Under the pieces are notes generated by a model. The model was not told the DNA's origin. It made no database searches and saw only the letters and a program-made list of their open reading frames with translations. Below are positions 1 through 64,000 of a stretch of DNA of 64,000 nucleotides, in pieces. The position numbers and the translations under genes are program-made. Source of the DNA: Candidatus Woesebacteria bacterium RIFCSPLOWO2_01_FULL_39_61 (lineage in GTDB: Bacteria; Patescibacteriota; Microgenomatia; UBA8517); contig MGHI01000040.1 in the NCBI GenBank assembly GCA_001793155.1, positions 3,209-67,208 on the forward strand. The letters are read 5' to 3'. Position 1 is the first letter of the stretch. Each line of letters opens with the position of its first letter.

Positions 1-146
1 GCCAAAATCCCTTGAGCGAAACGAACAACCGCACGATTGACACATATATGTAAATATCATATATTAGTTTCTAAAATATCGCAACTGAGTAAAAATAGAT
101 CATTTAGCCTACGTCGAAGCGGGGATTGCATCCAGTAGTCCACCTT

Positions 147-1922
147 TCAAGGCGAGGAGGATGTCATTAACTTCTGTCTTGTTATCTCTGTTGTATCAAC
201 TAGGGCGTCACCTTCAAGATCGAAAGAATAAATATTATCAAGCACAACCACTTCTACTTTACTTGTATAATTTTTTGTTGCCTCACCATCTGTATAGGCT
301 GAAACAACCTCTTGCCAATCCGGGGTATAAACAAGGCTCCATGGATAATCGATACCATACTGAAAATAAACTATAACCGGAAATCCAAACATCAAAGAGT
401 GGTGTAGTATCTCAGAATTTGAAGGTTGAAAGTAAAATAAAATTGGCGTGTTCCCGTGCTTGTCGAAAACATCAGGTATTGAGTTTCTAATATTCTCGGT
501 TAAGCGCACTCCCCTAACATCCGAAAGGTGGTTCAAGTATTTAAAGCTTCCCAGTGCATGAATTAATATTGCGAGAATAAAAAAAAGGTATAGGGGAAAT
601 TTGTTCTTAGCATTTGCCACAAAAGCGCTGAGAAGTAAAGTTATTCCAACGGAGGACACTATTAGATATCTTTCTTGTGTGGCCGTTATCACAGAGGGAT
701 TCCTCAGCCAGAAAATAAAGTACCCAAAACCTATAATCGAAAGTATAACTATTGATCTAAAAAAAGAGCTTTTGTTCTTTAAAGTACTTAATAGGACAAC
801 CATTATAAGAATCAGCAAATAACCGCCTGCAAAGAAAGATAATAATTCCGATGTTGTAATAGGGTTTATTTGAAAGTAGGTAAAATAAACACCAGTTGCC
901 AATGTCCAGGCAAAACCGATCCAATATGCCAGATTGAAATATTTTTGCTTTAAATTCGAATATCCGGCTTTAAATAACCGTAAGATGAATCCCAAAATAA
1001 AAATAGCGGGTGTGACTACAAATAATAATGTTTTAATAATGCTTAAAGACTCCCACGACCTTAATACTAATCTGTTAGGGAAAACCATTTGTCCCAGTTG
1101 AGCTATCGGAAACAAAAAGAATTTAAACTCGTATTTTCCGTTTTCGGGTTTGAAGTCCGAAAAATATTTAAAAATACTGTTTATAAAACCGCCGCTTAAT
1201 CTGTTTTCAGTACTGCCAATACCGATTGATCCGCCAATTTTCCCAAAAAGGAAAATCGACAGTACAATTAATATGTATATGGAAATCCGGATAAAAGAGT
1301 ATTTAGTTTCAACCTTCTTAAACCTAAAAAGAAGATAAAGTACTTCAATAAATATTCCTAAAAGAGGTAAAAATGCCATTCTGATAGGCTGAACCACTAT
1401 AGTCAGACCAAAAAGTATTACTGATATAAAAATTAGTTTTAAGGAATCCTTTTCTTTTGATTTAAAAACGCTCAACAGGTACAGGTTAAATAGCGTAATT
1501 GCTATATATGAAGGCATATTAAAAACCCAACCTGTGGTTTCCAAGCCGGTTGAAGTAACTAAAAAAAAGATTGATGCAAGATAAGCAAGTATCTTATCTT
1601 TGAATAAAAATAATACTAGGGGTAAAAAGGAAAAAGCAGCGATTATTCTCATTATAAAAGAGGCGACAAAATAAGGAGTTGGATTTAATCCGTAAAAGTG
1701 ATAAATAATCGCGAATACACTATCTTGCGGGCCGTAATCTGTGAAGAAATAGTTGAAGTAATTGAACTCCCTACCTTCTCCAACAATGTGTTGGAATCTG
1801 TAAAGTGTAAGCAGCGAATCCCCGTCAAAATGAATATTAAAGCTGGGATAAAAAATAATTAATCCAAAGAATATTATTAATAGAGTTACTATTAATTGTT
1901 TATTACTTCTAACAAGTTCCAT
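147..1922 (-). CDS. Polytopic membrane protein, GT-C fold glycosyltransferase-like (PMT/ArnT/GT39-like)
   Basis: 591-aa ORF with >10 predicted hydrophobic helices. Overall architecture resembles phospholipid-carrier-dependent glycosyltransferases. Family assignment is by resemblance only. Confidence 0.5.
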   Translation of the reverse strand: MELVRSNKQLIVTLLIIFFGLIIFYPSFNIHFDGDSLLTLYRFQHIVGEGREFNYFNYFFTDYGPQDSVFAIIYHFYGLNPTPYFVASFIMRIIAAFSFLPLVLFLFKDKILAYLASIFFLVTSTGLETTGWVFNMPSYIAITLFNLYLLSVFKSKEKDSLKLIFISVILFGLTIVVQPIRMAFLPLLGIFIEVLYLLFRFKKVETKYSFIRISIYILIVLSIFLFGKIGGSIGIGSTENRLSGGFINSIFKYFSDFKPENGKYEFKFFLFPIAQLGQMVFPNRLVLRSWESLSIIKTLLFVVTPAIFILGFILRLFKAGYSNLKQKYFNLAYWIGFAWTLATGVYFTYFQINPITTSELLSFFAGGYLLILIMVVLLSTLKNKSSFFRSIVILSIIGFGYFIFWLRNPSVITATQERYLIVSSVGITLLLSAFVANAKNKFPLYLFFILAILIHALGSFKYLNHLSDVRGVRLTENIRNSIPDVFDKHGNTPILFYFQPSNSEILHHSLMFGFPVIVYFQYGIDYPWSLVYTPDWQEVVSAYTDGEATKNYTSKVEVVVLDNIYSFDLEGDALVDTTEITRQKLMTSSSP

Positions 1923-2083
1923 TATGTGTTAACTTCGCAACTCTGAGACAGTTTAAGTGAAAAAGTCCATATATTCAATTCATTTTTCATATACACGAAA
2001 ATGGTAAAATGGTGAACGCCGTTGGTAAAAAAATATTATAGCGAATCGAAGATTCGATTTATAAATTTTGTTAAAAAATTGCT

Positions 2084-2653
2084 ATGAAAACAGTCAAGGA
2101 GCAAGGAAGTGTGCCGAAAATCCGTTTTGAAGCAAAACCATATAAAATAAGTTCTTGGACAGTTCTTAGATTACCCAAAGAAGAAAGCGCAAAGCTTCCG
2201 TCCCGTGCCCTGACAATGGTTAAGGGAACTATTAACGGCTTTCGTTTTCAAGCTCCCTTGGAACCGGACGGCACGGGAAGCCACTGGTTTAGAGTCGATG
2301 AAACACTGCAGAAGAAAGCTCATGTAAAGGCGGAAGACAATGTAAAACTTGAAATTGAACCTTCTCGCGAATGGATAGAGCCGGAAGTTCCCGAGGATTT
2401 GAAGAAGGCTCTTTCAACTTCCAAAAAAGCAGAAGGTCTATGGACGGATATTACGCCAAATGCGCGTTGGGATTGGATCCGCTGGATACGCGCTGTCAAA
2501 ACTCCGGAAACTCGCCACAAGCATATTGAAGTGGCTCTTGCAAAACTCAACAAAGGAACAAGAAGGCCGTGCTGTTTTAACCGTAATCTGTGCAGTGAGC
2601 CATATGTCTCACATAACTGGGCGCTCCTTGCGCCGATGCAGGCGATAAAATAA
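2084..2653 (+). CDS. DUF1905 / YdeI-OmpD-associated family protein
   Basis: 189-aa ORF. N-terminal DUF1905-like beta region (KPYKISSWTVLRLPKEES...GFRFQAPLEPDGTGSHWFRVDE) followed by YdeI-like C-terminal segment (WDWIRWIRAVKTPETRHKHIEVALAKL). Confidence 0.55.
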   Translation: MKTVKEQGSVPKIRFEAKPYKISSWTVLRLPKEESAKLPSRALTMVKGTINGFRFQAPLEPDGTGSHWFRVDETLQKKAHVKAEDNVKLEIEPSREWIEPEVPEDLKKALSTSKKAEGLWTDITPNARWDWIRWIRAVKTPETRHKHIEVALAKLNKGTRRPCCFNRNLCSEPYVSHNWALLAPMQAIK

Positions 2654-2802
2654 ATTACGGCTATCTTACTTTTTCCTGTTCCTGAACACGTCAGTCAGGG
2701 GATGCTTGAGGAGTTTTAATATAACCAATACCCCCCATGAGTTGAAAGTCGGGTAATTTTTTTGTAATAATTAACGTTCAAGCATAAAACTTATGGCAAA
2801 AT

Positions 2803-3277
2803 ATCTTATTGAGTCGCCCCATACCAATAAAGGTTGTTTAGAGGCACTGGATGATATGCTTGTGAATGATCCGAAACTCCTGATATTAAGGTTAAATGGG
2901 ATCCTAAAAAGTTTCCTAAAGATGAGCAGTCTACTATTGTAATTCATCTGGAAATACCAGAGGGAATTCATATTCAGGCGCACAAGCCGGGAGAAGATCT
3001 TATTATACCAACCAATGTTTCACTCAAAGAGACAGAAGATATATCTTTTGGGCAACCAGTTTACCCCGAGCCAAAAAGGCTGCCGGTTTTGTGGTCACGG
3101 GCGACTCTTCTGGTCTATGAAGGATCGGTTGACATCCATTATCCGACTCAGGTAGCAAAAGATGCTAAAGTCGGAAAGCATACAATAGAAGGAAATCTCT
3201 CGTTTCAGGGCTGCACTGATCAACTCTGCCTAACACCCAGAGAACAAAGCTTCGTCTTGATAATGGAGATAAAGTGA
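2803..3277 (+). pseudogene. DsbD N-terminal (DsbD-alpha)-like domain remnant, apparently frameshifted
   Basis: Frame 2 from 2870 to 3277 encodes ...IHIQAHKPGEDLIIPTNVSL...YPEPKRLPVLWSRATLLVYEGSVDIHYP...LSFQGCTDQLCLTPREQSF. This matches the DsbD-alpha periplasmic domain pattern (H..W; YP.P; YE..V; QGC.D..C.PP). The only ATG-initiated ORF upstream (2803, MAKYLIESPH...) is in a different frame, there is no signal peptide, and there is no in-frame canonical start. Confidence 0.35.
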
Positions 3278-3438
3278 GAAACATAATTAATTTTTCGGGT
3301 GAAAACTTAAAATCCAAAACAGAAGAATTGTTTGAGTTTTAAACCACCGATGCAATTCAGTATTAAGAGAAGAGAAAACAGGTTCCGGCTTTGTCCATTT
3401 CTTGTTGATTTTAATTAGGACTCGCTCCCAAATGATAC

Positions 3439-3467
3439 TTGACAACTATTACAACTAGTTGTAGTAT
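3439..3467 (+). promoter_or_regulatory. Sigma70-type promoter (TTGACA-N17-TAGTAT) with embedded 12-bp palindrome ACAACTAGTTGT
   Basis: TTGACA at 3439-3444, 17-nt spacer, TAGTAT at 3462-3467. A perfect palindrome at 3451-3462 overlaps the -10 element. The ATG of the RHH gene lies 8 nt downstream, so the transcript is leaderless or nearly so. Confidence 0.5.
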
Positions 3468-3474
3468 ATGAAGT

Positions 3475-3690
3475 ATGATAACTAATAACCATGACTTGAC
3501 TCTAGCTAACGCTAAAAACAAACAAAGAATAACGCTTTTCGTTAATCCTTCAATTTTGAAACAAGCTAGAGCCCAAGCGGTTGTTGAAGATTTAAGTTTA
3601 ACTTCCCTAGTAGAAAGAGCTTTAACTAAATACTTACCCAAAGAAACAATAATTAAGAAAGCTATAATTAGAGTGGCTCCTGATCCTTAA
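3475..3690 (+). CDS. Ribbon-helix-helix (CopG/Arc-like) DNA-binding protein, probably autoregulatory
   Basis: 71-aa ORF (RITLFVNPSILKQARAQAVVEDLSLTSLVERALTKYL) with a typical RHH beta-strand plus two helices. A palindromic operator sits in its own promoter. Confidence 0.5.
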   Translation: MITNNHDLTLANAKNKQRITLFVNPSILKQARAQAVVEDLSLTSLVERALTKYLPKETIIKKAIIRVAPDP

Positions 3691-3763
3691 ACTCAAATTA
3701 ACAAAGCCGGCGGATAAAGAAAAAATTTTAAGAATCGTAAAATACTAAAGGAGGTGATAAATT

Positions 3764-4162
3764 ATGGCAGAAATTGTAAAAGAAACCGTGACCACTCAAA
3801 ATGAAGGTCCAAAAGCAGCAGTAACTACTGAAGTCAAACGGGTAGCAACCGGTACACAACAAGTTGAATATATAATTTATTTCCTTTTTGGAGTACTGGA
3901 AATACTCCTTGTTTTCAGACTTATTCTCAAGTTGCTGGGGGCAAATGTCTCAAGCGCTTTTGTGCGTTTAATTTACAGCCTTACCGGAATTTTCATCTTA
4001 CCATTCGAAGGAATCTTTCGTAGAGGATTTACCCAAGGAATAGAAACAGCGTCAGTTTTTGAGCCGTCAACATTAGTCGCAATTATTGTTTACGCTGTTT
4101 TGGCTTGGGGAGTTGTAAAGTTGGTACGAGTACTTTCCGGCGAACGACAACAAACAGAATAG
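3764..4162 (+). CDS. YggT family membrane protein
   Basis: 132-aa ORF with two YGGT-like repeats (LLVFRLILKLL...; IFILPFEGIFRRGF). RBS AAGGAGGTG lies upstream. Confidence 0.65.
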   Translation: MAEIVKETVTTQNEGPKAAVTTEVKRVATGTQQVEYIIYFLFGVLEILLVFRLILKLLGANVSSAFVRLIYSLTGIFILPFEGIFRRGFTQGIETASVFEPSTLVAIIVYAVLAWGVVKLVRVLSGERQQTE

Positions 4163-4219
4163 TCTGTTTGACGTGTTTAGCCTGAGGATCTATAGAGAGA
4201 GGGTGAATAAAATACGGGT

Positions 4220-4462
4220 ATTATACTTTGGATTATTTTTGGAGCAATTGCGGGTTGGATCGCTTCTGTAGTTATGAAAACTGATTCCAGTCAAGGCACC
4301 ATGATGGATATCGTATTGGGCATAATCGGTGCGGTTGTTGGCGGTTTTCTTATGGGCTTAGTTGGTCAATCCGGCGTGAACGGATTTACACTCTACAGCT
4401 TGGGGGTAGCAGTCATTGGAGCAATCGTTGTGATTTATATCGGACGCATGCTAAAAAGGTAG
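4220..4462 (+). CDS. GlsB/YeaQ/YmgE family stress-response membrane protein (transglycosylase-associated)
   Basis: The ORF-track ATG is at 4274, but the conserved family N-terminus (LWIIFGAIAGWIASVVMK) is encoded in frame upstream back to a TAA at 4208-4210. No ATG/GTG/TTG start is present there (ATT at 4220 or ATA at 4223 are the options). The C-terminus (GIIGAVVGGF...GVAVIGAIVVIYIGRMLKR) is typical of the family. Confidence 0.55.
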   Translation: MILWIIFGAIAGWIASVVMKTDSSQGTMMDIVLGIIGAVVGGFLMGLVGQSGVNGFTLYSLGVAVIGAIVVIYIGRMLKR

Positions 4463-4518
4463 ATGAAACCTGCTAGTATAGAATTTTTTTGGTTCATTTT
4501 TAAGGGGGTGGTAACTGT

Positions 4519-4662
4519 ATGAATATATCTATGACAAATTTAGGTCCTTTGGCATCGCTTTTGTTCGGTATATTAATTCTTATATTTCCGAAGTTTCTTA
4601 ACTATCTGATAGCCGTTTACCTTATTGTTATTGGAATTATCGGGCTTGGTTTAATAAATTGA
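4519..4662 (+). CDS. DUF3096-like small membrane protein (47 aa; not in ORF track)
   Basis: ATG at 4519 preceded by RBS AAGGGGGTGG. Encodes MNISMTNLGPLASLLFGILILIFPKFLNYLIAVYLIVIGIIGLGLIN, matching the DUF3096 two-helix pattern. Confidence 0.5.
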   Translation: MNISMTNLGPLASLLFGILILIFPKFLNYLIAVYLIVIGIIGLGLIN

Positions 4663-4665
4663 TAG

Positions 4666-5265
4666 TTGGGAAAACTAAATATATATACAAAAATGAAAAA
4701 CCAAAGCGGAGGCGTTGATGTCGGGTCAGAAAAGCTTTATACACAGGACGAAGTTAATAATTTACGTAAGGATTGGAAAGAAAGTCATTCCTCTCAGGCA
4801 AGAGAAATAGAAAAAGAAACTCAAACCGCGGATAAACAAAAAAGACTGAATAACAGAAAGGTTGCAAAATTGGTTAAAAAATCAAATAGAATACTAGTAA
4901 GTATATCCTCACACAAACTTCCTTTTGATTTATTTCCGGACACCATTAACATCGAAGAGGGTAGGATTACGATAATAACCCGCCAATTACTTTCTTCCGA
5001 AGTGCACAGTGTTGATATAAAAGATATTTCCAATATATTTATTAATACATCCTTCTTCTTTTCACAGCTGATCATTATCTCTAAAACTTTTGAAGAAAAT
5101 GAAATAAGAATAAGAAATTTAAGAACCAAAGAAGCAATATTTGTTCGAAGAATCATCGAGGGGTTAAGGATATTCGAAAACAAACAGATAGATACTTCTG
5201 GCTACACAAAGGGAAAGCTTGTCGCTAAGCTCAAAGAATTAAGTACGACAGAAATAGTGACGTAA
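4666..5265 (+). CDS. Hypothetical protein
   Basis: 199-aa ORF. Charged N-terminal third, then a beta-rich segment reminiscent of bacterial PH-like folds. No confident family. Confidence 0.4.
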   Translation: MGKLNIYTKMKNQSGGVDVGSEKLYTQDEVNNLRKDWKESHSSQAREIEKETQTADKQKRLNNRKVAKLVKKSNRILVSISSHKLPFDLFPDTINIEEGRITIITRQLLSSEVHSVDIKDISNIFINTSFFFSQLIIISKTFEENEIRIRNLRTKEAIFVRRIIEGLRIFENKQIDTSGYTKGKLVAKLKELSTTEIVT

Positions 5266-5306
5266 AGAAACGAAAAGGTAGACAAGTAAAATTCAGAAAA
5301 TGGAGG

Positions 5307-5864
5307 TTAATGATGATGAGCCCTTTCCGATGCTTCCAAGTCTTTTATGGCCTTCTCAACTGTATGAATAAACCGAACATAAGCTTCGATATACTTACGA
5401 CCTGAAACCAGATCATTAACTTCATATTTTGCTCTTTCTTTTAGGTGGTGAAATAAATGTCTGCTGATTTCTTTTGATTTATCCGAAGAAATCTTGGCCA
5501 ACACTTTATCCAGTTTCCCTGATTCTATCGCTTTATCTGCTAGGGCAATTTCGGGTTCGATCGAGCCTGCCGGTTTTATTCCCTCATAGGCGACTCCTTC
5601 CCCTTCCCTGTGAATCCTCACCAAAAGTTCAAAAAATTCCATTTCGGCTTTTTCTTTTTCTTCCTTTGTCTTTGCCAGTCTTTTTTTACCTTTTACCCGT
5701 TTGAAGGCCTTTTTTAACTCGTCCTCATTTTCCGGCTTAACCCAAATAAGTACATAGCTGATATTATCCCTGTCCAAAGACTTACGCGCGGCACTAACAA
5801 CGGGACCATCCAGGGTATCGCAGTGAGCTGATGTGTGGGAAGGAAAGATTAAAAAAGCCAGCAC
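5307..5864 (-). CDS. DUF6448 family secreted protein
   Basis: 185-aa ORF. Signal peptide followed by the HCDTLDGPVV motif characteristic of DUF6448. Ends in HHH. Confidence 0.55.
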   Translation of the reverse strand: MLAFLIFPSHTSAHCDTLDGPVVSAARKSLDRDNISYVLIWVKPENEDELKKAFKRVKGKKRLAKTKEEKEKAEMEFFELLVRIHREGEGVAYEGIKPAGSIEPEIALADKAIESGKLDKVLAKISSDKSKEISRHLFHHLKERAKYEVNDLVSGRKYIEAYVRFIHTVEKAIKDLEASERAHHH

Positions 5865-5995
5865 TAAAGAAAAATTACACCAAGAAAAGTATAAATCGGT
5901 GTCTTCACTTTTTTAATTATACCGTGTTTGTTAAGTAGTAAGCTCTGACAAAAAACACAACCCCAAAACTTCTGATAAACTAAAGTAAGGAGGGG

Positions 5996-6181
5996 GTGAT
6001 AATAATGGCAGATATGAATGAAAAATTGAAAGAATGTTTTAAGCCGCACGTTATGATGCATAGCTTATTCGGTTTGGGTCTCGGATTTATACTGGTATCG
6101 CTTATCCCGGGACTTGGAAATTTTTGGCTGGGATTGGTTGTCGCAGGAGTGGCAGTTGCCCTCGATTACACTCGAAAATGA
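5996..6181 (+). CDS. Small two-helix membrane protein
   Basis: 61-aa ORF with strong RBS GGAGGGGGTGAT and two hydrophobic helices. Confidence 0.4.
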   Translation: MIIMADMNEKLKECFKPHVMMHSLFGLGLGFILVSLIPGLGNFWLGLVVAGVAVALDYTRK

Positions 6182-6394
6182 ATAGTACTGCAGTTGAGGT
6201 TTTAAACTAGGTCAATCCGATGGTTTATAGAAAATTTCAAGAAAACCCCGATCTAAACGGGCATGAATTGAACTTTTATATGTCATCCTCTTTTAAGGAA
6301 ATCTACTTTCCAATTCGGGAGGATATCATTGGCTTTTGGCTTCAAATTTGATATTATAGGTTACTATTAATACAGGCAGAGTGAAGCCTCCCCA

Positions 6395-6495
6395 AGCATC
6401 GAAGCTCGGGCTATCTTTTTAAGATACCGCCTTCGGCGGAAGGCGCCTAGCCTAGGTTCATTCATCCCCGAGTCTGGAGACTCGGGGAATTCTGA
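6395..6495. repeat. MITE-like palindromic repeat, copy C (variant with extra GCCTTCGGCGGAAGGC hairpin)
   Basis: Shares ...gttcWattcatcccc[stem-loop]ggggRWtTctgaa with the copies at 7705 and 27183. Contains hairpins CCCCGAGTCTGGAGACTCGGGG and CGCCTTCGGCGGAAGGCG. Confidence 0.5.
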
Positions 6496-6539
6496 ATTTA
6501 GTCTTAAACGCCTGTATTTTTTTAGGTTCAATTTTAAAT

Positions 6540-7706
6540 ATGGAGCCAAAACTATTACATCCAATCAGCTTTAATCCGCGAATCCCCTACCCGGTTACTA
6601 TTCTATTGGCAGGCTTTGCTACCTTCATAATTTCCTTTATCTATTTTTTAAATTTGGACAGCGACTTTGTCTATAAAATTCAAAGACAAGCGGTTGTTCA
6701 AAAAATTGAAAATTACGAATATTCACTTCGGGAAAAAGCCGCAACACAAGCTGTCCATACCGAAGCCGTATCTTACCAACTTCCGTCTGACTTTGCGGTT
6801 TTGCCCTCAGCAAAGTGGGTACCGCAGACGTTTAATAACTGCGGTCCCGCAACTACTTCCATGGTTTTACAGTATTTCGGATACAGCGTTAGCCAGGAAG
6901 ATACAAAATCTGCTTTGAGAACAAATCCTGACGACAAAAACGTTTTTACTTTCGAAATTTCAGATTACTTAAGAAAAAATTACAATATAGAATCCAAACT
7001 TTTATATAACGGAAGTGCTCAAACTCTAAAAACCTTAATCGCAAACGGAATCTATGTCATGGTTGAGGATTGGCTTCATCCGAATGAGGATATCGGACAC
7101 GTAACGATTCTCAGAGGGTTCGACGATAAAAGGGGGATGTTTATCGCAGACGACTCCTACCTGGGTACAAATATTAAATATCCTTATGAAGAATTCGATA
7201 AGACGCAGTGGAAACCTTTTAACCGGGAATATTTACCTGTCTATAAACCTGAACAAAAAGCTCTCGTTGAAACCATAGTCGGAAATGACTGGGATGAAAA
7301 AACTATGTTTGAGAATGCAGTTGAGAAGAATTTAGCGGACACAAAAAAAGATTCCGAGGACATGTATGCCTGGTTTAATGTAGGAACCAGTTATTTTGCA
7401 CTCGGAAAATTCCAGGAAGCAAAAAGTGCATTCGAAAAATCAAAAGAAATCGGCTGGCCGAAAAGAATGCTTTGGTATCAAATTCAACCTGTAGAAACTT
7501 ATATTGCTTTAAGCGAGTCTGATAAAGCCATTCAACTGGCCAATGTCGGGTTAATCGGTAACGATAGTTTCTCAGAACTACATCTTGAGAAGGCCAAAGC
7601 CTATAAAGGACTTGGAGACATGGGTAAAGCCCGTGAAGAGACTGAAAAAGCTCTTTATTACCATCCCAATTATCCGGATGCGAAAGAATTTCTAAACAGT
7701 CTTTGA
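6540..7706 (+). CDS. Membrane-anchored C39-like peptidase domain protein with C-terminal TPR repeats
   Basis: 388-aa ORF. N-terminal TM helix. NNCGPATTSMVLQYFGY matches the catalytic-Cys motif of the Peptidase_C39_2 family. C-terminus has TPR-like helices (AWFNVGTSYFALGKFQEA..., LEKAKAYKGLGDMGKA). Confidence 0.6.
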   Translation: MEPKLLHPISFNPRIPYPVTILLAGFATFIISFIYFLNLDSDFVYKIQRQAVVQKIENYEYSLREKAATQAVHTEAVSYQLPSDFAVLPSAKWVPQTFNNCGPATTSMVLQYFGYSVSQEDTKSALRTNPDDKNVFTFEISDYLRKNYNIESKLLYNGSAQTLKTLIANGIYVMVEDWLHPNEDIGHVTILRGFDDKRGMFIADDSYLGTNIKYPYEEFDKTQWKPFNREYLPVYKPEQKALVETIVGNDWDEKTMFENAVEKNLADTKKDSEDMYAWFNVGTSYFALGKFQEAKSAFEKSKEIGWPKRMLWYQIQPVETYIALSESDKAIQLANVGLIGNDSFSELHLEKAKAYKGLGDMGKAREETEKALYYHPNYPDAKEFLNSL

Positions 7707-7813
7707 TGACATCCTCCGCGGCTTTAAGCCCGCGGTTTCCTCTAAAGGAGGATGACATATGAGCGTTCTATTCATCCCCGACAAATGTCGGAGTTTTCTT
7801 GAATGCTCTTATA
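7705..7813. repeat. MITE-like palindromic repeat, copy A
   Basis: tgacatcctcc-[GCGGCTTTAAGCCCGCGG]-tttcctctaaaggaggatgacatatgagcgttctattcatcccc-[GACAAATGTCGG]-agttttcttgaatgctcttata. Aligns base-for-base with copy B, with compensatory changes in the stems. It supplies the TGA stop of the upstream gene. Confidence 0.6.
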
Positions 7814-7846
7814 ATTGCCACCGAAGTTGGTTAAAATGGTTCTTCA

Positions 7847-9865
7847 ATGAACCACCTCCAACCAATCTCAGGAACTCCTCTTATCCCCCCTTTTTTCGTA
7901 ACCATCTATTTCGCCATTTTTATCGGTATACTTCTTATTACCTATCTTTTTATTCATCTTAAGGCCCGCGATCTTCATATCAGCCATAAACTCAAGAAGT
8001 TAGCCATCTTTGCAACGGTAATAAAAATTCTTGTTATTATCGGAGTTATCCTTGTTGCGACTTACTGGCTCTATCCGGCACCCGCCCCCAGAAAAGTGAT
8101 GCCTCTCAATAACTCTATTCAGGTTCCCCTTAATAATCCCGTAGAAATAGAGTTCGACCGCCCCGTAAATAGACAAGTGATGGAAAAATCAATCTTTCCA
8201 GATACTCCGGGAGTGTGGGTATTTGAAAAACCACTCTATGCCACTCATTTATACCGCAAACTTACTTTCTACCCCCACCAAAGTTTAGAACCCGGAACTG
8301 TCTATAAAATCACACTTTTCAATGTCCAAAACACCAGTAAAATTTCGGACTCCCGCGCTTACAGTCTTACTTTCACCACCCAAAATACTCCTAACGTAAC
8401 CTCAGTAATCCCAAGATCTGATTCGTCGGATATTCCAGTTACTTCTCAGGTAACCATAAATCTTTCAGAAGGAAATGACAGGGTCAGCGATTTTGAGTTC
8501 TCGCTTAATCCGGAAATTTCGTTCAGAACTCAATTAAGTCAAGACAAACATTCTTATCTTCTAATTCCTTTAGAAAATTTCAGTCAGGGTACTACTTATA
8601 CCCTAACTATCCGTAAAACCGATCTTTTTTGGAATCTTGACGAAGACGAAATAATCCACAGGAGTCCGACTACCGAGGAATATAGCGGTACGTTCACCAC
8701 CAAAGAACCTCCGGGAATCGAAGAATTCGCTCCGCCAGATACAAACGCCCCCGTTGACAGCACAATTAAAATCAGATTTACCCAAGCTATGGATCAAAAT
8801 TCCGTAAAAGAAGGTCTGCAGATTGCGCCCGATCCAGGAGGAAAACTTCTGTGGGAGGACGATAAAACCCTAATTATTAAACCTACTAGACTTGAATATG
8901 AGAAAAAGTACACGGTTTTTCTTGCACAGGGAATAAAAGATAAGGAGGGTGGATATCTCATGGAAAAAGTAACTAAAGCGTTCACAACAATAGGATATGT
9001 AAAACCGACTAATTTTTCTCCGTCATCAGGCTGGGAAGGAGTCGGAATCGGAAATCCGATAAAAGTAACTTTTGACCAGGAAGTAAATAAATCTTCCGCT
9101 CAAGAAAAGTTTTCAATAACTCCATACATTAGCGGCGATTTCAGCTGGGAGGGTAATACCCTGATCTTTCAACCCAAAGATAATCTCCCTTTTTCAACTC
9201 AAGTTACCATTAAAATCGGAGGAGGAATAAAAAGCATATATGGACTCGACTCCATACAAGCATTCACAAGTTCCTTTAAGACTCAAAGCCAGGTTTTTAA
9301 ACTCTCGGTTCCGGCATTTCTTCAAAAGCATCCTCTCTCCTGCGAAGTTTCGGCACTTCGAATGACATTGGCTTATAGAGGTATCCAAAAAACAGAAGAG
9401 GAACTTCTAAGTAAAGTTGGTTTTGATCCCACAGAACATATTGGAAACGTCTGGGGAAATCCCTACGAGCGATTTGTCGGCAATGTTGACGGACGGCAAA
9501 TGACGACTGGTTACGGAGTCTACTGGGGTCCTATTGCGCGGGTTGCCAAAGAGTTTACAAATTCTCAATCTTTCGAGGGCTGGGGAGTCAAAGAAGTAAC
9601 CCAAGCCGTTATCCAGGGCAATCCGGTAATTATTTGGGTATTTAGCCGCGGCGGCGTTCCGACCTCTTGGTATACCCCCGGGGGTCAAAAAATCTATGCC
9701 GTAAGCGGAGAACATTCGGTTGTAGTTGTTGGTTTTGTCGGCCCCGCAGAGGACCCGACTCAAATAATAGTCAACGACCCTCTGGTGGGTCAAATTTACT
9801 GGACACGCTCAGTCTTTGACAAAAAATGGTCCGTCTTCAATAGAAGTGGAGTGGTTATCTATTAA
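7847..9865 (+). CDS. Membrane-anchored protein with Ig-like (SbsA/Big-type) repeats and a C-terminal C39-like (YvpB-type) peptidase domain
   Basis: 672-aa ORF. N-terminal TM segments. Central repeated ~90-aa beta-rich modules ending in T.F.T/ I.F..AMD motifs. C-terminal HPLSCEVSALRMTLAYRG...GEHSVVVVG matches the Cys/His arrangement of C39-like peptidases. Confidence 0.6.
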   Translation: MNHLQPISGTPLIPPFFVTIYFAIFIGILLITYLFIHLKARDLHISHKLKKLAIFATVIKILVIIGVILVATYWLYPAPAPRKVMPLNNSIQVPLNNPVEIEFDRPVNRQVMEKSIFPDTPGVWVFEKPLYATHLYRKLTFYPHQSLEPGTVYKITLFNVQNTSKISDSRAYSLTFTTQNTPNVTSVIPRSDSSDIPVTSQVTINLSEGNDRVSDFEFSLNPEISFRTQLSQDKHSYLLIPLENFSQGTTYTLTIRKTDLFWNLDEDEIIHRSPTTEEYSGTFTTKEPPGIEEFAPPDTNAPVDSTIKIRFTQAMDQNSVKEGLQIAPDPGGKLLWEDDKTLIIKPTRLEYEKKYTVFLAQGIKDKEGGYLMEKVTKAFTTIGYVKPTNFSPSSGWEGVGIGNPIKVTFDQEVNKSSAQEKFSITPYISGDFSWEGNTLIFQPKDNLPFSTQVTIKIGGGIKSIYGLDSIQAFTSSFKTQSQVFKLSVPAFLQKHPLSCEVSALRMTLAYRGIQKTEEELLSKVGFDPTEHIGNVWGNPYERFVGNVDGRQMTTGYGVYWGPIARVAKEFTNSQSFEGWGVKEVTQAVIQGNPVIIWVFSRGGVPTSWYTPGGQKIYAVSGEHSVVVVGFVGPAEDPTQIIVNDPLVGQIYWTRSVFDKKWSVFNRSGVVIY

Positions 9866-9924
9866 AATTGACCTACTTTGATCTCTTGACATGAAAAAAT
9901 AGAAATAATTACTATGGTTATAGT

Positions 9925-10875
9925 ATGGATAAATTTAAAAAACTCATAGTTATCCTACTCTTCACAACTCTGGTTTCATCCGTCTTTACACTACTCTTCA
10001 AATCTCCAACTCCAGTTAAATCTCTTACGAATACTGTTGTCATAAACGAAGTGGCCTGGGCGGGTACCGAAGCGTCGGACGCTGATGAGTGGATCGAGCT
10101 TTTTAATGCAACCGGTTCTGATGTAGATTTGACCGGCTGGTCATTAAATGCCACTGATGGCGTCCCAGCCATCGCCTTAAACGGTACAATTCCGGCAAAC
10201 GGGTTTTTCTTGTTGGAAAGAACTGATGACACAACTATTAAAGACATTACAGCCAACCAATTTTTTACAGGAGCGTTGGGTAACGACGGAGAAAGTTTGG
10301 AATTAAGAAACACAAGTAGCGAATTAGTAGATTCAGCTAATGCTGACGGAGGAGCCTGGCCGGCCGGCAGTAGTAGTCCTGCCAAAACTATGGAAAGAAT
10401 AAATCCTTTGCTTGCCGACAGCGACGACAACTGGGCAACCAATGACGGAGCGACAATTAACGGAACCGACTCGGCTGATGGTACAATATTAGGTACCCCT
10501 AAGGCAGCAAATAGTGTACTTAACTTAAGTATAACTCCAACCGAGGGAGTAACCCCCACCCAAGAACCGACTCCTATTCCGACTACTGAGCCAACAGCTG
10601 AACCCACCGTGGTTCCCACCGAAGAGCCAACACCTATTCCGACCGAGGAACCCACACCGATACCAACAGCGGAGCCAACAGCTGAACCAACCGCAATCCC
10701 AACGGGTGAACCATCACCGACATTAACCCCCGTTCCCTCCCCCCAGCCTACTCCTCAGGGAATGGTTATTGGAGTATTGGGATTTGGAACAAATAGAACA
10801 ACATGCAGATTAAGTTTCCGCTTGGCAAGCTTCGGCTTTTTAAGATTCTTCTTGCCACGAATCTCCTGTTCATAA
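9925..10875 (+). CDS. Lamin-tail-domain (LTD) secreted protein with Pro/Thr-rich linker repeats
   Basis: Signal peptide. INEVAWAGTEASDADEWIELFNATGSDVDLTGWSL...GTIPANGFFLL is the LTD signature. Followed by a (T/E)EPTPIPT repeat tract. The C-terminal 40 aa are of doubtful reality. Confidence 0.65.
   Translation: MDKFKKLIVILLFTTLVSSVFTLLFKSPTPVKSLTNTVVINEVAWAGTEASDADEWIELFNATGSDVDLTGWSLNATDGVPAIALNGTIPANGFFLLERTDDTTIKDITANQFFTGALGNDGESLELRNTSSELVDSANADGGAWPAGSSSPAKTMERINPLLADSDDNWATNDGATINGTDSADGTILGTPKAANSVLNLSITPTEGVTPTQEPTPIPTTEPTAEPTVVPTEEPTPIPTEEPTPIPTAEPTAEPTAIPTGEPSPTLTPVPSPQPTPQGMVIGVLGFGTNRTTCRLSFRLASFGFLRFFLPRISCS
10543..10740 (+). repeat. Tandem ~21-24 nt repeats encoding (E/A)EPTPIPT linker
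   Basis: Repeated gaaccnacnccnataccnac units inside the LTD gene. Confidence 0.6.
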
Positions 10876-10907
10876 GACGCTAACTTCAGAATCTGTCCCG
10901 ACTTCTT

Positions 10908-11459
10908 CTATTCTTTTTTTACCAGTTTGCTGAAATCTTTATAAAGTTTTTGAATTTTTGGATCAATCACTAATTTACAATAGAATGCGCCCCTGCTTTT
11001 TTCGTAATAGTCTTTATGAACTTTCTCGGCAGGATAAAAAGAGGTAAAAGGAAGTACTTCCGTTACTATTTTTTGGTTAAACTCTTTTGACTTCTCCAAT
11101 TTACCGACAAAATCGATCGCCAGTTTTTTTTGCTTTTCACCATGATAAAAAATAACCGATCGGTACTGGCTACCCACATCGGCTCCCTGCCGGTTTAAAG
11201 TCGTAGGATCATGAGTAGCGAAAAAAACTTCCAGGAGCTTTGAGAAGGAAATTGCCAGGGGGTCAAACTCGATTTGTATCGCCTCCGCATGACCGGTTAC
11301 TCCGGCAGCCACCTGTTCATAAGAGGGATTTTCCATTTTTCCTCCGGAGTAACCCGGAGTTACACTCCCTACCCCCCTTAGCCTTCTGAAAATTGCCTCT
11401 GTACACCAAAAACATCCTCCCGCAAAGGTTGCTATATCTAATTTTTTATCTTTCATCAC
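10908..11459 (-). CDS. msrA: Peptide-methionine (S)-S-oxide reductase MsrA
   Basis: 183-aa ORF with GCFWCTEAIF active-site motif and full-length MsrA pattern. Confidence 0.9.
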   Translation of the reverse strand: MMKDKKLDIATFAGGCFWCTEAIFRRLRGVGSVTPGYSGGKMENPSYEQVAAGVTGHAEAIQIEFDPLAISFSKLLEVFFATHDPTTLNRQGADVGSQYRSVIFYHGEKQKKLAIDFVGKLEKSKEFNQKIVTEVLPFTSFYPAEKVHKDYYEKSRGAFYCKLVIDPKIQKLYKDFSKLVKKE

Positions 11460-11584
11460 CTAAGTTTACCAAAATTCGGGACCAACATCCCAAACCCTAG
11501 AGAGGAACTTTTTTTAACTATGGTAGAACACAACAAAAACACTTCCTAGAAGTTATTAAACTTTTTACCATATAGGGTAACTTT

Positions 11585-12154
11585 TTAGCTTTCGCTACCC
11601 TTCAAGACTTTTTCGACAACGTCGTGCGGTAGTGATGCCGCAGACATCAAAGCGGCTCGCACTGTTTTACCAACCTCCCCGCCAACCTCATCAGCTGCCT
11701 TTACAACTCCAAGTACCGCTTCTCTTGCAGCATCCCCGGTGGAAACCCCGACAGATCCGGCAGCTTCAATCGCTCCTTCAACCGCCGAGACAGCGACTTC
11801 GCCCAAATCTCCACCCAGTTCTGCCGCTCCGGAAACTGCACCTTGAGCCGCTTTTTGGGCCGCAGAAAGAACGTCTCCCCCCAACTCAGAAACACCAGAG
11901 ACTGCAGAGCTGACCGCACCTTTAGCTGCTCCAACTACTGAAGTTCCAACATCGCTTGCCGCCGAAACGCTTCCGGAGACAATGTCGGCCAAGGTATCCA
12001 TACCAGTGGTTGCCATATCGGAAACATCTTTCAGAGAACCGACTACTTGATTCTTAACGGCTCCCCGCAGTGAAGAAAGTACGTCGTCCGCCCCTTTAAC
12101 TGTCGATACAATTGTGCTACTGACTTCCTTTGCAAAATTAGATAACATTCCCAT
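11585..12154 (-). CDS. Ala/Gly/Val/Ser-rich low-complexity repeat protein (amphipathic-helix repeats), function unknown
   Basis: 189-aa ORF with strong RBS (GAAAGGGGGTGAACA-ATG). Imperfect ~11-residue repeats (AVSGVSELGGDVLSAAQKAAQGAVSGAAELGGDLG). Local GC far above the window average. Confidence 0.5.
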   Translation of the reverse strand: MGMLSNFAKEVSSTIVSTVKGADDVLSSLRGAVKNQVVGSLKDVSDMATTGMDTLADIVSGSVSAASDVGTSVVGAAKGAVSSAVSGVSELGGDVLSAAQKAAQGAVSGAAELGGDLGEVAVSAVEGAIEAAGSVGVSTGDAAREAVLGVVKAADEVGGEVGKTVRAALMSAASLPHDVVEKVLKGSES

Positions 12155-12232
12155 TGTTCACCCCCTTTCACTTTTCAACACTTTAAGTTTAACAAAGACA
12201 AAACCCGGTGTACATCACAAATAGATGTATCG

Positions 12233-12261
12233 TTGCACAATTCAAACTTTTACCCTATAAT
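12233..12261 (+). promoter_or_regulatory. Sigma70-type promoter TTGCAC-N17-TATAAT
   Basis: TTGCAC at 12233-12238, 17-nt spacer, TATAAT at 12256-12261. RBS AAAAGGAGAG precedes the ATG at 12343. Confidence 0.5.
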
Positions 12262-12342
12262 AGCGATGTTCTTTAACAGGCGTCAGAAGCAATAAAAGCC
12301 ATAAAAAAATCCATCAGACAAAAGCAAAAAGGAGAGTGTTTC

Positions 12343-12825
12343 ATGATCACAGTAAGCAGAATCTCGATGTTTGGCCGTATCTACTTGTATTGGGAGCGTA
12401 TGACCGGGGGAAACCCCTACTGGTACCAGGAAAACCTGTGCCATTTTGTAAGGGTCCTCATTTTCTGGACACCACTAGCCTGGTTTACCAAACACCGTCT
12501 TTTCAAGACGGACATAAAACCTTGGATGGTTGTCTCCGCTCTTTTGTTTGCTGCCACCCTAATTCTTTCCCGGGATTTCCGCCTTACCGTTGCGGTCATC
12601 ATTGGAGTGCTACTGGCCATTTTAGGCACAGTAGCAATCGTGTATATAATTGATAAGATATACAACGGAAGCCCAAGACTGCAAAGGCTCGGTCGCTTTC
12701 TCGAAGAGGCTTGGTTCTGGTTCTGGGAGAAAAGATTTGCTCCATTTATTTATCCCTGGACCCTAACTTTAGCCCTTCTCAACGTTTCACTGCAGTTTGG
12801 CTACCTCTTTGGTTCAAGGTTTTAG
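12343..12825 (+). CDS. Hypothetical membrane protein
   Basis: 160-aa ORF with several hydrophobic helices. Overlaps the next ORF in another frame. Confidence 0.45.
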   Translation: MITVSRISMFGRIYLYWERMTGGNPYWYQENLCHFVRVLIFWTPLAWFTKHRLFKTDIKPWMVVSALLFAATLILSRDFRLTVAVIIGVLLAILGTVAIVYIIDKIYNGSPRLQRLGRFLEEAWFWFWEKRFAPFIYPWTLTLALLNVSLQFGYLFGSRF

Positions 12826-13073
12826 CGCTAGTTGAACTCAGTTTTTTGGTCGCGGTCGTTATTGTCGTAGCTATAGCTGGTGTACTGGCACTCTGGGAAC
12901 GCATACGACCGCCAAGAAGATATCAAGTACGGAAAGAGCGTCTTCACATCGAGGACACCAAACTCTACGACAGCCTGGACGTTGCCTGGAAATACGTCAA
13001 AGCCATAAAGCTGCGCATTTGTCCCTTCATCAAAATTGTTGACGACGAAGAGAATGAGGAAGATAAAGATTAG
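12711..13073 (+). CDS. Hypothetical membrane protein (possibly the frameshifted continuation of 12343..12825)
   Basis: 120-aa ORF overlapping the previous ORF by 115 nt in a different frame. Its downstream two-thirds (TM helix plus acidic tail DDEENEEDKD) look protein-like, while the first ~25 codons do not. Confidence 0.35.
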   Translation: MVLVLGEKICSIYLSLDPNFSPSQRFTAVWLPLWFKVLALVELSFLVAVVIVVAIAGVLALWERIRPPRRYQVRKERLHIEDTKLYDSLDVAWKYVKAIKLRICPFIKIVDDEENEEDKD

Positions 13074-13080
13074 CTGACCG

Positions 13081-13170
13081 CCTGTAGGAGATTGACACAA
13101 GCTGTTGGGGAAACCAACAATGAACAATGAACTAAAAGTTCAAACATTCGTTGCAAAATTCCCCAACAGC
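13081..13170. terminator. Long nested palindromic hairpin in convergent intergenic region (putative bidirectional terminator)
   Basis: AGCTGTTGGGGAA ... TTCCCCAACAGCT 13-bp perfect arms. They enclose an inner TGAAC-TAAAA-GTTCA hairpin. Further hairpins CCCGCTAAGCGGG and GCCGAGTCTGATTCGGC follow before the rpoD stop. Confidence 0.4.
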
Positions 13171-13245
13171 TAACTATTACTCGAGATAGTCCTGAAGTTT
13201 TCCCGCTAAGCGGGACTGCGCCGAGTCTGATTCGGCTTGTTTTCT

Positions 13246-14325
13246 TCACTCAAGGTAGTCCTGCAACTTCTTTCTTCTGCTAGGGTGTTTCAGTTTTCTT
13301 AAAGCCTTTGCTTCTATTTGACGAATCCTTTCGCGGGTTACTCCGAATACCTTTCCGACTTCTTCCAGGGTCATTTGTTTATTTCCCTCCAATCCGAATC
13401 GAAGCTTTAGAACCCTCGCCTCCCGATCAGAGAGAGTAGAAAGTACCTCGTCTAAATGATCCTTGAGGAGTTGTTTCGAAGCTGCGTCAACGGGAGAAAG
13501 CTGGCTCTCATCGGGAATAAAATCTCCCAGAAAACTTTCCTGATCCTCTCCGACCGGAGCCTCAAGGCTAGTTACCTCCTGGGCAATTTTAAATATCTCG
13601 CGGACCCTGTCCGCATCAATTTCCGCCTCTTCGGCAATCTCCTCCGCAGTTGGTTCACGACCCAACTCCTGCATAAGACGGCGGCTGATTCTATACAACT
13701 TATTAATAGTTTCAACCATGTGGACAGGAATCCGAATTGTCCTTGCCTGATCGGCAATGGCTCTGGTTATGGCTTGGCGTATCCACCAGGTTGCATAGGT
13801 CGAAAACTTATAACCCTTACGCCAGTCGTATTTCTCAACCGCTCTAATTAATCCCTGATTACCCTCTTGGATAAGATCAAGAAGAGATAGTCCACGACCG
13901 ATATACTTTTTAGCGATTGAGACAACCAACCTAAGATTGGACTCCGTTAATTTATCCTTGGCTGCTTTTTCAGCTTTTTCATAGCGCTTGGCAAGTTCAA
14001 CCTCTTCTTCAGCAACCAGAAGCGGTACTTTACCAATCTCCCGTAAATATTGCCTGACCGGATCAGTTGACTCCGCCCCCCCAAGCTTGGATAATATTTC
14101 AATCTCCCGCTCGAGTTTTTCTTTGGCCTTTTCGTCCGAATCGATTTCCTCTGTTTCCACCGATTCAAATACGTCGATTCCCTCGGCCAGCAACTTATCG
14201 TAAAGCTCGTCTAACTCTTCTAACCTATCTTCGGCGTCGGGAAATACAACTAAAATATCATCCTGAGTCAGGAATCCCTGCTCTCTTCCTCTTTTTATTA
14301 AACCCACAACGTCTTTTCTTTTCAT
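13246..14325 (-). CDS. rpoD: RNA polymerase sigma factor RpoD (sigma-70)
   Basis: 359-aa ORF with regions 1.2, 2 (...[34 protein letters not shown]), 3 and 4 ([25 protein letters not shown]). Confidence 0.92.
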
Positions 14326-14524
14326 ATAGTCATATTAAAACAAAAAGTTAATTTTGACATTTTGTTTGGCAAGCATAGAATTCCTATATACCAAACTCAA
14401 TAATATATGTCATTTTGTTTTGAGTTTGCTATATCTGATTATTTCGCTTTTTTGAATACCCGGGCCTTGCTCGGCAAATTTCCTCTTGACGTATTATAAC
14501 TTTTTGACTGCCAATTCGCACAAC

Positions 14525-16324
14525 TTAGTGTTTTTTAGTATCTAAATCCGGGTTTTCAAGATCATGTAGCTTATTGGTTAAAATATTGTACTTTTCTTGA
14601 GTTTTTAACAATTTCCCCGTTTCCTTTTTAAGTTCCAGGTCTTTTATCTTTAAAGCTGACTTTTTCAATTCTTCCTTAATTTGAACGCTTTGAAGCTGTC
14701 TAACGATAAGTTCTATCTCTTTTTCGTAAGTTTCGGGTTTATCGGCCAAGCCCCTAATGTCCTTCAATACCATATCCGTAAATCCGCTTACCAACTCGTC
14801 GGGGAGCTTGCTTGCAAATATTGACGGATCAAATTCCTTGTTTTTATCCATAAAGAGGGTAAACTCGTCGAGTATTTTTCTGGTTAGCGGGGTTTTAACC
14901 AAAGCTTGGGTCTGACGATTAAGAAGAACTTTGGGATCATAACGAAAGGCTACACTCATAAGACGGTCTTCCAAAAGCTCTCTTCTTCCTTTCTTCTCTT
15001 CACTGGGAATTATTACAACATTAGAAGCTTCTTTATTATCTTCCGTGGGTTTTCTGAAAGATATCTGTTCTGCCACGGCCTCGGGATTTACGCCCAAACG
15101 CCTGGCCACCTCCTGAATATAGTAAGACTGAACAATCTTGTCTGATATACGGGAAAGAATAGGAACGACCTCTCTGCTTATTTTCGCCTTGGCAATTCCG
15201 GTTTTGTCGGTGTTTTTGGCAAAGATGAGATCAATAACAAAATCCCAAACTCCTACTGCGTTCTGCACTGCTTTCTTAAGATAGTCGGGGTTCTGTCTAG
15301 CTGCTTCGTCCGGATCTTTATACTTACCGAGCCTTACCACTCGCATATCAAACCCTTGCCTTTCTGCAATTTCTATACCACGCTTGGCAGCCGAATCACC
15401 GGCAACGTCGGCATCAAGTGCTAAAATTATTTCGTTGGCAAAACGGGATAAAAGTCCCACCTGATCTTCGGTTAGAGCCGAACCCTTGATTGCGACTACA
15501 TTTTTAATACCCGCTTGCCAGCTCGATATCATATCCAACTCCCCCTCAACGACAACTACCGAACCGCTCTTTTTAATATCTTTTTTGGTCGATTCAAGTC
15601 CGTAAAGAATCTTGGATTTGTGATATATATCAGTCTCCGGAGTGTTTATATACTTAGCCAGGTTTAGTTTTTCCTTATCGGGCAAAATTCTACCGGCAAA
15701 ACCTACCACATTACTCCTGTGATCTGATAAAGGAAAGATAACCCTACCACGGAAGCGGTCATATGTCTTTCCGTCTTTAGTATAGATAAGGCCCGCCGAT
15801 TCGAGATCTTTTTGAATAAATTTCTTTTTCTCGATTAAATATTTCCTTATGGCAAACGGTTCGTCAGGAGAATAACCCAACTTAAATGTCCTGATGGTTG
15901 ATATCTTCAATCCACGCCTTAGGAGATAGTCAAGCGCCTTTTTTCCGACTCTGTGACTGGTTAGAACATAATGATAAAAAGCGGTTGTCAAAGAATTCAC
16001 TCGGTAAAGTTTGTCCTTAACCCCCTGCTGACCGGATTGCAAAGGCTTAAGCTGCACCCCGGCACGGTCGGCCAAGAATTTCAGAGCTTCGTAAAAATCC
16101 ATTCCTTCATACTTCTCCAAAAAAGAAATTGCGTCTCCTGATTCTCCGCAGCCAAAACACTTAAAATGCTGAATTTCGGGCGAAACCACAAATGACGGTG
16201 TTTTCTCGCTATGAAAAGGGCACAAGGCTTTGAAGTTCTTTCCGGCCTTCTTTAAGGTAATATAATCCGAAATCACCGAAACAATATCGGATTTTGCTTT
16301 TATTTCATCTACTTGATCACTCAT
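14525..16324 (-). CDS. dnaG: DNA primase DnaG
   Basis: 599-aa ORF with zinc-finger CPFHSEKTPSF...CFGCG, TOPRIM region (VVVEGELD..., ILALDADVAGD). Sits immediately upstream of rpoD, the classic dnaG-rpoD arrangement. Confidence 0.9.
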   Translation of the reverse strand: MSDQVDEIKAKSDIVSVISDYITLKKAGKNFKALCPFHSEKTPSFVVSPEIQHFKCFGCGESGDAISFLEKYEGMDFYEALKFLADRAGVQLKPLQSGQQGVKDKLYRVNSLTTAFYHYVLTSHRVGKKALDYLLRRGLKISTIRTFKLGYSPDEPFAIRKYLIEKKKFIQKDLESAGLIYTKDGKTYDRFRGRVIFPLSDHRSNVVGFAGRILPDKEKLNLAKYINTPETDIYHKSKILYGLESTKKDIKKSGSVVVVEGELDMISSWQAGIKNVVAIKGSALTEDQVGLLSRFANEIILALDADVAGDSAAKRGIEIAERQGFDMRVVRLGKYKDPDEAARQNPDYLKKAVQNAVGVWDFVIDLIFAKNTDKTGIAKAKISREVVPILSRISDKIVQSYYIQEVARRLGVNPEAVAEQISFRKPTEDNKEASNVVIIPSEEKKGRRELLEDRLMSVAFRYDPKVLLNRQTQALVKTPLTRKILDEFTLFMDKNKEFDPSIFASKLPDELVSGFTDMVLKDIRGLADKPETYEKEIELIVRQLQSVQIKEELKKSALKIKDLELKKETGKLLKTQEKYNILTNKLHDLENPDLDTKKH

Positions 16325-16391
16325 TTACCCTGATTATATCTCACTCTTTAATTTTATATAATTAAGTTCAACTTTACTTTTATAAACAAAA

Positions 16392-17717
16392 ATGAAAATA
16401 CTAAAATTAGCTTTTCTCCCAGTCACCACCCTGCTTATCTTTTTATATCTTTACGGAGCGATCCAACATTCTAACTTAATAAACATAAGAACACGTACGG
16501 GAGATCTTGATCACGGCGACCAAGGGGCGTATATAGAGGTAATTAAAAAAACCTATAACGAGAGCTTCAGATTTCTCGGCGATAGAAATAGAATGCCTCT
16601 TTATACTACTTTCCAAGCCATATTTTATACACCGGGCATAACCGATGAACGACTCTTCGCTCAAGCTAAGTTGATCAATATATTTTTTTCAATCTTTCTT
16701 ATCTACCTCATGTTTATCTTTAATCGAAGATACATTTCTAAACTAAGCAATATTGTATTTACACTGATTATTGGCTTTTCTGTCTTTTTGCCCCGGTCCG
16801 CCTATGTACAGCCCGAACTTCTTTACTTCACATTAAGTTTTTTTGCATTTGTGTATTTTTGTAAAACTATCAAACACAAAAAGGTTGCTGATGTTGTCTT
16901 CGCGGCAATCCTGGCTGTGGCGGCTTATATGACAAAGGCTTCGATGCTCCTGGGGTTTGGATTTTTTATCTTTTTTCTTTTTCTGTCCGGCTTAAAGGGA
17001 TACAGAATTAAGAGGATGTTGGCAATTCCGATAATCGCCTTAATAATTTTTTTATCGCTCGTATCTCCATACCTTATTCAAACCAAAAAACTTTATGGAG
17101 GTTATTTTTTCAATTACGCAACTACTTATATGTGGAGTCAGAACTGGGATGAGGCGTTAACCGTCGATAAAAAATTGCGAAATATTGAATACATAAGATC
17201 GCTGTCAAAAGATCAGCTACCGTCATTGGGCAGATACATTAAGGAACGCTCCGCCTCCGATATGAGCTTGCGTATGTTTACCGGCATCATTCTAAATATA
17301 GGTATACTTTTAGGAACGTACGCAACCCTTTCCTCCGCAATTCTTATTTTATACATTCTCTTTTTAATTTATTTTATTTTTTCCAGTATAAGGCTGGATA
17401 GCTTTCGAAGATTCTTAAATCAAAATAAGGCTGTAATAATTTTTATTTTAGGTTATCTTCTTTCATATTTCTTCGCGTTTTCCTGGTATGCTCCGATTGG
17501 TGCCGGCCCAAGGTTTACCTTTACCACTTATATACCCGCTCTTTTTTCTGTCCTTTATCTATCTGAAAAGCTTAGCATTAAGGGAGAAGTTTCAAAATTT
17601 AATCCTATTAGTACTCAACTTTTTTATTTAACTCATATAGCTTCATTTATCATCTTATTTTTGGGAGTAAAAGGCCTAATCTTTCCCTATCTTTTCACTT
17701 CATGGGCTGGGTTCTAG
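16392..17717 (+). CDS. Polytopic membrane protein, GT-C-like glycosyltransferase candidate
   Basis: 441 aa, >10 TM helices, PMT/ArnT-like architecture. Confidence 0.45.
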   Translation: MKILKLAFLPVTTLLIFLYLYGAIQHSNLINIRTRTGDLDHGDQGAYIEVIKKTYNESFRFLGDRNRMPLYTTFQAIFYTPGITDERLFAQAKLINIFFSIFLIYLMFIFNRRYISKLSNIVFTLIIGFSVFLPRSAYVQPELLYFTLSFFAFVYFCKTIKHKKVADVVFAAILAVAAYMTKASMLLGFGFFIFFLFLSGLKGYRIKRMLAIPIIALIIFLSLVSPYLIQTKKLYGGYFFNYATTYMWSQNWDEALTVDKKLRNIEYIRSLSKDQLPSLGRYIKERSASDMSLRMFTGIILNIGILLGTYATLSSAILILYILFLIYFIFSSIRLDSFRRFLNQNKAVIIFILGYLLSYFFAFSWYAPIGAGPRFTFTTYIPALFSVLYLSEKLSIKGEVSKFNPISTQLFYLTHIASFIILFLGVKGLIFPYLFTSWAGF

Positions 17718-18941
17718 AGACTTATTTGCGTTAATAACCTGTTTATCTACTAAACCCAAAACTAGGCTAAATGAAAAGACAAGCATAACAATTATTGTAG
17801 GTACCAACCCCCACCAAAAACTTAAGCTGGTTGCAAAAAACAATGAGAGAGTCAGAAAGATCTTCCTTGTTATCATTACCTTACTATCAAGAAGTGCAAA
17901 GAGGGGTGGGAGAAGGATTACCAAATCATGAAGAAGGGTGTGGCCAGAAAACAATAGAGTAAAAAACACTGCAATTAAAAATCTGTGGCCAAATTTAGCA
18001 TTACGGGGATTTCTTATAAAAACAAGGATTGCCACAAAATAACAAACAACATTAAGGCCAATAGACTTATAACCATACAACCACCCTCTAAAAATAAAGG
18101 CGAGTAATCCATTTAGGCTAACCATCTTTACGGCCTGAGGATCATATTTCCAATAATCCTGGCCTGCGGCAATTATGTGAATATAATCAGAAAGGGTAGG
18201 AGTAATTCCCGAAATTAGTATACTAATTCCTACCAAGATAGCTAACATACTAAGAAAACCCAAGACAAAGCGCCTCTTATCCTGGACCAGGATATATAGA
18301 AACGGTGTAATAATCATAAATTGAGGTTTAATCAAAAAAAGGGCCGTAAATATACCTGCCTGAAATGTTTTTTTTCTGGTCAAGGAAAGAAAAATAAATA
18401 AGGTAACTATGGCTAGAATTAGGGTAGGTTGACCCATGAATAAAGTACCAATTACCGGCAAAAATAAGGGGGGGGAAATATATAAAAAAAGCCTGTTTAT
18501 TTTCTTAAAATATCTAGACGAGAGAAAAATAAGCATCCATAAAAAGAAAATATTTAAGGCTAAAAAAGAAATATAACCCACATCATATTCCATTAGCGAA
18601 AACGGAAGGTAGAAAAGAACAACAAAGGGAGGGTTCATAAACATCGCGACCGGTTTACTTTCCGAAAAAGTAAGCTCCTCTCCTAAATATTTTTTGATAA
18701 GCTTCAATTGGAAGGATCGTTGAACATCTACTTTATAGAGCGAGGAACCCTTCCCTTCCTTCACAATCTGGGCGGCTGTGTAAAAATGAATGAAGTCTGT
18801 CCCAAAAGCAAACTTTCCCCTCATAAGGAAAAGTACATATGAAAATATAAGAAGTACCATCACAATTCCAAAAATAAAAATTGTGGGGGTCGCTAAGTTG
18901 TGTATTGAAAAAAATTTCTTGCTTCGGAAATTTTTAGTCAT
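17700..18941 (-). CDS. Polytopic membrane protein, DUF2029/GT87-like (paralog group B)
   Basis: 413 aa. Shares the motif F..F..AA.IV..GKG..LY with 20557..21777 and 21728..22909. Confidence 0.45.
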   Translation of the reverse strand: MTKNFRSKKFFSIHNLATPTIFIFGIVMVLLIFSYVLFLMRGKFAFGTDFIHFYTAAQIVKEGKGSSLYKVDVQRSFQLKLIKKYLGEELTFSESKPVAMFMNPPFVVLFYLPFSLMEYDVGYISFLALNIFFLWMLIFLSSRYFKKINRLFLYISPPLFLPVIGTLFMGQPTLILAIVTLFIFLSLTRKKTFQAGIFTALFLIKPQFMIITPFLYILVQDKRRFVLGFLSMLAILVGISILISGITPTLSDYIHIIAAGQDYWKYDPQAVKMVSLNGLLAFIFRGWLYGYKSIGLNVVCYFVAILVFIRNPRNAKFGHRFLIAVFFTLLFSGHTLLHDLVILLPPLFALLDSKVMITRKIFLTLSLFFATSLSFWWGLVPTIIVMLVFSFSLVLGLVDKQVINANKSLEPSP

Positions 18942-18989
18942 CGAATCCTCTCTCTTGTAATTTTAAGAGTGCCTTCGTGGCGTTAATTA

Positions 18990-20555
18990 TTACTTATGTT
19001 TTTTTAAAACTACCGCGGTCTCATCCTGGTATACTTCTTCCCACCCGTCTTTTTCTAGCTGTTTTACAAGTTTAAAGTCTTTCTTTTTATAACCAAAGTA
19101 TGTTAAGAAGTTTCCAACTTTTTCAAAATAAACATCGAGTGGCGTATCGTCTTTCGGTTTGGTCCACAAAACTACCTGAATATTATATTCGTCAAATACT
19201 TTCTTATAGTCCAATTCCCCACCGAGAATTTTGGTGTAATCGTCAAAAGCCGAATTTGTTTCCCCGTCGGGAGCATTCCAACGCCAACTCGGCATTCTTC
19301 CATCGACAAATACCTTCTTTTCAGGTATTTTCCAAATCAAATAACCACCCCAACCGTACTCGGTAAAAATTTGTCCGGGAGGAGTATTCTCTTTAAGATA
19401 GTAAACCGCACTTTTGGGATAGTAGTTCTCTTCTGTCAAAGAAATTCCTTCGGCGTAATCAAAAATAAGCTGGAATAAAACAATTCCAAGCACCCCCAGC
19501 CAAGCCCATCTATATGCCTTAAAAATTCTCTCTAAGGCAGATTTCTTATTCTTAAGCTGATTGTGAAATGTCCAAATAGCTTGGGTTACAATCGGTAAAC
19601 CTGCAATTACCAAAAGAGGTAAATGTCTTCTTGAACTAACGGCCTGAACCAAAAAGAAGAAAAACAAAAAAACTTCCTCTGTTTTCAGAAATTTTCTTTG
19701 CTTCCAGACAAAAACCGAAGAAAAAGTACCCAAAACAATCATCGGTAAATTAAGCATGGTAATGGCCGGCATCCACTCGTTAATTGCCCAGCGAAGCTTA
19801 GCATCAACGATTGAAGACCAGACTTCCCTCCAGACACCAAAACCATAGGGATTTACTAGGGTAATAAGAAGGCTGGCAATAAAAATAAAATATGAATATA
19901 AGTTGACTTTCTTTTCTCTTAAGGATCTGGTAATCAATACCAGGAAAAATGACATTAATCCGGATGCAAATCCTCCGTGTGTGTTAGCCCAGACCAGAAA
20001 TATCAGTGGCAAAAAGAGTCTGTATTTTTTCCAAAGTATGTCGTCAAAGATCATCTTGAGGAGTAGTGCGAGAAATACCCAAGTTAAAATCTGGACACGC
20101 ACTCCAAAAAAGACAAAAAGTAAAGAGATAGATAGCAAAAATACAAAATTGGAAAAGTCTCCGAAATCGCCGCCCAAGGACTTCCGATAAATATTTGTCA
20201 AATCTTTCTTGACACTTGATTTTAAAGTTGAATGGGAAATCTTTATCGCCAAAAAAACAAAAAGAGAGTAGATAAGCGCAAGACCTATCTTACCGACAAT
20301 TGGGAAAAGATACGAAAGCGTCAGGCTTTGCAACCAGGCATGATCAACATATGGGAAGGAAGGCATCGTATAACTAAAGGGGTCCTTATATTGTATGCCC
20401 GTCTTGAGAATTAGTTCGCCCGATTTCAACCTCCAGCCAAAATCAGGATCAAGAAAGACAATCGCTCTCGTCCAAAATAAGATTAAAGCCAGCATATAAA
20501 ATATCGCTCTGCCGTACTTCTTTGCAAAGGCCAAAAAATAATTTAAGTGGTACAT
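18990..20555 (-). CDS. Membrane protein with N-terminal polytopic domain and C-terminal soluble domain
   Basis: 521 aa. About 10 TM helices, then a ~170-aa hydrophilic C-terminal domain. Confidence 0.45.
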   Translation of the reverse strand: MYHLNYFLAFAKKYGRAIFYMLALILFWTRAIVFLDPDFGWRLKSGELILKTGIQYKDPFSYTMPSFPYVDHAWLQSLTLSYLFPIVGKIGLALIYSLFVFLAIKISHSTLKSSVKKDLTNIYRKSLGGDFGDFSNFVFLLSISLLFVFFGVRVQILTWVFLALLLKMIFDDILWKKYRLFLPLIFLVWANTHGGFASGLMSFFLVLITRSLREKKVNLYSYFIFIASLLITLVNPYGFGVWREVWSSIVDAKLRWAINEWMPAITMLNLPMIVLGTFSSVFVWKQRKFLKTEEVFLFFFFLVQAVSSRRHLPLLVIAGLPIVTQAIWTFHNQLKNKKSALERIFKAYRWAWLGVLGIVLFQLIFDYAEGISLTEENYYPKSAVYYLKENTPPGQIFTEYGWGGYLIWKIPEKKVFVDGRMPSWRWNAPDGETNSAFDDYTKILGGELDYKKVFDEYNIQVVLWTKPKDDTPLDVYFEKVGNFLTYFGYKKKDFKLVKQLEKDGWEEVYQDETAVVLKKHK

Positions 20556-20556
20556 T

Positions 20557-21777
20557 TTATGCTTCTAGAAAAATATGACTTTTGCCTACTATCAAAAACA
20601 ACACCCCCAGTGTCAGTAGAGGGAAAGATAAATACGCCTGAAATCCTGTATAGGCAAGAATTGGTAGCGCATAGATAACAAACGCCAGAAAGTAGGCAAA
20701 TTTAAACCTCTTTTTCCTACCCCTAAATATCTTATTAAATATAATGTAGAAAGGAATTAAAAGGAGAACATAGTCAAAACTTAGGAAATGAACAGAAAAT
20801 ACTATCGAAAAGAGAATCGTCGAAACGAACAATGTCTCGTAGGTTAATTTACGAGACCGTATCGCAAAAAATATCAGCACCACAAAATATAAAAGAGTAT
20901 TTAGAAAGACCACAAATCTGCCGGATAGATTAGAAAATAAAAAACGGGTATTCGCATAGAAAGATCCCATATCTTGGAATCTGCTTCCATAGTTTGAATT
21001 CTCCGTTGTAAATAAAAACGCAGGATAGCGAAGAAACCACAAGGGATAGGACATGACTGAACTTACTAAGATTAAGAAGGCAAACATTGGAAAAAAACCG
21101 ATCAAAAATTGCTTTTTTTCTCTAACTAAAAAAAAGATAAAAGGTATCGCCGTAAGATATTGTGCCTTAATTATCAAAAGAGACGAAAATACACCGGCAA
21201 GAACATACTTTTTATCTTTTATGCTATTAAAGATAATCAAAAAGATGGTTGTAATTAGCACTGAAAGTTGTCCCATACATAGAGCTTGCAGTGCTGGAAT
21301 AAATACGATCACCAATAAAAATAAGTATTTAGACTTTGCGGAAATGTTTTCAAACACCCTTGTGAGTAGATAGTAAAAAAAGATAAGTAATAAAAAATTT
21401 CCTATGGAAAATATCGTGTAAGCAGTCTCCAGGGAAAGAAAGGTTAAAGGAAGATAGATAAGAAGCACAGCAGGAATTCCTCGGAAAGGCAAGACCCAGT
21501 CACCTATTTTCGGATCTATTACTGACGTTTGAAAAAAATATTGTGTTGGCAAATCATAAAGCAAGCTCCCCTTTCCTGCGGCAAGTATTTCAGCTCCAAC
21601 AAAATAACTGATAAAGTCTGCCGATTTTGAAAAATAACTCCTATTTACCAGAGTTGCCATAAATGTAGCTAAAAATATCGAAAGAAAAGAAGCGTGAACA
21701 ACAATTTTTTTTATAGTTTGTGATTTTTTAGTTTTCTTCATGTGAGCGGCTCCCAGGAAAGAGAAAAAACAGACCAA
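20557..21777 (-). CDS. Polytopic membrane protein, DUF2029/GT87-like (paralog group B)
   Basis: 406 aa. The true start is probably MKKTKKS at 21741, which trims the overlap with the upstream gene. Confidence 0.45.
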   Translation of the reverse strand: MVCFFSFLGAAHMKKTKKSQTIKKIVVHASFLSIFLATFMATLVNRSYFSKSADFISYFVGAEILAAGKGSLLYDLPTQYFFQTSVIDPKIGDWVLPFRGIPAVLLIYLPLTFLSLETAYTIFSIGNFLLLIFFYYLLTRVFENISAKSKYLFLLVIVFIPALQALCMGQLSVLITTIFLIIFNSIKDKKYVLAGVFSSLLIIKAQYLTAIPFIFFLVREKKQFLIGFFPMFAFLILVSSVMSYPLWFLRYPAFLFTTENSNYGSRFQDMGSFYANTRFLFSNLSGRFVVFLNTLLYFVVLIFFAIRSRKLTYETLFVSTILFSIVFSVHFLSFDYVLLLIPFYIIFNKIFRGRKKRFKFAYFLAFVIYALPILAYTGFQAYLSFPLLTLGVLFLIVGKSHIFLEA

Positions 21778-22909
21778 CCATCAAAAATGCGAATTGTAAA
21801 AAATAGGTTGTATTCAAAAAAATTATTGACGGTAGAAAAAATAAAAAAAAGACAATGATTTGGGAAACGTACTTTCTTTTCTCTTTTTTTAAAAAAACCA
21901 GATTTAAGATTATAAAAATCGGAATAAGAGTCACTGTTAAGTCATGGGCCAAAGTGTGCATTGAAAAAAATATTGAAAAAAGAACCGCTGAAATAAAGGA
22001 CTTTTCTCTATCCACTTCTTTATATCTATACCGAAAAATGACCAAAGCTAGTAAATAAAAGATTAAATTAGCTGCAATCAAGAATTCTCGCGGCATCTTA
22101 CTAATCATGTTTTGGGCTAATAAAAAACCATAAAATGTAAAAGACAAAGCCGCATTACTGCCAAGTTTCGGAATCTCGCTGCTTAAAACGAACTCGGGAT
22201 ACTTTTGTAAAGTTTGCCAGCCGGATATATACAAACTCACAGATAATATAAGAAGCATGGAAATAAAAAACCCCTTAAGATATGACTTTTTATCTTCAGA
22301 AAGGATAAACAAAAAGGGGAAAAGGGTTAGATATTGTATTTTCAGCAGAAAGAAAGAGGTAAAAAAACCAAGTAAAAACCATTTTTTCTTTTTTAATAAA
22401 AAATAAAGCGAAGCATATAAAAGTAATAAGATAACTGAAGTCTGCCCCATTCTTAGGGAAAGCAAAACAGGTAAAAAGACAATTGGAATTAAGCCGAGAA
22501 AAGGCTTACCTCTAACCAAATCCCTAAATTGAATCGATAACCAAACCGAGGTCAGCACAAGAATGATGTAGTTGGTGTATACAAAATACTTGTATGCCAT
22601 CAGTGGGTGCAAAAACGAAAACGGTAAAAAGATAATCACCGAAGCTGGAATTAACCTAAAACCGTTTCTATTCCTTACGTCCGTCCTTTCAATATACTTC
22701 TCCTGAATCTGATAGTTGAAACCTATATCATAAAGCTTCTCGCCTTTTCCGTCTTTTACGATTTTAGCTGCAACAAAATGATTAAGAAAATCACTTTCCA
22801 GCAACAAATTCTCCGTTGGTTTGAACAAGATAATTATGGGAATGCTGACTATAAAGAAATATAAGACCAATAGTACCAAATTAACGTTTTTATTTTTGAT
22901 AGTCTTCAT
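21728..22909 (-). CDS. Polytopic membrane protein, DUF2029/GT87-like (paralog group B)
   Basis: 393 aa. Shares the conserved N-terminal motif FLNHFVAAKIVKDGKGEKLYD with the other group B paralogs. Confidence 0.45.
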   Translation of the reverse strand: MKTIKNKNVNLVLLVLYFFIVSIPIIILFKPTENLLLESDFLNHFVAAKIVKDGKGEKLYDIGFNYQIQEKYIERTDVRNRNGFRLIPASVIIFLPFSFLHPLMAYKYFVYTNYIILVLTSVWLSIQFRDLVRGKPFLGLIPIVFLPVLLSLRMGQTSVILLLLYASLYFLLKKKKWFLLGFFTSFFLLKIQYLTLFPFLFILSEDKKSYLKGFFISMLLILSVSLYISGWQTLQKYPEFVLSSEIPKLGSNAALSFTFYGFLLAQNMISKMPREFLIAANLIFYLLALVIFRYRYKEVDREKSFISAVLFSIFFSMHTLAHDLTVTLIPIFIILNLVFLKKEKRKYVSQIIVFFLFFLPSIIFLNTTYFLQFAFLMVGLFFLFPGSRSHEEN

Positions 22910-22957
22910 TAAGGTTTTTAGTATCTATATTACGGATATCGGAATTATATAGGGCAT

Positions 22958-24190
22958 TTAAATGAAGTCTGATAAAAAGGTAATAAACAAATAAAGATTT
23001 GTATGGGCAACAACTAAAATAACGATTTTAAAGGCCTTCGAAAGGATTCTGTATTTTCTCCTGTAGCCAATTAAAAGAATCAAAAAAAGTAAAGGGAGAA
23101 AATCCAACGAATACCTATATCCAAACTGACGATATCCTACTCCGTAATAAAGAAGTATCGGCAATGCGATTATTAAAGCTGTGACCCACATAAGTTTCAA
23201 CAACCGATTTTTATACTTCAGTAAGAAAAGGTACAGAAAGTAAGGCGAGGTAAAAAAGATACTTACTCCCCAGGGATTGGCTTTTATATAAGGGTATGTT
23301 AATACGTGAGAAAGGCCATCCTTGAAAACCGGCGTGGGTGAACTTAACAAGAAGTAATATAAATTTCCAGGGAGATGAATAAGGTTAAAAATTCCGTATT
23401 CCCGAGCTTTAAGGGCCGAACCTTTAATTAACTGAAAATTATAACCCAGTTCAAAAATGTTTCTGAACCTAAGCTGGTTATAAAGAAATGCCAAAAAGAT
23501 AGCCAGGATAAAAGGTGAAATAATCTTAGTTAAATTCAAAAGTCTCGAGCGAAAGGTTGTATGCGTATTAAAATATATATCGGCGACAAAAAGTACTATT
23601 ATTAAGCTTGCAGGAGTTCTGGTCAGAAAAAGTAATCCGCTAATTACCCCTAAAACCCAATGGCGTTTTTTTGACAGAAACTCGTAAAGTCCAAGAAATA
23701 GTAAAAAGGTAGCCACAACTTGAGAGTAATACCAACTCCACGGCCAAAGGGCAACGCCCAGAAAAACTGAACTAAAACAAAAAGCAAAAGCCAAAAACAA
23801 CGAGTCATTTGAAGAGTATTTAATTTTCCTGCAAATCCGATAGATAAGATAAAAAACTCCAGCCACCAAAAAAAATTGTAGATACCCCTGCAGGAAAAAT
23901 TTTCCAAAAAGGCTAAATATATAAACGAAAGGTATTAAAATAATGGCCGGAAAAGGCTGAAGCGGCCAATAAAACTTACCCTCAAAGAGGGCGGTATCAT
24001 AAACTGCAACTTTTGTTTGTGTAAAATAAAGTTTACCTTGCAAAAAAGAGTACGCCAAATTAGAAAATTGTTGGTCTCCGGAGATAAAAAAGTTTAAGAG
24101 TCCGCAAATTAAAAAGAAGAAGATCATGCTCATAATCACAACCCTCTTCCCGAGTGGATAATTTTGGATTGGTTTTTTGAAATTTGCCAT
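22958..24190 (-). CDS. Polytopic membrane protein, GT-C-like (paralog group C)
   Basis: 410 aa. Shares FLQGKLYF...YDTALFEGKFYWPLQPFPAIILIPFV with 26461..27828, 27904..29106 and 29131..30351. Confidence 0.45.
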   Translation of the reverse strand: MANFKKPIQNYPLGKRVVIMSMIFFFLICGLLNFFISGDQQFSNLAYSFLQGKLYFTQTKVAVYDTALFEGKFYWPLQPFPAIILIPFVYIFSLFGKFFLQGYLQFFLVAGVFYLIYRICRKIKYSSNDSLFLAFAFCFSSVFLGVALWPWSWYYSQVVATFLLFLGLYEFLSKKRHWVLGVISGLLFLTRTPASLIIVLFVADIYFNTHTTFRSRLLNLTKIISPFILAIFLAFLYNQLRFRNIFELGYNFQLIKGSALKAREYGIFNLIHLPGNLYYFLLSSPTPVFKDGLSHVLTYPYIKANPWGVSIFFTSPYFLYLFLLKYKNRLLKLMWVTALIIALPILLYYGVGYRQFGYRYSLDFLPLLFLILLIGYRRKYRILSKAFKIVILVVAHTNLYLFITFLSDFI

Positions 24191-24196
24191 GTGTGA

Positions 24197-25708
24197 TCAT
24201 TTACCAGGATTTGCTACATATAAGTTTACCTCTTCGTGATCGTTAGAGGTCCCGGCAACGTTTTTAAGTCCAAATTTATTAGCGAAATTTGTCAAATACT
24301 CTTCTTTATACCAGCCGTCGAATTCGTTTTTGGAAACAATTAAAAACAAGGTGTTGTCTAAGGTTTCTTTATTTAATTTAGAGTGTCTTTTTATATCTTT
24401 TTCGGCAAGTATATTAAATCGCCGGGAGAGAAAAAAAGGCTGGAAATAGCGATCTGGCGACAGTTTATCAAAAGTAAAGTAAAGCTGGGGATAGTAAGTT
24501 ACAACCATCAAATATTCCTTGGAGTCCAGAAGGTCTTTGTGATTCGTTATAAAATTTTGAACCCGGGTAAGATCTGAGTCTCTATCTTCGCTAAAAAGAA
24601 AGTGGCGGTAACTACCCACCTCCGATATAAAAAGCAACAGTAAAACGGATGCTAGTAAGTGCGACATCCTGGTCTCTGGAATTATTTTCCTCCCCTGAAG
24701 AGCAGAATTTCCTCTGAAAGATAAAGCTATTATCAAGACCATAGCTATCGTGACAATCAAAGAGAATTGTACGAAATGGTGAAAATAAAATAACCCCCCT
24801 ACAAAAGTCGATGAGATCGAGGCGAAAAAGATTGCAAATATCAAAAACTTATACTCTATTAACTTATTATTTAGTAGACTGAAATAAAGGAGGGGAATAA
24901 CCAAGATTATGGATAAAAACAATCTCGTTTCAGAAGAGATGTTTAAAACTAGCTGTCTTAAATAATCGGTTTTTATCAAGCGAGAGTATCCCGAGTTAAA
25001 AACTAGTAAATTATCAATTAAGTAGTCCAGCCTGCCCCCCAAAACAACGTAAAATAAAATTACCGAGAGGAAAGATACTATAGACCCGACAAAAAATTTT
25101 AAAAATATAGCCAATTTCTCACCCTTACTTAAAAACCAGACCAAGGGAACAATTCCCCAAAAAATAGTCGTCGGTCTGGTAAGTATTGCCAAAGAGTAAA
25201 GAATTCCAGCAAAAAAGACTTTTTTTCTTTCTACTAACAAAAGCGATGAAAGTATAAAGAAAAAAGCCACGGTTTCGGAGTATACGCCTCCTGTAAATGT
25301 CCCTATCGAGTAACTTTTGATAAGAAGGGTAATAAAAAAAGAAAGAAATATTCCCCACTTACCTGATAGTAAGTTTTGCACCTTAAACCAACTGGTTGCA
25401 ATCTTAATTGAAAAGAAGGACAAAAAAGTATCCAGGATGGTACTTGTCACAATTAATGCAAGTTTGTAGTTATTTTTAAAAAAGAGATATAAAACCGAGA
25501 AGAAAAAGTAAAGTACAGGGCCTTTATTATCGGCAAAATCTACATACATGTCTTTCCCTTGGGCAACGCCACGACCGATATAATAAAAGGAAAAAAAGTC
25601 AGGATCAATATTTCCCCAAAGAAAGCTTAAGGATACCAAAAAACTAGTTATAATAATTACCAAGAAAAGGTGCTTTTCCTTAATTTTTAAATTTCGATTA
25701 ACCTGCAT
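24197..25708 (-). CDS. Polytopic membrane protein with C-terminal soluble domain, GT-C-like
   Basis: 503 aa. N-terminal ~11 TM helices, then a ~150-aa soluble domain. Confidence 0.45.
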   Translation of the reverse strand: MQVNRNLKIKEKHLFLVIIITSFLVSLSFLWGNIDPDFFSFYYIGRGVAQGKDMYVDFADNKGPVLYFFFSVLYLFFKNNYKLALIVTSTILDTFLSFFSIKIATSWFKVQNLLSGKWGIFLSFFITLLIKSYSIGTFTGGVYSETVAFFFILSSLLLVERKKVFFAGILYSLAILTRPTTIFWGIVPLVWFLSKGEKLAIFLKFFVGSIVSFLSVILFYVVLGGRLDYLIDNLLVFNSGYSRLIKTDYLRQLVLNISSETRLFLSIILVIPLLYFSLLNNKLIEYKFLIFAIFFASISSTFVGGLFYFHHFVQFSLIVTIAMVLIIALSFRGNSALQGRKIIPETRMSHLLASVLLLLFISEVGSYRHFLFSEDRDSDLTRVQNFITNHKDLLDSKEYLMVVTYYPQLYFTFDKLSPDRYFQPFFLSRRFNILAEKDIKRHSKLNKETLDNTLFLIVSKNEFDGWYKEEYLTNFANKFGLKNVAGTSNDHEEVNLYVANPGK

Positions 25709-25727
25709 GGTAAATGCTCCCGGAAAC

Positions 25728-26453
25728 TTAAAAGGGGGGAAATAAACTTAAAAGCGTAGATAATCCATACTTAACACTTCTTGTAAAACTAATAGAAGAC
25801 GCTTCATTAAAATAACGAACCGGAACGGGAGTTTCTCCAACCCGAAAACCACGCCTGATTGCCGAAATTAGTATTTGTTGATCAAATACAAAGTCGTCAG
25901 AAAATTTGTGAAACGGCACCCTTTTAAGCACCTTTTGGTGAAAGGCGCGAAAACCGGTATGATATTCTGATAAATTCTGACCAAGGATGATATTTTCCAC
26001 AATAGTTAATAGCCTATTTCCCAAATATTTATAGAGGGGCATCCCGCCGGCCAACGACTCTTTTCTGGTTCTAATTCTTGAACCCAACATTAGGTCAAAA
26101 CGTCCTTCAATAATCGGTTTTACCAATTCTTCAACCAAACTGCTGTCGTATTGATAATCCGGATGAATCATCACAACAATATCGGCTCCCTCGTTTAAAG
26201 CCAACGTATAACAGCTTTTTTGATTTCCGCCATAACCCCTGTTCTGGGGGTGAACAAAGGTCTTAATACGAAGGCGTTTGGCAATTTCTACGGTTTTATC
26301 GTGACTTCCGTCATCAACCAGTATTATTTTATTAACAATTTTTTTGGGTATATCCTCGTAAGTCTTTTTTAAAGTTTTTTCCGCATTGTAAGCCGGCATC
26401 ACTACTACTATTTTCTCAAAATTGATTCTTTTTCTCTTAGATGTGCTTTTCAT
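25728..26453 (-). CDS. GT2-family polyprenol-phosphate sugar transferase (DPM1/GtrB/ArnC-like)
   Basis: 241-aa ORF: VVMPAYNAEKTLKKTYEDIP...ILVDDGSHDKT...HPDYQYD..., a typical GT-A DxD-fold Dol-P-Man/Und-P-Glc synthase pattern. Confidence 0.8.
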   Translation of the reverse strand: MKSTSKRKRINFEKIVVVMPAYNAEKTLKKTYEDIPKKIVNKIILVDDGSHDKTVEIAKRLRIKTFVHPQNRGYGGNQKSCYTLALNEGADIVVMIHPDYQYDSSLVEELVKPIIEGRFDLMLGSRIRTRKESLAGGMPLYKYLGNRLLTIVENIILGQNLSEYHTGFRAFHQKVLKRVPFHKFSDDFVFDQQILISAIRRGFRVGETPVPVRYFNEASSISFTRSVKYGLSTLLSLFPPF

Positions 26454-26460
26454 AAATTTA

Positions 26461-27828
26461 TTAATTCATAAAGTAGGCTGTTATAAAAAAATATAAATTC
26501 GTCAGCGACGAAACAAAAATTAACAACTTAAACCCATCGGAAAGTTTACCGAACGTATTCTTATAATTTTTAATAAGTAGGAAAAAAAGAAGCGGCAGAA
26601 AATCAAGAGCATAACGATATCCGAACTGGCGAGAACCTATCGCGTAATATAGAAATATTGAAAACGCGATTACGGATATTGTTAGCATGAGAATTTTGGA
26701 CAACTTGTCTTTATACGAAAGTAAAAATAAGTAGCCAAAGATTGGCGACGTAACAAAAATACTCATCCCCCACGGGTCTGCCTTTACAAAAGGGAAAGTC
26801 AAAACGTGAGAAATTTCATCTTTGAAAACTGGAAGCGGCGTTGCTAAGAGAAAATAATATAAGTTTCCTGGAATGTGATAAAGACTTAGCACTCCATAGT
26901 CGCGAGCCTTGGTTGAACCCGCCAAATTAATGGCGTTAGTATAACCAAATTCAAAAACGTTCTGAAACCGTATCCAGTTATAGGCGAAAAAGAGTATAAA
27001 AGCTAGGATAACTGGGGTACATAATAAAAAAACCTTTTTCGTTTTCTCAATCCAGCCCTCTCCCTTATTTGTAAGAATGCTCATTAAAGGAAACACAAGA
27101 ATTCCTACAGATGACGCCCTGGTTAATAAAAGCAGTCCCACAAATAAACCCAACAAAACTTCTGGCACCTTGTTCAACGAGTTATGACGTCCTCCCCACC
27201 TTGAAAGGCGGGGTATCCCTAAGGAGGACGACATATCGGCGTTCAATTCATCCCCGCCCTGAAGGGTGGGGTTTTCTTGAATGCCGTTATAAATAAGAAG
27301 GAATATAAGTAGTGTTACTAGTGTATGGGCAATAAAACCTGGCCACAAAGCACTACCCAAGAATACCGTTGAGAAGCAAAAAGCAAAAGCTAAAAACAAA
27401 GAATCCTCATGTTCGTATTTAACTTTTCTTGCAACCTTATAGCAAAGATAAAAAACTAAAATCACCAATAACGGCTGAATATAGCCGTGATATATACGAA
27501 CCCCCAACAAATGAGAAACCAGCACAAAGGGTAATAAAAATACAGCCGGAAAAGGGCCGTGAGGAGAATAGTAGTTTCCTCTATCGGGGGTTGTGTCTAA
27601 CCAACTTCCATCAGGCTGGGTTAAAAAATAAGTCTTTCCGGACCAAAAAGATTCAGCCAAACGGGTGAAGTATTCACCCTTGAGAGTAAAATTAAATGCG
27701 ACAACGACTGAAAAAAACAAGATAATAGAAACCTTCAAAATTCTGGTCATTTTTTCAAATAATAATAACAAAAATAATCTCTGATAAAAAATTTCCCCGG
27801 AGACACCCCCACAACACCCTTCCTTCAT
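26461..27828 (-). CDS. Polytopic membrane protein, GT-C-like (paralog group C) carrying an in-frame ~40-aa insertion derived from a MITE-like repeat
   Basis: 455 aa. Relative to paralog 22958..24190 it contains the extra segment ...NPTLQGGDELNADMSSSLGIPRLSRWGGRHNSLNKVPEV... This segment is encoded exactly by repeat copy B (27183..27295). Confidence 0.5.
   Translation of the reverse strand: MKEGCCGGVSGEIFYQRLFLLLLFEKMTRILKVSIILFFSVVVAFNFTLKGEYFTRLAESFWSGKTYFLTQPDGSWLDTTPDRGNYYSPHGPFPAVFLLPFVLVSHLLGVRIYHGYIQPLLVILVFYLCYKVARKVKYEHEDSLFLAFAFCFSTVFLGSALWPGFIAHTLVTLLIFLLIYNGIQENPTLQGGDELNADMSSSLGIPRLSRWGGRHNSLNKVPEVLLGLFVGLLLLTRASSVGILVFPLMSILTNKGEGWIEKTKKVFLLCTPVILAFILFFAYNWIRFQNVFEFGYTNAINLAGSTKARDYGVLSLYHIPGNLYYFLLATPLPVFKDEISHVLTFPFVKADPWGMSIFVTSPIFGYLFLLSYKDKLSKILMLTISVIAFSIFLYYAIGSRQFGYRYALDFLPLLFFLLIKNYKNTFGKLSDGFKLLIFVSSLTNLYFFITAYFMN
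27183..27295. repeat. MITE-like palindromic repeat, copy B (inside CDS 26461..27828, in frame)
   Basis: tgacgtcctcc-[CCACCTTGAAAGGCGGGG]-tatccctaaggaggacgacatatcggcgttcaattcatcccc-[GCCCTGAAGGGTGGGG]-ttttcttgaatgccgttata. About 80% identical to copy A outside the stems, and the stems are compensatory. Confidence 0.6.
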
Positions 27829-27829
27829 T

Positions 27830-27905
27830 ATCGGGCGGGGCCTTAAGAGGGAGGCATAAATATTTATCTACCGAGTCAGTGTCGAAAGTTTTCTTGAATG
27901 CTTCT
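27830..27905. repeat. Degenerate partial MITE-like repeat, copy D
   Basis: ...ttaagagggaggcataaatatttatctaccgagtcagtgtcgaaagttttcttgaatgcttctata shares the 3' portion (taaRgRggagg...gttttcttgaatgcYNNtata) with copies A and B. Confidence 0.3.
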
Positions 27906-29106
27906 ATAAAAATACACTAAGAAAAAGGTAAAAATTAAAAAGCGAACTAAGCAATATCACAAATTTTATTTTTATTGATAGTTGTCGAGGCTTAATCGAG
28001 TATAAAAGGAGAAGAAATAAAAAGGGCAAAACATCGATCATGTATCTCGGTCCGACCTGTGTCCATCCTGGTGAATAATACGTAAAGAGAATTGTAACTA
28101 TTATCAAAATTGTCAAAAGCGATAGCCTAACTATCCTTTTTTTAAAATTAGCTCTAAAGACACTAAGGAATATTGGAGAAACTACAAAGAAACTTGTCCC
28201 GGGCTCAACTACTTTCAGAAAGGGTAATTTAGGGATTAATTTCGATATTAGAATGTTTCTATTTTCTACAAAACTAACTTCAAAGGTTTTAATAAAATAG
28301 TAGTAGAAGTTCATTGGAATATTACTAAAGGCAAATAAACTATTTCCAGTTGGAAAACTTGTAACTTTCGTATAGCCGCTGTCTAAAAAATTTCCGAACC
28401 GTAAGTAGTTATAAATCATAAGTACAAAAACCATCAATACATACGGGGTAGAAAGGCTTGCCAACTTAGCAAATTTTTCTCTTAACCTATATTTAGGGTT
28501 AAGAAAAATTTCAAATATGAAAAACATTATCGTCAAACCGGTAATAAATCTGGAAGCAAGGGCTAAAGCAGAAAAAAATCCAATAACAAAATACCTCTTC
28601 TTCCCTAAAAATTCATAAATTGCTAATAGGACAAAAAAAACACCCACAGATTGAGACAAATAAGAGCTTATTGGAATAACAGATATACTCTGATAGACGG
28701 AAGCCAGACAAAAAGCATAAGCAAGGTATAAAGAGTCCTTAGTATTATATTTGAAAGATTTGGATATGCGAAAACAAATGAAAAGAGCACCCAAGAAAAC
28801 AAAAACATGAAGAAGGCTTTGATAAAAAGGAGCTTTAAATAAGTCAGAAATAAAAACAAAAGGAATAAGTAAAATCGCAGGCGTCGGACCCTGATGAAGA
28901 TAGTATTTCCCGTCGTAGAGTACGTAGTCTTCCTGAATCGATGTGTGTACTAAATATAATCTTTTATTGATAAATGACCTGGCCAATTCGGTGTAACCTG
29001 AAAAGTCTCCGATAACGTTAATATATAAATTAAATATTAATATAAGAGAGGTAAAAATAATTAGAAAAATCAATATCAATTTTGATGAATAATGTCTATG
29101 CTCCAT
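27904..29106 (-). CDS. Polytopic membrane protein, GT-C-like (paralog group C)
   Basis: 400 aa. Motif FINKRLYLVHTSIQEDYVLYDGKYYLHQGPTPAILLIPFVFI. Confidence 0.45.
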   Translation of the reverse strand: MEHRHYSSKLILIFLIIFTSLILIFNLYINVIGDFSGYTELARSFINKRLYLVHTSIQEDYVLYDGKYYLHQGPTPAILLIPFVFISDLFKAPFYQSLLHVFVFLGALFICFRISKSFKYNTKDSLYLAYAFCLASVYQSISVIPISSYLSQSVGVFFVLLAIYEFLGKKRYFVIGFFSALALASRFITGLTIMFFIFEIFLNPKYRLREKFAKLASLSTPYVLMVFVLMIYNYLRFGNFLDSGYTKVTSFPTGNSLFAFSNIPMNFYYYFIKTFEVSFVENRNILISKLIPKLPFLKVVEPGTSFFVVSPIFLSVFRANFKKRIVRLSLLTILIIVTILFTYYSPGWTQVGPRYMIDVLPFLFLLLLYSIKPRQLSIKIKFVILLSSLFNFYLFLSVFL

Positions 29107-29130
29107 ATTATCAGTATTAAAATGTTTCTC

Positions 29131-30351
29131 TTAAACAAACATTTGTGCATTTCCAATCATACGCGCTATAAATAAATACAAATTAAACAAGGAGCTAAAA
29201 ATTATTAATGTCTTTGCAAATGTGGAAACATTTTGTTTTCTAAATGAAAATAAAAGCATAATAAATGCAAAGGGTAATAAATCAAGCAGATAACGAGGCC
29301 CCAACTGATAGTCTTCCCCTGAATAATAAAAAAGTAGTAAAGCCAAAAGTATGATTATCGAAGCTAGCAAAGATGATTTCACAAGTTTATTTTTTATCTT
29401 TACCTTTAAGAGATAAAAAAATACCGGAGATACTACAAAAAAGCTGGTACTGGGATAGGCAACAAGGTGGGGTATATTAAGTGTTATACCACCAAGTACT
29501 ACTTGCTTATTATTGAGAATATAAACCTGTAAGCCTTTTAAAAAATAGGTATAAAAATTATTGCGAAGATACCTGATTCCGAAAAGCGGGTCTCCTACCG
29601 GAAGAGTTGGATTATTTATTAAATAACCAGTCTCAAAAAAACTCTCGAATCTGACAAAATTATAAATTAGCAAAAGCACACCCGCAAATCCGATTGGAAG
29701 TAATAGATAAAACAAATCCCTAATTTTATTTTTCAGTGAAGATTTACTATATAAGATATCGAAGACAAAAAAGGCTAAACCTAAAATCGTAAATGCCCTA
29801 GTTGCCAAAACCAAAGATAATAAAACACCTGTAAGAAAATGTTTTCTGTAAAAAAGATATATATAGATTGCCAAAAGCATAAAAAAGACGCTTATTTCTT
29901 GGCCAAAGAACCAGCTAACTGAAAAAAAGGCTATAAACTGGAAAACCGAAGCAAAACAAAATGCGTAAGCGAGGTATCTAGAATTTTCGCCCCCGAATTT
30001 AAAATACCGCGCGATTTTATAACAAAGTATAAAAATTCCCAAGCTTATAAAAAACTGCAAATATCCTTGCTTGAAGTTAAGTCCAACGATATCAAAGACG
30101 AATACGAAAGGCATCAAGATAACTGCAGGCAGAGGTCCTTGATGCCAATAGTGCTTTGAATCATATAAAACCAAATCCATCTCCTTATAGCCATCTGGAA
30201 AATACAATTTGCCTTCCAAAAAGGATTGCGAAAGAGCTAAATACTGATCGTTGATGTTTATTTTCAAATTTAAAGCGAAGACTAAACTAAAAAAAACGAC
30301 CAAAAAAATATCTACAATTATTTCAGGAAAGTGAATTTTAGCTAAGCGCAT
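29131..30351 (-). CDS. Polytopic membrane protein, GT-C-like (paralog group C)
   Basis: 406 aa. Motif FLEGKLYFPDGYKEMDLVLYDSKHYWHQGPLPAVILMPFVFV. Confidence 0.45.
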   Translation of the reverse strand: MRLAKIHFPEIIVDIFLVVFFSLVFALNLKININDQYLALSQSFLEGKLYFPDGYKEMDLVLYDSKHYWHQGPLPAVILMPFVFVFDIVGLNFKQGYLQFFISLGIFILCYKIARYFKFGGENSRYLAYAFCFASVFQFIAFFSVSWFFGQEISVFFMLLAIYIYLFYRKHFLTGVLLSLVLATRAFTILGLAFFVFDILYSKSSLKNKIRDLFYLLLPIGFAGVLLLIYNFVRFESFFETGYLINNPTLPVGDPLFGIRYLRNNFYTYFLKGLQVYILNNKQVVLGGITLNIPHLVAYPSTSFFVVSPVFFYLLKVKIKNKLVKSSLLASIIILLALLLFYYSGEDYQLGPRYLLDLLPFAFIMLLFSFRKQNVSTFAKTLIIFSSLFNLYLFIARMIGNAQMFV

Positions 30352-30452
30352 AATTTATTTTAGTAAATATTCTTTTAAATATACTGGAAGAATTAAACTT
30401 ACTGAAGATAGAGCAACCCAACGAAGGCGGGCTAAGTGGGACGAGTTTCGTA

Positions 30453-30947
30453 CTAGTTTTCTAAATATTTGAGCAAAAATACTGCAGAGTTTCCTTTTCC
30501 ATATTGATAATCTTTAATCCAACCCGCATCTTCATAACCATTCTTTTTATAAAAGTTAACGACCCCATCATCTCCTTTGTTAGTGTAAACAAACATTTTA
30601 CGAGCCCCTTTACTATGAGCATATTCTTCTAGTTTGCCAAGAATTTTAGATCCGACTCCCTTGCCTGCATGTTCGGGATTAACTGCTGCGATTACTATTA
30701 CCCATTTCTCGATTCCTTCATTTCCATTTATGGGATTTTCCTGTTGAGCATAGGTCATACCCAATATTTCATTGTCATCAGATAATGCTAATACACAAGC
30801 GCCTTTTTCTTCATGGATAGCTTTAACCATTTCTGTAAAGGAAAACCATTGTTCCACTGACGAATCTGGTGTTGCAGAAAAAGCCTTTCTAGCGATAGCT
30901 TCGATTGGTTCTATATCTTGGTTAACGTTGAATAATTCTGTTCGCAT
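30453..30947 (-). CDS. GNAT family N-acetyltransferase
   Basis: 164 aa. Acetyl-CoA binding motif region VIVIAAVNPEHAGKGVGSKILGKLEEYA. Confidence 0.7.
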   Translation of the reverse strand: MRTELFNVNQDIEPIEAIARKAFSATPDSSVEQWFSFTEMVKAIHEEKGACVLALSDDNEILGMTYAQQENPINGNEGIEKWVIVIAAVNPEHAGKGVGSKILGKLEEYAHSKGARKMFVYTNKGDDGVVNFYKKNGYEDAGWIKDYQYGKGNSAVFLLKYLEN

Positions 30948-31216
30948 ATATAAAGTGTATCATCGGGAGTTCGAAAATAGTCCGATTAAACGTTTTGGGG
31001 CGGTGCCTAGTTGACTATGTTGGAACCTTTTTTAAAGAACAACTTGAAAGTATTTCCATTACTCCACGGCCAAGATTGGCACTGCAACGAGTCTGATTAT
31101 ACTAAATTCGGGCACGCATTAGTAAGCGAACTTCGAACTTTATGATATTAGGTTGATGGATATTTCTCAAAAAGTATTCGAAGCCTTGCAGAAAGAATTG
31201 GAGGTTTAAGCTATGG

Positions 31217-32548
31217 TTATAGCTTTAATACATAACTTTCATAACCATTGTATGGCTGTGTTTTGCCTTCAAAATTCACATTTATCTTTAACTCAGATTC
31301 TCCACTTCCAGTAAATGTTATGTTTTTAGTCAACTCACGAGATTGTCCAGAAGTCAAATCTATATTTTGAAAGTTCTCGGTGGCTAAAACTTTCACCTCA
31401 CCATCTGTGGTGAAGCCATCATTTGTTCTTTTGTAGGGGGTTTGTGAAATTGACAAAGATTTTAGAACAGCATTCTCTTTACTAACATTCGTCAGCTCAA
31501 TATCAAAGACATTACTAACTCCACTCTTGATTGGTCTTTTATACTTAATCTTCATCACAATCTTATTACTGTAACGCAAATCACTCCATATAAGCCCTTG
31601 TTCTGATGGATATTCTGTGGGAGCATATAAACTACTTTCAAAGACCAGTAAATCACCATCAAGCTTAACCTCTGAATTTATAGAATAGTTTTCACCTTTG
31701 GAACGGAAATCGCAATCTTTCACTGGTTCTTCTCTATGCGTTTGTCCTTCTCTTAAAGACCATAAACCAGCTTGAGAACATTCTCCATTATTGAAGTTTG
31801 CTACATACTTTCCATCTTTCAAAAATTCGATTTCAGTTGGTAATCTAAATAAATCTAAATCGTTAGTTTTCTTCCATTTTTTTGCTGTAAGCTTGTTAAA
31901 TAAATCAGAAGTATTTACCCTCGGCAGGTTATCAGCTGTATATGTGTTACCACTATCTGTAATCGCTTCACATTTACCTAACCTTTCACCTGCCAATGAA
32001 ATTCGGTCACTTTTTATTACAAATCCCCAAGCGTCACCAGAACTTAAAAAGATTACTCCTGAATCTGAACCGCTTGCTTCAAAGTTCCAATTACCTTGAC
32101 CTGAACCTTCTGGATAATCTGAAAAGTGTGACCATTTGTAAGTTCCGTTTTTAGTAAAAGCGTAGTTTTTTGCAGTAGGTGCAAGCATACTTTTCCCTGA
32201 AATATCATCTTTATTGCACCAAGTGTTAGCAGTCAGTTTATCAAACAGAGTTCCTTTGTCTAAACTTGAAGCTGTTGGCTGCGAAGATGTCGTATCAAAG
32301 TTAGATGGAATACTTTTATTTGATAACTTTGTGGGTAACAGATTAGATTTTGTAGCAAGCAAATAACCAACTACCCCAATTACTGTCACAAGAAATAAAA
32401 CTCCCAAAATGATGAGAATTGAGCCTTTTTGGTTTTTTATTAGACTTCGGAAAGTGGATTGAGATTGAATTAGTGATTTAGAAGGATTTACAGGCTGATT
32501 ATAATTGTCCACTTCCATATAGTTATAGTATTTCAAATACGAGGGCAA
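31217..32548 (-). CDS. Hypothetical membrane-anchored extracytoplasmic protein
   Basis: 443 aa. N-terminal signal-anchor helix (ILIILGVLFLVTVIGVVGYLL), then a beta-rich Ser/Thr/Asn-rich domain. Confidence 0.45.
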   Translation of the reverse strand: MPSYLKYYNYMEVDNYNQPVNPSKSLIQSQSTFRSLIKNQKGSILIILGVLFLVTVIGVVGYLLATKSNLLPTKLSNKSIPSNFDTTSSQPTASSLDKGTLFDKLTANTWCNKDDISGKSMLAPTAKNYAFTKNGTYKWSHFSDYPEGSGQGNWNFEASGSDSGVIFLSSGDAWGFVIKSDRISLAGERLGKCEAITDSGNTYTADNLPRVNTSDLFNKLTAKKWKKTNDLDLFRLPTEIEFLKDGKYVANFNNGECSQAGLWSLREGQTHREEPVKDCDFRSKGENYSINSEVKLDGDLLVFESSLYAPTEYPSEQGLIWSDLRYSNKIVMKIKYKRPIKSGVSNVFDIELTNVSKENAVLKSLSISQTPYKRTNDGFTTDGEVKVLATENFQNIDLTSGQSRELTKNITFTGSGESELKINVNFEGKTQPYNGYESYVLKL

Positions 32549-32895
32549 AATACAATGAGTTTTTCATAGGGGGTATACCACCCCATTTTTGACCATCCAA
32601 AACCCATTATGACCTTTCTCCAATCCGTAGCATATTTTTGAAAACTGGTAATTGCTGAACTCGTGCTTCAAGGGTATCTTTTGGTACCCTTAACTTCACA
32701 CTATGTAAGTCCGCACCATCATTATATTAAGTACTCTAATATAATAGTTATATTGATAAGTATAAAGAGATATACGCCATGCTATTTTGACAAGTGTTAG
32801 CTTCAAAGGTCTTAAATATGCTTGTGTCTCTATAAAACTTCTGAAAGTTATGGGACTTTAAGCTATAATCAGAGCACAAATTAGATGGAAATGGT

Positions 32896-33468
32896 ATGGA
32901 TAATAAAGTTAATAGTGAAGCAATCAGTCTTGTTAAAAAAATCCTAAGAATAACTTCTCCTACTGGTAAGATACCAGCATTAATTATCCAACCACGCAAT
33001 AAAGTAACACGAAATAATAGTAATGCAATTTATTATTCAAACCCCCATGTCATAGATTTCCTGGTGTCAGAAAGTGTAATTAGAGTTATCAATATCTTAA
33101 AGAAAGATGCTGCCCCAAAGGATTTTTCATTCAAAGTTTCTTTTAGGAGAAATGAGGCAGAAGAATTCCTGTATGTTATTTGTCATGGAGACTTCTCCTG
33201 GGATAAAAGAGATGGAACTTGGACTTACAAAGACAGGTCATATCCTTTTAAGCTGGGTACTGGACAATATAGGTTGATAAATCTATTTATGGAGAATCAG
33301 AATACTCACTTTACGGAGGATGAGATTATTACAACTTACAGTTCAAAAAGAGAAGACGATATTAAACGATTGACAAATGACTTAATAAAAGAAATTAGAA
33401 GGCCGTTGAAGATACCGAAAAAGCACTTCATTCCTGGAGATGGCTATATCTTCAAACCCATCCTTTGA
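32896..33468 (+). CDS. Hypothetical protein with C-terminal winged-helix (OmpR/PhoB Trans_reg_C-like) segment
   Basis: 190 aa. C-terminal YRLINLFMENQNTHFTEDEIITTYS...DIKRLTNDLIKEIRRPL resembles the wHTH of OmpR-family effectors. Confidence 0.35.
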   Translation: MDNKVNSEAISLVKKILRITSPTGKIPALIIQPRNKVTRNNSNAIYYSNPHVIDFLVSESVIRVINILKKDAAPKDFSFKVSFRRNEAEEFLYVICHGDFSWDKRDGTWTYKDRSYPFKLGTGQYRLINLFMENQNTHFTEDEIITTYSSKREDDIKRLTNDLIKEIRRPLKIPKKHFIPGDGYIFKPIL

Positions 33469-33545
33469 TATTCCTTAATCTTCTCCAATTCTTCCCCAAT
33501 TAATTTCGTATCAACTTCGCAAAATATCGCCTATTCTTCCAGTAT

Positions 33546-33740
33546 ATGGGAAGCTCGCAATCCATTACCTGGTTGAGTCTTGAACTTCAAGAGGAAATTA
33601 GAAAGCACTTCCAGCCTAAGTACAAACAGCCATTAACTGACGAACGAGTAATAAGAATTGCCGATAATCTGACCTCTGTAATGGAAGTTTTGCTCAAGAT
33701 GAGATGGAGACAAAAGTATGGAAATCTTTCAAGACCTTAA
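33546..33740 (+). CDS. Hypothetical small protein
   Basis: 64-aa ORF, no recognisable family. Confidence 0.3.
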   Translation: MGSSQSITWLSLELQEEIRKHFQPKYKQPLTDERVIRIADNLTSVMEVLLKMRWRQKYGNLSRP

Positions 33741-34089
33741 TATCACAGAACCATTTATTCAGAAACACTTCATTAAGTATCCACAGGCCTCTATAAGTTT
33801 TGTCTTTCGCAAGTTGAGAAACAGGCAAAGTTTGTCTTTCTTTGGTGATTATCCCCTCATTTCAGTTGTTGTTGCGACCATGCGAGAAATGGGCATTCCT
33901 GTCAAAAGAAGGATGCTCCGTAAAACTTTTAATCAATCGAAGGAATTGAGGGGGAAGATTACACTTCTCGACCAACTTTTAAGTGATGAAATCCCGCACA
34001 AAGATTTAGCTGGAATACCCTACAACACACGATATAGTGGCAAGACGACTATTGCATCATCCAAAGGAGGAAATGCCCATGAAATCTGA
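33718..34089 (+). CDS. Hypothetical protein
   Basis: 123-aa ORF, no recognisable family. Confidence 0.3.
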   Translation: MEIFQDLNITEPFIQKHFIKYPQASISFVFRKLRNRQSLSFFGDYPLISVVVATMREMGIPVKRRMLRKTFNQSKELRGKITLLDQLLSDEIPHKDLAGIPYNTRYSGKTTIASSKGGNAHEI

Positions 34090-34315
34090 TTTTTTTATTA
34101 CAAAAGACCTGGGACTTTCAGGAGCCTTACATTCAAAAGGAGTAAAACTCGTGCGAGTAGATAGGCAGGGGAAATTGTGTTTCTTTGTATTTGAGAATCG
34201 TTCTTTATGCGAATCACTCCAGCAACAGTTTTATGCCAAAACTCTTGATGTAGATGCTTTGGAATATACAAACAGCTTGAGGGTCTTAAAAGACCTTGTT
34301 TTTTCAAGGAGTTAA
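34079..34315 (+). CDS. DUF5659-like small phage-associated protein
   Basis: Start moved to the ATG at 34079, which has RBS AAGGAGG 9 nt upstream. MKSDFFITKDLGLSGALHSKGVKLVRVDRQGKLCFFVFEN...VDALEY..SLRVLKD matches the DUF5659 pattern (TkDLyLaa.L...G.kL..i.r.g....FvFe). Confidence 0.45.
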   Translation: MKSDFFITKDLGLSGALHSKGVKLVRVDRQGKLCFFVFENRSLCESLQQQFYAKTLDVDALEYTNSLRVLKDLVFSRS

Positions 34316-34327
34316 GCTAAAGAAATT

Positions 34328-34639
34328 ATGGAAATGTCAGATGAACATGTCAAAATCCGAGTTTTTATTAAAGACAAGGGCAACTTGTTAGCGAATGCGA
34401 CTATATCCCTTGAAACCGTATATTTTGGTTTTATTACAATCAAAGACTTTCAAATCTGGCGAAGTCAAAATCTCAACAGCAGACTCCAAGAATACATCAA
34501 CATCAAACCTCTACAGAGAAATGTTTATGGCAAGTGGCTAGACAGAGTATTTTTTGAAGATACAGAGAAATGGTACGAGCTAGAAGCAAAAATTTACGAT
34601 GCTTATTTTATGGCTCGAAGTAAAGCAAGTGATAAGTGA
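34328..34639 (+). CDS. SpoVG-like small protein
   Basis: 103 aa. MEMSDEHVKIRVFIKDKGNLLANATISLETVYFGFITIKDFQIW aligns with the SpoVG N-terminus (ME.TDV.L.RV...GRMRA.ASITLD.EFVVH.IRVIDG). Confidence 0.4.
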   Translation: MEMSDEHVKIRVFIKDKGNLLANATISLETVYFGFITIKDFQIWRSQNLNSRLQEYINIKPLQRNVYGKWLDRVFFEDTEKWYELEAKIYDAYFMARSKASDK

Positions 34640-34924
34640 ACATAGTAACTATGTAGGATATAGGAACCAGTATAGTAACGCTTTCCCTTACAAGGAAATC
34701 TTGCTTATTACTTTATAGAGTTCGTTACTTTATTAGTCATTGTTACTTGTTAGTTATAGTTACTGTAGTGTTTCAAGTAAGATTATGAGATTAAATATAG
34801 CTTGCAACCGAACCTAAAACTTGAGATAATGAGACTGTGCTCAGGGAAATAGGTGAAGTTTTTTAATGCCCTCGTAGGACAGGACTTCACCGTTCTGAGC
34901 ACAACCTGCGGGGGCATTTAAGTT

Positions 34925-36436
34925 ATGGACAAACTTATACACATTCAGTATTCAAGGAAATCATCAGAGGAAGAAGAACGCCAAGCATTATCTATCGAGG
35001 CACAAGAAAGAGAACTGACAGACTTTGCTGACAGGGTTAAGTTTGAAGTAATAAAACCACGACTGGTTGAGACAAAATCTGCACACAAACCTGGTCGTGG
35101 AATCTTCAACGAGATGCTAGACAAAATTGAACGAGGTGAAGCTAATGCAATCCTTTGTTGGAAGTTAGACAGACTCGCTCGCAATGCTCTTGATGGTGGG
35201 AGAATTGTGTGGTTGATGGATGAAGGCAAATTGAAACAGATAGATACTCCCTACAAATCATTTAAAAATACTGCTGACGATAAGTTTTTGATGAGCATTG
35301 AGTTTGGTATGAGTAAGAAATACTCTGATGATTTAAGCGACAATGTTAAACGAGGAATTAGACAAAAGTACGAGCTTGGACAATACCCAAATCTTGCACC
35401 AATTGGTTACATCAACATGAAGATTGATGGTGTAATTAACATCTACCCAGACCCAGAACGCAAAGATTTAGTTATCAGAATCTTCGTTGAATATGCTACT
35501 GGAAAGTACTCACTTGGAGGATTAACTGATATGGTTTTCAAGTGGGGTCTAAGAACTCGAAGGAATAAACCAATCAGTAAATCTCATCTTCACAGAATCT
35601 TGCAAAATCCCCTGTATCATGGCCAATTTGAACATGGTGGAGAGTTACACAATGGCAGCTACGAACCACTCATCACAAAGAAATTATTTGATGATGTTCA
35701 GGCAGTATTAAACGACAGAAGTAAACCGAAGAAGATTGATAATGAATGGCCGTATGCTGGACTTATCAAATGTGGTTGCGGATGTGGTGCATCAGTTATC
35801 TTTGAAACAAAGAAGAAGTATTATAAAAAGACTGATAGAAATGCTGAATATACTTACGCACGTTCAAGCAGAAGATGCAGCAAATGTGCTCAACAAGGGA
35901 TAACTCTTAAAGAACTTGAGCAGATGATTGACGAGAAACTAATTCCTGTCTCAATTGATGAGGATACTTGGAGATTGGGAATTAAACTCCTTAATGCGAA
36001 GTACGATTCAGAGGCGAAACACAGAGCACAAGTTGTTGAAAGTCAACAAAGACAGTACCAGAGAATCCAATCTGAACTTGATGGATATTTTAAGATGCGG
36101 GCACGGGAGGAGATGACAAGCGATGAGTTTGTTGCCAAAAAGAAAGCAATTCTGGAAGAACAGGCAAAATTGAAGGACAAGATTAACGAAGGTTTGGAGG
36201 GTCAAAGGACTTGGTTGGAACTTGCTGAAGATTTCTTTACAACTGCTTACGAGGCACGGAACGTACTTAATAGTGATATTTTGGAAGACAAACGAATGGC
36301 AGTTAAAAAGATTGGTTGGAACCTCTTGTTAATGAACGAAAAGCTCGTCTGGACGTACCAAGAGCCCTATGATGTACTCCTAAAACCCACTTATCGTTCT
36401 GACCTGCGGAGACGAGAGGATTCGAACCTCTGGTAA
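34925..36436 (+). CDS. Large serine recombinase (phage-integrase type)
   Basis: 503 aa. N-terminal resolvase catalytic domain (IQYSRKSSEEEERQALSIEAQ...KSAHKPGRGIFNEML...LCWKLDRLARN), recombinase domain, Cys-rich zinc ribbon (CGCGCG...CSKC), and a C-terminal coiled coil. The 3' end overlaps tRNA-Ser(UGA). Confidence 0.85.
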   Translation: MDKLIHIQYSRKSSEEEERQALSIEAQERELTDFADRVKFEVIKPRLVETKSAHKPGRGIFNEMLDKIERGEANAILCWKLDRLARNALDGGRIVWLMDEGKLKQIDTPYKSFKNTADDKFLMSIEFGMSKKYSDDLSDNVKRGIRQKYELGQYPNLAPIGYINMKIDGVINIYPDPERKDLVIRIFVEYATGKYSLGGLTDMVFKWGLRTRRNKPISKSHLHRILQNPLYHGQFEHGGELHNGSYEPLITKKLFDDVQAVLNDRSKPKKIDNEWPYAGLIKCGCGCGASVIFETKKKYYKKTDRNAEYTYARSSRRCSKCAQQGITLKELEQMIDEKLIPVSIDEDTWRLGIKLLNAKYDSEAKHRAQVVESQQRQYQRIQSELDGYFKMRAREEMTSDEFVAKKKAILEEQAKLKDKINEGLEGQRTWLELAEDFFTTAYEARNVLNSDILEDKRMAVKKIGWNLLLMNEKLVWTYQEPYDVLLKPTYRSDLRRREDSNLW

Positions 36437-36495
36437 CCTCTGCAGGCTACACCGATTTTCAAGATCGGCCCGTTCATCCACTCCGGCACGTCTCC
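36407..36495 (-). tRNA. tRNA-Ser (anticodon UGA)
   Basis: Manual fold: acceptor GGAGACG/CGTCTCC, D-arm CCGGAGTGGATGAACGG, anticodon loop CTTGAAA, long variable arm, T-arm AGAGGTTCGAATCCTCT, discriminator G. Confidence 0.8.
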
Positions 36496-36499
36496 CCGG

Positions 36500-36586
36500 C
36501 GGAGGAGGTGGGATTCGAACCCACGCGAGCTTTTAAGGCTCACGCGCTCTCCAAGCGCGCGGAATGAACCACTATCCGACTCCTCC
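36500..36586 (-). tRNA. tRNA-Ser (anticodon GGA)
   Basis: Manual fold: acceptor GGAGGAG/CTCCTCC, anticodon stem CGCGC/GCGCG with loop TTGGAGA, long variable arm GAGCCTTAAAAGCTC, T-arm GTGGGTTCGAATCCCAC. Confidence 0.75.
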
Positions 36587-36598
36587 GAATATAGCCAA

Positions 36599-37183
36599 TT
36601 ATACCAAACTCTCCTGTATTCCCGAATCTAAAATCTTTTCTGCTTGATCAAGAAATTTTTTCTCTCCAGAAAAGCTAAGCTTTTTTCTTGCCTTCTCAAA
36701 TTCCAACCATTCAACTTTTTCTGTCTCAAATCCAGGACCTTGATGCATATCTTTTATCCATCTCATAAGATAAAAAGTTACAAATTTCAATTTCTTGCCA
36801 CCTTCTTTTGATGTGTAGAAATATCTCTCCGTACCGATTTTTTCTATAATTTTTGCTTCCACACCGCCCTCTTCTCTTACTTCTCTTCGCGCAGCGTTTT
36901 GAAGATCAGCTTCATTTGCTTTTTTCTCTCCCGAGGCCAATGGTCCCGGTTTTTGCCCGTCGTCACAGTCGTCAATCCATCCCTTGGTAAACCTCCAAAC
37001 GTTCCCAGGATAACCCTTGGTGGGACTTGATTTTGCCACTAACCAATATATCCTAACTTTCCTACCTTCCCTTTCTTTTACTTTTTTAAAGACAATTCCT
37101 CCCGCTGAAAATTCCCTGACTATTCCTGGAGCTTGGTTTATATCTAGGGGTTCTTTTTTTTGGCCTTTCTTTCCTTTTTCCAC
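36599..37183 (-). CDS. NUDIX hydrolase
   Basis: 194 aa. Nudix box GEKKANEADLQNAARREVREEGGVEAKI (GX5EX7REVXEEXGV). Confidence 0.7.
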   Translation of the reverse strand: MEKGKKGQKKEPLDINQAPGIVREFSAGGIVFKKVKEREGRKVRIYWLVAKSSPTKGYPGNVWRFTKGWIDDCDDGQKPGPLASGEKKANEADLQNAARREVREEGGVEAKIIEKIGTERYFYTSKEGGKKLKFVTFYLMRWIKDMHQGPGFETEKVEWLEFEKARKKLSFSGEKKFLDQAEKILDSGIQESLV

Positions 37184-37593
37184 TTTTTATATACTCCCCG
37201 TGCTTCCTTCAACATGGTTTTTTCTCTCTTGGAGGAAAGCTTTTTTACAGTCTGTGAGTAATCAAACCAATTGGCATCCGGAAACCCGATTATATCTTTG
37301 GCAAATGACTTTGATAACATTAAATAGTATAGGTATCTTTGGGGAACTATTTTCCCGTTGATATTTGTCACGCCTCCCGCACGCCCGACTTCTTCTAAAA
37401 CTCTGGTCGTCATAAAAGCCTTTTCCCCCATCATACGCAGTGCCGCACGAACGGAAGATTCACCTCTTCTAACCGTTACCTTGGGAATCTCCCAAACATC
37501 ATCGTCTTGATGCTTAATCAAAAACCATTCGGGCTTATTGTGCTGTTCCCTAAAAACAATGGCTCCCGAAACTAAAACTAAATTTTTATTCAT
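37144..37593 (-). CDS. NUDIX-like hydrolase (degenerate Nudix box)
   Basis: 149 aa. GAIVFRE...RRGESSVRAALRMMGEKAF resembles a Nudix fold with a non-canonical box. Overlaps the downstream NUDIX gene by 40 nt. Confidence 0.5.
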   Translation of the reverse strand: MNKNLVLVSGAIVFREQHNKPEWFLIKHQDDDVWEIPKVTVRRGESSVRAALRMMGEKAFMTTRVLEEVGRAGGVTNINGKIVPQRYLYYLMLSKSFAKDIIGFPDANWFDYSQTVKKLSSKREKTMLKEARGVYKKWKKERKAKKKNP

Positions 37594-37602
37594 AACTTTA
37601 CT

Positions 37603-37866
37603 TTAACTTGAGGCACCTTCAAAGTAAAACCTAAGCATCTTCTTAATACTTCTTCTCCCCCAACCACTTTTAAGAAATCTTTCCCTAGCTTTTGCATCTT
37701 TAATTATCAAAAAGCCTTCATAATATATCAATTTATACGGCCTATACAGTTTTGTTGCCAAACTCTCTCCAAAGTTGTGTTCCTTAAGTCTTCTGTCAAC
37801 ATTATCAGTAGAACCGATATATAGACTTCTGTTTACTTCACTTCGAATAATATAGACAAAAAACAT
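37603..37866 (-). CDS. GIY-YIG nuclease family protein (short single-domain type)
   Basis: 87 aa. MFFVYIIRSEVNRSLYIGSTDNVDRRLKEHN with GIY...YIG motifs. Confidence 0.7.
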   Translation of the reverse strand: MFFVYIIRSEVNRSLYIGSTDNVDRRLKEHNFGESLATKLYRPYKLIYYEGFLIIKDAKARERFLKSGWGRRSIKKMLRFYFEGASS

Positions 37867-37934
37867 AGCGTCGCGTAATAAATCAAAGATTTAAACGCGA
37901 CAGCCACGTTTAAATTGCTTGGCAATTTATTACG

Positions 37935-38025
37935 TGGCGGTGGGGACAGGATTTGAACCTGCGCGAGGGGATTAACCCTCAAAGGTTTAGCAAACCTTCG
38001 CCTTAGACCACTCGGCCACCCCACC
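37935..38025 (-). tRNA. tRNA-Ser (anticodon GCU), CCA encoded
   Basis: Manual fold: acceptor GGTGGGG/CCCCACC, D-arm GCCGAGTGGTCTAAGGC, anticodon loop TTGCTAA, long variable arm, T-arm GCAGGTTCAAATCCTGT, 3' GCCA. Confidence 0.8.
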
Positions 38026-38101
38026 CCGGCTAAGCCCCAATTATATCAAAACTGAGCATAGTAGAAAATACGACATTTATGTATAATGTTTTTTAGACAA
38101 A

Positions 38102-38659
38102 ATGGCTGCTCAAACACAAAAAACGGCATCGACTAAGAATCCTCAAGAGGACTACGCGGCTACGCCCCCTCCGCAGCCCATACAACCCGAAAAGGAACTC
38201 TTTGCCTGGCACGCGCCGGCCAGACCTTTCAAAAGGAGGGGTAAGGAATTTTGGATGACAATAATAGCAATAGCATCACTATTTAGTTTTATCTTGTTCC
38301 TGGCCGAAGGCGCAATGCCGGTAATTCTTATCGTTTCGGTCATTTTTCTTTTTTATGTTTTATCAAACGTCGAACCTGAAGAGATTCAATATAAAATAAC
38401 AACCAGAGGAATAAGGGTGGTAGGAAGACTGACCGACATGATGCTTATTTCCAGATTCTGGTTTTCAAAAAGATTCGATAAGGACCTACTTATTTTGGAA
38501 ATCTTACAAATACCCGGCAGGCTGGAACTCGTAATAAACGGAAAAGATTTAGAAAAAATAAGGAAAGTATTATCCATCTATCTACCTGAGGAAGAAATTC
38601 CTCCAACCAATTTTGATAAACTCTCGGGCTGGCTCTCAGAAAAACTTCCGGGGAATTAA
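38102..38659 (+). CDS. Hypothetical membrane protein (two TM helices followed by beta-rich domain, PH-like?)
   Basis: 185-aa ORF. Pro-rich N-terminus, TM hairpin (WMTIIAIASLFSFILFLAEGAMPVILIVSVIFLFYVL), soluble C-terminus. Confidence 0.4.
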   Translation: MAAQTQKTASTKNPQEDYAATPPPQPIQPEKELFAWHAPARPFKRRGKEFWMTIIAIASLFSFILFLAEGAMPVILIVSVIFLFYVLSNVEPEEIQYKITTRGIRVVGRLTDMMLISRFWFSKRFDKDLLILEILQIPGRLELVINGKDLEKIRKVLSIYLPEEEIPPTNFDKLSGWLSEKLPGN

Positions 38660-38692
38660 AAATCTTCCCTATTTTTGATAAAATATAACCAC

Positions 38693-38768
38693 GCACCCGT
38701 AGCTTAATGGATAAAGCGTCGGCTTGCGGAGCCGTAGATTGCGAGTTCAACTCTCGCCGGGTGCACCA
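38693..38768 (+). tRNA. tRNA-Arg (anticodon loop TTGCGGA, apparent anticodon GCG), CCA encoded
   Basis: GCACCCGTAGCTTAATGGATAAAGCGTCGGCTTGCGGAGCCGTAGATTGCGAGTTCAACTCTCGCCGGGTGCACCA aligns position-for-position with bacterial tRNA-Arg (E. coli Arg-ACG/CCG). C35 and A73 are present. Confidence 0.7.
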
Positions 38769-38902
38769 CGTCAAACGTGGTAGACAAGCGCTTTCGTCTT
38801 TAATACAAAATTTCTGAAAGAAATTTTGAAAGAAAAGCTGGTAGAGCGGAAAGTATTTTGAAACGGCAGTGAAAGAATACGATCAGCAAACCTATCTTGA
38901 CG

Positions 38903-38950
38903 CGGTGGGTTGTCCGAGTGGTTTAAGGAGCTGGTTTCAAACCCCGCACC
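38903..38950 (+). pseudogene. 5' fragment of a tRNA-Ser-like gene (acceptor 5' strand plus D-arm plus start of anticodon arm), truncated
   Basis: GCGGTGGGTTGTCCGAGTGGTTTAAGGAGCTGGTTT matches the 5' half of the neighbouring tRNA-Ser genes (GGTGGGGTGGCCGAGTGGTCTAAGGCG...). No complementary 3' half follows. Confidence 0.4.
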
Positions 38951-38987
38951 TTTATTTAAGTAAAGAAAATCGTAAATATGTTTAATA

Positions 38988-39074
38988 GGCGGGATGCTGG
39001 AGAGGTCTAACAGGCTGGTCTCGAAAACCATGCGCTTCGTAAGAGGTACGGGGGTTCGAATCCCTCTCCCGCCG
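38988..39074 (+). tRNA. tRNA-Ser (anticodon CGA)
   Basis: Manual fold: acceptor GGCGGGA/TCCCGCC, anticodon stem CTGGT/ACCAT with loop CTCGAAA, long variable arm, T-arm GGGGGTTCGAATCCCTC, discriminator G. Confidence 0.75.
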
Positions 39075-39115
39075 CAGGTAAAGGTGCGGGGCGAATCCTC
39101 TACCCACCGCCCACA

Positions 39116-39787
39116 TTATCGGGATAAAGTTAATCCCCAAACCTCACCGGCTCCGCCTCTTTTGAGAACTCTTCCGACTTCTTTCAGGGTGGTACCAGTT
39201 GTCATAACATCGTCAAATACTACAATACTAGCGCCGTTTAGCTTTTTACTGCTATTCAAAGCAAAGACGTCTTTCAAATTCATCTTTCTTTGTTTCCCTC
39301 TTAGCTCGACTTGGGGTACCGTAGAAGATTTTCTGACGACCTGCTCCGGACTAAAATTCCACCCCATTTTTTCCGCAATTATTTTTCCGATCCTTTCCGA
39401 TTGATTAAATCCTCTCCAGCGCTCACGCCGCATGTACAAGGGAACCGGAACTAGGATTGTGTTGGACGGAAGTGCGTGAACATTGGTCTTCAAATAATGT
39501 ACGGTGTAAACTGCCAGTTCGTCGGCAATTTCATATGCAAAATTGTACTTTAATTTCAAAATCGACTGACGAATTACTTTTTCGTATTCCCAGATAGATA
39601 CTGCTCCGTCTAATCCCCAAGGTCTTTTGCACTTTATGTGAGTGAATCCGTCAACTGACGGTTTTTCGCATTCGACACAAATTTGCCTTACCAGTCTTAC
39701 TTTCCCTAAACAAGCCGGGCAAAGGAAATAATTTTTCATCCTGCAGCCTAAACAAAACTTTGGAAAGAGGATATCAACTAAGTTCAT
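39116..39787 (-). CDS. comF: ComF family protein (double zinc-ribbon plus phosphoribosyltransferase domain)
   Basis: 223 aa. N-terminal CLGC...CPAC...CVEC...HIKC zinc ribbons. C-terminal PRTase motif IVVFDDVMTTGTTL. Confidence 0.75.
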   Translation of the reverse strand: MNLVDILFPKFCLGCRMKNYFLCPACLGKVRLVRQICVECEKPSVDGFTHIKCKRPWGLDGAVSIWEYEKVIRQSILKLKYNFAYEIADELAVYTVHYLKTNVHALPSNTILVPVPLYMRRERWRGFNQSERIGKIIAEKMGWNFSPEQVVRKSSTVPQVELRGKQRKMNLKDVFALNSSKKLNGASIVVFDDVMTTGTTLKEVGRVLKRGGAGEVWGLTLSR

Positions 39788-39869
39788 AATGAGCTAAAAT
39801 ATAAAAACCTATAAAGTCATTACAAAATGGCTTTATATAACTCGTCGTAGGCTCAAGACGAGTTTCGTA

Positions 39870-40319
39870 ATGAGTTCTATGAAAATTATAAACAGAAAAG
39901 CCTCATTCCATTATAAGATTCTTGAAAAATACGAGGGAGGAATCGTTCTTGGAGGAGGAGAAGTAAAATCTTTAAAAGTGGGAGGGGCTGATATTTCAAA
40001 TTCCTACGCGAAAATCGTCAACGGCGAAGTTTATCTAATCAATGCAAATATACCTATCGAAGGCAAAAGGGACTACAACTCAACAAGGTCGCGCAAAATT
40101 CTTCTTCATAAAAGCGAGATCGTATCTATTAATACCAAGATTAAGGCCAAAAAATTGACCCTTATCCCCCTCAAGATGTATAATAAGGGGCGTTTAATTA
40201 AGATAGAATTGGCTTTAGCCAAACCCAAGCGCGAGTTTGAAAAAAGACAAGCTATTAAAAAGAAAGATCTTGAACGCGAGATTGAACGGGAATTAAGAGG
40301 AGAAAAGAAAATTAATTAA
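39870..40319 (+). CDS. smpB: SsrA-binding protein SmpB
   Basis: 149-aa ORF. ...NRKASFHYKILEKYEGGIVLGGGEVKSLK... and a C-terminal basic tail are typical of SmpB. tmRNA lies immediately downstream. Confidence 0.9.
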   Translation: MSSMKIINRKASFHYKILEKYEGGIVLGGGEVKSLKVGGADISNSYAKIVNGEVYLINANIPIEGKRDYNSTRSRKILLHKSEIVSINTKIKAKKLTLIPLKMYNKGRLIKIELALAKPKREFEKRQAIKKKDLEREIERELRGEKKIN

Positions 40320-40417
40320 CAAAAATTGCATTTGCAATTTTTGAAAGGAGAAGCCAGCGAAAAGCCAATATCCCGAGCTTGTCGAGGGATAAAGGCGTCG
40401 AAGCTAGGCTTCGACGC

Positions 40418-40774
40418 GGGGACGATACAAAAGGTTTCGACGGAAAACGTACTTTGAAATCTGCAAGCCGAGTATAACACTTCTCGTAAATCACGTGTTA
40501 AAAACATAATTGCTGATCGCGATTATAATTACGCCTACGCCTAAAAAACGGACGCGTTGTCTTGCCGGATACGATTCTCAACCGCGCTGGTGAGGCATAA
40601 ACCCAGTTGAGATGCGGAAAGTATGTCTGGTTTTATATACTTTCCCAAGATTTAAAACCAAATTCCTAACTTTTTCTTTGGTTTTTAATTTTAGGAATAA
40701 AACCAAAGCCAAATACGCTTGTAGAAGATTTTAAATTAGTTTTTCGGACGAGGGTTCGAATCCCTCCGTCTCCA
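40418..40774 (+). ncRNA. ssrA: tmRNA (ssrA)
   Basis: 5' GGGGACGATACAAAAGGTTTCGACGG (compare the canonical GGGGCUGAUUCUGGAUUCGACGG). 3' GGACGAGGGTTCGAATCCCTCCGTCTCCA forms the T-arm plus acceptor that pairs with the 5' GGGGACG. An internal tag-like frame GCT GAT CGC GAT TAT AAT TAC GCC TAC GCC TAA (ADRDYNYAYA-stop) is present; the exact resume codon is uncertain. Confidence 0.8.
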
Positions 40775-40840
40775 CACTTCGCTACTTTCAATATGAAAGT
40801 AGCTTCGCGTGGTAAACCACACAGTATTTAAAAACCTTCT
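40767..40840 (+). repeat. Direct repeat X: tmRNA 3' terminus plus downstream flank (also repeated at 42259..42320)
   Basis: CCGTCTCCACACTTCGCTActttcaatatgaaagtaGCTTCGCGtGgtaaACCACAcAGT versus 42259 CCGTCTCCACCACTTCGCTAatGCTTCGCGgtGcaagcACCACAtAGT. Confidence 0.45.
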
Positions 40841-40960
40841 TTACATGATATGCGAAGTGTGTCCCGCGTAGCTTTTTTAGCCAGCGTAGCTTTAGCGAAG
40901 TCGGCAGCGAAGTAGGGCAGTGTTTATAAATTCTTATTTACGGTACGATGAGTAAGTTCA

Positions 40961-41197
40961 ATGTATTTCGTCTATATATTAAAATTGAATAATGGCCAGT
41001 ATTATTCGGGTTATTCGTCAAATCTGAAACAAAGAGTGGTGGATCATAAAAAAGGGAGGATAGACGCAACTAAAAATTTTCGGCCTTTAGACCTTGTTTA
41101 TTATGCAGGTTTTAAGACCCGAAAATTAGCAACTAATTTTGAAAAGTATCTTGAATCAAGCTCCGGTTTTGCTTTCAGGAATAAACATTTAATTTAA
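40961..41197 (+). CDS. GIY-YIG nuclease family protein (short single-domain type)
   Basis: 78 aa. MYFVYILKLNNGQYYSGYSSNLKQRVVDHKKG. Confidence 0.7.
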   Translation: MYFVYILKLNNGQYYSGYSSNLKQRVVDHKKGRIDATKNFRPLDLVYYAGFKTRKLATNFEKYLESSSGFAFRNKHLI

Positions 41198-41378
41198 TTA
41201 TCATGTAAATATCTCTCCCCGACCCCTTTTTGTGCCCGACGGGGTCAAAATGTAAGGTAATATAAGGTTGGAGTGTTCTCTTATAACTGTGGATTCTATC
41301 CACGGTTTCAAGCTTTGCTTACCGAGTCTGACTCGGCCAAGCTATGCTTATAATTCGTGCTAATCGCTTAGCAAAAAA

Positions 41379-42077
41379 CTATGAAGTCGCTCTCCATTTC
41401 AAAACGTTAAGGTCATCAGCAGTACAACTATCTATTCCAAGGGAAAGTAATTTTTCGTAATCCTCCTTGCTGTCTGTGGGCAAATGGGAACCAATTTTAT
41501 AGCCTTTTTTATGGAATCTTTCAACCCTGTCTTTGTTCCAAAAACCCTCTGGTTTGTCCAACCAGATAGTAGAAGCACCAGTAAGTTTAAGGTAACTCAG
41601 CATTAGATAATCACCAAACTCCTCAGTCATCCAATCCTCGATTAGATAGGGTTTGGTAATCATTCCTATATTCGCTTTAGGTGCAAGCTCTCTTATGTAT
41701 CTTAGTAAAGGCAGTATTCCCGAGGTAATTTCAAAATTTTCCAATTTGTGTTTATATACCAAGTCAACTACCGCTTTTACTGTTTCAATTTCTGGTGGTT
41801 TTATTTCTATCTGTATCTTGCCTTTATCTGAGAATGTTTCAATTACCTCTTCTAGTTTTGGATAATCCAAATTCTTGTCATGAAGAAACTTGTGTGTAAG
41901 ATAAACACCTTTATTGGGTTGGTAGTAAACATCGATTTCAACACCATCCGCTCCCTTATCGAAAGCACTTTTTATGCCTTCGATTGTGTTGTCATCATGA
42001 CTTTTTCTATCTCCCCTGTGCCCAAGAACAAGAAGATTGCTCATTAAAGCTATTTTACACCAAATTGTGTAAATCAA
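41379..42077 (-). CDS. Glycerophosphodiester phosphodiesterase (GDPD) family protein
   Basis: LVLGHRGDRKSHDDNTIEGIKSAFDKGADGVEIDV... is the GDPD catalytic motif. The likely true start is MSNLLVLGHRGD at 42044. Confidence 0.7.
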   Translation of the reverse strand: MIYTIWCKIALMSNLLVLGHRGDRKSHDDNTIEGIKSAFDKGADGVEIDVYYQPNKGVYLTHKFLHDKNLDYPKLEEVIETFSDKGKIQIEIKPPEIETVKAVVDLVYKHKLENFEITSGILPLLRYIRELAPKANIGMITKPYLIEDWMTEEFGDYLMLSYLKLTGASTIWLDKPEGFWNKDRVERFHKKGYKIGSHLPTDSKEDYEKLLSLGIDSCTADDLNVLKWRATS

Positions 42078-42258
42078 AAACTACTTACGTAGCATTACCG
42101 TCGGTGTACCCGAAATCATAGAGTTCAGATACTATGATGTGACTGATTACTGGAAAGAATTTTTGTCATTCGTGACTAAATCTAAGGCTAAAGGAGAAGC
42201 TTTAAGTACAGAAAACCATTTGAAAATATATTCCTCAATCTGGTTCCAATTATTTACC

Positions 42259-42320
42259 GCCGTCTCCACCACTTCGCTAATGCTTCGCGGTGCAAGCACC
42301 ACATAGTTAAATAGCAACGG
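42259..42320 (+). repeat. Direct repeat Y: second copy of tmRNA 3'-terminus/flank motif
   Basis: See repeat X. CGTCTCCAC reproduces the last 8 nt of the tmRNA acceptor strand plus the discriminator region, 1.5 kb downstream of ssrA. Confidence 0.45.
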
Positions 42321-42390
42321 GCGGCGGCACAAGAAGTTTAGCGAACGGTATCCCTCCGTAGCCTTGGCGAAAGGGGACAAATAAGATGTT

Positions 42391-44340
42391 CTATTCAAGG
42401 TGTTTTAATTCAATGGAGTAAAGTTTCTCTTGGGCCAGAAGAATTAGCTTCTTTTCCTTTTCGGAAACGACTATTGAAGTCGTACTTTTAGTTTCGGCGG
42501 ATATATATTGAGCCTTATATTTTCCTTCTTTATCAATAACTACCACACGGGAATTTTCCGGATCAAGAATATATAAGTGTTCGGATTGGTCGTCTGTAAA
42601 AAGTGTTTTTGGATTTTTGATTTCGGGGTATACTCCTTCTGATTTAAAATCTTGTTTATTACCTAAACTGAACTTTAATATCGAAGCGTCTTTGCCTAAT
42701 ATCCAAATGGACCCGTCTATAATAAACGACCGGGAATTATTCAAATCTATAACAACCTCCGACGCCAACCAGTTTTTTCTGGAACCAAAACCCTCACTGC
42801 TTCCCGCGAATCGCCAGATCATGGATGTATCTTCTTCAAGAAGATACATGTTCCCCGCATAAGGATATATCATAACGTCTCCGGTCCAATCTTTATCTAC
42901 AACTTTGACAAGTCTGTCTTTTAGTTCAAAAATGCCGTCGGAGTTAGATATAAATATTCTACCTGCGTAGACGCCGATATCGTCAACTTTGTTAATCGCA
43001 GACGGGCCGGCAACAACCTCGCTCCTTTTCGTGTCAAGAGCTATGCTGACGACTTTTCTTGCATTTTTATCGAGAATGAAAAGCTTGCCATCGGAAAGGA
43101 TAATATCATCTGACTTAAAACCATTTGACAGGAGTGTTAAATCAACATAAAGTTCGGTGTCTAGCTTATATTCACCCAAAATCTTTCCCTGAGATTCATT
43201 AAGTCTATCTGCCAACTGAGTAAGTTGCGGATCCTTAATGTTCTCACTTAAAAGTTTGGCTACGATAGCCTTACTTTCCGCAAACAGTTCTCTCGAACGC
43301 ACCGGATTTAATGAATATATCTCTTCGGCTTCGTCCAGCTGGTGAACAGCCCCTGCCAACTCCGCCTGATAACGGGATTTATAGTCGTTGAGCTTTTTTT
43401 GTCTAATCCCAAAAAAAATACTTAGGACTAGCAAAAATAAAATTATAAACCCGGCTGATGCAAAGGTTTTTCTTTTATTTTTATCTTTTAAACTTTCTTG
43501 GTTGGCTCCGACATAGAATTTCCTTTCAGGAACCTTTTTGAAAAGAGGGGTTATTTTATTTTTCAGGTTATCAATCCAATTTTTATTGTGTCCGAAGTCT
43601 TGTTCAGTCTTGTCCGCAGAAGCTTTATTAGTTTCTAAACCAAGACTGTTCATTACTACATTTTCTGAAGACTCACCAACTTTCTGGTTCAAGTTGGCCG
43701 TTTGATTCTCCAGATCCTTTGCTTGGTTGCATTTAAGAGCTAATAATCCAAGTTTTCCGTTCCCGCTTTCTGAATGAGTGTCTCTTGCGAATAACTCAAC
43801 GGCTTCTGCCAAACCCCGAGGAGAAAGCGTACTTAAAACTTTAGCCAAATCAAATCGAGAAAAGAATTTCGAAGTTCCGAGTACAATGATATCCTGATCT
43901 TTTAGAAAGCCTGATGCAAGCTCCATATCCATCGCACCCGTTTTGAGGATAGGAATAATATTTTTGTCACGAATCAATACTACACCCGCCCCACGAACCG
44001 TAGCTAAATAAGCAACATTTTCAACCTGAACCATCGCTACAATTTCGATATCCCTTATGTTTTCAGTAAAATCTTCCAGTACACCGGATATTGCATTTTT
44101 GAGACTAATATAAGGACTATCGCTGCCTTCAAAGTAATCTTTGTAGATTTTACCCAAAAGTTCCCTGCCTAAAATTGTATTTTCTATTCCTTTTTCGCTA
44201 TCACCGACCGAAAGTACTACGTAAAGTTCTCCTTTTGACGATAACTTGGATTCGTCTTGGGGTTTGAAAATATGGACTTGCGACCAGCCCGTTTCGTCCG
44301 GTCGGCCTGTTAGTGTTACTGGATCAAGATTTACTGCCAT
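42391..44340 (-). CDS. Membrane protein with N-terminal degenerate PP2C-like (pseudophosphatase?) domain and large extracytoplasmic beta-rich C-terminal domain
   Basis: 649 aa. N-terminal ~200 aa with PP2C-like motif VAMVQVENVAYLATVRGAGVVLIRDKNI (compare A.VGDSRAYL.R.G) lacking catalytic Asp/Gly. One TM helix (FIILFLLVLSIFFGI), then a ~320-aa repetitive beta domain. Confidence 0.4.
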   Translation of the reverse strand: MAVNLDPVTLTGRPDETGWSQVHIFKPQDESKLSSKGELYVVLSVGDSEKGIENTILGRELLGKIYKDYFEGSDSPYISLKNAISGVLEDFTENIRDIEIVAMVQVENVAYLATVRGAGVVLIRDKNIIPILKTGAMDMELASGFLKDQDIIVLGTSKFFSRFDLAKVLSTLSPRGLAEAVELFARDTHSESGNGKLGLLALKCNQAKDLENQTANLNQKVGESSENVVMNSLGLETNKASADKTEQDFGHNKNWIDNLKNKITPLFKKVPERKFYVGANQESLKDKNKRKTFASAGFIILFLLVLSIFFGIRQKKLNDYKSRYQAELAGAVHQLDEAEEIYSLNPVRSRELFAESKAIVAKLLSENIKDPQLTQLADRLNESQGKILGEYKLDTELYVDLTLLSNGFKSDDIILSDGKLFILDKNARKVVSIALDTKRSEVVAGPSAINKVDDIGVYAGRIFISNSDGIFELKDRLVKVVDKDWTGDVMIYPYAGNMYLLEEDTSMIWRFAGSSEGFGSRKNWLASEVVIDLNNSRSFIIDGSIWILGKDASILKFSLGNKQDFKSEGVYPEIKNPKTLFTDDQSEHLYILDPENSRVVVIDKEGKYKAQYISAETKSTTSIVVSEKEKKLILLAQEKLYSIELKHLE

Positions 44341-44364
44341 GCTTATTTTAAGAAGAAAAAAATA

Positions 44365-44589
44365 TTAAAGAATAAAAAAGGATATTACCAAAACAAAAAG
44401 GGATGCAATCGCATGAACCAGAGCCAAAGTCTTTATGGGAGTCTCAAAACCCACTTTTAAAGTCTCTGTCATTAACTTAACTTGTCTTACAACAACCACG
44501 GCAAAAACTAAATATATAAAAAGAAAGAAAATAATGCCCGATTTTGTAACTAATAAGAATGTGTCTCCCAAAAAATTGAGGTTGTTCAT
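44365..44589 (-). CDS. Small two-helix membrane protein
   Basis: 74-aa ORF with two hydrophobic helices. Confidence 0.35.
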   Translation of the reverse strand: MNNLNFLGDTFLLVTKSGIIFFLFIYLVFAVVVVRQVKLMTETLKVGFETPIKTLALVHAIASLFVLVISFFIL

Positions 44590-44595
44590 AGACGT

Positions 44596-45306
44596 TTAAC
44601 GGACTCTCCCTTCTAGCTTTTCTTGCTCCTCTTCCAAGCGCAACTCTCTTAGTATCTTTGCGACTTTATCAGGGTTAGGTACGTCTTCAAATTCGATCTT
44701 TGGAACTTCGGCGGCTGTTTGAATTACGACATCTCCGTAATGAAGATAGGTCCGAATCGCTCCACCAACCTCTACCGTAACATCCTGAATTTGGTCGATA
44801 TTTGCGTCTGTAATTTCTCTATAAAAAAGATTCACAAAATCGACCTCAACAATTCTTTCGTCTGTAACTATATTTACATGGAAAAACCATGTTAAAAATT
44901 TTTCTAAAGCAATGGCAAAAGTTATCAGATACCAAATCATCACAAGGACAGACTGAAATCCCAAAGGAAGCAAATCAAAAAACGAAAATAGAGGTAAGAA
45001 AGCCGGAGCAAGTATCATTAGAAACACCAAAAATAGCCATCCCAAATTAGAAACGGGGTGTCTCCGTATAAGAAGAATAACCTTTTCCTCAGGGTCTTCA
45101 TTGATAAACTGTACATAATCGGGATAATAGCAAAAAGAGGCTAGCGGATTGTGGGTATGGTCCTTAAAATTGTGTCCGTGAGGATGGGGTAATTGAACCG
45201 GAATCTCCTGAACCGCATTTTTGTGAATTTTAATATTTGGTTTTTCTGATATGGGAGCTTTTAGACTTCTAACCCCTGAGTCTTTTGATTTGAATATATC
45301 GGGCAC
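44596..45306 (-). CDS. Bacterial PH-domain (bPH_2 / DUF304, YdbT-like) membrane protein
   Basis: 236 aa. EKVILLIRRHPVSNLGWLFLVF... TM hairpin, then ...TDERIVEVDF... The PH-like beta region is typical of bPH_2. Confidence 0.55.
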   Translation of the reverse strand: MPDIFKSKDSGVRSLKAPISEKPNIKIHKNAVQEIPVQLPHPHGHNFKDHTHNPLASFCYYPDYVQFINEDPEEKVILLIRRHPVSNLGWLFLVFLMILAPAFLPLFSFFDLLPLGFQSVLVMIWYLITFAIALEKFLTWFFHVNIVTDERIVEVDFVNLFYREITDANIDQIQDVTVEVGGAIRTYLHYGDVVIQTAAEVPKIEFEDVPNPDKVAKILRELRLEEEQEKLEGRVR

Positions 45307-45401
45307 GTTAAGCGATTATATCACTTTTTAAGTTCAAAAATTAAAATTCAAAGCGCAAAATGACAAGTCAAAATCTAAAATTTTTGAATTTTGAATTGTT
45401 T

Positions 45402-47186
45402 TTAAATCTTTTCAACATTAAAAAGCGAGCTTTTTAATCCTACATATCCAGGAGCCCGAAGGTTGAAGGCTTTTTTAAATTCGTCACCTGCCACACTTAC
45501 ACTTCCCTTATTGGTAGAAAAAGTTACTGTCTGAGTTGATCCCGAATTTGAATACACAACGGATACACCGGTTACACTTGAATATCCGCCGATTGCCGCC
45601 AAATCAGATATCGAATAAGGATTTCCTTTCCAGCAATTTGTATCAACAGGAGAAATCCGGGAGGCATCCCCTCCTCCTTTATACAGAATTTGCCAGGCGT
45701 TAAGAATATCCGCCATTTCCGCTCCGGTAAGCCAGGGGTTACTCCTTCCGCAGGTAGATCCTCCCCGCGTTTTGTACCAAGCTTTATAGAACCAGGGAGA
45801 AGAGGCAGTCTTTTCATAAGCCTGACTAGGCCAATTCCCGCCGTCAGCATCCTTTATCCCGTTCCAACCCCACTGGGTAATGGTAAATCCACCGCTGGTT
45901 GAAGCATAATAAGTTGTTGCGGGGGTACCGCCGCGGGTAATTACCCAACCCCGGGTCGCCCGAACAGCCTCCGCCCACTTTCCGCTTTTTAGCTGAGGCT
46001 TATAAACCTGGCAGGACTCCGTCGGACAAATAGTCCCGGCACCATTATTTGTAACAGCCAAGGCGTATGACCTGGCAGAAACTGCCTGAGCTTTGAGTGC
46101 CTCCATGCCTCCGTTATCACCCCAACTCTCCGGCACCTCGTAAATTCCCAATAGATAATTCTCTTCGAAAGGTATACGTCCGTAACCCGTCACTCCGATC
46201 GTTGCCGGAACGGAATATCCTTTTGTAAGCTCCGCTCCCTGAAAATAAGCGGCTAAAATTGTTTCTGCGGATTGGCCCTTTTTGCTTCTTCCGTAAGCAC
46301 CATACTGACTTAGACCAGTCCGGTGCGGTGCTCCGAACGAAAATGCCGCATATGCCGGCCGAAAACCCGGGTCGCAGAAATTCGAAGATCCGGGAGGACC
46401 GGAACATGGTTCTAGGGTTGGCGGTGTGTCTCCAACCGAGGTTTGAAATCCTCCGGCCTTGAGTGCCAAAAGCTCCTCCTGTTTAGCGGATAAACTTGCC
46501 AAGTAATCTTCGGTTTTCGCCACCTCGCCAGCCAAAAAGGTGGCTCGCTCGTTGACTTTTTGCTTAAGAGCCGAGAGGTTGCTTTTATTCTTTTCGAGGT
46601 TTTCTTTATCTCCCTTAAGTTTAACTAAGTCCTGCCCGTATTTTTCCATTGTTAAAATATCCTCATTGGCAGCCTTTTTTCGGAACGCCAATTCTCGAAA
46701 GGCATCGGTTGCGTTTTGACTCGAGAGAAAGGGGGCAATGGGATCGTAAAATCTTATGAAGCGGTAGTGATTATTTGCTTTCTCCTCAAAAATTTCTTGT
46801 GCGTAGGCAAGGTCTTCTTCTCGATTCTCTATGTCGTTCTGGTTAATTGTAAGTTGGGTTGACAAACCATTGATACGTTTCTCGAGGCTGGCTAGCTGGG
46901 TTTTTAAATCTGACAATTCTTTTTTATTGTATTCCTGAGCCGGCTTTAGTGCGTTTATTTCCTGTTCAATTCTGGTAAGACAAAAATCAATATCACCCGG
47001 CCCAGGACTATCACAGTTTGGTTCAGCGGAAATAGTAGTAAGTTGTAAGTAGTAAGTTGTAAGAAGTAAGAGAGTTAACGCTAAGGTGAAACCGAGAGTG
47101 GATCGTATTTTCTTTGAAAATTTATTTATTTGAGAATTTTTTGTAAATTGTAAATTGTAAATTGTAAATTTCAGCATGTTCCCCAT
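45402..47186 (-). CDS. SpoIID/LytB domain protein with N-terminal coiled coil (cell-wall amidase enhancer-like)
   Basis: 594 aa. Signal peptide, ~200-aa coiled-coil region, C-terminal LKAQAVSARSYALAVTNN...YYASTSGG... SpoIID/LytB motifs. The 5' end of the CDS is built from (TTGTAAA)n and AGTAAGTTGTA tandem repeats. Confidence 0.65.
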   Translation of the reverse strand: MGNMLKFTIYNLQFTKNSQINKFSKKIRSTLGFTLALTLLLLTTYYLQLTTISAEPNCDSPGPGDIDFCLTRIEQEINALKPAQEYNKKELSDLKTQLASLEKRINGLSTQLTINQNDIENREEDLAYAQEIFEEKANNHYRFIRFYDPIAPFLSSQNATDAFRELAFRKKAANEDILTMEKYGQDLVKLKGDKENLEKNKSNLSALKQKVNERATFLAGEVAKTEDYLASLSAKQEELLALKAGGFQTSVGDTPPTLEPCSGPPGSSNFCDPGFRPAYAAFSFGAPHRTGLSQYGAYGRSKKGQSAETILAAYFQGAELTKGYSVPATIGVTGYGRIPFEENYLLGIYEVPESWGDNGGMEALKAQAVSARSYALAVTNNGAGTICPTESCQVYKPQLKSGKWAEAVRATRGWVITRGGTPATTYYASTSGGFTITQWGWNGIKDADGGNWPSQAYEKTASSPWFYKAWYKTRGGSTCGRSNPWLTGAEMADILNAWQILYKGGGDASRISPVDTNCWKGNPYSISDLAAIGGYSSVTGVSVVYSNSGSTQTVTFSTNKGSVSVAGDEFKKAFNLRAPGYVGLKSSLFNVEKI

Positions 47187-47272
47187 TATACCAAGCTTGT
47201 GTCGACTAATCTTTCAAACTTTAATTCTTATTTTCAACTCTTTATATATTGTGCTAAACTTTTTAAAAGATA

Positions 47273-47737
47273 ATGAAAGTAAAAATTACAAAGATACTCA
47301 CCAGTATTTTTCTTTTTCTATTCCTACTATTCTCCTTTAACAAAGTTACCTATGCTGGTATTTTACCCGGACCCGAAAGATGTACTCCCTCAGGTGGTGG
47401 ATTTTGGGGGTGGATAACAGAAGCCAATACTGGTATTGATACTGCAATTGGTTGTATACCTCTTGAAATCGGATTCTTCGGATCTTCGGGTGGCGCCCGA
47501 TCTTTTACCGCTTTTATGCTCCGTTGGGCAGCCGGCCTCGGAGGAGGAATTGCTTTTATACTTATAGTCTATGCGGGTTTTATGATTACTACCGCAGCAG
47601 GCAATCCCCAACGTCTGCAGGCGGGAAGAGAACTCTTAACCTCTGCCATATCCGGTCTACTGATGCTTATCTTCTCTGTTTTTATCCTGAGAGTCGTCGG
47701 AATTGATATTTTGGGCTTAGATGCTCTCGGATTGTAA
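47273..47737 (+). CDS. T4SS pilin-like protein (VirB2/TrbC-like, CPR type), paralog 1
   Basis: 154 aa. Signal peptide, Gly-rich region, then ...YAGFMITTAAGNPQRLQAGRELLTSAISGLLMLIFSVFIL (hydrophobic-motif-hydrophobic) as in the following seven paralogs. Confidence 0.45.
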   Translation: MKVKITKILTSIFLFLFLLFSFNKVTYAGILPGPERCTPSGGGFWGWITEANTGIDTAIGCIPLEIGFFGSSGGARSFTAFMLRWAAGLGGGIAFILIVYAGFMITTAAGNPQRLQAGRELLTSAISGLLMLIFSVFILRVVGIDILGLDALGL

Positions 47738-47748
47738 TAGTCATCAAA

Positions 47749-48072
47749 ATGGATATTGAAATTGCAGGACTACCGTTTTCTGATTGGGAAACACAAACTC
47801 TCCCTTTATTAGCCAATCAACCAATAGGGACTGTAATTAATACTTTTATAAGATACCTTTTTCCTATCGCCGGATTAGTCCTTTTGGCTTATTTAATCTT
47901 TGGAGGTTACAAATATCTCACCTCCATGGGTGATCCCAAAAAAATTCAGGAGTCGAGACTAAATATTACCTACGCAATTGTTGGGTTTGCAATTTTGATT
48001 GCGGCATATTGGGTAGTTCTTGTTGCTGCAAGGGTTCTTAATATTCCGGCAATAAATCAAATATTTAGGTAG
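47749..48072 (+). CDS. T4SS pilin-like protein, paralog 2
   Basis: 107 aa. ...LVLLAYLIFGGYKYLTSMGDPKKIQESRLNITYAIVGFAILIAAYWVV... Confidence 0.5.
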   Translation: MDIEIAGLPFSDWETQTLPLLANQPIGTVINTFIRYLFPIAGLVLLAYLIFGGYKYLTSMGDPKKIQESRLNITYAIVGFAILIAAYWVVLVAARVLNIPAINQIFR

Positions 48073-48087
48073 TCACAAGATACTGTT

Positions 48088-48402
48088 ATGCAAAAAATTG
48101 CCATCGATTTTTCAAGCAACTTTTTCGGGGCACCGGGTCATTTTCTTTCCACCCTCACCGGCGTAGGCACCCTTGCCTCAGTACTTCTTGCCAACGCACT
48201 TATTATTGCAGGGGTAGTTTTTATACTGCTTATTATCATTGGCGGAATACAAATGATTAGTGGCGCCGGCAAATCTCCCCAAGAAGTGGCGCGGGGCAAG
48301 GAAATTATTCTCGCCGCTATTCTTGGTTTTATCATAATTTTTGTTTCCTACTGGATAGTAAGAATTATAGAAAGATCATTTGGTGTTAACATTTTGGGTT
48401 AA
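48088..48402 (+). CDS. T4SS pilin-like protein, paralog 3
   Basis: 104 aa. ...IIGGIQMISGAGKSPQEVARGKEIILAAILGFIIIFVSYWIV... Confidence 0.5.
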   Translation: MQKIAIDFSSNFFGAPGHFLSTLTGVGTLASVLLANALIIAGVVFILLIIIGGIQMISGAGKSPQEVARGKEIILAAILGFIIIFVSYWIVRIIERSFGVNILG

Positions 48403-48420
48403 AGATCGTACAATCAATTT

Positions 48421-48750
48421 ATGAATCCCTTTGGAACTATCGCCCCGCCCCCAGGAGTAGCCAGTTTTGGCGGAGGTCTCGGCGGTCTCCCCGCCTTTCT
48501 TAATGTAATATTTAAAACCTTAATTATGATTGCAGGAGTTTATACTCTTCTAAATTTTGTCTTTGCAGGATATACCTTTCTTTCCGGAGCCGGGGATCCC
48601 AAAAAGATTCAGGATTCGTGGGCAAAGATATGGCAATCTATTATTGGACTAACGGTCGCAGCCGGATCTTTCGTGCTGGCGGCGCTTTTAGGACTTTTAC
48701 TTTTCAGGGATTCAAATGCAATACTCCAACTAAGAATCTTTGGACCTTAA
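48421..48750 (+). CDS. T4SS pilin-like protein, paralog 4
   Basis: 109 aa. ...FVFAGYTFLSGAGDPKKIQDSWAKIWQSIIGLTVAAGSFVLA... Confidence 0.5.
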   Translation: MNPFGTIAPPPGVASFGGGLGGLPAFLNVIFKTLIMIAGVYTLLNFVFAGYTFLSGAGDPKKIQDSWAKIWQSIIGLTVAAGSFVLAALLGLLLFRDSNAILQLRIFGP

Positions 48751-48771
48751 CTTTGAAATTTTGCATATAAA

Positions 48772-49143
48772 ATGAACCAGTTATCAATATCTATACCAAT
48801 AGGAAATTTAAGAGGCACAGGGCCGCTGGGTTTTGAGAATGTATCCTCTACACGCTCTGTTGGTTATATTCTAAATCAGGTTATATCCGTTTTGGTTGGG
48901 GCAATGACGTTATTTGCAACAATTTGGTTTTTGATCTTATTAATCACGGCTGCGTACAGCTGGATGAATGCGGGAGGGGATAAAGTGGCACTCGAGAACG
49001 CAAGACAAAAAATGTTACATGCAGTAATAGGCCTGACGATTGTCATCGTGGCAATTTTTGTTGCCGACTTTATCGGCTTTATTCTCGGCGTTCCGGACAT
49101 TTTGAACGTCGAAGGATTCATAACCAGAATACTAAATCCCTAA
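48772..49143 (+). CDS. T4SS pilin-like protein, paralog 5
   Basis: 123 aa. ...LITAAYSWMNAGGDKVALENARQKMLHAVIGLTIVIVAIFVA... Confidence 0.5.
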   Translation: MNQLSISIPIGNLRGTGPLGFENVSSTRSVGYILNQVISVLVGAMTLFATIWFLILLITAAYSWMNAGGDKVALENARQKMLHAVIGLTIVIVAIFVADFIGFILGVPDILNVEGFITRILNP

Positions 49144-49146
49144 GTT

Positions 49147-49521
49147 ATGATAACTTTTATTCCATCGGTTATCTACGCACAAGTATATCAACCGCCGGCA
49201 AGGCGAATTGTAAACCCTTTATTAAATGTAACTCTTCAAATATTAAGTGGGAATATTTTTATTTCACGCTTTCTTCCAGCTCTTTTAACTCTGCTTTTTG
49301 TTATCGGTTGCATTTATTTTCTTTTTATATTTACCCTGGGGGCAATCCAGTGGATCAATTCAGGGGGGGATAAAGTAAAACTTGAACAAGCAAGGGACAG
49401 GGTTACACAGGCGGTTATCGGATTGGGAGTTCTTTTGTCTGTCTATGGTGTTTTAAGTCTTCTGGAGTACTTCTTTGGAACGAATCTCAGGTCCTTTAAC
49501 ACCAACAGTATTAGGATTTAG
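49147..49521 (+). CDS. T4SS pilin-like protein, paralog 6
   Basis: 124 aa. MITFIPSVIYAQ signal. ...GAIQWINSGGDKVKLEQARDRVTQAVIGLGVLLSVYGVL... Confidence 0.5.
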   Translation: MITFIPSVIYAQVYQPPARRIVNPLLNVTLQILSGNIFISRFLPALLTLLFVIGCIYFLFIFTLGAIQWINSGGDKVKLEQARDRVTQAVIGLGVLLSVYGVLSLLEYFFGTNLRSFNTNSIRI

Positions 49522-49596
49522 GCGTCTAATTCAAAGCTAAATTACCTCTTGACAAGTGCCAATCGCTAACTTCATAATGACTATTAAGATAAATAT

Positions 49597-49944
49597 ATGA
49601 CAACTTTTCTGCCATCAACGGTTTTTGCACAGATAAATCTTACGCCTCGAGGACAGTTTACAACATTAAACAGTATAACTATCGGTAATATAATTTCTGC
49701 AATTATTATACTTGTTTTAATTGTTGCAGCTTTAGTCTTTTTCTTCATGCTAGTTTGGGGTGGCATTAAATATATAACATCGGGTGGTGATAAGGCCCAG
49801 ACAGAAGCAGCAAGAAGTCAAATTACAGCAGCTTTAATCGGTTTGGTGATAGTTTTTGCCGCTTGGGCTATTATAAATTTGGTTAACCTATTCTTCGGAA
49901 TAAACATACTTAACTTAAATATACCTAACGCGCAAGCTCCGTAA
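49597..49944 (+). CDS. T4SS pilin-like protein, paralog 7
   Basis: 115 aa. MTTFLPSTVFAQ signal. ...VWGGIKYITSGGDKAQTEAARSQITAALIGLVIVFAAWAIINLV... Confidence 0.5.
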   Translation: MTTFLPSTVFAQINLTPRGQFTTLNSITIGNIISAIIILVLIVAALVFFFMLVWGGIKYITSGGDKAQTEAARSQITAALIGLVIVFAAWAIINLVNLFFGINILNLNIPNAQAP

Positions 49945-49960
49945 AGCTAGGGTTAGGGTA

Positions 49961-49984
49961 AGCCCCGAAAGGGGCTTTTTTTTT
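49961..49984 (+). terminator. Rho-independent terminator
   Basis: AGCCCC-GAAA-GGGGCT followed by T8 (49977-49984), 17 nt after the stop of pilin paralog 7. Confidence 0.8.
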
Positions 49985-50047
49985 GGCAGGAAAAAATGCC
50001 TGGAGAATGTTATTGCCCCATTTCCCATCTTGCGTTACACTTAATTT

Positions 50048-50368
50048 ATGATTCCTTTGAATCCTTGCACTAACCCTGATTATGTAAGAGGTACCGTACC
50101 AACCTTGGCTTATCTCGAATGTCTATTTGGAAGAACAGCCAATATTATCTTGGGTTTGGCAGGAATTGCACTTTTTATTATGTTACTCATCGGTGGTTTT
50201 AGGTATATGACGTCAGGAGGAGATCCCAAAGCGCTTGATTCCGCCCAAAAAACCATTACCTATGCTATTATCGGGCTAGTTCTCACGGCTAGCTCCTATC
50301 TCTTCTTGCGCTTTGTCGGAGCAATAACCGGAGCTGATGTTTTTAATTTTTATATTTTCCGCCCCTAA
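50048..50368 (+). CDS. T4SS pilin-like protein, paralog 8
   Basis: 106 aa. ...LLIGGFRYMTSGGDPKALDSAQKTITYAIIGLVLTASSYLFL... Confidence 0.5.
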   Translation: MIPLNPCTNPDYVRGTVPTLAYLECLFGRTANIILGLAGIALFIMLLIGGFRYMTSGGDPKALDSAQKTITYAIIGLVLTASSYLFLRFVGAITGADVFNFYIFRP

Positions 50369-50371
50369 TCT

Positions 50372-53182
50372 ATGAGGCTGCCTACTACAAAAATAGGATT
50401 ACTTCTAGAAACGCTTCTTTTTTTAATTATTATTATATTTTCAGTTAAGACGGCGAAGGCTCAAATTCCCCCGCCCTACGTTCCTTGTAATCAAGTAAGA
50501 AGTCCGGAGTTTCATTCATTACGTCCTTACCAAGCCAGTCCCTGCAACCAAGAAGCAACCGAGCTTGCTTTATATTGCGACAGTAGCTTTGTTCTACCTG
50601 ATACTTTTGTTATTGACAAAACGTTTTCAAATCCACCCACCAGCTGGGTTTATTCATACCTTGGCAATCCAATATCACCCGTGCGTCCTGAGGACTCTTT
50701 TAATCAACCTGCGTGCAGGTTCTGTGTGGGAAATTTCTGTGCTGTAAGTTTGGGAACAGCCTGTGTTGCCGACCTAAACCAGTGCCAAACTAATACAGAT
50801 TGCTTCAACAGCTGCAGAAACAATCTTGACGGCACCGAGACGTGCACTTTCCTCGTTAACCGAGAAAGAGACGTTGCGATTGATCTGTCCGGGGCAGAAT
50901 TCCCAATAATGGGAAATACCCAGGACGTTATAAATAGCCAAAACCTGTGGGGTAATAGCCTGCCTTTTGACGTCTTTGATGTTTCGGAACCGTTGGATGC
51001 TTACGACCCCACCAAAGTGAACGAGTATGTGAGTTGGTACCTTAACGGAATAATAAACAGGGCTGAATACAAAACTCTTGATCCCGATGACCCCAATGAC
51101 TTTCTTAAAATTACTGACTTCTCCGGACCCATAAGAAAATTACTCTCCTTTGAGAACCAAATTACCCAAAGGGTAAGTCAAATTAATGAAGCTAATGAAG
51201 GCGACGTTCGCCACAATCAGGTCGTGGGCTGTGACAATCTTACCGGTAACCCCACAGAGTGCTATCCACAGAGAGCTGGAGTAAGGGAAAGGAGACTGAG
51301 AGATTGGCTTCCCAACAACCTTCCGCCCTTAAGGGAAGCTTTTGATAACTTCTCAGACTACTGGGGGGCCTATACTGACTGGAGAAATGGAAATCCACGC
51401 TTTATCGGCAACCTCTTCGACTATATTCCCTTTTCTTCAACCGAGGACAGGAAAGGGCTCGACGAGGCAGTTTTTCAGTCTATTCAACCGGCTCAACCTT
51501 ACGTAAGAATTGTCTCGGCCACCCTTACCCAAACTCCGGCTGACTTATTCTTTGCCCACATCGAAGAAACCGCAGGATTGGCTAATATTCTTCAGAAAAC
51601 TTTCGCTTTTCGAGGGGCGGCTTTAGACGGTCCTCCTGCCAATATCGCGCCTCCGGCAAATGCCTACTGCGACCTGGTCGAGGTAAGAAGCAACCCCGGA
51701 GATGATCTTTTTGCCGGGGAAATTCGCGTCCACCTCGAATACGAGGCACAAATTGACTGTAGTTTCCTCATCCCTTATCTCTGGCCGAATCCTGCCGAAG
51801 GAGTGCCTCCCGGAAATGTCTGTGAGAATCTGGCCGGGGGAACATGTCAGTACATTCCAGAAAATTATCAGTGTGATTACGTCTATGGGCCAGTAGATTG
51901 TCCACCAGATCCACTTAACCCTGAAGTTATATACTGTGCCGTCAATTGCCGTCCACTATCAAACACCGCGGCCTGTGCCGATCTCGGCAAACAGTGCTAT
52001 CCAAGCACTTGGGGATCCTGTACTGGTGTCACCGAAAATGTTTTTGTCTGCCCAGCCGGTGTTGACTGTACTGCCGTTATTTGCCAGGCGGGCAGCTTTT
52101 GCGACGGTGACGGTTGTTTGCCGGGATCCTTTTGTGCAAATAATTACTGTCCTCCGGGTTATGATTGTTACGATAATCCCTGCTCGGGGTCAGATGTCTG
52201 CGCCAACGGTTGTGTCCAGCCAATCACTGAGCCAAACCTGACCCAGCAGTGTCCAGTTACTGTCAACGTTAATCTCGGTACAGTTACTCATACCCCGAAA
52301 GCCGACGAGCTTTGGAGCCGATTTGTTTCGGGTCCGGCCGGGATCTTCAGAAGAGTATTCCCTAAGATAGAACCCGGTGCGCCGATTGAAGCCTTGTGGG
52401 ACATTCCGGCTTCGACACCGGTAACATTCACCGCCCCGGGACTGGTGTATGTCGGAATTCCGGGATCAGGACGTACCCAGCCCGAGCTTTACTTCCCCCA
52501 CATAGGAGGAATCCACCAATATTTCTTAAAATGTATTCAAAGAGCTCTAAGGCCGCAGGGATTCGGAGAGCCCTGCATATCGGGCTCCCCCGGCACGAAT
52601 GCGCCGACCGATAGCACCTGTCCCAATGTTCCCGATTCCGCAATACCAGCCAGGTGGATCGGGCCTGCAGGATCAGGAATAAAAGACCATTTTATATGGG
52701 CGGCGGATCTTTGGTGCGGGGGGGTTGGAGAGAATATGGCTGAAGAGTGTTATAACTACGTAGTTCAACAATCATTGGCGGCCGGAGTAAACCCCGCCTT
52801 TTCACTTTCCATCTGGCTTCATGAGTCGGCAGCCAGCAATTATACCTGCAGCGGTGCCGGTGCCCAGGACTTTGGTATAAATGATCCGTCGATTGCCATG
52901 AACCTGGTTCTGCAACTTCAGCGTTTCCTTACTCTACCTTACTCAAGCACATATCTTTACTGTCGTACGCAGGCACAATCCCGCGGCCTTGATCCCATGT
53001 TCGGATTTCTGGATCGTTTCCGTGACGGTAATTGTGATTTTGTTCAAAATGGATCCAATGCCGGGTGGAGTTTTTATCAAAACATGATGAGCTTTGCTTG
53101 GCCTTTAGTTACTGAGCCCATAAGAAATTGTGTAACAGGCTGGTTTGGGATATTGTGGCCTACCGACTTTGCCTGTCCGTAA
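50372..53182 (+). CDS. Large Cys-rich secreted protein with C-terminal lysozyme-like/lytic-transglycosylase-like region (candidate T4SS-associated cell-wall hydrolase or pilus adhesin)
   Basis: 936 aa. Signal peptide (LLLETLLFLIIIIFSVKTAKAQ), about 70 Cys including clustered CxxC-rich stretches (residues ~480-620). The C-terminal ~130 aa (...NPAFSLSIWLHESAASNYTCSGAGAQDFGIN...) resemble the ES...S/GAxG catalytic region of SLT/lysozyme-like domains. Confidence 0.45.
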   Translation: MRLPTTKIGLLLETLLFLIIIIFSVKTAKAQIPPPYVPCNQVRSPEFHSLRPYQASPCNQEATELALYCDSSFVLPDTFVIDKTFSNPPTSWVYSYLGNPISPVRPEDSFNQPACRFCVGNFCAVSLGTACVADLNQCQTNTDCFNSCRNNLDGTETCTFLVNRERDVAIDLSGAEFPIMGNTQDVINSQNLWGNSLPFDVFDVSEPLDAYDPTKVNEYVSWYLNGIINRAEYKTLDPDDPNDFLKITDFSGPIRKLLSFENQITQRVSQINEANEGDVRHNQVVGCDNLTGNPTECYPQRAGVRERRLRDWLPNNLPPLREAFDNFSDYWGAYTDWRNGNPRFIGNLFDYIPFSSTEDRKGLDEAVFQSIQPAQPYVRIVSATLTQTPADLFFAHIEETAGLANILQKTFAFRGAALDGPPANIAPPANAYCDLVEVRSNPGDDLFAGEIRVHLEYEAQIDCSFLIPYLWPNPAEGVPPGNVCENLAGGTCQYIPENYQCDYVYGPVDCPPDPLNPEVIYCAVNCRPLSNTAACADLGKQCYPSTWGSCTGVTENVFVCPAGVDCTAVICQAGSFCDGDGCLPGSFCANNYCPPGYDCYDNPCSGSDVCANGCVQPITEPNLTQQCPVTVNVNLGTVTHTPKADELWSRFVSGPAGIFRRVFPKIEPGAPIEALWDIPASTPVTFTAPGLVYVGIPGSGRTQPELYFPHIGGIHQYFLKCIQRALRPQGFGEPCISGSPGTNAPTDSTCPNVPDSAIPARWIGPAGSGIKDHFIWAADLWCGGVGENMAEECYNYVVQQSLAAGVNPAFSLSIWLHESAASNYTCSGAGAQDFGINDPSIAMNLVLQLQRFLTLPYSSTYLYCRTQAQSRGLDPMFGFLDRFRDGNCDFVQNGSNAGWSFYQNMMSFAWPLVTEPIRNCVTGWFGILWPTDFACP

Positions 53183-53215
53183 ATTAATCAACCGATTTTC
53201 AGTTTTCATTTCACA

Positions 53216-53641
53216 ATGAATAAACCAATAACTAAATTTTCAAATAAAAGAAAATACGACCTGGAAGAAAGAACGGCCAGATTTGCAGAAAATGTTATAG
53301 GTTTGGTAAAACAAATACCTGTCAATCCAGTCAATAAACGGATTATAGAACAACTCGTAGGAAGCGCGGGTTCTCTAGGAGCAAATTATTGCGAAGCGAA
53401 TGAGGCTGAAAGCAAAAAGGATTTCATCCACAAAATAGGAATTTGTAAAAAGGAGACTAAAGAAGCGAAACACTGGCTAAGATTGCTAAAGGTGTCTGAC
53501 CACGAGTATGAATTAGGTGTTGAGCCCTTATCAGAAGAGGCTCAAGAACTACTTCTAATTTTTTCTTCAATTAACCAGTCTGCGAAACGCAAAAGTATTG
53601 AAAATTATTATTTGAAAAATTCGTTGAAAATTGAATCTTGA
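53216..53641 (+). CDS. Four-helix-bundle protein (23S rRNA IVS protein / Avd-like fold family)
   Basis: 141 aa. YDLEERTARFAENVIGLVKQIP...IIEQLVGSAGSLGANYCEANEAESKKDFIHKIGICKKETKEAKHWLRLL matches the family pattern (F...L..Q..RA..SI..NIAEG......KD...FL.IA.GS..E....L.L). Confidence 0.6.
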   Translation: MNKPITKFSNKRKYDLEERTARFAENVIGLVKQIPVNPVNKRIIEQLVGSAGSLGANYCEANEAESKKDFIHKIGICKKETKEAKHWLRLLKVSDHEYELGVEPLSEEAQELLLIFSSINQSAKRKSIENYYLKNSLKIES

Positions 53642-53658
53642 AAATTGAAAATTAAAAT

Positions 53659-55392
53659 GTGCTATTATTTAATTACAAAATGTTTAAGAAACTGCTTTTA
53701 ATTTTTCTTTCTGTAAATATTCTCCTTCTAAGCGGCTTTTCTCCTTTTGTCCGATCGGCCCGCGCACAAGAATCCACTTGGTTCAGGCAAAGTTTTTATG
53801 AGTGGTATACAAAAGTCTATGATACCGACGCAACTCCTGCCGACGAAATTTACGGGGAACGCTACACCGCAGCCCAGGTTGAATGGGTCATATATGGAAT
53901 TTGGGCGTTTTGGGTTAACCAATTTATAGTACCCGATGTTGCCGCTTGCCTTTTTGCAGCCGTTAGTGATCTAGATGACTTGGGCACCTGTTTAATCGAT
54001 AGTCTTACACAACTTTTTGAAGATCTTCTTGACAGAATCACTTACAATCCGAACAACATAAATCCCGCTTTAGCTCTAGACCACTACTCCAAACCTCTTC
54101 CTTCCATGGTCTTTGAGAGCCGTCCTCTTTCTGGAATCACCTATGTAAAAGATAAGTTTAATTTGGTTGGCGAGGTTTATGCACAGCAGGGTTTTGGCTT
54201 TAGCAGACTTGAATTCATACAGCCCTTATGGCAGGCCGCACGCGATATCAGTTTCTTCTTCTTGGTTCTGGCAACAGTTATTATGGCCTTCATGATCATG
54301 TTTAGAGTCAAGCTCTCGCCCCAAACCGTAATCAGCATACAGTCGGCCATACCCAAGGTAGTTATGGGGATTATACTTATCACTTTCTCCTATGCTATTG
54401 CAGGTTTTATGATTGATCTTGTTTACGTAACCATAGGTTTACTTGCGTCCATGTTCGATTTAGCCATACCGGACGTACCTGGAATCGTCCAGTCCGGCAT
54501 CTATTACAGACTAATGACCGAGGGCATCCCTTTTATCGGACTTGGTGCTTTTGGACTCATGATTCTTTATCTGCCCATGTTTTTTATCTCCTTCACCATT
54601 GCCATTGTCGGAAATCTAGGAGTATTAAACCTTTTAGGGATTTTTGCGATAGCGCCCTTGATATCGATGGTTGTTACTCTCATCGTTTTGTTCGTACTTC
54701 TTTTTATAACCATAAAAATTCTTTGGATGTTAATAAAAACAGTTGTTGCAATTTTCTTACTTGTTATTTTCGGACCTGTCTATATCTTGGGCGGGGTAGT
54801 CTTTCCCTCTTTTGGGTTTGGCAGCTGGATTAAACAACTGGCTTCCAACTTGGCTGTCTACCCCGTAGCCGGAGCTATGTTTATCCTATCTTATATGTTT
54901 TTAGTTTGGGGAAGTTTTGTGGTGTTTTTAGATTTGTTTAATATAGATACCTGCGATCCCGGGCTCAACCCCTTGACGCACCTTTTAAATCAAATATTTA
55001 ATGCTTTGGGTTTCAACGCTTGTGTATCAGGGAACGTATGGCAACCACCTCTAACTTTAAATGGCGCCCCGGGTGGCACTGCTACTGGCTTAATTTTCTG
55101 CTTTGTAAGTTTGTCAATTCTATTTTTGATTCCAAAGACAGCGGATATCATTAAGGGTTTGATCTCCGGCCGTCCATATGCCTACGGAACCGCAATCGGC
55201 GAAGCGTTTGGCCCTGCAGCAATGGGTGCCGCGGCGGGTTGGGGATATATATCTGGCGGCCCCGCCGCCAAACTAAGAGCAGTTCAAGAAGGCAGAATTA
55301 CCCTGTCTCCAGAAGTCCAGGAACGTTATAGAAGAATGGATAGGATATACGGCTTAATTAACCAAGTAACTGGCTTCGGAAGAAGAAAGTAG
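53659..55392 (+). CDS. Polytopic membrane protein, candidate VirB6/TrbL-like T4SS channel component
   Basis: 577 aa. Signal/anchor, then about 8 TM helices spread over the protein with Gly-rich loops. Topology resembles TrbL/VirB6 family proteins. No sequence motif was confirmed. Confidence 0.35.
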   Translation: MLLFNYKMFKKLLLIFLSVNILLLSGFSPFVRSARAQESTWFRQSFYEWYTKVYDTDATPADEIYGERYTAAQVEWVIYGIWAFWVNQFIVPDVAACLFAAVSDLDDLGTCLIDSLTQLFEDLLDRITYNPNNINPALALDHYSKPLPSMVFESRPLSGITYVKDKFNLVGEVYAQQGFGFSRLEFIQPLWQAARDISFFFLVLATVIMAFMIMFRVKLSPQTVISIQSAIPKVVMGIILITFSYAIAGFMIDLVYVTIGLLASMFDLAIPDVPGIVQSGIYYRLMTEGIPFIGLGAFGLMILYLPMFFISFTIAIVGNLGVLNLLGIFAIAPLISMVVTLIVLFVLLFITIKILWMLIKTVVAIFLLVIFGPVYILGGVVFPSFGFGSWIKQLASNLAVYPVAGAMFILSYMFLVWGSFVVFLDLFNIDTCDPGLNPLTHLLNQIFNALGFNACVSGNVWQPPLTLNGAPGGTATGLIFCFVSLSILFLIPKTADIIKGLISGRPYAYGTAIGEAFGPAAMGAAAGWGYISGGPAAKLRAVQEGRITLSPEVQERYRRMDRIYGLINQVTGFGRRK

Positions 55393-55485
55393 AACAAAAC
55401 CCCCGTGAATTATTCCTGAAAGTTTGGCGCATGCTCGATTCCGCGCTGGTGAAAAACCAGAATAGTATTACACCTATATAACTTC

Positions 55486-58400
55486 TTAAGGAGTCGGTGT
55501 TGTAGTCTGAACTGCTCGCCTCTTCTTTTTCTCTTCATCTATTCGTCTTTGTTCTTCTTCGAAAGCTTCGATTTCTTTTGCCATTTTCTTCGATATACCC
55601 CTTCTTGATCTCTCTCGTGGAGCAAAAAGCGTTCCTTCTATATAAATGTCGTATAAAAGGTTCCAATCACTTGTTAATACATCTCTTGCGTGCAACGAGT
55701 CGTAAAGTTGTTTACGCCGTTCTGGGCTCATAAAAAATCGATTATCGGAAAGTACGGAGGTTACTATAGCATTATATGCAGACTCGGGAATATCAAGTAT
55801 TGTTTCTGCTTGTCCGGTAACAAACCCCTTTTCTGGGCTCATTATTAAAGCTGTTGCTCCGAGAAGATAGGCACGATCGGTAAATATCGGAGCCAATTTT
55901 GCATCCCCCCTAACTTTAATCCACTTATCAAGAAAGGATTCCCTCGACAATCTTTTCTTGGGATCCCCGCTCATTTGGTGCCCCTCAAGTGCCACAACAG
56001 CACTGCCAACATCCCAATAATAACCCCACCATTCACCAGCCCTAACTTCATCAAGCACTTTACCGGCGTTTTCATTTCCATTTTCAGTCAGATCAACAAG
56101 CTCAATCGGAACTTCTTTTGTGATTGTTTTTTGTCCTTTTTCAAATTTGATCACGGCTTTTTGTGCAGTCTCGATTGGCACTGCCCTAACATACCTTTCT
56201 TTATCTATAAGTACGTCTGCTATTGAAGTTGATGGGTGCCTGCTTCTTTCTCCCGTCTGCGGATCTGCATATTCTTGCCCTCCCGTATCAATCATCTCCA
56301 ATACACTGTAGAACATCCTCTCCGGAATATAATCTCTTTCGCCTTCGTCAAATTCTTCCCTGAAAGTCGTTCCCTTTTTGGTTTTTCTATCCTTAACACT
56401 GTAATTTTCCCTTGTCCACTCACCTAGGGGACCACCGTATGCGCGTTCTGCGTTTAAGGTTCGTTCCATATCAGCCGCTTTCCGCTCTGCCTCGTCAAGC
56501 TTGTCGGGTGCTATCCGTCCAGCAGCCACATCCTCTCGTATCCGCTTTATCTCTGCCGACTTTCTTTCAAATCTCTTTCTGGCAGAAAGTCGTTCTTTTA
56601 GTTTAAGTCCCGGTGAAAAAAGTTCTCTTACTCCATCCGAAATTGTAGCCGATTCCTGTAGCTTTATAGCATAATCTTTGCGTGTGGGATCATCCTCCTC
56701 CTTAATAGCCTCTGTTTGTGCTCTGTAGACGTCTCCCGAATCATAAGCGCCGGTAGCGTAAAAAAGGTCATCGGCGGCATGAACGGAGGTTTGAATTAAA
56801 TCTTCTACTGTAACCCGATGATCTGTTGCCCATTTTCTAGCTTCTTCCACTTCTTTCTGGTGGTTCTCTAGATTTCTTTCTGCTTTAGTTATTTCCGCAT
56901 CAACATCTTCCCCCTGTACTTTTCTTGTTTTTAAGCTCTCCAATTCATCAATTGATTTCTGCAACCCCTGGTCGCTGAGTCTTTCAGACATCGCCTTCGT
57001 TAAAGCCTTTCTATAAGCGTCAAGGTTCTTTTTATCTGATAAAAGCTGATAGCCTGTTTCCGATAATACAAATTGTTTGAAGTTGAAACCTGTAGCAAAA
57101 TTTAATTTTTCAACCTTCTCTTGCACCTTAACAAGCTCGTCCCCTTGAAATTCTCCCCTTTGTATCTTTTCGGTTAATGTTTTTGCTTCTTCGGCTGCCT
57201 CGGCCCCTACTTTGTCCGGAAAATCTTGGAACACGTCTTTTGCAAGGGTTAAAACCGCCATTCGAAATCCGGGTGTATTATCCCAAGCCTCCCTGAAATA
57301 TTCGCGGGAAAGCCTGGCTCCCTGGGCTTCGATCCAATTTTCGGACGTTTTTGCTCCGGTTAACTCTTTAATATATGAAAGGTAATTGAGCTGTAAAAAT
57401 AGTCTGATTGAATCCTGATATTTCTCCCTATCCTCGTTACTTATCCGGGTGCCGTCCGGTCTTTGTTCAAACCTGAACCAGTACGGGTTGCTCGAATCAA
57501 ACCCTTCGGGGTTTGTAAAAGCCCTGTGCTTCATCGCGTGAACAACGGCCTCGTAACCGGAAAGAAGCGCTCGGTTTTGCTCTACTGCCATCCTATATTG
57601 ACCCTCGGTAAAGTCAGCCATTTTCTTTAATTGTTCAAGCAGTGCATCTCCAGCCACGGCCCCACCAGTAGCAACTTCTGGTTTTCTGTATTTACCCTTT
57701 CCTTGAATAAAGTCGGAGGCGTCTTTTTTTAACTGCGGTCTTTCCTTACCCCATCGTTCGAGATCAATGGTTTTTCCGTACCTGTCAAGGTATAATTTCG
57801 CTTCTTCTGCCACCTTTCTATATTCAGTGGCAGTTTTGGTGTCTCCCGCAGCTTCTGCAGCCAGAGCCGCACCTGGGTAATATTCAAGTTGTGCTTCAGC
57901 AAGATGAAACTCCATTTGATCTAACGCTCCTCCGATATAGGCCGAAGACATTCCCCCAAAATCAACGGTTGATCGATTCAAACTTCTGGTTTCTACTCTA
58001 TGTAGTTCAGATGCGTTTCTACCAAGACCGCCAATTACATCCATTGCATCTATGTAATCATTATCCATTTGAGCCTTTTTTATTTGTACGTTAATCCCCC
58101 GAACCTCACCCGACACCGGATCTGTATGTCTAAAAATTCCAGCGGCTTTTGCTGACTGGACTAAAACTTCATCTCGGGCAAATTTCAGTCCTTCTACCGC
58201 CTTAGCAACCTCATCATCCGTTAAATTTTGTCCGTTTACTGTAAACCCACTTGGTGTATCAACTAAACCCAATAGTCTATTCTGAATTAAAAGAAATAGA
58301 CTTTCGTTGGGATCCTGGGCTTTTTCTCTGTTGATTTCTTCAATTATCCCCATTAACTTTTCGCTGTCTCTAAACTCTACATGTAAGGCTCCGATTGTGG

Positions 58401-58689
58401 CCTTTTCTAAAACTTCCCTGTACACAAGCTTCTTTTCATCAGATAGTGTACCTCCTTCAAATAGTAGAGCCTTCGTGTTTTTTTCCTGAAGCCTATCTAT
58501 ATATTCCCTTCTAGACATAGACCTTTTTTCAATGTCCCCAAGAATTGCATCCATCCTCTCTGAATCAGGATCGTTACCAATATATCTCTTACCCTCTAGT
58601 TTTCCGCTACTTGGTTCCCAACTGGTGGTCGCAATTTTTATATCTGGTCGTCCTTCTCCTTCTGGTCCGTCGCTCATTTTTCCTTTCAC
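55486..58689 (-). CDS. Large hypothetical soluble protein (1067 aa), no TM segments, function unknown
   Basis: The ORF track starts at GTG (58689). The ATG (MSDGPEG) lies 4 codons in. Preceded by the RBS GAAAGGA and a TTCACA-N16-TATAAT promoter. Charged, helix-rich, no recognisable catalytic motifs. Confidence 0.5.
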   Translation of the reverse strand: MKGKMSDGPEGEGRPDIKIATTSWEPSSGKLEGKRYIGNDPDSERMDAILGDIEKRSMSRREYIDRLQEKNTKALLFEGGTLSDEKKLVYREVLEKATIGALHVEFRDSEKLMGIIEEINREKAQDPNESLFLLIQNRLLGLVDTPSGFTVNGQNLTDDEVAKAVEGLKFARDEVLVQSAKAAGIFRHTDPVSGEVRGINVQIKKAQMDNDYIDAMDVIGGLGRNASELHRVETRSLNRSTVDFGGMSSAYIGGALDQMEFHLAEAQLEYYPGAALAAEAAGDTKTATEYRKVAEEAKLYLDRYGKTIDLERWGKERPQLKKDASDFIQGKGKYRKPEVATGGAVAGDALLEQLKKMADFTEGQYRMAVEQNRALLSGYEAVVHAMKHRAFTNPEGFDSSNPYWFRFEQRPDGTRISNEDREKYQDSIRLFLQLNYLSYIKELTGAKTSENWIEAQGARLSREYFREAWDNTPGFRMAVLTLAKDVFQDFPDKVGAEAAEEAKTLTEKIQRGEFQGDELVKVQEKVEKLNFATGFNFKQFVLSETGYQLLSDKKNLDAYRKALTKAMSERLSDQGLQKSIDELESLKTRKVQGEDVDAEITKAERNLENHQKEVEEARKWATDHRVTVEDLIQTSVHAADDLFYATGAYDSGDVYRAQTEAIKEEDDPTRKDYAIKLQESATISDGVRELFSPGLKLKERLSARKRFERKSAEIKRIREDVAAGRIAPDKLDEAERKAADMERTLNAERAYGGPLGEWTRENYSVKDRKTKKGTTFREEFDEGERDYIPERMFYSVLEMIDTGGQEYADPQTGERSRHPSTSIADVLIDKERYVRAVPIETAQKAVIKFEKGQKTITKEVPIELVDLTENGNENAGKVLDEVRAGEWWGYYWDVGSAVVALEGHQMSGDPKKRLSRESFLDKWIKVRGDAKLAPIFTDRAYLLGATALIMSPEKGFVTGQAETILDIPESAYNAIVTSVLSDNRFFMSPERRKQLYDSLHARDVLTSDWNLLYDIYIEGTLFAPRERSRRGISKKMAKEIEAFEEEQRRIDEEKKKRRAVQTTTPTP

Positions 58690-58757
58690 TAATCAAATTA
58701 TATCATCTTAATTATACTTCATCTATAAATTTTGTGAAAACGCTTCAGGTTTGAAAA
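58671..58757. repeat. Direct repeat R1: promoter plus 5' end of the 1067-aa gene plus conserved upstream element TTTGTGAAAACGCTTCAGGTTTGAAA
   Basis: ccgtcgctcatttttcctttcactaatcaaattatatcatc...tttgtgaaaacgcttcaggtttgaaa. About 90% identical to R3 (60308..60385) apart from a 13-nt indel. Confidence 0.6.
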
Positions 58758-58989
58758 AAAATGGAAGAAATATCACTTTAAGAAATTCCTCTAACGTCAT
58801 AGAGGCCTGGTTTAAAATACTCTGAAAGGTTCCCATCGCAACTTCCTTGTGGTTGGGAATAATGATAGTTTGAAGTTTACCTCTCCAAAAACCCTTAAGT
58901 TTGACGTGGCTTCCCTTCTGAGATACTTTGTAAAATCCTGCCTTTTTAAAAGATTTTATGATTACTCTGGCTGAGTAAAGCTTAGGCAT
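58723..58989 (-). CDS. hicA: HicA family toxin (mRNA interferase)
   Basis: Start taken at MPKLYSAR. ...KKAGFYKVSQKGSHVKLKGFWRGKLQTIIIPNHKEVAMGTFQSILNQASMTLEEF matches the HicA core (GSH..., P.H...G.L..IL). The C-terminal tail runs into repeat R1. Confidence 0.6.
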   Translation of the reverse strand: MPKLYSARVIIKSFKKAGFYKVSQKGSHVKLKGFWRGKLQTIIIPNHKEVAMGTFQSILNQASMTLEEFLKVIFLPFFFKPEAFSQNL

Positions 58990-59197
58990 AAATAAGTCGT
59001 AGCTCAGGGTTTTTTGGAACACCAACGGTCGGAAGTTTAACGTTCTCGTCTTCCAACAGCAATTCAACGGCTTCCTTTAAATTGTTAAGGGCCTCTTTTT
59101 CTGTTCTACCTTGGCTGGCAAGCTCAATTCCGATGAGTTTAGCAACAAACAATTTTTCTTCCTGCCAAACAAGGGCTGACAATTTCCTCTTCGCCAT
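58982..59197 (-). CDS. hicB: HicB family antitoxin (short form)
   Basis: Start taken at MAKRKLSALVWQEEKLFVAKLIGIELASQGRTEKEALNNLKEAVELLLED, the UPF0150/HicB N-terminal pattern. Overlaps hicA by 8 nt. Confidence 0.6.
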   Translation of the reverse strand: MAKRKLSALVWQEEKLFVAKLIGIELASQGRTEKEALNNLKEAVELLLEDENVKLPTVGVPKNPELRLIYA

Positions 59198-59248
59198 ACT
59201 AGCTAATAGTAGTAAAAACAACTGCAGTAATCAAGGATTAATTAATTT

Positions 59249-59275
59249 TGTGAAAACGCTTCAGGGTTGAAAGGA
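59249..59275. repeat. Partial repeat R2: conserved upstream element TTTGTGAAAACGCTTCAGGGTTGAAA
   Basis: 27-bp copy located about 50 bp upstream (minus-strand sense) of the hicB start. Confidence 0.5.
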
Positions 59276-59381
59276 AATAATATTATCGATTTTATTCTCG
59301 AATCTCGGGAGTCTGAAAATAGTGCAAATTTACTGATATAATAGAGAGAGTACATTTTCGGAATGCGATGTCTGTAAGCTC

Positions 59382-59633
59382 ATGCTACAAAAAATTTTAC
59401 AAAATAAGCCTTATCTGGCCTGGTATGTTAAAAATAGAAGTACGCTTTCGGACGTGAGTACGTTGGAACATATTTTATCCTACGGTAATTGGGACGATAT
59501 TTTGGAAGCAGAAAAGACCGTGGGAATCTCTAAAATGAAGTCTCTTTTTCAAGAAATCGCATCAAAAAAAAGAGTAAACCTCAAACCACAAACGCTCAAT
59601 TTCTTTCAAAACTATTTCGATAAATATGCATGA
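59382..59633 (+). CDS. Hypothetical small protein, possible cognate partner (AbiEi-like antitoxin?) of the downstream nucleotidyltransferase
   Basis: 83-aa ORF overlapping the downstream AbiEii-like gene by 8 nt (translational coupling). No confident family match. Confidence 0.3.
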   Translation: MLQKILQNKPYLAWYVKNRSTLSDVSTLEHILSYGNWDDILEAEKTVGISKMKSLFQEIASKKRVNLKPQTLNFFQNYFDKYA

Positions 59634-60237
59634 AGAAATTCTATCGGAAAATCAAAAGAGGCTTCTTCCTCTCCTAAATAGATTCTCGGGAAAATTCGGG
59701 CTGGTTGGCGGAACCGCAATTGCACTACATATTGGCCATAGAAGGTCCCTCGACCTTGACCTGGCAACTCTTGAAAGTACAAAAAACGAAAAAGTAGCGA
59801 ACGAAGTAAGAAGTCTTTACTCAATAGAAAGTGTTCTTGTCGATGAAGTAAACGAATTAAGTATAGTTGTAGAATCCGTCAAGCTCACTTTCTTTACCTA
59901 CCCTTTCCACATTGAATTTACAGACAAGCTGACCCAAGTTTTAAAAATGCCAGATTTAGTAACACTATCTTCTATGAAAGCTTACGCTCTGGGGAGAAGA
60001 GCAAAATGGAAGGATTATGTGGATTTGTATTTTGTTTTTAAGAATTACTCTTTAAAGGATGTTGTAGATAAGTCAAAAGGGATCTTCAAGGGTGAGTTTA
60101 ACGAAAAATTATTTAGAGAAGAACTTAGTTATTTTGAAGACATAGATTATTCAGAAGAAATTGACTATATGGAAGGCTTTAAGACGAACGACGACGTCAT
60201 TAGAAATGCTCTAAAGGAAGTCAGCCTTCAGAAGTAA
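59626..60237 (+). CDS. AbiEii/AbiGii-type nucleotidyltransferase toxin (DUF1814 family)
   Basis: 203 aa. ...FGLVGGTAIALHIGHRRSLDLDL... is the GGTAL..GHR.S.D.D motif of AbiEii-family NTases. Confidence 0.65.
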   Translation: MHEEILSENQKRLLPLLNRFSGKFGLVGGTAIALHIGHRRSLDLDLATLESTKNEKVANEVRSLYSIESVLVDEVNELSIVVESVKLTFFTYPFHIEFTDKLTQVLKMPDLVTLSSMKAYALGRRAKWKDYVDLYFVFKNYSLKDVVDKSKGIFKGEFNEKLFREELSYFEDIDYSEEIDYMEGFKTNDDVIRNALKEVSLQK

Positions 60238-60307
60238 TAACTAAAACCTGGTGACCAGTTAACTTGAAGCCAACCTTTTTCAGTACAGTTTTCGCTCACT
60301 CCCAGCT

Positions 60308-60385
60308 CCGTCACTCATTTTTCCTTTCACTAATCAAATTATACCATCATTAGAAAAGTTTGTGAAAACGCTTCAGGGTTGAAAA
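60308..60385. repeat. Direct repeat R3: orphan duplicate of the promoter and first codons (MSDG...) of the 1067-aa gene
   Basis: ccgtcactcatttttcctttcactaatcaaattataccatcattagaaaagtttgtgaaaacgcttcagggttgaaa. Read on the minus strand it gives TTCACA-N17-TATAAT, an RBS, and ATGAGTGACGGA. The ORF then terminates after 12 codons. Confidence 0.6.
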
Positions 60386-60435
60386 AGCACGTTCACGAGG
60401 TAAGGTAAAGGGTGAAGGTTAAAGGGTAAAAGAAA

Positions 60436-60822
60436 ATGACTATTCCCTCCCAAGTCACTAGCTACAAAAAATTACAACTATATCAGAAGGCCAGGCTTTT
60501 AGTTCTTAAAACATACCAGATTACATCCTTATATCCAAAGTCAGAATTGTATTCATTGGTTCCTCAGATGCGAAGATCAGCCATGTCTGTACTTGCAAAT
60601 ATTGTAGAAGGATATTCAAAAGAAAGCGCACCTGAATATGCCAGATTTTTAACTATTTCTATCGGATCTATAACTGAACTCGAGGTTTATTTAGACATCT
60701 CTTTAGATTTGGGTTACCTTTCAAAAGATAAACTTGATAAAATGAATACAATAATAATTGAAGTAAAAAGACTTTTGTACGGATCAAGAAAAAGGGCTCG
60801 AGAAAAGATAAGTATAAAGTAA
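60436..60822 (+). CDS. Four-helix-bundle protein (23S rRNA IVS protein / Avd-like fold family)
   Basis: 128 aa. LQLYQKARLLVLKTYQITSLYPKSELYSLVPQMRRSAMSVLANIVEGYSKESAPEYARFLTISIGSITELEVYLDISLDLGYL is a strong match to the family consensus. Confidence 0.7.
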   Translation: MTIPSQVTSYKKLQLYQKARLLVLKTYQITSLYPKSELYSLVPQMRRSAMSVLANIVEGYSKESAPEYARFLTISIGSITELEVYLDISLDLGYLSKDKLDKMNTIIIEVKRLLYGSRKRAREKISIK

Positions 60823-60856
60823 CTTTCACCTTTTACCTCTTGCCTTTTACCTATAC

Positions 60857-61882
60857 ATGGATCAAGAACACCCGATACCGCAACAAATTTCAGCCTATCA
60901 ATTCAGGCTGGTCGGAGATATGACCTTGAAACAGTTTTTTCAGGTTGCTGCCGGAGTTTTAATTTCTTTGGTTATTTATTCTTCGGGTCTGACGCCGTAT
61001 ATTAAATGGCCGCTGATAATCCTTTCATTTTTGGCGGGCATTGCTTTTGCCTTTTTTCCGCTTGAAGATAGACCGCTCTCTAAATGGCTTTTCCTTTTTG
61101 TAAAAGCAATATACTCTCCTACAATTTATACCTGGAAAAAAAAAGTTGTCGAACCTCAGTTTTTCCAACCCGAACCGATTTCTCAGCCTACTTCGATGCC
61201 TCAAACACCTGCCATAGAGGATTTGGCAACTAAACAGGCTCCTGTACCAAGTCTGGAGCCTTCTCCGAAGGAGTTTCAAAAATTTGAACAGCGCGAAAAA
61301 GAATTTATGTCAAAGGTGTCGGAACAATTTGAGTCAGCAAAAAAAGTTGAACTTGGCGGGAAAGCTCCACGACAAGTTCCTCTGGATAATGATAAGGTTA
61401 AGGTTCCCCAAGTTCCGGCCCTGACGGTCGAAAAGACAGAGAAAAAGCCCGTCGTTCCAATCCCGGAACTTAGCGTTTCGGACGTCGGAAGCGAAATAAC
61501 CGCTTCCGTCGGACAAAGAATGAACGAGGTTAAACTCGCGGAATTTTCTCCGGAAGCAGCACCCCCAACCCCTCCCACAAAATCCAACATTGTTGTGGGA
61601 CAGGTCATAGATTCAAAAGGCATGATTATTGAAAATGCAATTCTTGAAATTAAAGATCCTGAAGGCCGTTCGGTAAGAGCTCTCAAAAGCAACAAGCTAG
61701 GGCACTTTATGATTGTTACGCCTTTGGCAAACGGTAAATATGAGATAATAACTGAGAAAGAAGGGTTTACCTTTGAACCGATATCCTTTGAAGCAAGAGG
61801 AGATATTATACCACCGGTTTTCGTCAAAGCCAATCAAATTGAAGCTAATCTAGCTACTAATCAACCAACAATGGTTAACTAA
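60857..61882 (+). CDS. Membrane protein: N-terminal PrgI/VirB3-like TM hairpin, Pro-rich linker, C-terminal carboxypeptidase-regulatory-like beta-sandwich
   Basis: 341 aa. ISAYQFRLVGDMTLKQFFQVAAGVLISLVIY...PLIILSFLAGIAFAFFP resembles PrgI-family proteins that precede VirB4 in Gram-positive-type T4SS. The C-terminal VVGQVIDSKGMIIENAILEIKDPEGRSVRALKSNKLGHFMIVTPLANGKYEI resembles the CarboxypepD_reg fold. Confidence 0.4.
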   Translation: MDQEHPIPQQISAYQFRLVGDMTLKQFFQVAAGVLISLVIYSSGLTPYIKWPLIILSFLAGIAFAFFPLEDRPLSKWLFLFVKAIYSPTIYTWKKKVVEPQFFQPEPISQPTSMPQTPAIEDLATKQAPVPSLEPSPKEFQKFEQREKEFMSKVSEQFESAKKVELGGKAPRQVPLDNDKVKVPQVPALTVEKTEKKPVVPIPELSVSDVGSEITASVGQRMNEVKLAEFSPEAAPPTPPTKSNIVVGQVIDSKGMIIENAILEIKDPEGRSVRALKSNKLGHFMIVTPLANGKYEIITEKEGFTFEPISFEARGDIIPPVFVKANQIEANLATNQPTMVN

Positions 61883-61896
61883 AAAAATATTACAAA

Positions 61897-62565
61897 ATGG
61901 CAATACCTTTTCTAAGTACTCCTGATAAAACAATTCTTTCAACCACGCAGGACCTTATTCCTTTAGCTGATATTGTCGACGGAGTTGTGATCTATAAAAA
62001 CGGAGGCGCTGCCCAAATCATGGAATCAACTTCTCTTAATTTTGGCCTCTTAAGCGAAAACGAACAAGAAGCAGTTATTGCATCATATGCGGGACTTCTT
62101 AACTCTTTCAATTTCCCAGTCCAAATCGTGGTCAGGTCACAAAAAAAGGATATCTCTATTTATATGAATTTCTTAAACGAAGCCCAATCTAAAATTAATA
62201 ATCCAAAATTGATTCATATAATGGAAGACTATAAAAATTTTATAGCCGAAGCGATTAAAAAGAAAAATGTGCTTAGTAAAAAGTTCTATATCGTGGTTTC
62301 CTTTTCTCCTTTCGAACTAGGATTAGGAAAGTCTTTAGTAACAACTTTTAGGCCATCGAAAAAAGGGGCACTCTTACCATTTCCCAAATCCTACGTTGTA
62401 AGAAAAGCAAAAATTGCTCTTTTCCCTAAAAGAGAACACTTAGCAAGACAGGCAAGAAGATTAAATATTCAGCTAAAACCCCTGTCGAACGAAGACCTTA
62501 TCCGACTTTTTTATAATACTTATAACCCTGAACCTCCTGTAAAGGAAATGGGGATTCTGGGATAA
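61897..62565 (+). CDS. VirB4/TrbE N-terminal domain-like protein (CagE_TrbE_VirB-like), in frame with the downstream ATPase ORF
   Basis: 222 aa. DLIPLADIVDGVVIYKNGGAAQIMESTSLNFGLLSENEQEAVIASYAGLLNSFNFPVQIVVRSQ follows the VirB4 N-domain pattern (L..D.I..L.DGS....I..G..FEL..E.E.......FN.LL......V.IY..LVR). Terminated by a single TAA. Confidence 0.4.
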   Translation: MAIPFLSTPDKTILSTTQDLIPLADIVDGVVIYKNGGAAQIMESTSLNFGLLSENEQEAVIASYAGLLNSFNFPVQIVVRSQKKDISIYMNFLNEAQSKINNPKLIHIMEDYKNFIAEAIKKKNVLSKKFYIVVSFSPFELGLGKSLVTTFRPSKKGALLPFPKSYVVRKAKIALFPKREHLARQARRLNIQLKPLSNEDLIRLFYNTYNPEPPVKEMGILG

Positions 62566-62655
62566 GCTGCTGCGGAATTGATACTGCAGCAGTCTCGAAC
62601 TTTGTGTGAGACTAGCTTGTTCACTCCTCGCCCAAAGGCGAGTTTGAATAAATAT

Positions 62656-64000
62656 ATGAAGCTGCCGAGCCTATTTAGAAAAAAACCAAAAGAAAAAGAG
62701 AGTCAAAAACCGGATATAAATAAAGCCGATCAGGTCATTAGCCCTACTGACCAAAAATCTCCGACAGCTACAGCCGCAGGGGTTAATAACGGCAAAAACA
62801 TACCTCCACCGGATAAGCCAAAAATAGATGACCCCGTTGTTGCAATTAGTCAAAATGAAAGTCTTATAAATGTAATTGCTCCCGAGATGGTCGAGTTGGA
62901 TTTTGACTTTTTTAGGGTTAACAATGTCTATTTGCGCACGCTTTTCATTTCGGGTTATCCGAGATTTGTTTCTCCGGGATGGCTAGAACAGGTCATTAAC
63001 TTTAATAGCTCCCTCGACATCTCATTTTTTATCTATCCGATTGAGGGCAAAGGAGTGCTGGATGATCTCCTACACAAGGTTGCCGAAATGGAAGCGGAAA
63101 TTGCAACCGATCTTGAGCGTGGAAAAATAATCAATCCGGCAACACAGGCAAGGCTTGACGACGCAAGGCTTCTGCAAGATGAATTGGTCAAAGGAGCCGA
63201 GCATTTTTTTGAATTCGCTTTCTATATTACTATCCGCGCCTTTGACTTTGAGCAACTAAATCAAATTACTAAACAAGTCGAGTCAACGCTGGGGTCGCTT
63301 CTTATAACCGCAAAGCACAGCACTCTCGATATGGAAAACGGGTTCCTTTCAACCTCTCCCTTCGGCTTAGACAGAATTTCGATTACCCGCAACATGGATA
63401 CAACTTCTTTGTCAACAACCTTCCCCCTCACCTCGGCTGAGTTGTCCAGCGACAAAGGAGTGCTTTACGGAATTAACTCTCAAAACGGATCTTTTATTAT
63501 TTTTGATCGGTTCTCGATGGAAAATTCCAACATGACCGTGTTCGCGACTAGCGGAGCTGGAAAATCTTATTTCGTTAAACTCGAATCTCTGAGGTCTCTA
63601 ATGCTTGGGTCGGAGGTAATTATCATTGACCCCGAAAGCGAATATAAAGCGCTATCCGACGCCGTCGGAGGAGAATATCTCACATTTTCTTTTAATTCCC
63701 CAAGCAAAATCAATCCCTTCGGGCTTTCCCAAATTCATGAGGAGGGTGAAAATCAATTAAACCTAAAAATTCTTTCGCTGCATTCGCTTTTCAAAATTAT
63801 TATGGGAGCGATCACTCCTCCCCAAGAAGCCCTTCTGGATCGGGCTCTCGTCGAAACTTACAGATCAAAAGGAATTGATATGGATCCTACAACCCAAACT
63901 AAGGAACCTCCTCTAATGGAGGATTTATACAAAGTATTAATCGGAATGGAGGTTCCGGAAGCCCTCGATTTGGCCGCTCGAATCGAAAAGTATGTTCGAG
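62656..64000 (+). CDS. virB4: VirB4/TrbE/CagE-family conjugal-transfer ATPase (5' partial; runs off window end)
   Basis: ...DFDFFRVNNVYLRTLFISGYPRFVSPGWLEQVINFNSSLDISFFIYP... is the typical VirB4 core start. Walker A FATSGAGKSY. The ORF is open to the window end, so it was not listed in the ORF track. Confidence 0.7.
   Translation, partial: MKLPSLFRKKPKEKESQKPDINKADQVISPTDQKSPTATAAGVNNGKNIPPPDKPKIDDPVVAISQNESLINVIAPEMVELDFDFFRVNNVYLRTLFISGYPRFVSPGWLEQVINFNSSLDISFFIYPIEGKGVLDDLLHKVAEMEAEIATDLERGKIINPATQARLDDARLLQDELVKGAEHFFEFAFYITIRAFDFEQLNQITKQVESTLGSLLITAKHSTLDMENGFLSTSPFGLDRISITRNMDTTSLSTTFPLTSAELSSDKGVLYGINSQNGSFIIFDRFSMENSNMTVFATSGAGKSYFVKLESLRSLMLGSEVIIIDPESEYKALSDAVGGEYLTFSFNSPSKINPFGLSQIHEEGENQLNLKILSLHSLFKIIMGAITPPQEALLDRALVETYRSKGIDMDPTTQTKEPPLMEDLYKVLIGMEVPEALDLAARIEKYVR

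What the first reader, a model, noticed from the sequence alone, without database searches (positions are those of the whole stretch)
61897..62700. VirB4 ATPase split by a single in-frame TAA followed by three consecutive hairpins
ORF 61897..62565 (VirB4 N-domain-like) and the ATPase ORF starting at 62656 are in the same reading frame. The only stop between them is the TAA at 62563-62565. The 90-nt spacer translates without further stops (AAAELILQQSRTLCETSLFTPRPKASLNKY-M...).

The spacer contains three stem-loops:
- CTGCTGC-N12-GCAGCAG
- GTCTC-N11-GAGAC
- CTCGCC-CAAA-GGCGAG

This is consistent with a recent nonsense mutation in a single virB4 gene (a pseudogene), with programmed stop-codon readthrough, or with a genuine two-gene arrangement using reinitiation at the ATG. 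The structured RNA immediately 3' of the stop makes recoding or regulation worth testing.
Basis: seen in the sequence. Interest (0 to 1): 0.65.

Follow-up and report, generated by a model that had tools for sequence, protein, structure and literature searches.

The report
TrsD-like gene upstream of VirB4
This is not a broken or recoded VirB4 gene: it is the ordinary, already published two-gene arrangement of Patescibacteria secretion systems (a small TrsD-like protein followed by the VirB4 ATPase), and the only unusual thing is an 86-base structured insert between the two genes in this one lineage.

Summary
ORF1 (61897..62565, TAA stop) and the ATG at 62656 are in the same frame. The 90-nt spacer has no stop and forms three hairpins (fold z = -4.1).

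The interpretation as a split, readthrough or pseudogene VirB4 does not hold.
- ORF1 is a TrsD-like ("TraC-like", PF26593) protein, homologous to the N-terminal part of monoderm-type VirB4.
- It is a separate gene of about 220 aa in all 120 best homologues and in 149 of 150 cluster representatives.
- In 18 related loci the stop-to-start gap is -23 to +21 nt, and the two genes lie in all three relative frames.
- The ORF2 N-terminus (MKLxxLFKxKK) is conserved and begins exactly at this ATG.
- Both genes are under strong purifying selection.
- A 2025 paper (PMC12102498) already reports TrsD next to VirB4 across Patescibacteria.

The shared frame comes from a net 86-nt insertion found only in the window's lineage and in relatives with 95% identical ORF1. 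A relative at 90% identity has TAAtcatATG instead.

The insert keeps its base-pairing: 11% of paired columns differ against 36% of unpaired ones, with one compensatory pair. It is probably a structured piece of RNA between the two genes, of unknown role. No other copy was found. Overall interest is low.

The parts
60857..61882 (+). PrgI-like (VirB3-like) membrane protein of 341 aa with a C-terminal CarboxypepD_reg-like domain. It is the first gene of the prgI - trsD-like - virB4 run.
   Evidence: Pfam PrgI E = 8.9e-6 over residues 6-84 and CarboxypepD_reg E = 5.6e-5; both scores are just below the curated cut-offs. The same gene precedes the ORF1 homologue in L018, L020 and L032.
61897..62565 (+). 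ORF1: a standalone TrsD-like / TraC-like-domain protein of 222 aa, homologous to the N-terminal part of monoderm-type VirB4.
   Evidence: 100% identical to Ca. Woesebacteria hypothetical protein A2962_01640; all 120 best homologues are 217-240 aa. NCBIfam matches to the N-terminal positions of two VirB4 families and to TrsD/TraD. 43% identical to residues 4-199 of the fused VirB4 P0169. The 14 best PDB fold matches are all TrwK/VirB4.
62563..62565 (+). TAA stop of ORF1. It is conserved in position, not a recent mutation.
   Evidence: ORF1 homologues end here in 21 other loci, with TAA, TAG or TGA. The same stop is present in independent assemblies.
62566..62655 (+). 90-nt spacer between the genes. 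About 86 nt of it (roughly 62566-62651) is a lineage-specific insertion that folds into three hairpins.
   Evidence: The alignment with L020 (90% relative) shows TAAtcatATG there. The spacer is present only in L032 (identical) and L018/L019. Fold z = -4.1 in the window and -6.1 in L018.
62567..62592 (+). Hairpin 1 (arms 62567-62576 and 62583-62592).
   Evidence: 90% of cells are paired across three sequences, with one G-C to G-U change.
62593..62611 (+). Hairpin 2 (arms 62593-62600 and 62604-62611, loop TTT). It is perfect in L018 and has one wobble and one mismatch in the window.
62617..62651 (+). Hairpin 3: outer helix 62617-62623 / 62645-62651 and inner helix CTCGCC/GGCGAG 62627-62632 / 62637-62642. 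It ends 4 nt before the ATG.
   Evidence: All cells are paired. There is one compensatory change (C-G in the window, U-A in L018/L019) at 62622/62646.
62656..64000 (+). ORF2: the VirB4-like ATPase, cut off by the window end (633 aa in the identical contig L032). It has a 70-residue low-complexity leader, then the remaining VirB4 N-domain region and the P-loop ATPase (Walker A GAGKS).
   Evidence: Pfam P-loop_TraG E = 7.5e-12 and DUF87 E = 6.2e-10. NCBIfam conju_CD1110 positions 185-571, E = 1.5e-64. 62% identical to P0169 residues 213-588. The N-terminal motif is conserved from this ATG.

Best explanation
Two separate, functional genes of a Patescibacteria (Ca. Woesebacteria) monoderm-type type IV secretion system lie here in the order prgI-like, trsD-like (ORF1), virB4 (ORF2).

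ORF1 encodes, as its own polypeptide, the module that forms the first ~200 residues of single-chain CD1110/ConE-type VirB4 proteins. ORF2 encodes the rest: the remaining N-domain region plus the P-loop ATPase. ORF2 starts at its own ATG at 62656.

By inference, the two proteins assemble non-covalently into a working VirB4 unit that docks on the PrgI/VirB3-like membrane protein encoded just upstream.

In relatives the two genes abut or overlap (-23 to +21 nt). From general knowledge, that spacing allows translational coupling. In the window's lineage a net 86-nt insertion landed between the stop and the start. It happens to restore a common frame and happens to lack stops.

The insert folds into three hairpins that have been kept while unpaired positions drifted. 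It most likely acts in the mRNA as a structured element between the two coding regions. This organism rarely uses Shine-Dalgarno sites, and the A-rich start region downstream is unstructured, so ORF2 can be initiated independently. The element may set the TrsD:VirB4 ratio through mRNA stability or access to the start codon. That last step is inferred and not shown.
For: Separate gene is the rule.
- All 120 best homologues of ORF1 are 217-240 aa.
- 149 of 150 representatives of 50% clusters lack any ATPase part.
- Gene callers on independent contigs give 222 aa followed by 633-635 aa.

Gap and frame across 18 loci without the insert.
- The stop-to-ATG gap is -23 to +21 nt.
- The relative frame is 0 in 5 loci, 1 in 3 and 2 in 10.

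Start codon.
- The ORF2 N-terminus M-[K/A]-[L/F]-x-[L/F]-F-K-x-K-K is conserved and begins at this ATG in the relatives.
- Only 3 of 42 long ORFs in the window have an SD-like motif upstream, so the lack of one here is normal.

Purifying selection, window against L018.
- ORF1: 126 nt differences but only 11 aa changes.
- ORF2 core: 192 nt differences but only 12 aa changes.

Homology to VirB4.
- ORF1 aligns to profile positions 2-121 of conju_CD1110, to 87-233 of VirB4_plasma, and to TrsD/TraD. ORF2 aligns to CD1110 positions 185-571.
- The fused Patescibacteria VirB4 P0169 (787 aa) covers ORF1 and ORF2 colinearly, with only 13 linker residues.
- The AlphaFold model (pLDDT 80.5) matches only TrwK/VirB4 chains with probability >= 0.95.

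Precedent.
- A Pontibacillus plasmid has a 274-aa homologue whose end overlaps the start of an annotated CD1110-family VirB4.
- PMC12102498 reports 2,272 TrsD homologues in Patescibacteria. Of these, 1,664 are next to virB4, and the homologue is essential in Ca. S. epibionticum.

Insertion.
- L020 has TAAtcatATG. The window, L032, L018 and L019 have the 90-nt spacer.

Structure is maintained.
- Fold z = -4.1 in the window and -6.1 in L018.
- 95.7% of cells are paired, with one compensatory pair and three G-U changes.
- 7 of 62 paired columns differ against 10 of 28 unpaired ones (Fisher p = 0.009). Third codon positions of the flanking genes differ at 45%.
Against: - The spacer is open in frame 0 in both diverged versions, and 11 of its 17 differences fall on third positions of that frame (p = 0.008 before correction for three frames). 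Weak translation of the spacer is therefore not strictly excluded.
- The structural argument rests on only two diverged lineages (three sequences). The shuffle control of the covariation count is not significant (181 of 500).
- Intra-strand templated repair of inverted repeats could keep the arms complementary without any selection.
- No expression data exist.
- The physical assembly of TrsD-like protein with VirB4 is inferred, not shown.
- The NCBIfam TrsD score (21.5 bits) is far below that family's cut-off of 200.
Confidence: 0.92

Rival explanations
1. Programmed readthrough (or bypass) of the TAA, stimulated by the downstream hairpins, yields a single TrsD-VirB4 fusion protein alongside the separate products.
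For: - The two ORFs share a frame and the 30-codon spacer is open in both the window and L018/L019.
- Spacer differences are biased to third positions of that frame (11 of 17).
- A stable hairpin starts 1 nt after the stop.
- Single-chain forms of the protein exist in nature (P0169).
Against: - The in-frame relation exists only because of a lineage-specific 86-nt insert. 13 of 18 relatives without the insert have the genes out of frame.
- The spacer peptide has no counterpart in fused homologues, whose linker is 13 residues.
- The spacer peptide is only 70% identical between lineages where ORF1 is 95% identical. Second-position changes run at 17% in the spacer against about 1% in the genes.
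- An open 30-codon frame is expected by chance in about 19% of cases.
- From general knowledge, UAA-G is a tight stop context and no programmed UAA readthrough is known in bacteria.
- No GGA landing codon is present near the 3' end of the spacer for a T4 gene-60-type hop (seen directly in the sequence).
- No Rfam recoding element matches the spacer.
Confidence: 0.03
2. A recent nonsense mutation has split a single virB4 gene, making the locus a decaying pseudogene.
For: ORF1 and ORF2 together are colinear with single-chain VirB4 proteins, and exactly one stop separates them in frame.
Against: - The stop is at the homologous position in all 21 other loci and in more than 1,000 homologues of about 220 aa.
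- Both ORFs show strong purifying selection since the split from L018.
- ORF2 has its own conserved N-terminus.
- The arrangement is published as widespread, and as essential in one cultivated species.
Confidence: 0.01
3. The 86-nt insert is a functionless remnant, such as the footprint of a small mobile or palindromic element or a template-switch product. Its hairpins persist through inheritance and intra-strand repair, not through selection.
For: - The window's copy has less perfect stems than L018's (a wobble and mismatches in hairpins 1 and 2), as expected for decay.
- Covariation is not significant with three sequences.
- All other relatives function without the insert.
- A 7-nt direct repeat (AAGCTGC) lies at the left edge of the spacer and just after the ATG.
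Against: - Paired columns changed three times less often than unpaired ones (p = 0.009) and four times less often than synonymous sites.
- One compensatory pair and three G-U-preserving changes fit an RNA-level constraint on the + strand.
- No second copy was found in the 64-kb window, in 35 loci, or as more than chance matches in the metagenome and viral collections. There are no terminal inverted repeats.
Confidence: 0.4

Closest known systems
TrsD/TraD plus TrsE/TraE (VirB4) of monoderm MPF-FATA conjugation systems (prototype pGO1), and the TrsD-VirB4 pairs described across Patescibacteria (PMC12102498)
   Same: A standalone protein of about 200-220 aa, remotely homologous to the N-terminal portion of VirB4, is encoded immediately upstream of virB4 and next to a PrgI/VirB3-like gene.
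   Different: The score against the NCBIfam TrsD/TraD model is far below its cut-off (21.5 against 200 bits). This lineage alone has a 90-nt structured spacer instead of abutting or overlapping genes.
Single-chain CD1110/ConE-type VirB4 ATPases (NF045971), for example the Patescibacteria protein MEK7091100.1 (P0169, 787 aa)
   Same: ORF1 plus ORF2 are colinear with the whole protein: 43% identity for the ORF1 part and 62% for the ORF2 part.
   Different: Here the module is a separate polypeptide. The junction carries a stop, the spacer and a 70-residue low-complexity leader, where the fused protein has a 13-residue linker.
TrwK/VirB4 of plasmid R388 (PDB 7O43, 8RTB, 8RTD)
   Same: The predicted fold of ORF1 matches only these chains with high probability (E about 2e-3, TM 0.41-0.50 on the query, 186-216 aligned columns).
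   Different: Sequence identity is 12-16%. The tool does not show which TrwK residues align, so assigning the match to the N-domain rests on the sequence profiles.
Stem-loops between the coding regions of polycistronic mRNAs, and REP-type palindromic elements, which act as mRNA stability or attenuation elements (general knowledge)
   Same: Stable consecutive hairpins lie between two co-oriented genes of one operon, and their pairing is maintained.
   Different: The element is single-copy as far as could be searched, matches no Rfam family, has no U-tract terminator, and has no demonstrated effect.
Programmed stop-codon readthrough and the T4 gene 60 translational bypass
   Same: A stop codon is followed at once by a hairpin and an in-frame downstream ORF, and the last sense codon is GGA.
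   Different: There is no conservation of frame, no landing codon and no conserved spacer peptide, and the stop is UAA.

Membership tests
TrsD-like / TraC-like-domain protein (PF26593; NCBIfam NF041427 TrsD/TraD) | Standalone protein of about 200-220 aa with homology to the N-terminal part of VirB4 | tested here: met
   NCBIfam matches to N-terminal positions of conju_CD1110 (E = 3.3e-6) and VirB4_plasma (E = 4.4e-9). 43% identity to residues 4-199 of the fused P0169. Fold matches to TrwK/VirB4 only. Homologues are 217-240 aa.
TrsD-like / TraC-like-domain protein (PF26593; NCBIfam NF041427 TrsD/TraD) | Encoded next to virB4 in a type IV secretion gene cluster | tested here: met
   The order prgI-like, ORF1, virB4 is seen in the window and in L018, L020 and L032. 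A virB4-type ORF carrying the GYPRF motif follows the ORF1 homologue in L001-L017. The same pairing occurs on a Pontibacillus plasmid.
TrsD-like / TraC-like-domain protein (PF26593; NCBIfam NF041427 TrsD/TraD) | Score above the family's curated cut-off | tested here: not met
   NF041427 scores 21.5 bits against a cut-off of 200. PF26593 is listed only as a 'weak' precomputed hit and did not appear in my own Pfam scan at E <= 0.1. The CONJScan TrsD profile used in PMC12102498 is not available here.
VirB4 family ATPase (ORF2) | P-loop ATPase domain of the VirB4/TraG/DUF87 type with a Walker A motif | tested here: met
   P-loop_TraG 45 bits (cut-off 25.8) and DUF87 40 bits (cut-off 23.2). The motif ATSGAGKS is visible in the translation.
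VirB4 family ATPase (ORF2) | Full-length match to the CD1110-type equivalog above its cut-off | tested here: inconclusive
   218.6 bits against a cut-off of 325, but the window truncates ORF2 at residue 448 of 633.
Programmed stop-codon readthrough | The in-frame downstream ORF and the readthrough extension are conserved among relatives | tested here: not met
   Relative frames are 0, 1 and 2 in 5, 3 and 10 loci. The spacer is absent outside one lineage.
Programmed stop-codon readthrough | A fusion product is detectable | not testable with these tools
   This needs proteomics or ribosome profiling of an uncultivated Woesebacteria lineage.
Pseudogene by recent nonsense mutation | Close relatives have an uninterrupted ORF, and constraint on the fragments is relaxed | tested here: not met
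   The stop is conserved in all related loci. Differences concentrate on third codon positions: 103 of 126 in ORF1 and 169 of 192 in the ORF2 core.
Intrinsic (Rho-independent) terminator | G+C-rich stem-loop followed by a run of U | tested here: not met
   No terminator-like site was called in 62566-62655. The tail after hairpin 3 is TTTGAATAAAT.
Repeated palindromic or miniature mobile element (REP, MITE) | Several copies per genome, terminal inverted repeats or a target-site duplication | tested here: inconclusive
   No second copy in the window or in 35 loci. Pattern scans of the metagenome and viral collections gave only chance matches. The rest of the genome could not be searched. There are no terminal inverted repeats. 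A 7-nt direct repeat is present but does not fit a simple duplication of the target.
Known structured RNA family (Rfam 15) | Match to a covariance model | tested here: not met
   No match in the spacer at E <= 10 and none at gathering thresholds. ARAGORN finds no tRNA-like gene there.

The most novel reading that the evidence does not exclude
The 86-nt three-hairpin insert may be a functional, previously undescribed cis-acting RNA element acquired by one Woesebacteria lineage. It could fold compactly so that the trsD stop and the virB4 start stay close together, preserving termination-reinitiation. Alternatively it could act as an mRNA-stability or translational gate that sets the TrsD:VirB4 ratio. 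The lower substitution rate in stems (p = 0.009), the one compensatory pair and the G-U-tolerant changes do not exclude either reading.
Probability: 0.3. Interest if true: 0.3.

Novelty: already known. Interest (0 to 1): 0.12.

Why it matters
Little changes for biology. The locus is a standard member of the Patescibacteria TrsD-VirB4 arrangement described in 2025, and the gene pair should be annotated as two intact genes, not as a pseudogene or a recoding candidate.

It is a useful cautionary case. An in-frame stop followed by hairpins can arise from an unrelated insertion between two conserved genes, and comparison with relatives at 90-95% identity settles the matter.

Two small points may interest specialists. 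First, fission and fusion at this VirB4 junction occur within Patescibacteria: 1 of 150 representatives is fused. Second, a structured insert between the genes appears to be maintained in one lineage.

Tried and rejected
- Readthrough and pseudogene readings: rejected on frame and gap statistics and on selection.
- T4 gene-60-type bypass: the last sense codon is GGA, but no landing GGA lies near the 3' end of the gap (seen in the sequence).
- Known RNA family: no Rfam match, both permissive on the region and at gathering thresholds on the whole window, and no ARAGORN call.
- Intrinsic terminator or promoter inside the spacer: none called.
- Repeated or mobile element:
  - blastn-short of the spacer against the window and all loci found only the orthologous copies.
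  - The metagenome scan with ACTCCTCGCCNNNNGGCGAGTTT gave 11 unrelated matches with no further similarity to the spacer.
  - The viral scan with CTTTGTGTGAGACNAGNTTGTT gave one chance match.
- Spacer as a degenerate duplicate of the ORF2 5' end: the only similarity I saw by eye in the sequences is the 7-nt repeat AAGCTGC.
- First AlphaFold run on a shallow alignment (33 sequences, all at least 67% identical to ORF1): unusable, pLDDT 51. The second run with 47 diverse sequences worked.
- Profile search of PDB sequences with the ORF1 family: only a non-significant hit, DciF at E = 0.21.
Full report
**Observation**

The sequence is as described.
- ORF1 runs 61897..62565 (222 aa) and ends in TAA at 62563-62565.
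- The next ATG, at 62656, is 253 codons after the ORF1 start and therefore in frame.
- The 90-nt spacer has no stop in that frame.
- The three inverted repeats are present.
- The region folds at -41.1 kcal/mol, against -28.2 +/- 3.1 for dinucleotide shuffles (z = -4.1).
- In a scan of all 100-nt windows of the 64 kb on both strands it ranks about eighth among distinct places, in the company of the tRNA and tmRNA genes.
- The open frame is unremarkable: 19% of shuffled spacers are open in frame 0.

**What the two ORFs are**

ORF2 has the P-loop_TraG and DUF87 ATPase domains above the Pfam cut-offs, plus a weak CagE_TrbE_VirB match. It aligns to positions 185-571 of the NCBIfam CD1110-type VirB4 model with E = 1.5e-64. 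The window cuts it at residue 448; the identical contig L032 shows a 633-aa gene.

ORF1 aligns to the N-terminal positions of two VirB4 models: positions 2-121 of conju_CD1110 and 87-233 of VirB4_plasma. It also aligns to the 201-position TrsD/TraD model. All three scores are below the curated cut-offs. Precomputed annotation calls it PF26593 'TraC-like' (weak).

A fused Patescibacteria VirB4 (P0169, MEK7091100.1, 787 aa, with four near-full-length (772-787 aa) cluster mates, found on other contigs) covers both ORFs colinearly. Its residues 4-199 match ORF1 at 43% identity and residues 213-588 match the ORF2 core at 62%. Only 13 residues lie between the two blocks.

An AlphaFold model of ORF1 built on a diverse alignment (pLDDT 80.5, pTM 0.68) matches only TrwK/VirB4 chains of the R388 system with probability >= 0.95 (14 chains, E from 2e-3, TM 0.37-0.50 on the query).

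**Is the split recent, recoded or genuine?**

It is genuine and old.
- ORF1 is 100% identical to a Ca. Woesebacteria hypothetical protein. It has 1,051 homologues at E <= 1e-3 in the word-indexed search, and the 120 best are all 217-240 aa.
- In the exhaustive search of 50% cluster representatives, 1,854 proteins match. Among the best 150 only P0169 carries an ATPase part. The others are standalone, many with Q/P/T/S-rich tails of 100-500 residues.
- In 17 species-representative genomes plus a 90%-identical relative, the ORF1 homologue ends at the same place. The next gene starts -23 to +21 nt from the stop, mostly 2-12 nt away or with an ATGA overlap.
- The relative frame is 0 in 5 loci, 1 in 3 and 2 in 10.
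- The ORF2 N-terminus (MKLPSLFRKKPK here; M-[K/A]-[L/F]-x-[L/F]-F-K-x-K-K in the relatives) begins at that start codon everywhere.
- Between the window and L018, ORF1 has 126 nucleotide differences but only 11 amino-acid changes. The ORF2 core has 192 differences and 12 changes. Both genes are therefore under strong purifying selection.
- The stop is present in independent assemblies.
- An SD motif is not expected here: only 3 of 42 long ORFs in the window have one.

**Prior knowledge**

PMC12102498 (Microb Genom 2025) states that TrsD was the most abundant type IV secretion component found in Patescibacteria. [quoted passage not shown] The paper reports 2,272 homologues, of which 1,664 are associated with virB4, and notes that the homologue is essential in Ca. 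Southlakia epibionticum. It also reports widespread PrgI/VirB3 homologues and VirB2 arrays.

The same split exists in Bacillota. On a Pontibacillus plasmid, a 274-aa homologue (30% identity, E = 1e-21) overlaps by 11 nt the start of an annotated CD1110-family VirB4. Some Bacillus and Halobacillus plasmid records annotate the homologue as TrsD.

**Where the common frame comes from**

The 90-nt spacer occurs only in the window, in L032 (identical) and in L018/L019 (ORF1 95% identical). L020 (90% identical) reads GGATAAtcatATGAAG. A net 86-nt insertion between stop and start therefore created both the hairpins and the shared frame.

The concatenated translation between the two homology blocks is 116 residues long. 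It consists of the ORF1 tail, the 30 spacer codons and a 70-residue low-complexity leader. The fused homologue has 13 residues there, so the spacer is not a conserved linker.

**The insert itself**

The L018 version folds even better: perfect stems of 9 and 8 bp plus a third hairpin of two helices (7 and 6 bp), z = -6.1.

On the three-sequence alignment 95.7% of cells pair. One pair changes on both sides: C-G in the window against U-A in L018/L019, at 62622/62646. Three changes are G-U wobbles. The shuffle control is not significant with so few sequences.

Substitutions avoid the stems. Seven of 62 paired columns differ between the window and L018, against 10 of 28 unpaired columns (Fisher p = 0.009). 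Third codon positions of the flanking genes differ at 45%, a rate the unpaired columns approach (36%, p = 0.34) and the paired columns do not (p = 5e-8). This points to maintenance of the structure. Because G-U is tolerated, the structure probably acts in the + strand RNA.

One caveat remains: 11 of the 17 differences fall on third positions of frame 0 (p = 0.008 uncorrected). However, second-position changes run at 17% in the spacer against about 1% in the genes, and the spacer peptide is only 70% identical.

No Rfam family, tRNA-like gene, terminator or promoter matches. No other copy was found in the window, in the fetched loci, or beyond chance matches in the metagenome and viral collections.

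**Mechanism proposed**

Shown:
- There are two genes and two products.
- The VirB4 start codon is conserved.
- The insert is lineage-specific and structured.

Inferred:
- The TrsD-like protein supplies in trans the N-terminal VirB4 module and assembles with the VirB4 core at the PrgI/VirB3-like membrane anchor.
- In relatives the abutting genes are translationally coupled.
- In this lineage the insert separates them. ORF2 is then initiated independently on its A-rich, SD-less start region, and the hairpins may modulate mRNA stability or access to the start codon.

**Verdict**

This is an ordinary, already described gene arrangement. The recoding and pseudogene readings are not supported. The structured insert is a minor, lineage-specific curiosity with modest evidence of constraint.

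Noticed in passing
window 58723-60822: A cassette of about 2.1 kb sits between the 1067-aa gene (55486..58689, - strand) and the prgI-like gene. It holds a HicA/HicB-like pair, an 83-aa ORF plus an AbiEii-like nucleotidyltransferase, and a 23S_rRNA_IVP/bAvd-like four-helix protein. In the 95% and 90% relatives (L018, L020) the two flanking genes are only about 105 nt apart, so the cassette is a recent insertion into the secretion-system cluster.
   Followed up: partly
window 53216-53641 and 60436-60822: There are two separate genes of the 23S rRNA-intervening-sequence protein family, both lodged between secretion-system genes.
   Followed up: no
window 47273-49521: Three T4SS-pilin-like (VirB2-like, PF18895) genes lie at 47273..47737, 48772..49143 and 49147..49521, all at or just below the Pfam cut-off. 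This matches the VirB2 arrays reported for Microgenomatia in PMC12102498.
   Followed up: partly
window 62564-62570 and 62658-62664; L018 and L019 at the same places: A 7-nt direct repeat, AAGCTGC, lies at the left edge of the spacer and again right after the ORF2 ATG. In L018/L019 both copies read AAACTGC, so the two copies differ from the window in the same way. It does not fit a simple target-site duplication and remains unexplained.
   Followed up: partly
window-wide, for example upstream of 14525..16324 (-), 44596..45306 (-) and 55486..58689 (-): Only 3 of 42 long ORFs have an SD-like motif. Several have GATATAAT ending 7-8 nt before the start codon, which suggests leaderless or near-leaderless transcripts.
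   Followed up: no
window 6421-6520 (+) and 13101-13200 (-): These are the two most strongly folding 100-nt windows of the 64 kb (z -4.7 and -4.3 after correction for G+C). The first holds two perfect hairpins (CCGCCttcgGCGG and CCCCGAGTCTggAGACTCGGGG) just upstream of ORF 6540..7706. Neither has an Rfam match.
   Followed up: no
window 36406-40777: A cluster of four tRNA-Ser genes (TGA, GGA, GCT, CGA), tRNA-Arg(GCG) and a tmRNA with tag peptide ADRDYNYAYA.
   Followed up: no
proteins P0124, P0125, P0143, P0168 and others (homologues elsewhere): Many TrsD-like proteins of other Patescibacteria carry C-terminal tails of 100-500 residues rich in Q, P, T, S and N. The Woesebacteria VirB4 instead carries a 50-130-residue low-complexity N-terminal leader. 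The junction between the two VirB4 modules is therefore a disordered, fast-evolving region on whichever gene holds it.
   Followed up: partly
window 60857-61882: The PrgI-like protein is long (341 aa). After its membrane part it carries a weak CarboxypepD_reg-like beta-sandwich domain at residues 246-305.
   Followed up: no
L003, L004, L006, L008-L010, L013, L014, L016, L017 (record titles): Several GTDB representative genomes that carry this typical Woesebacteria/Microgenomates locus are titled 'uncultured Gammaproteobacteria bacterium' in their records. This looks like a mislabelling in the source.
   Followed up: no
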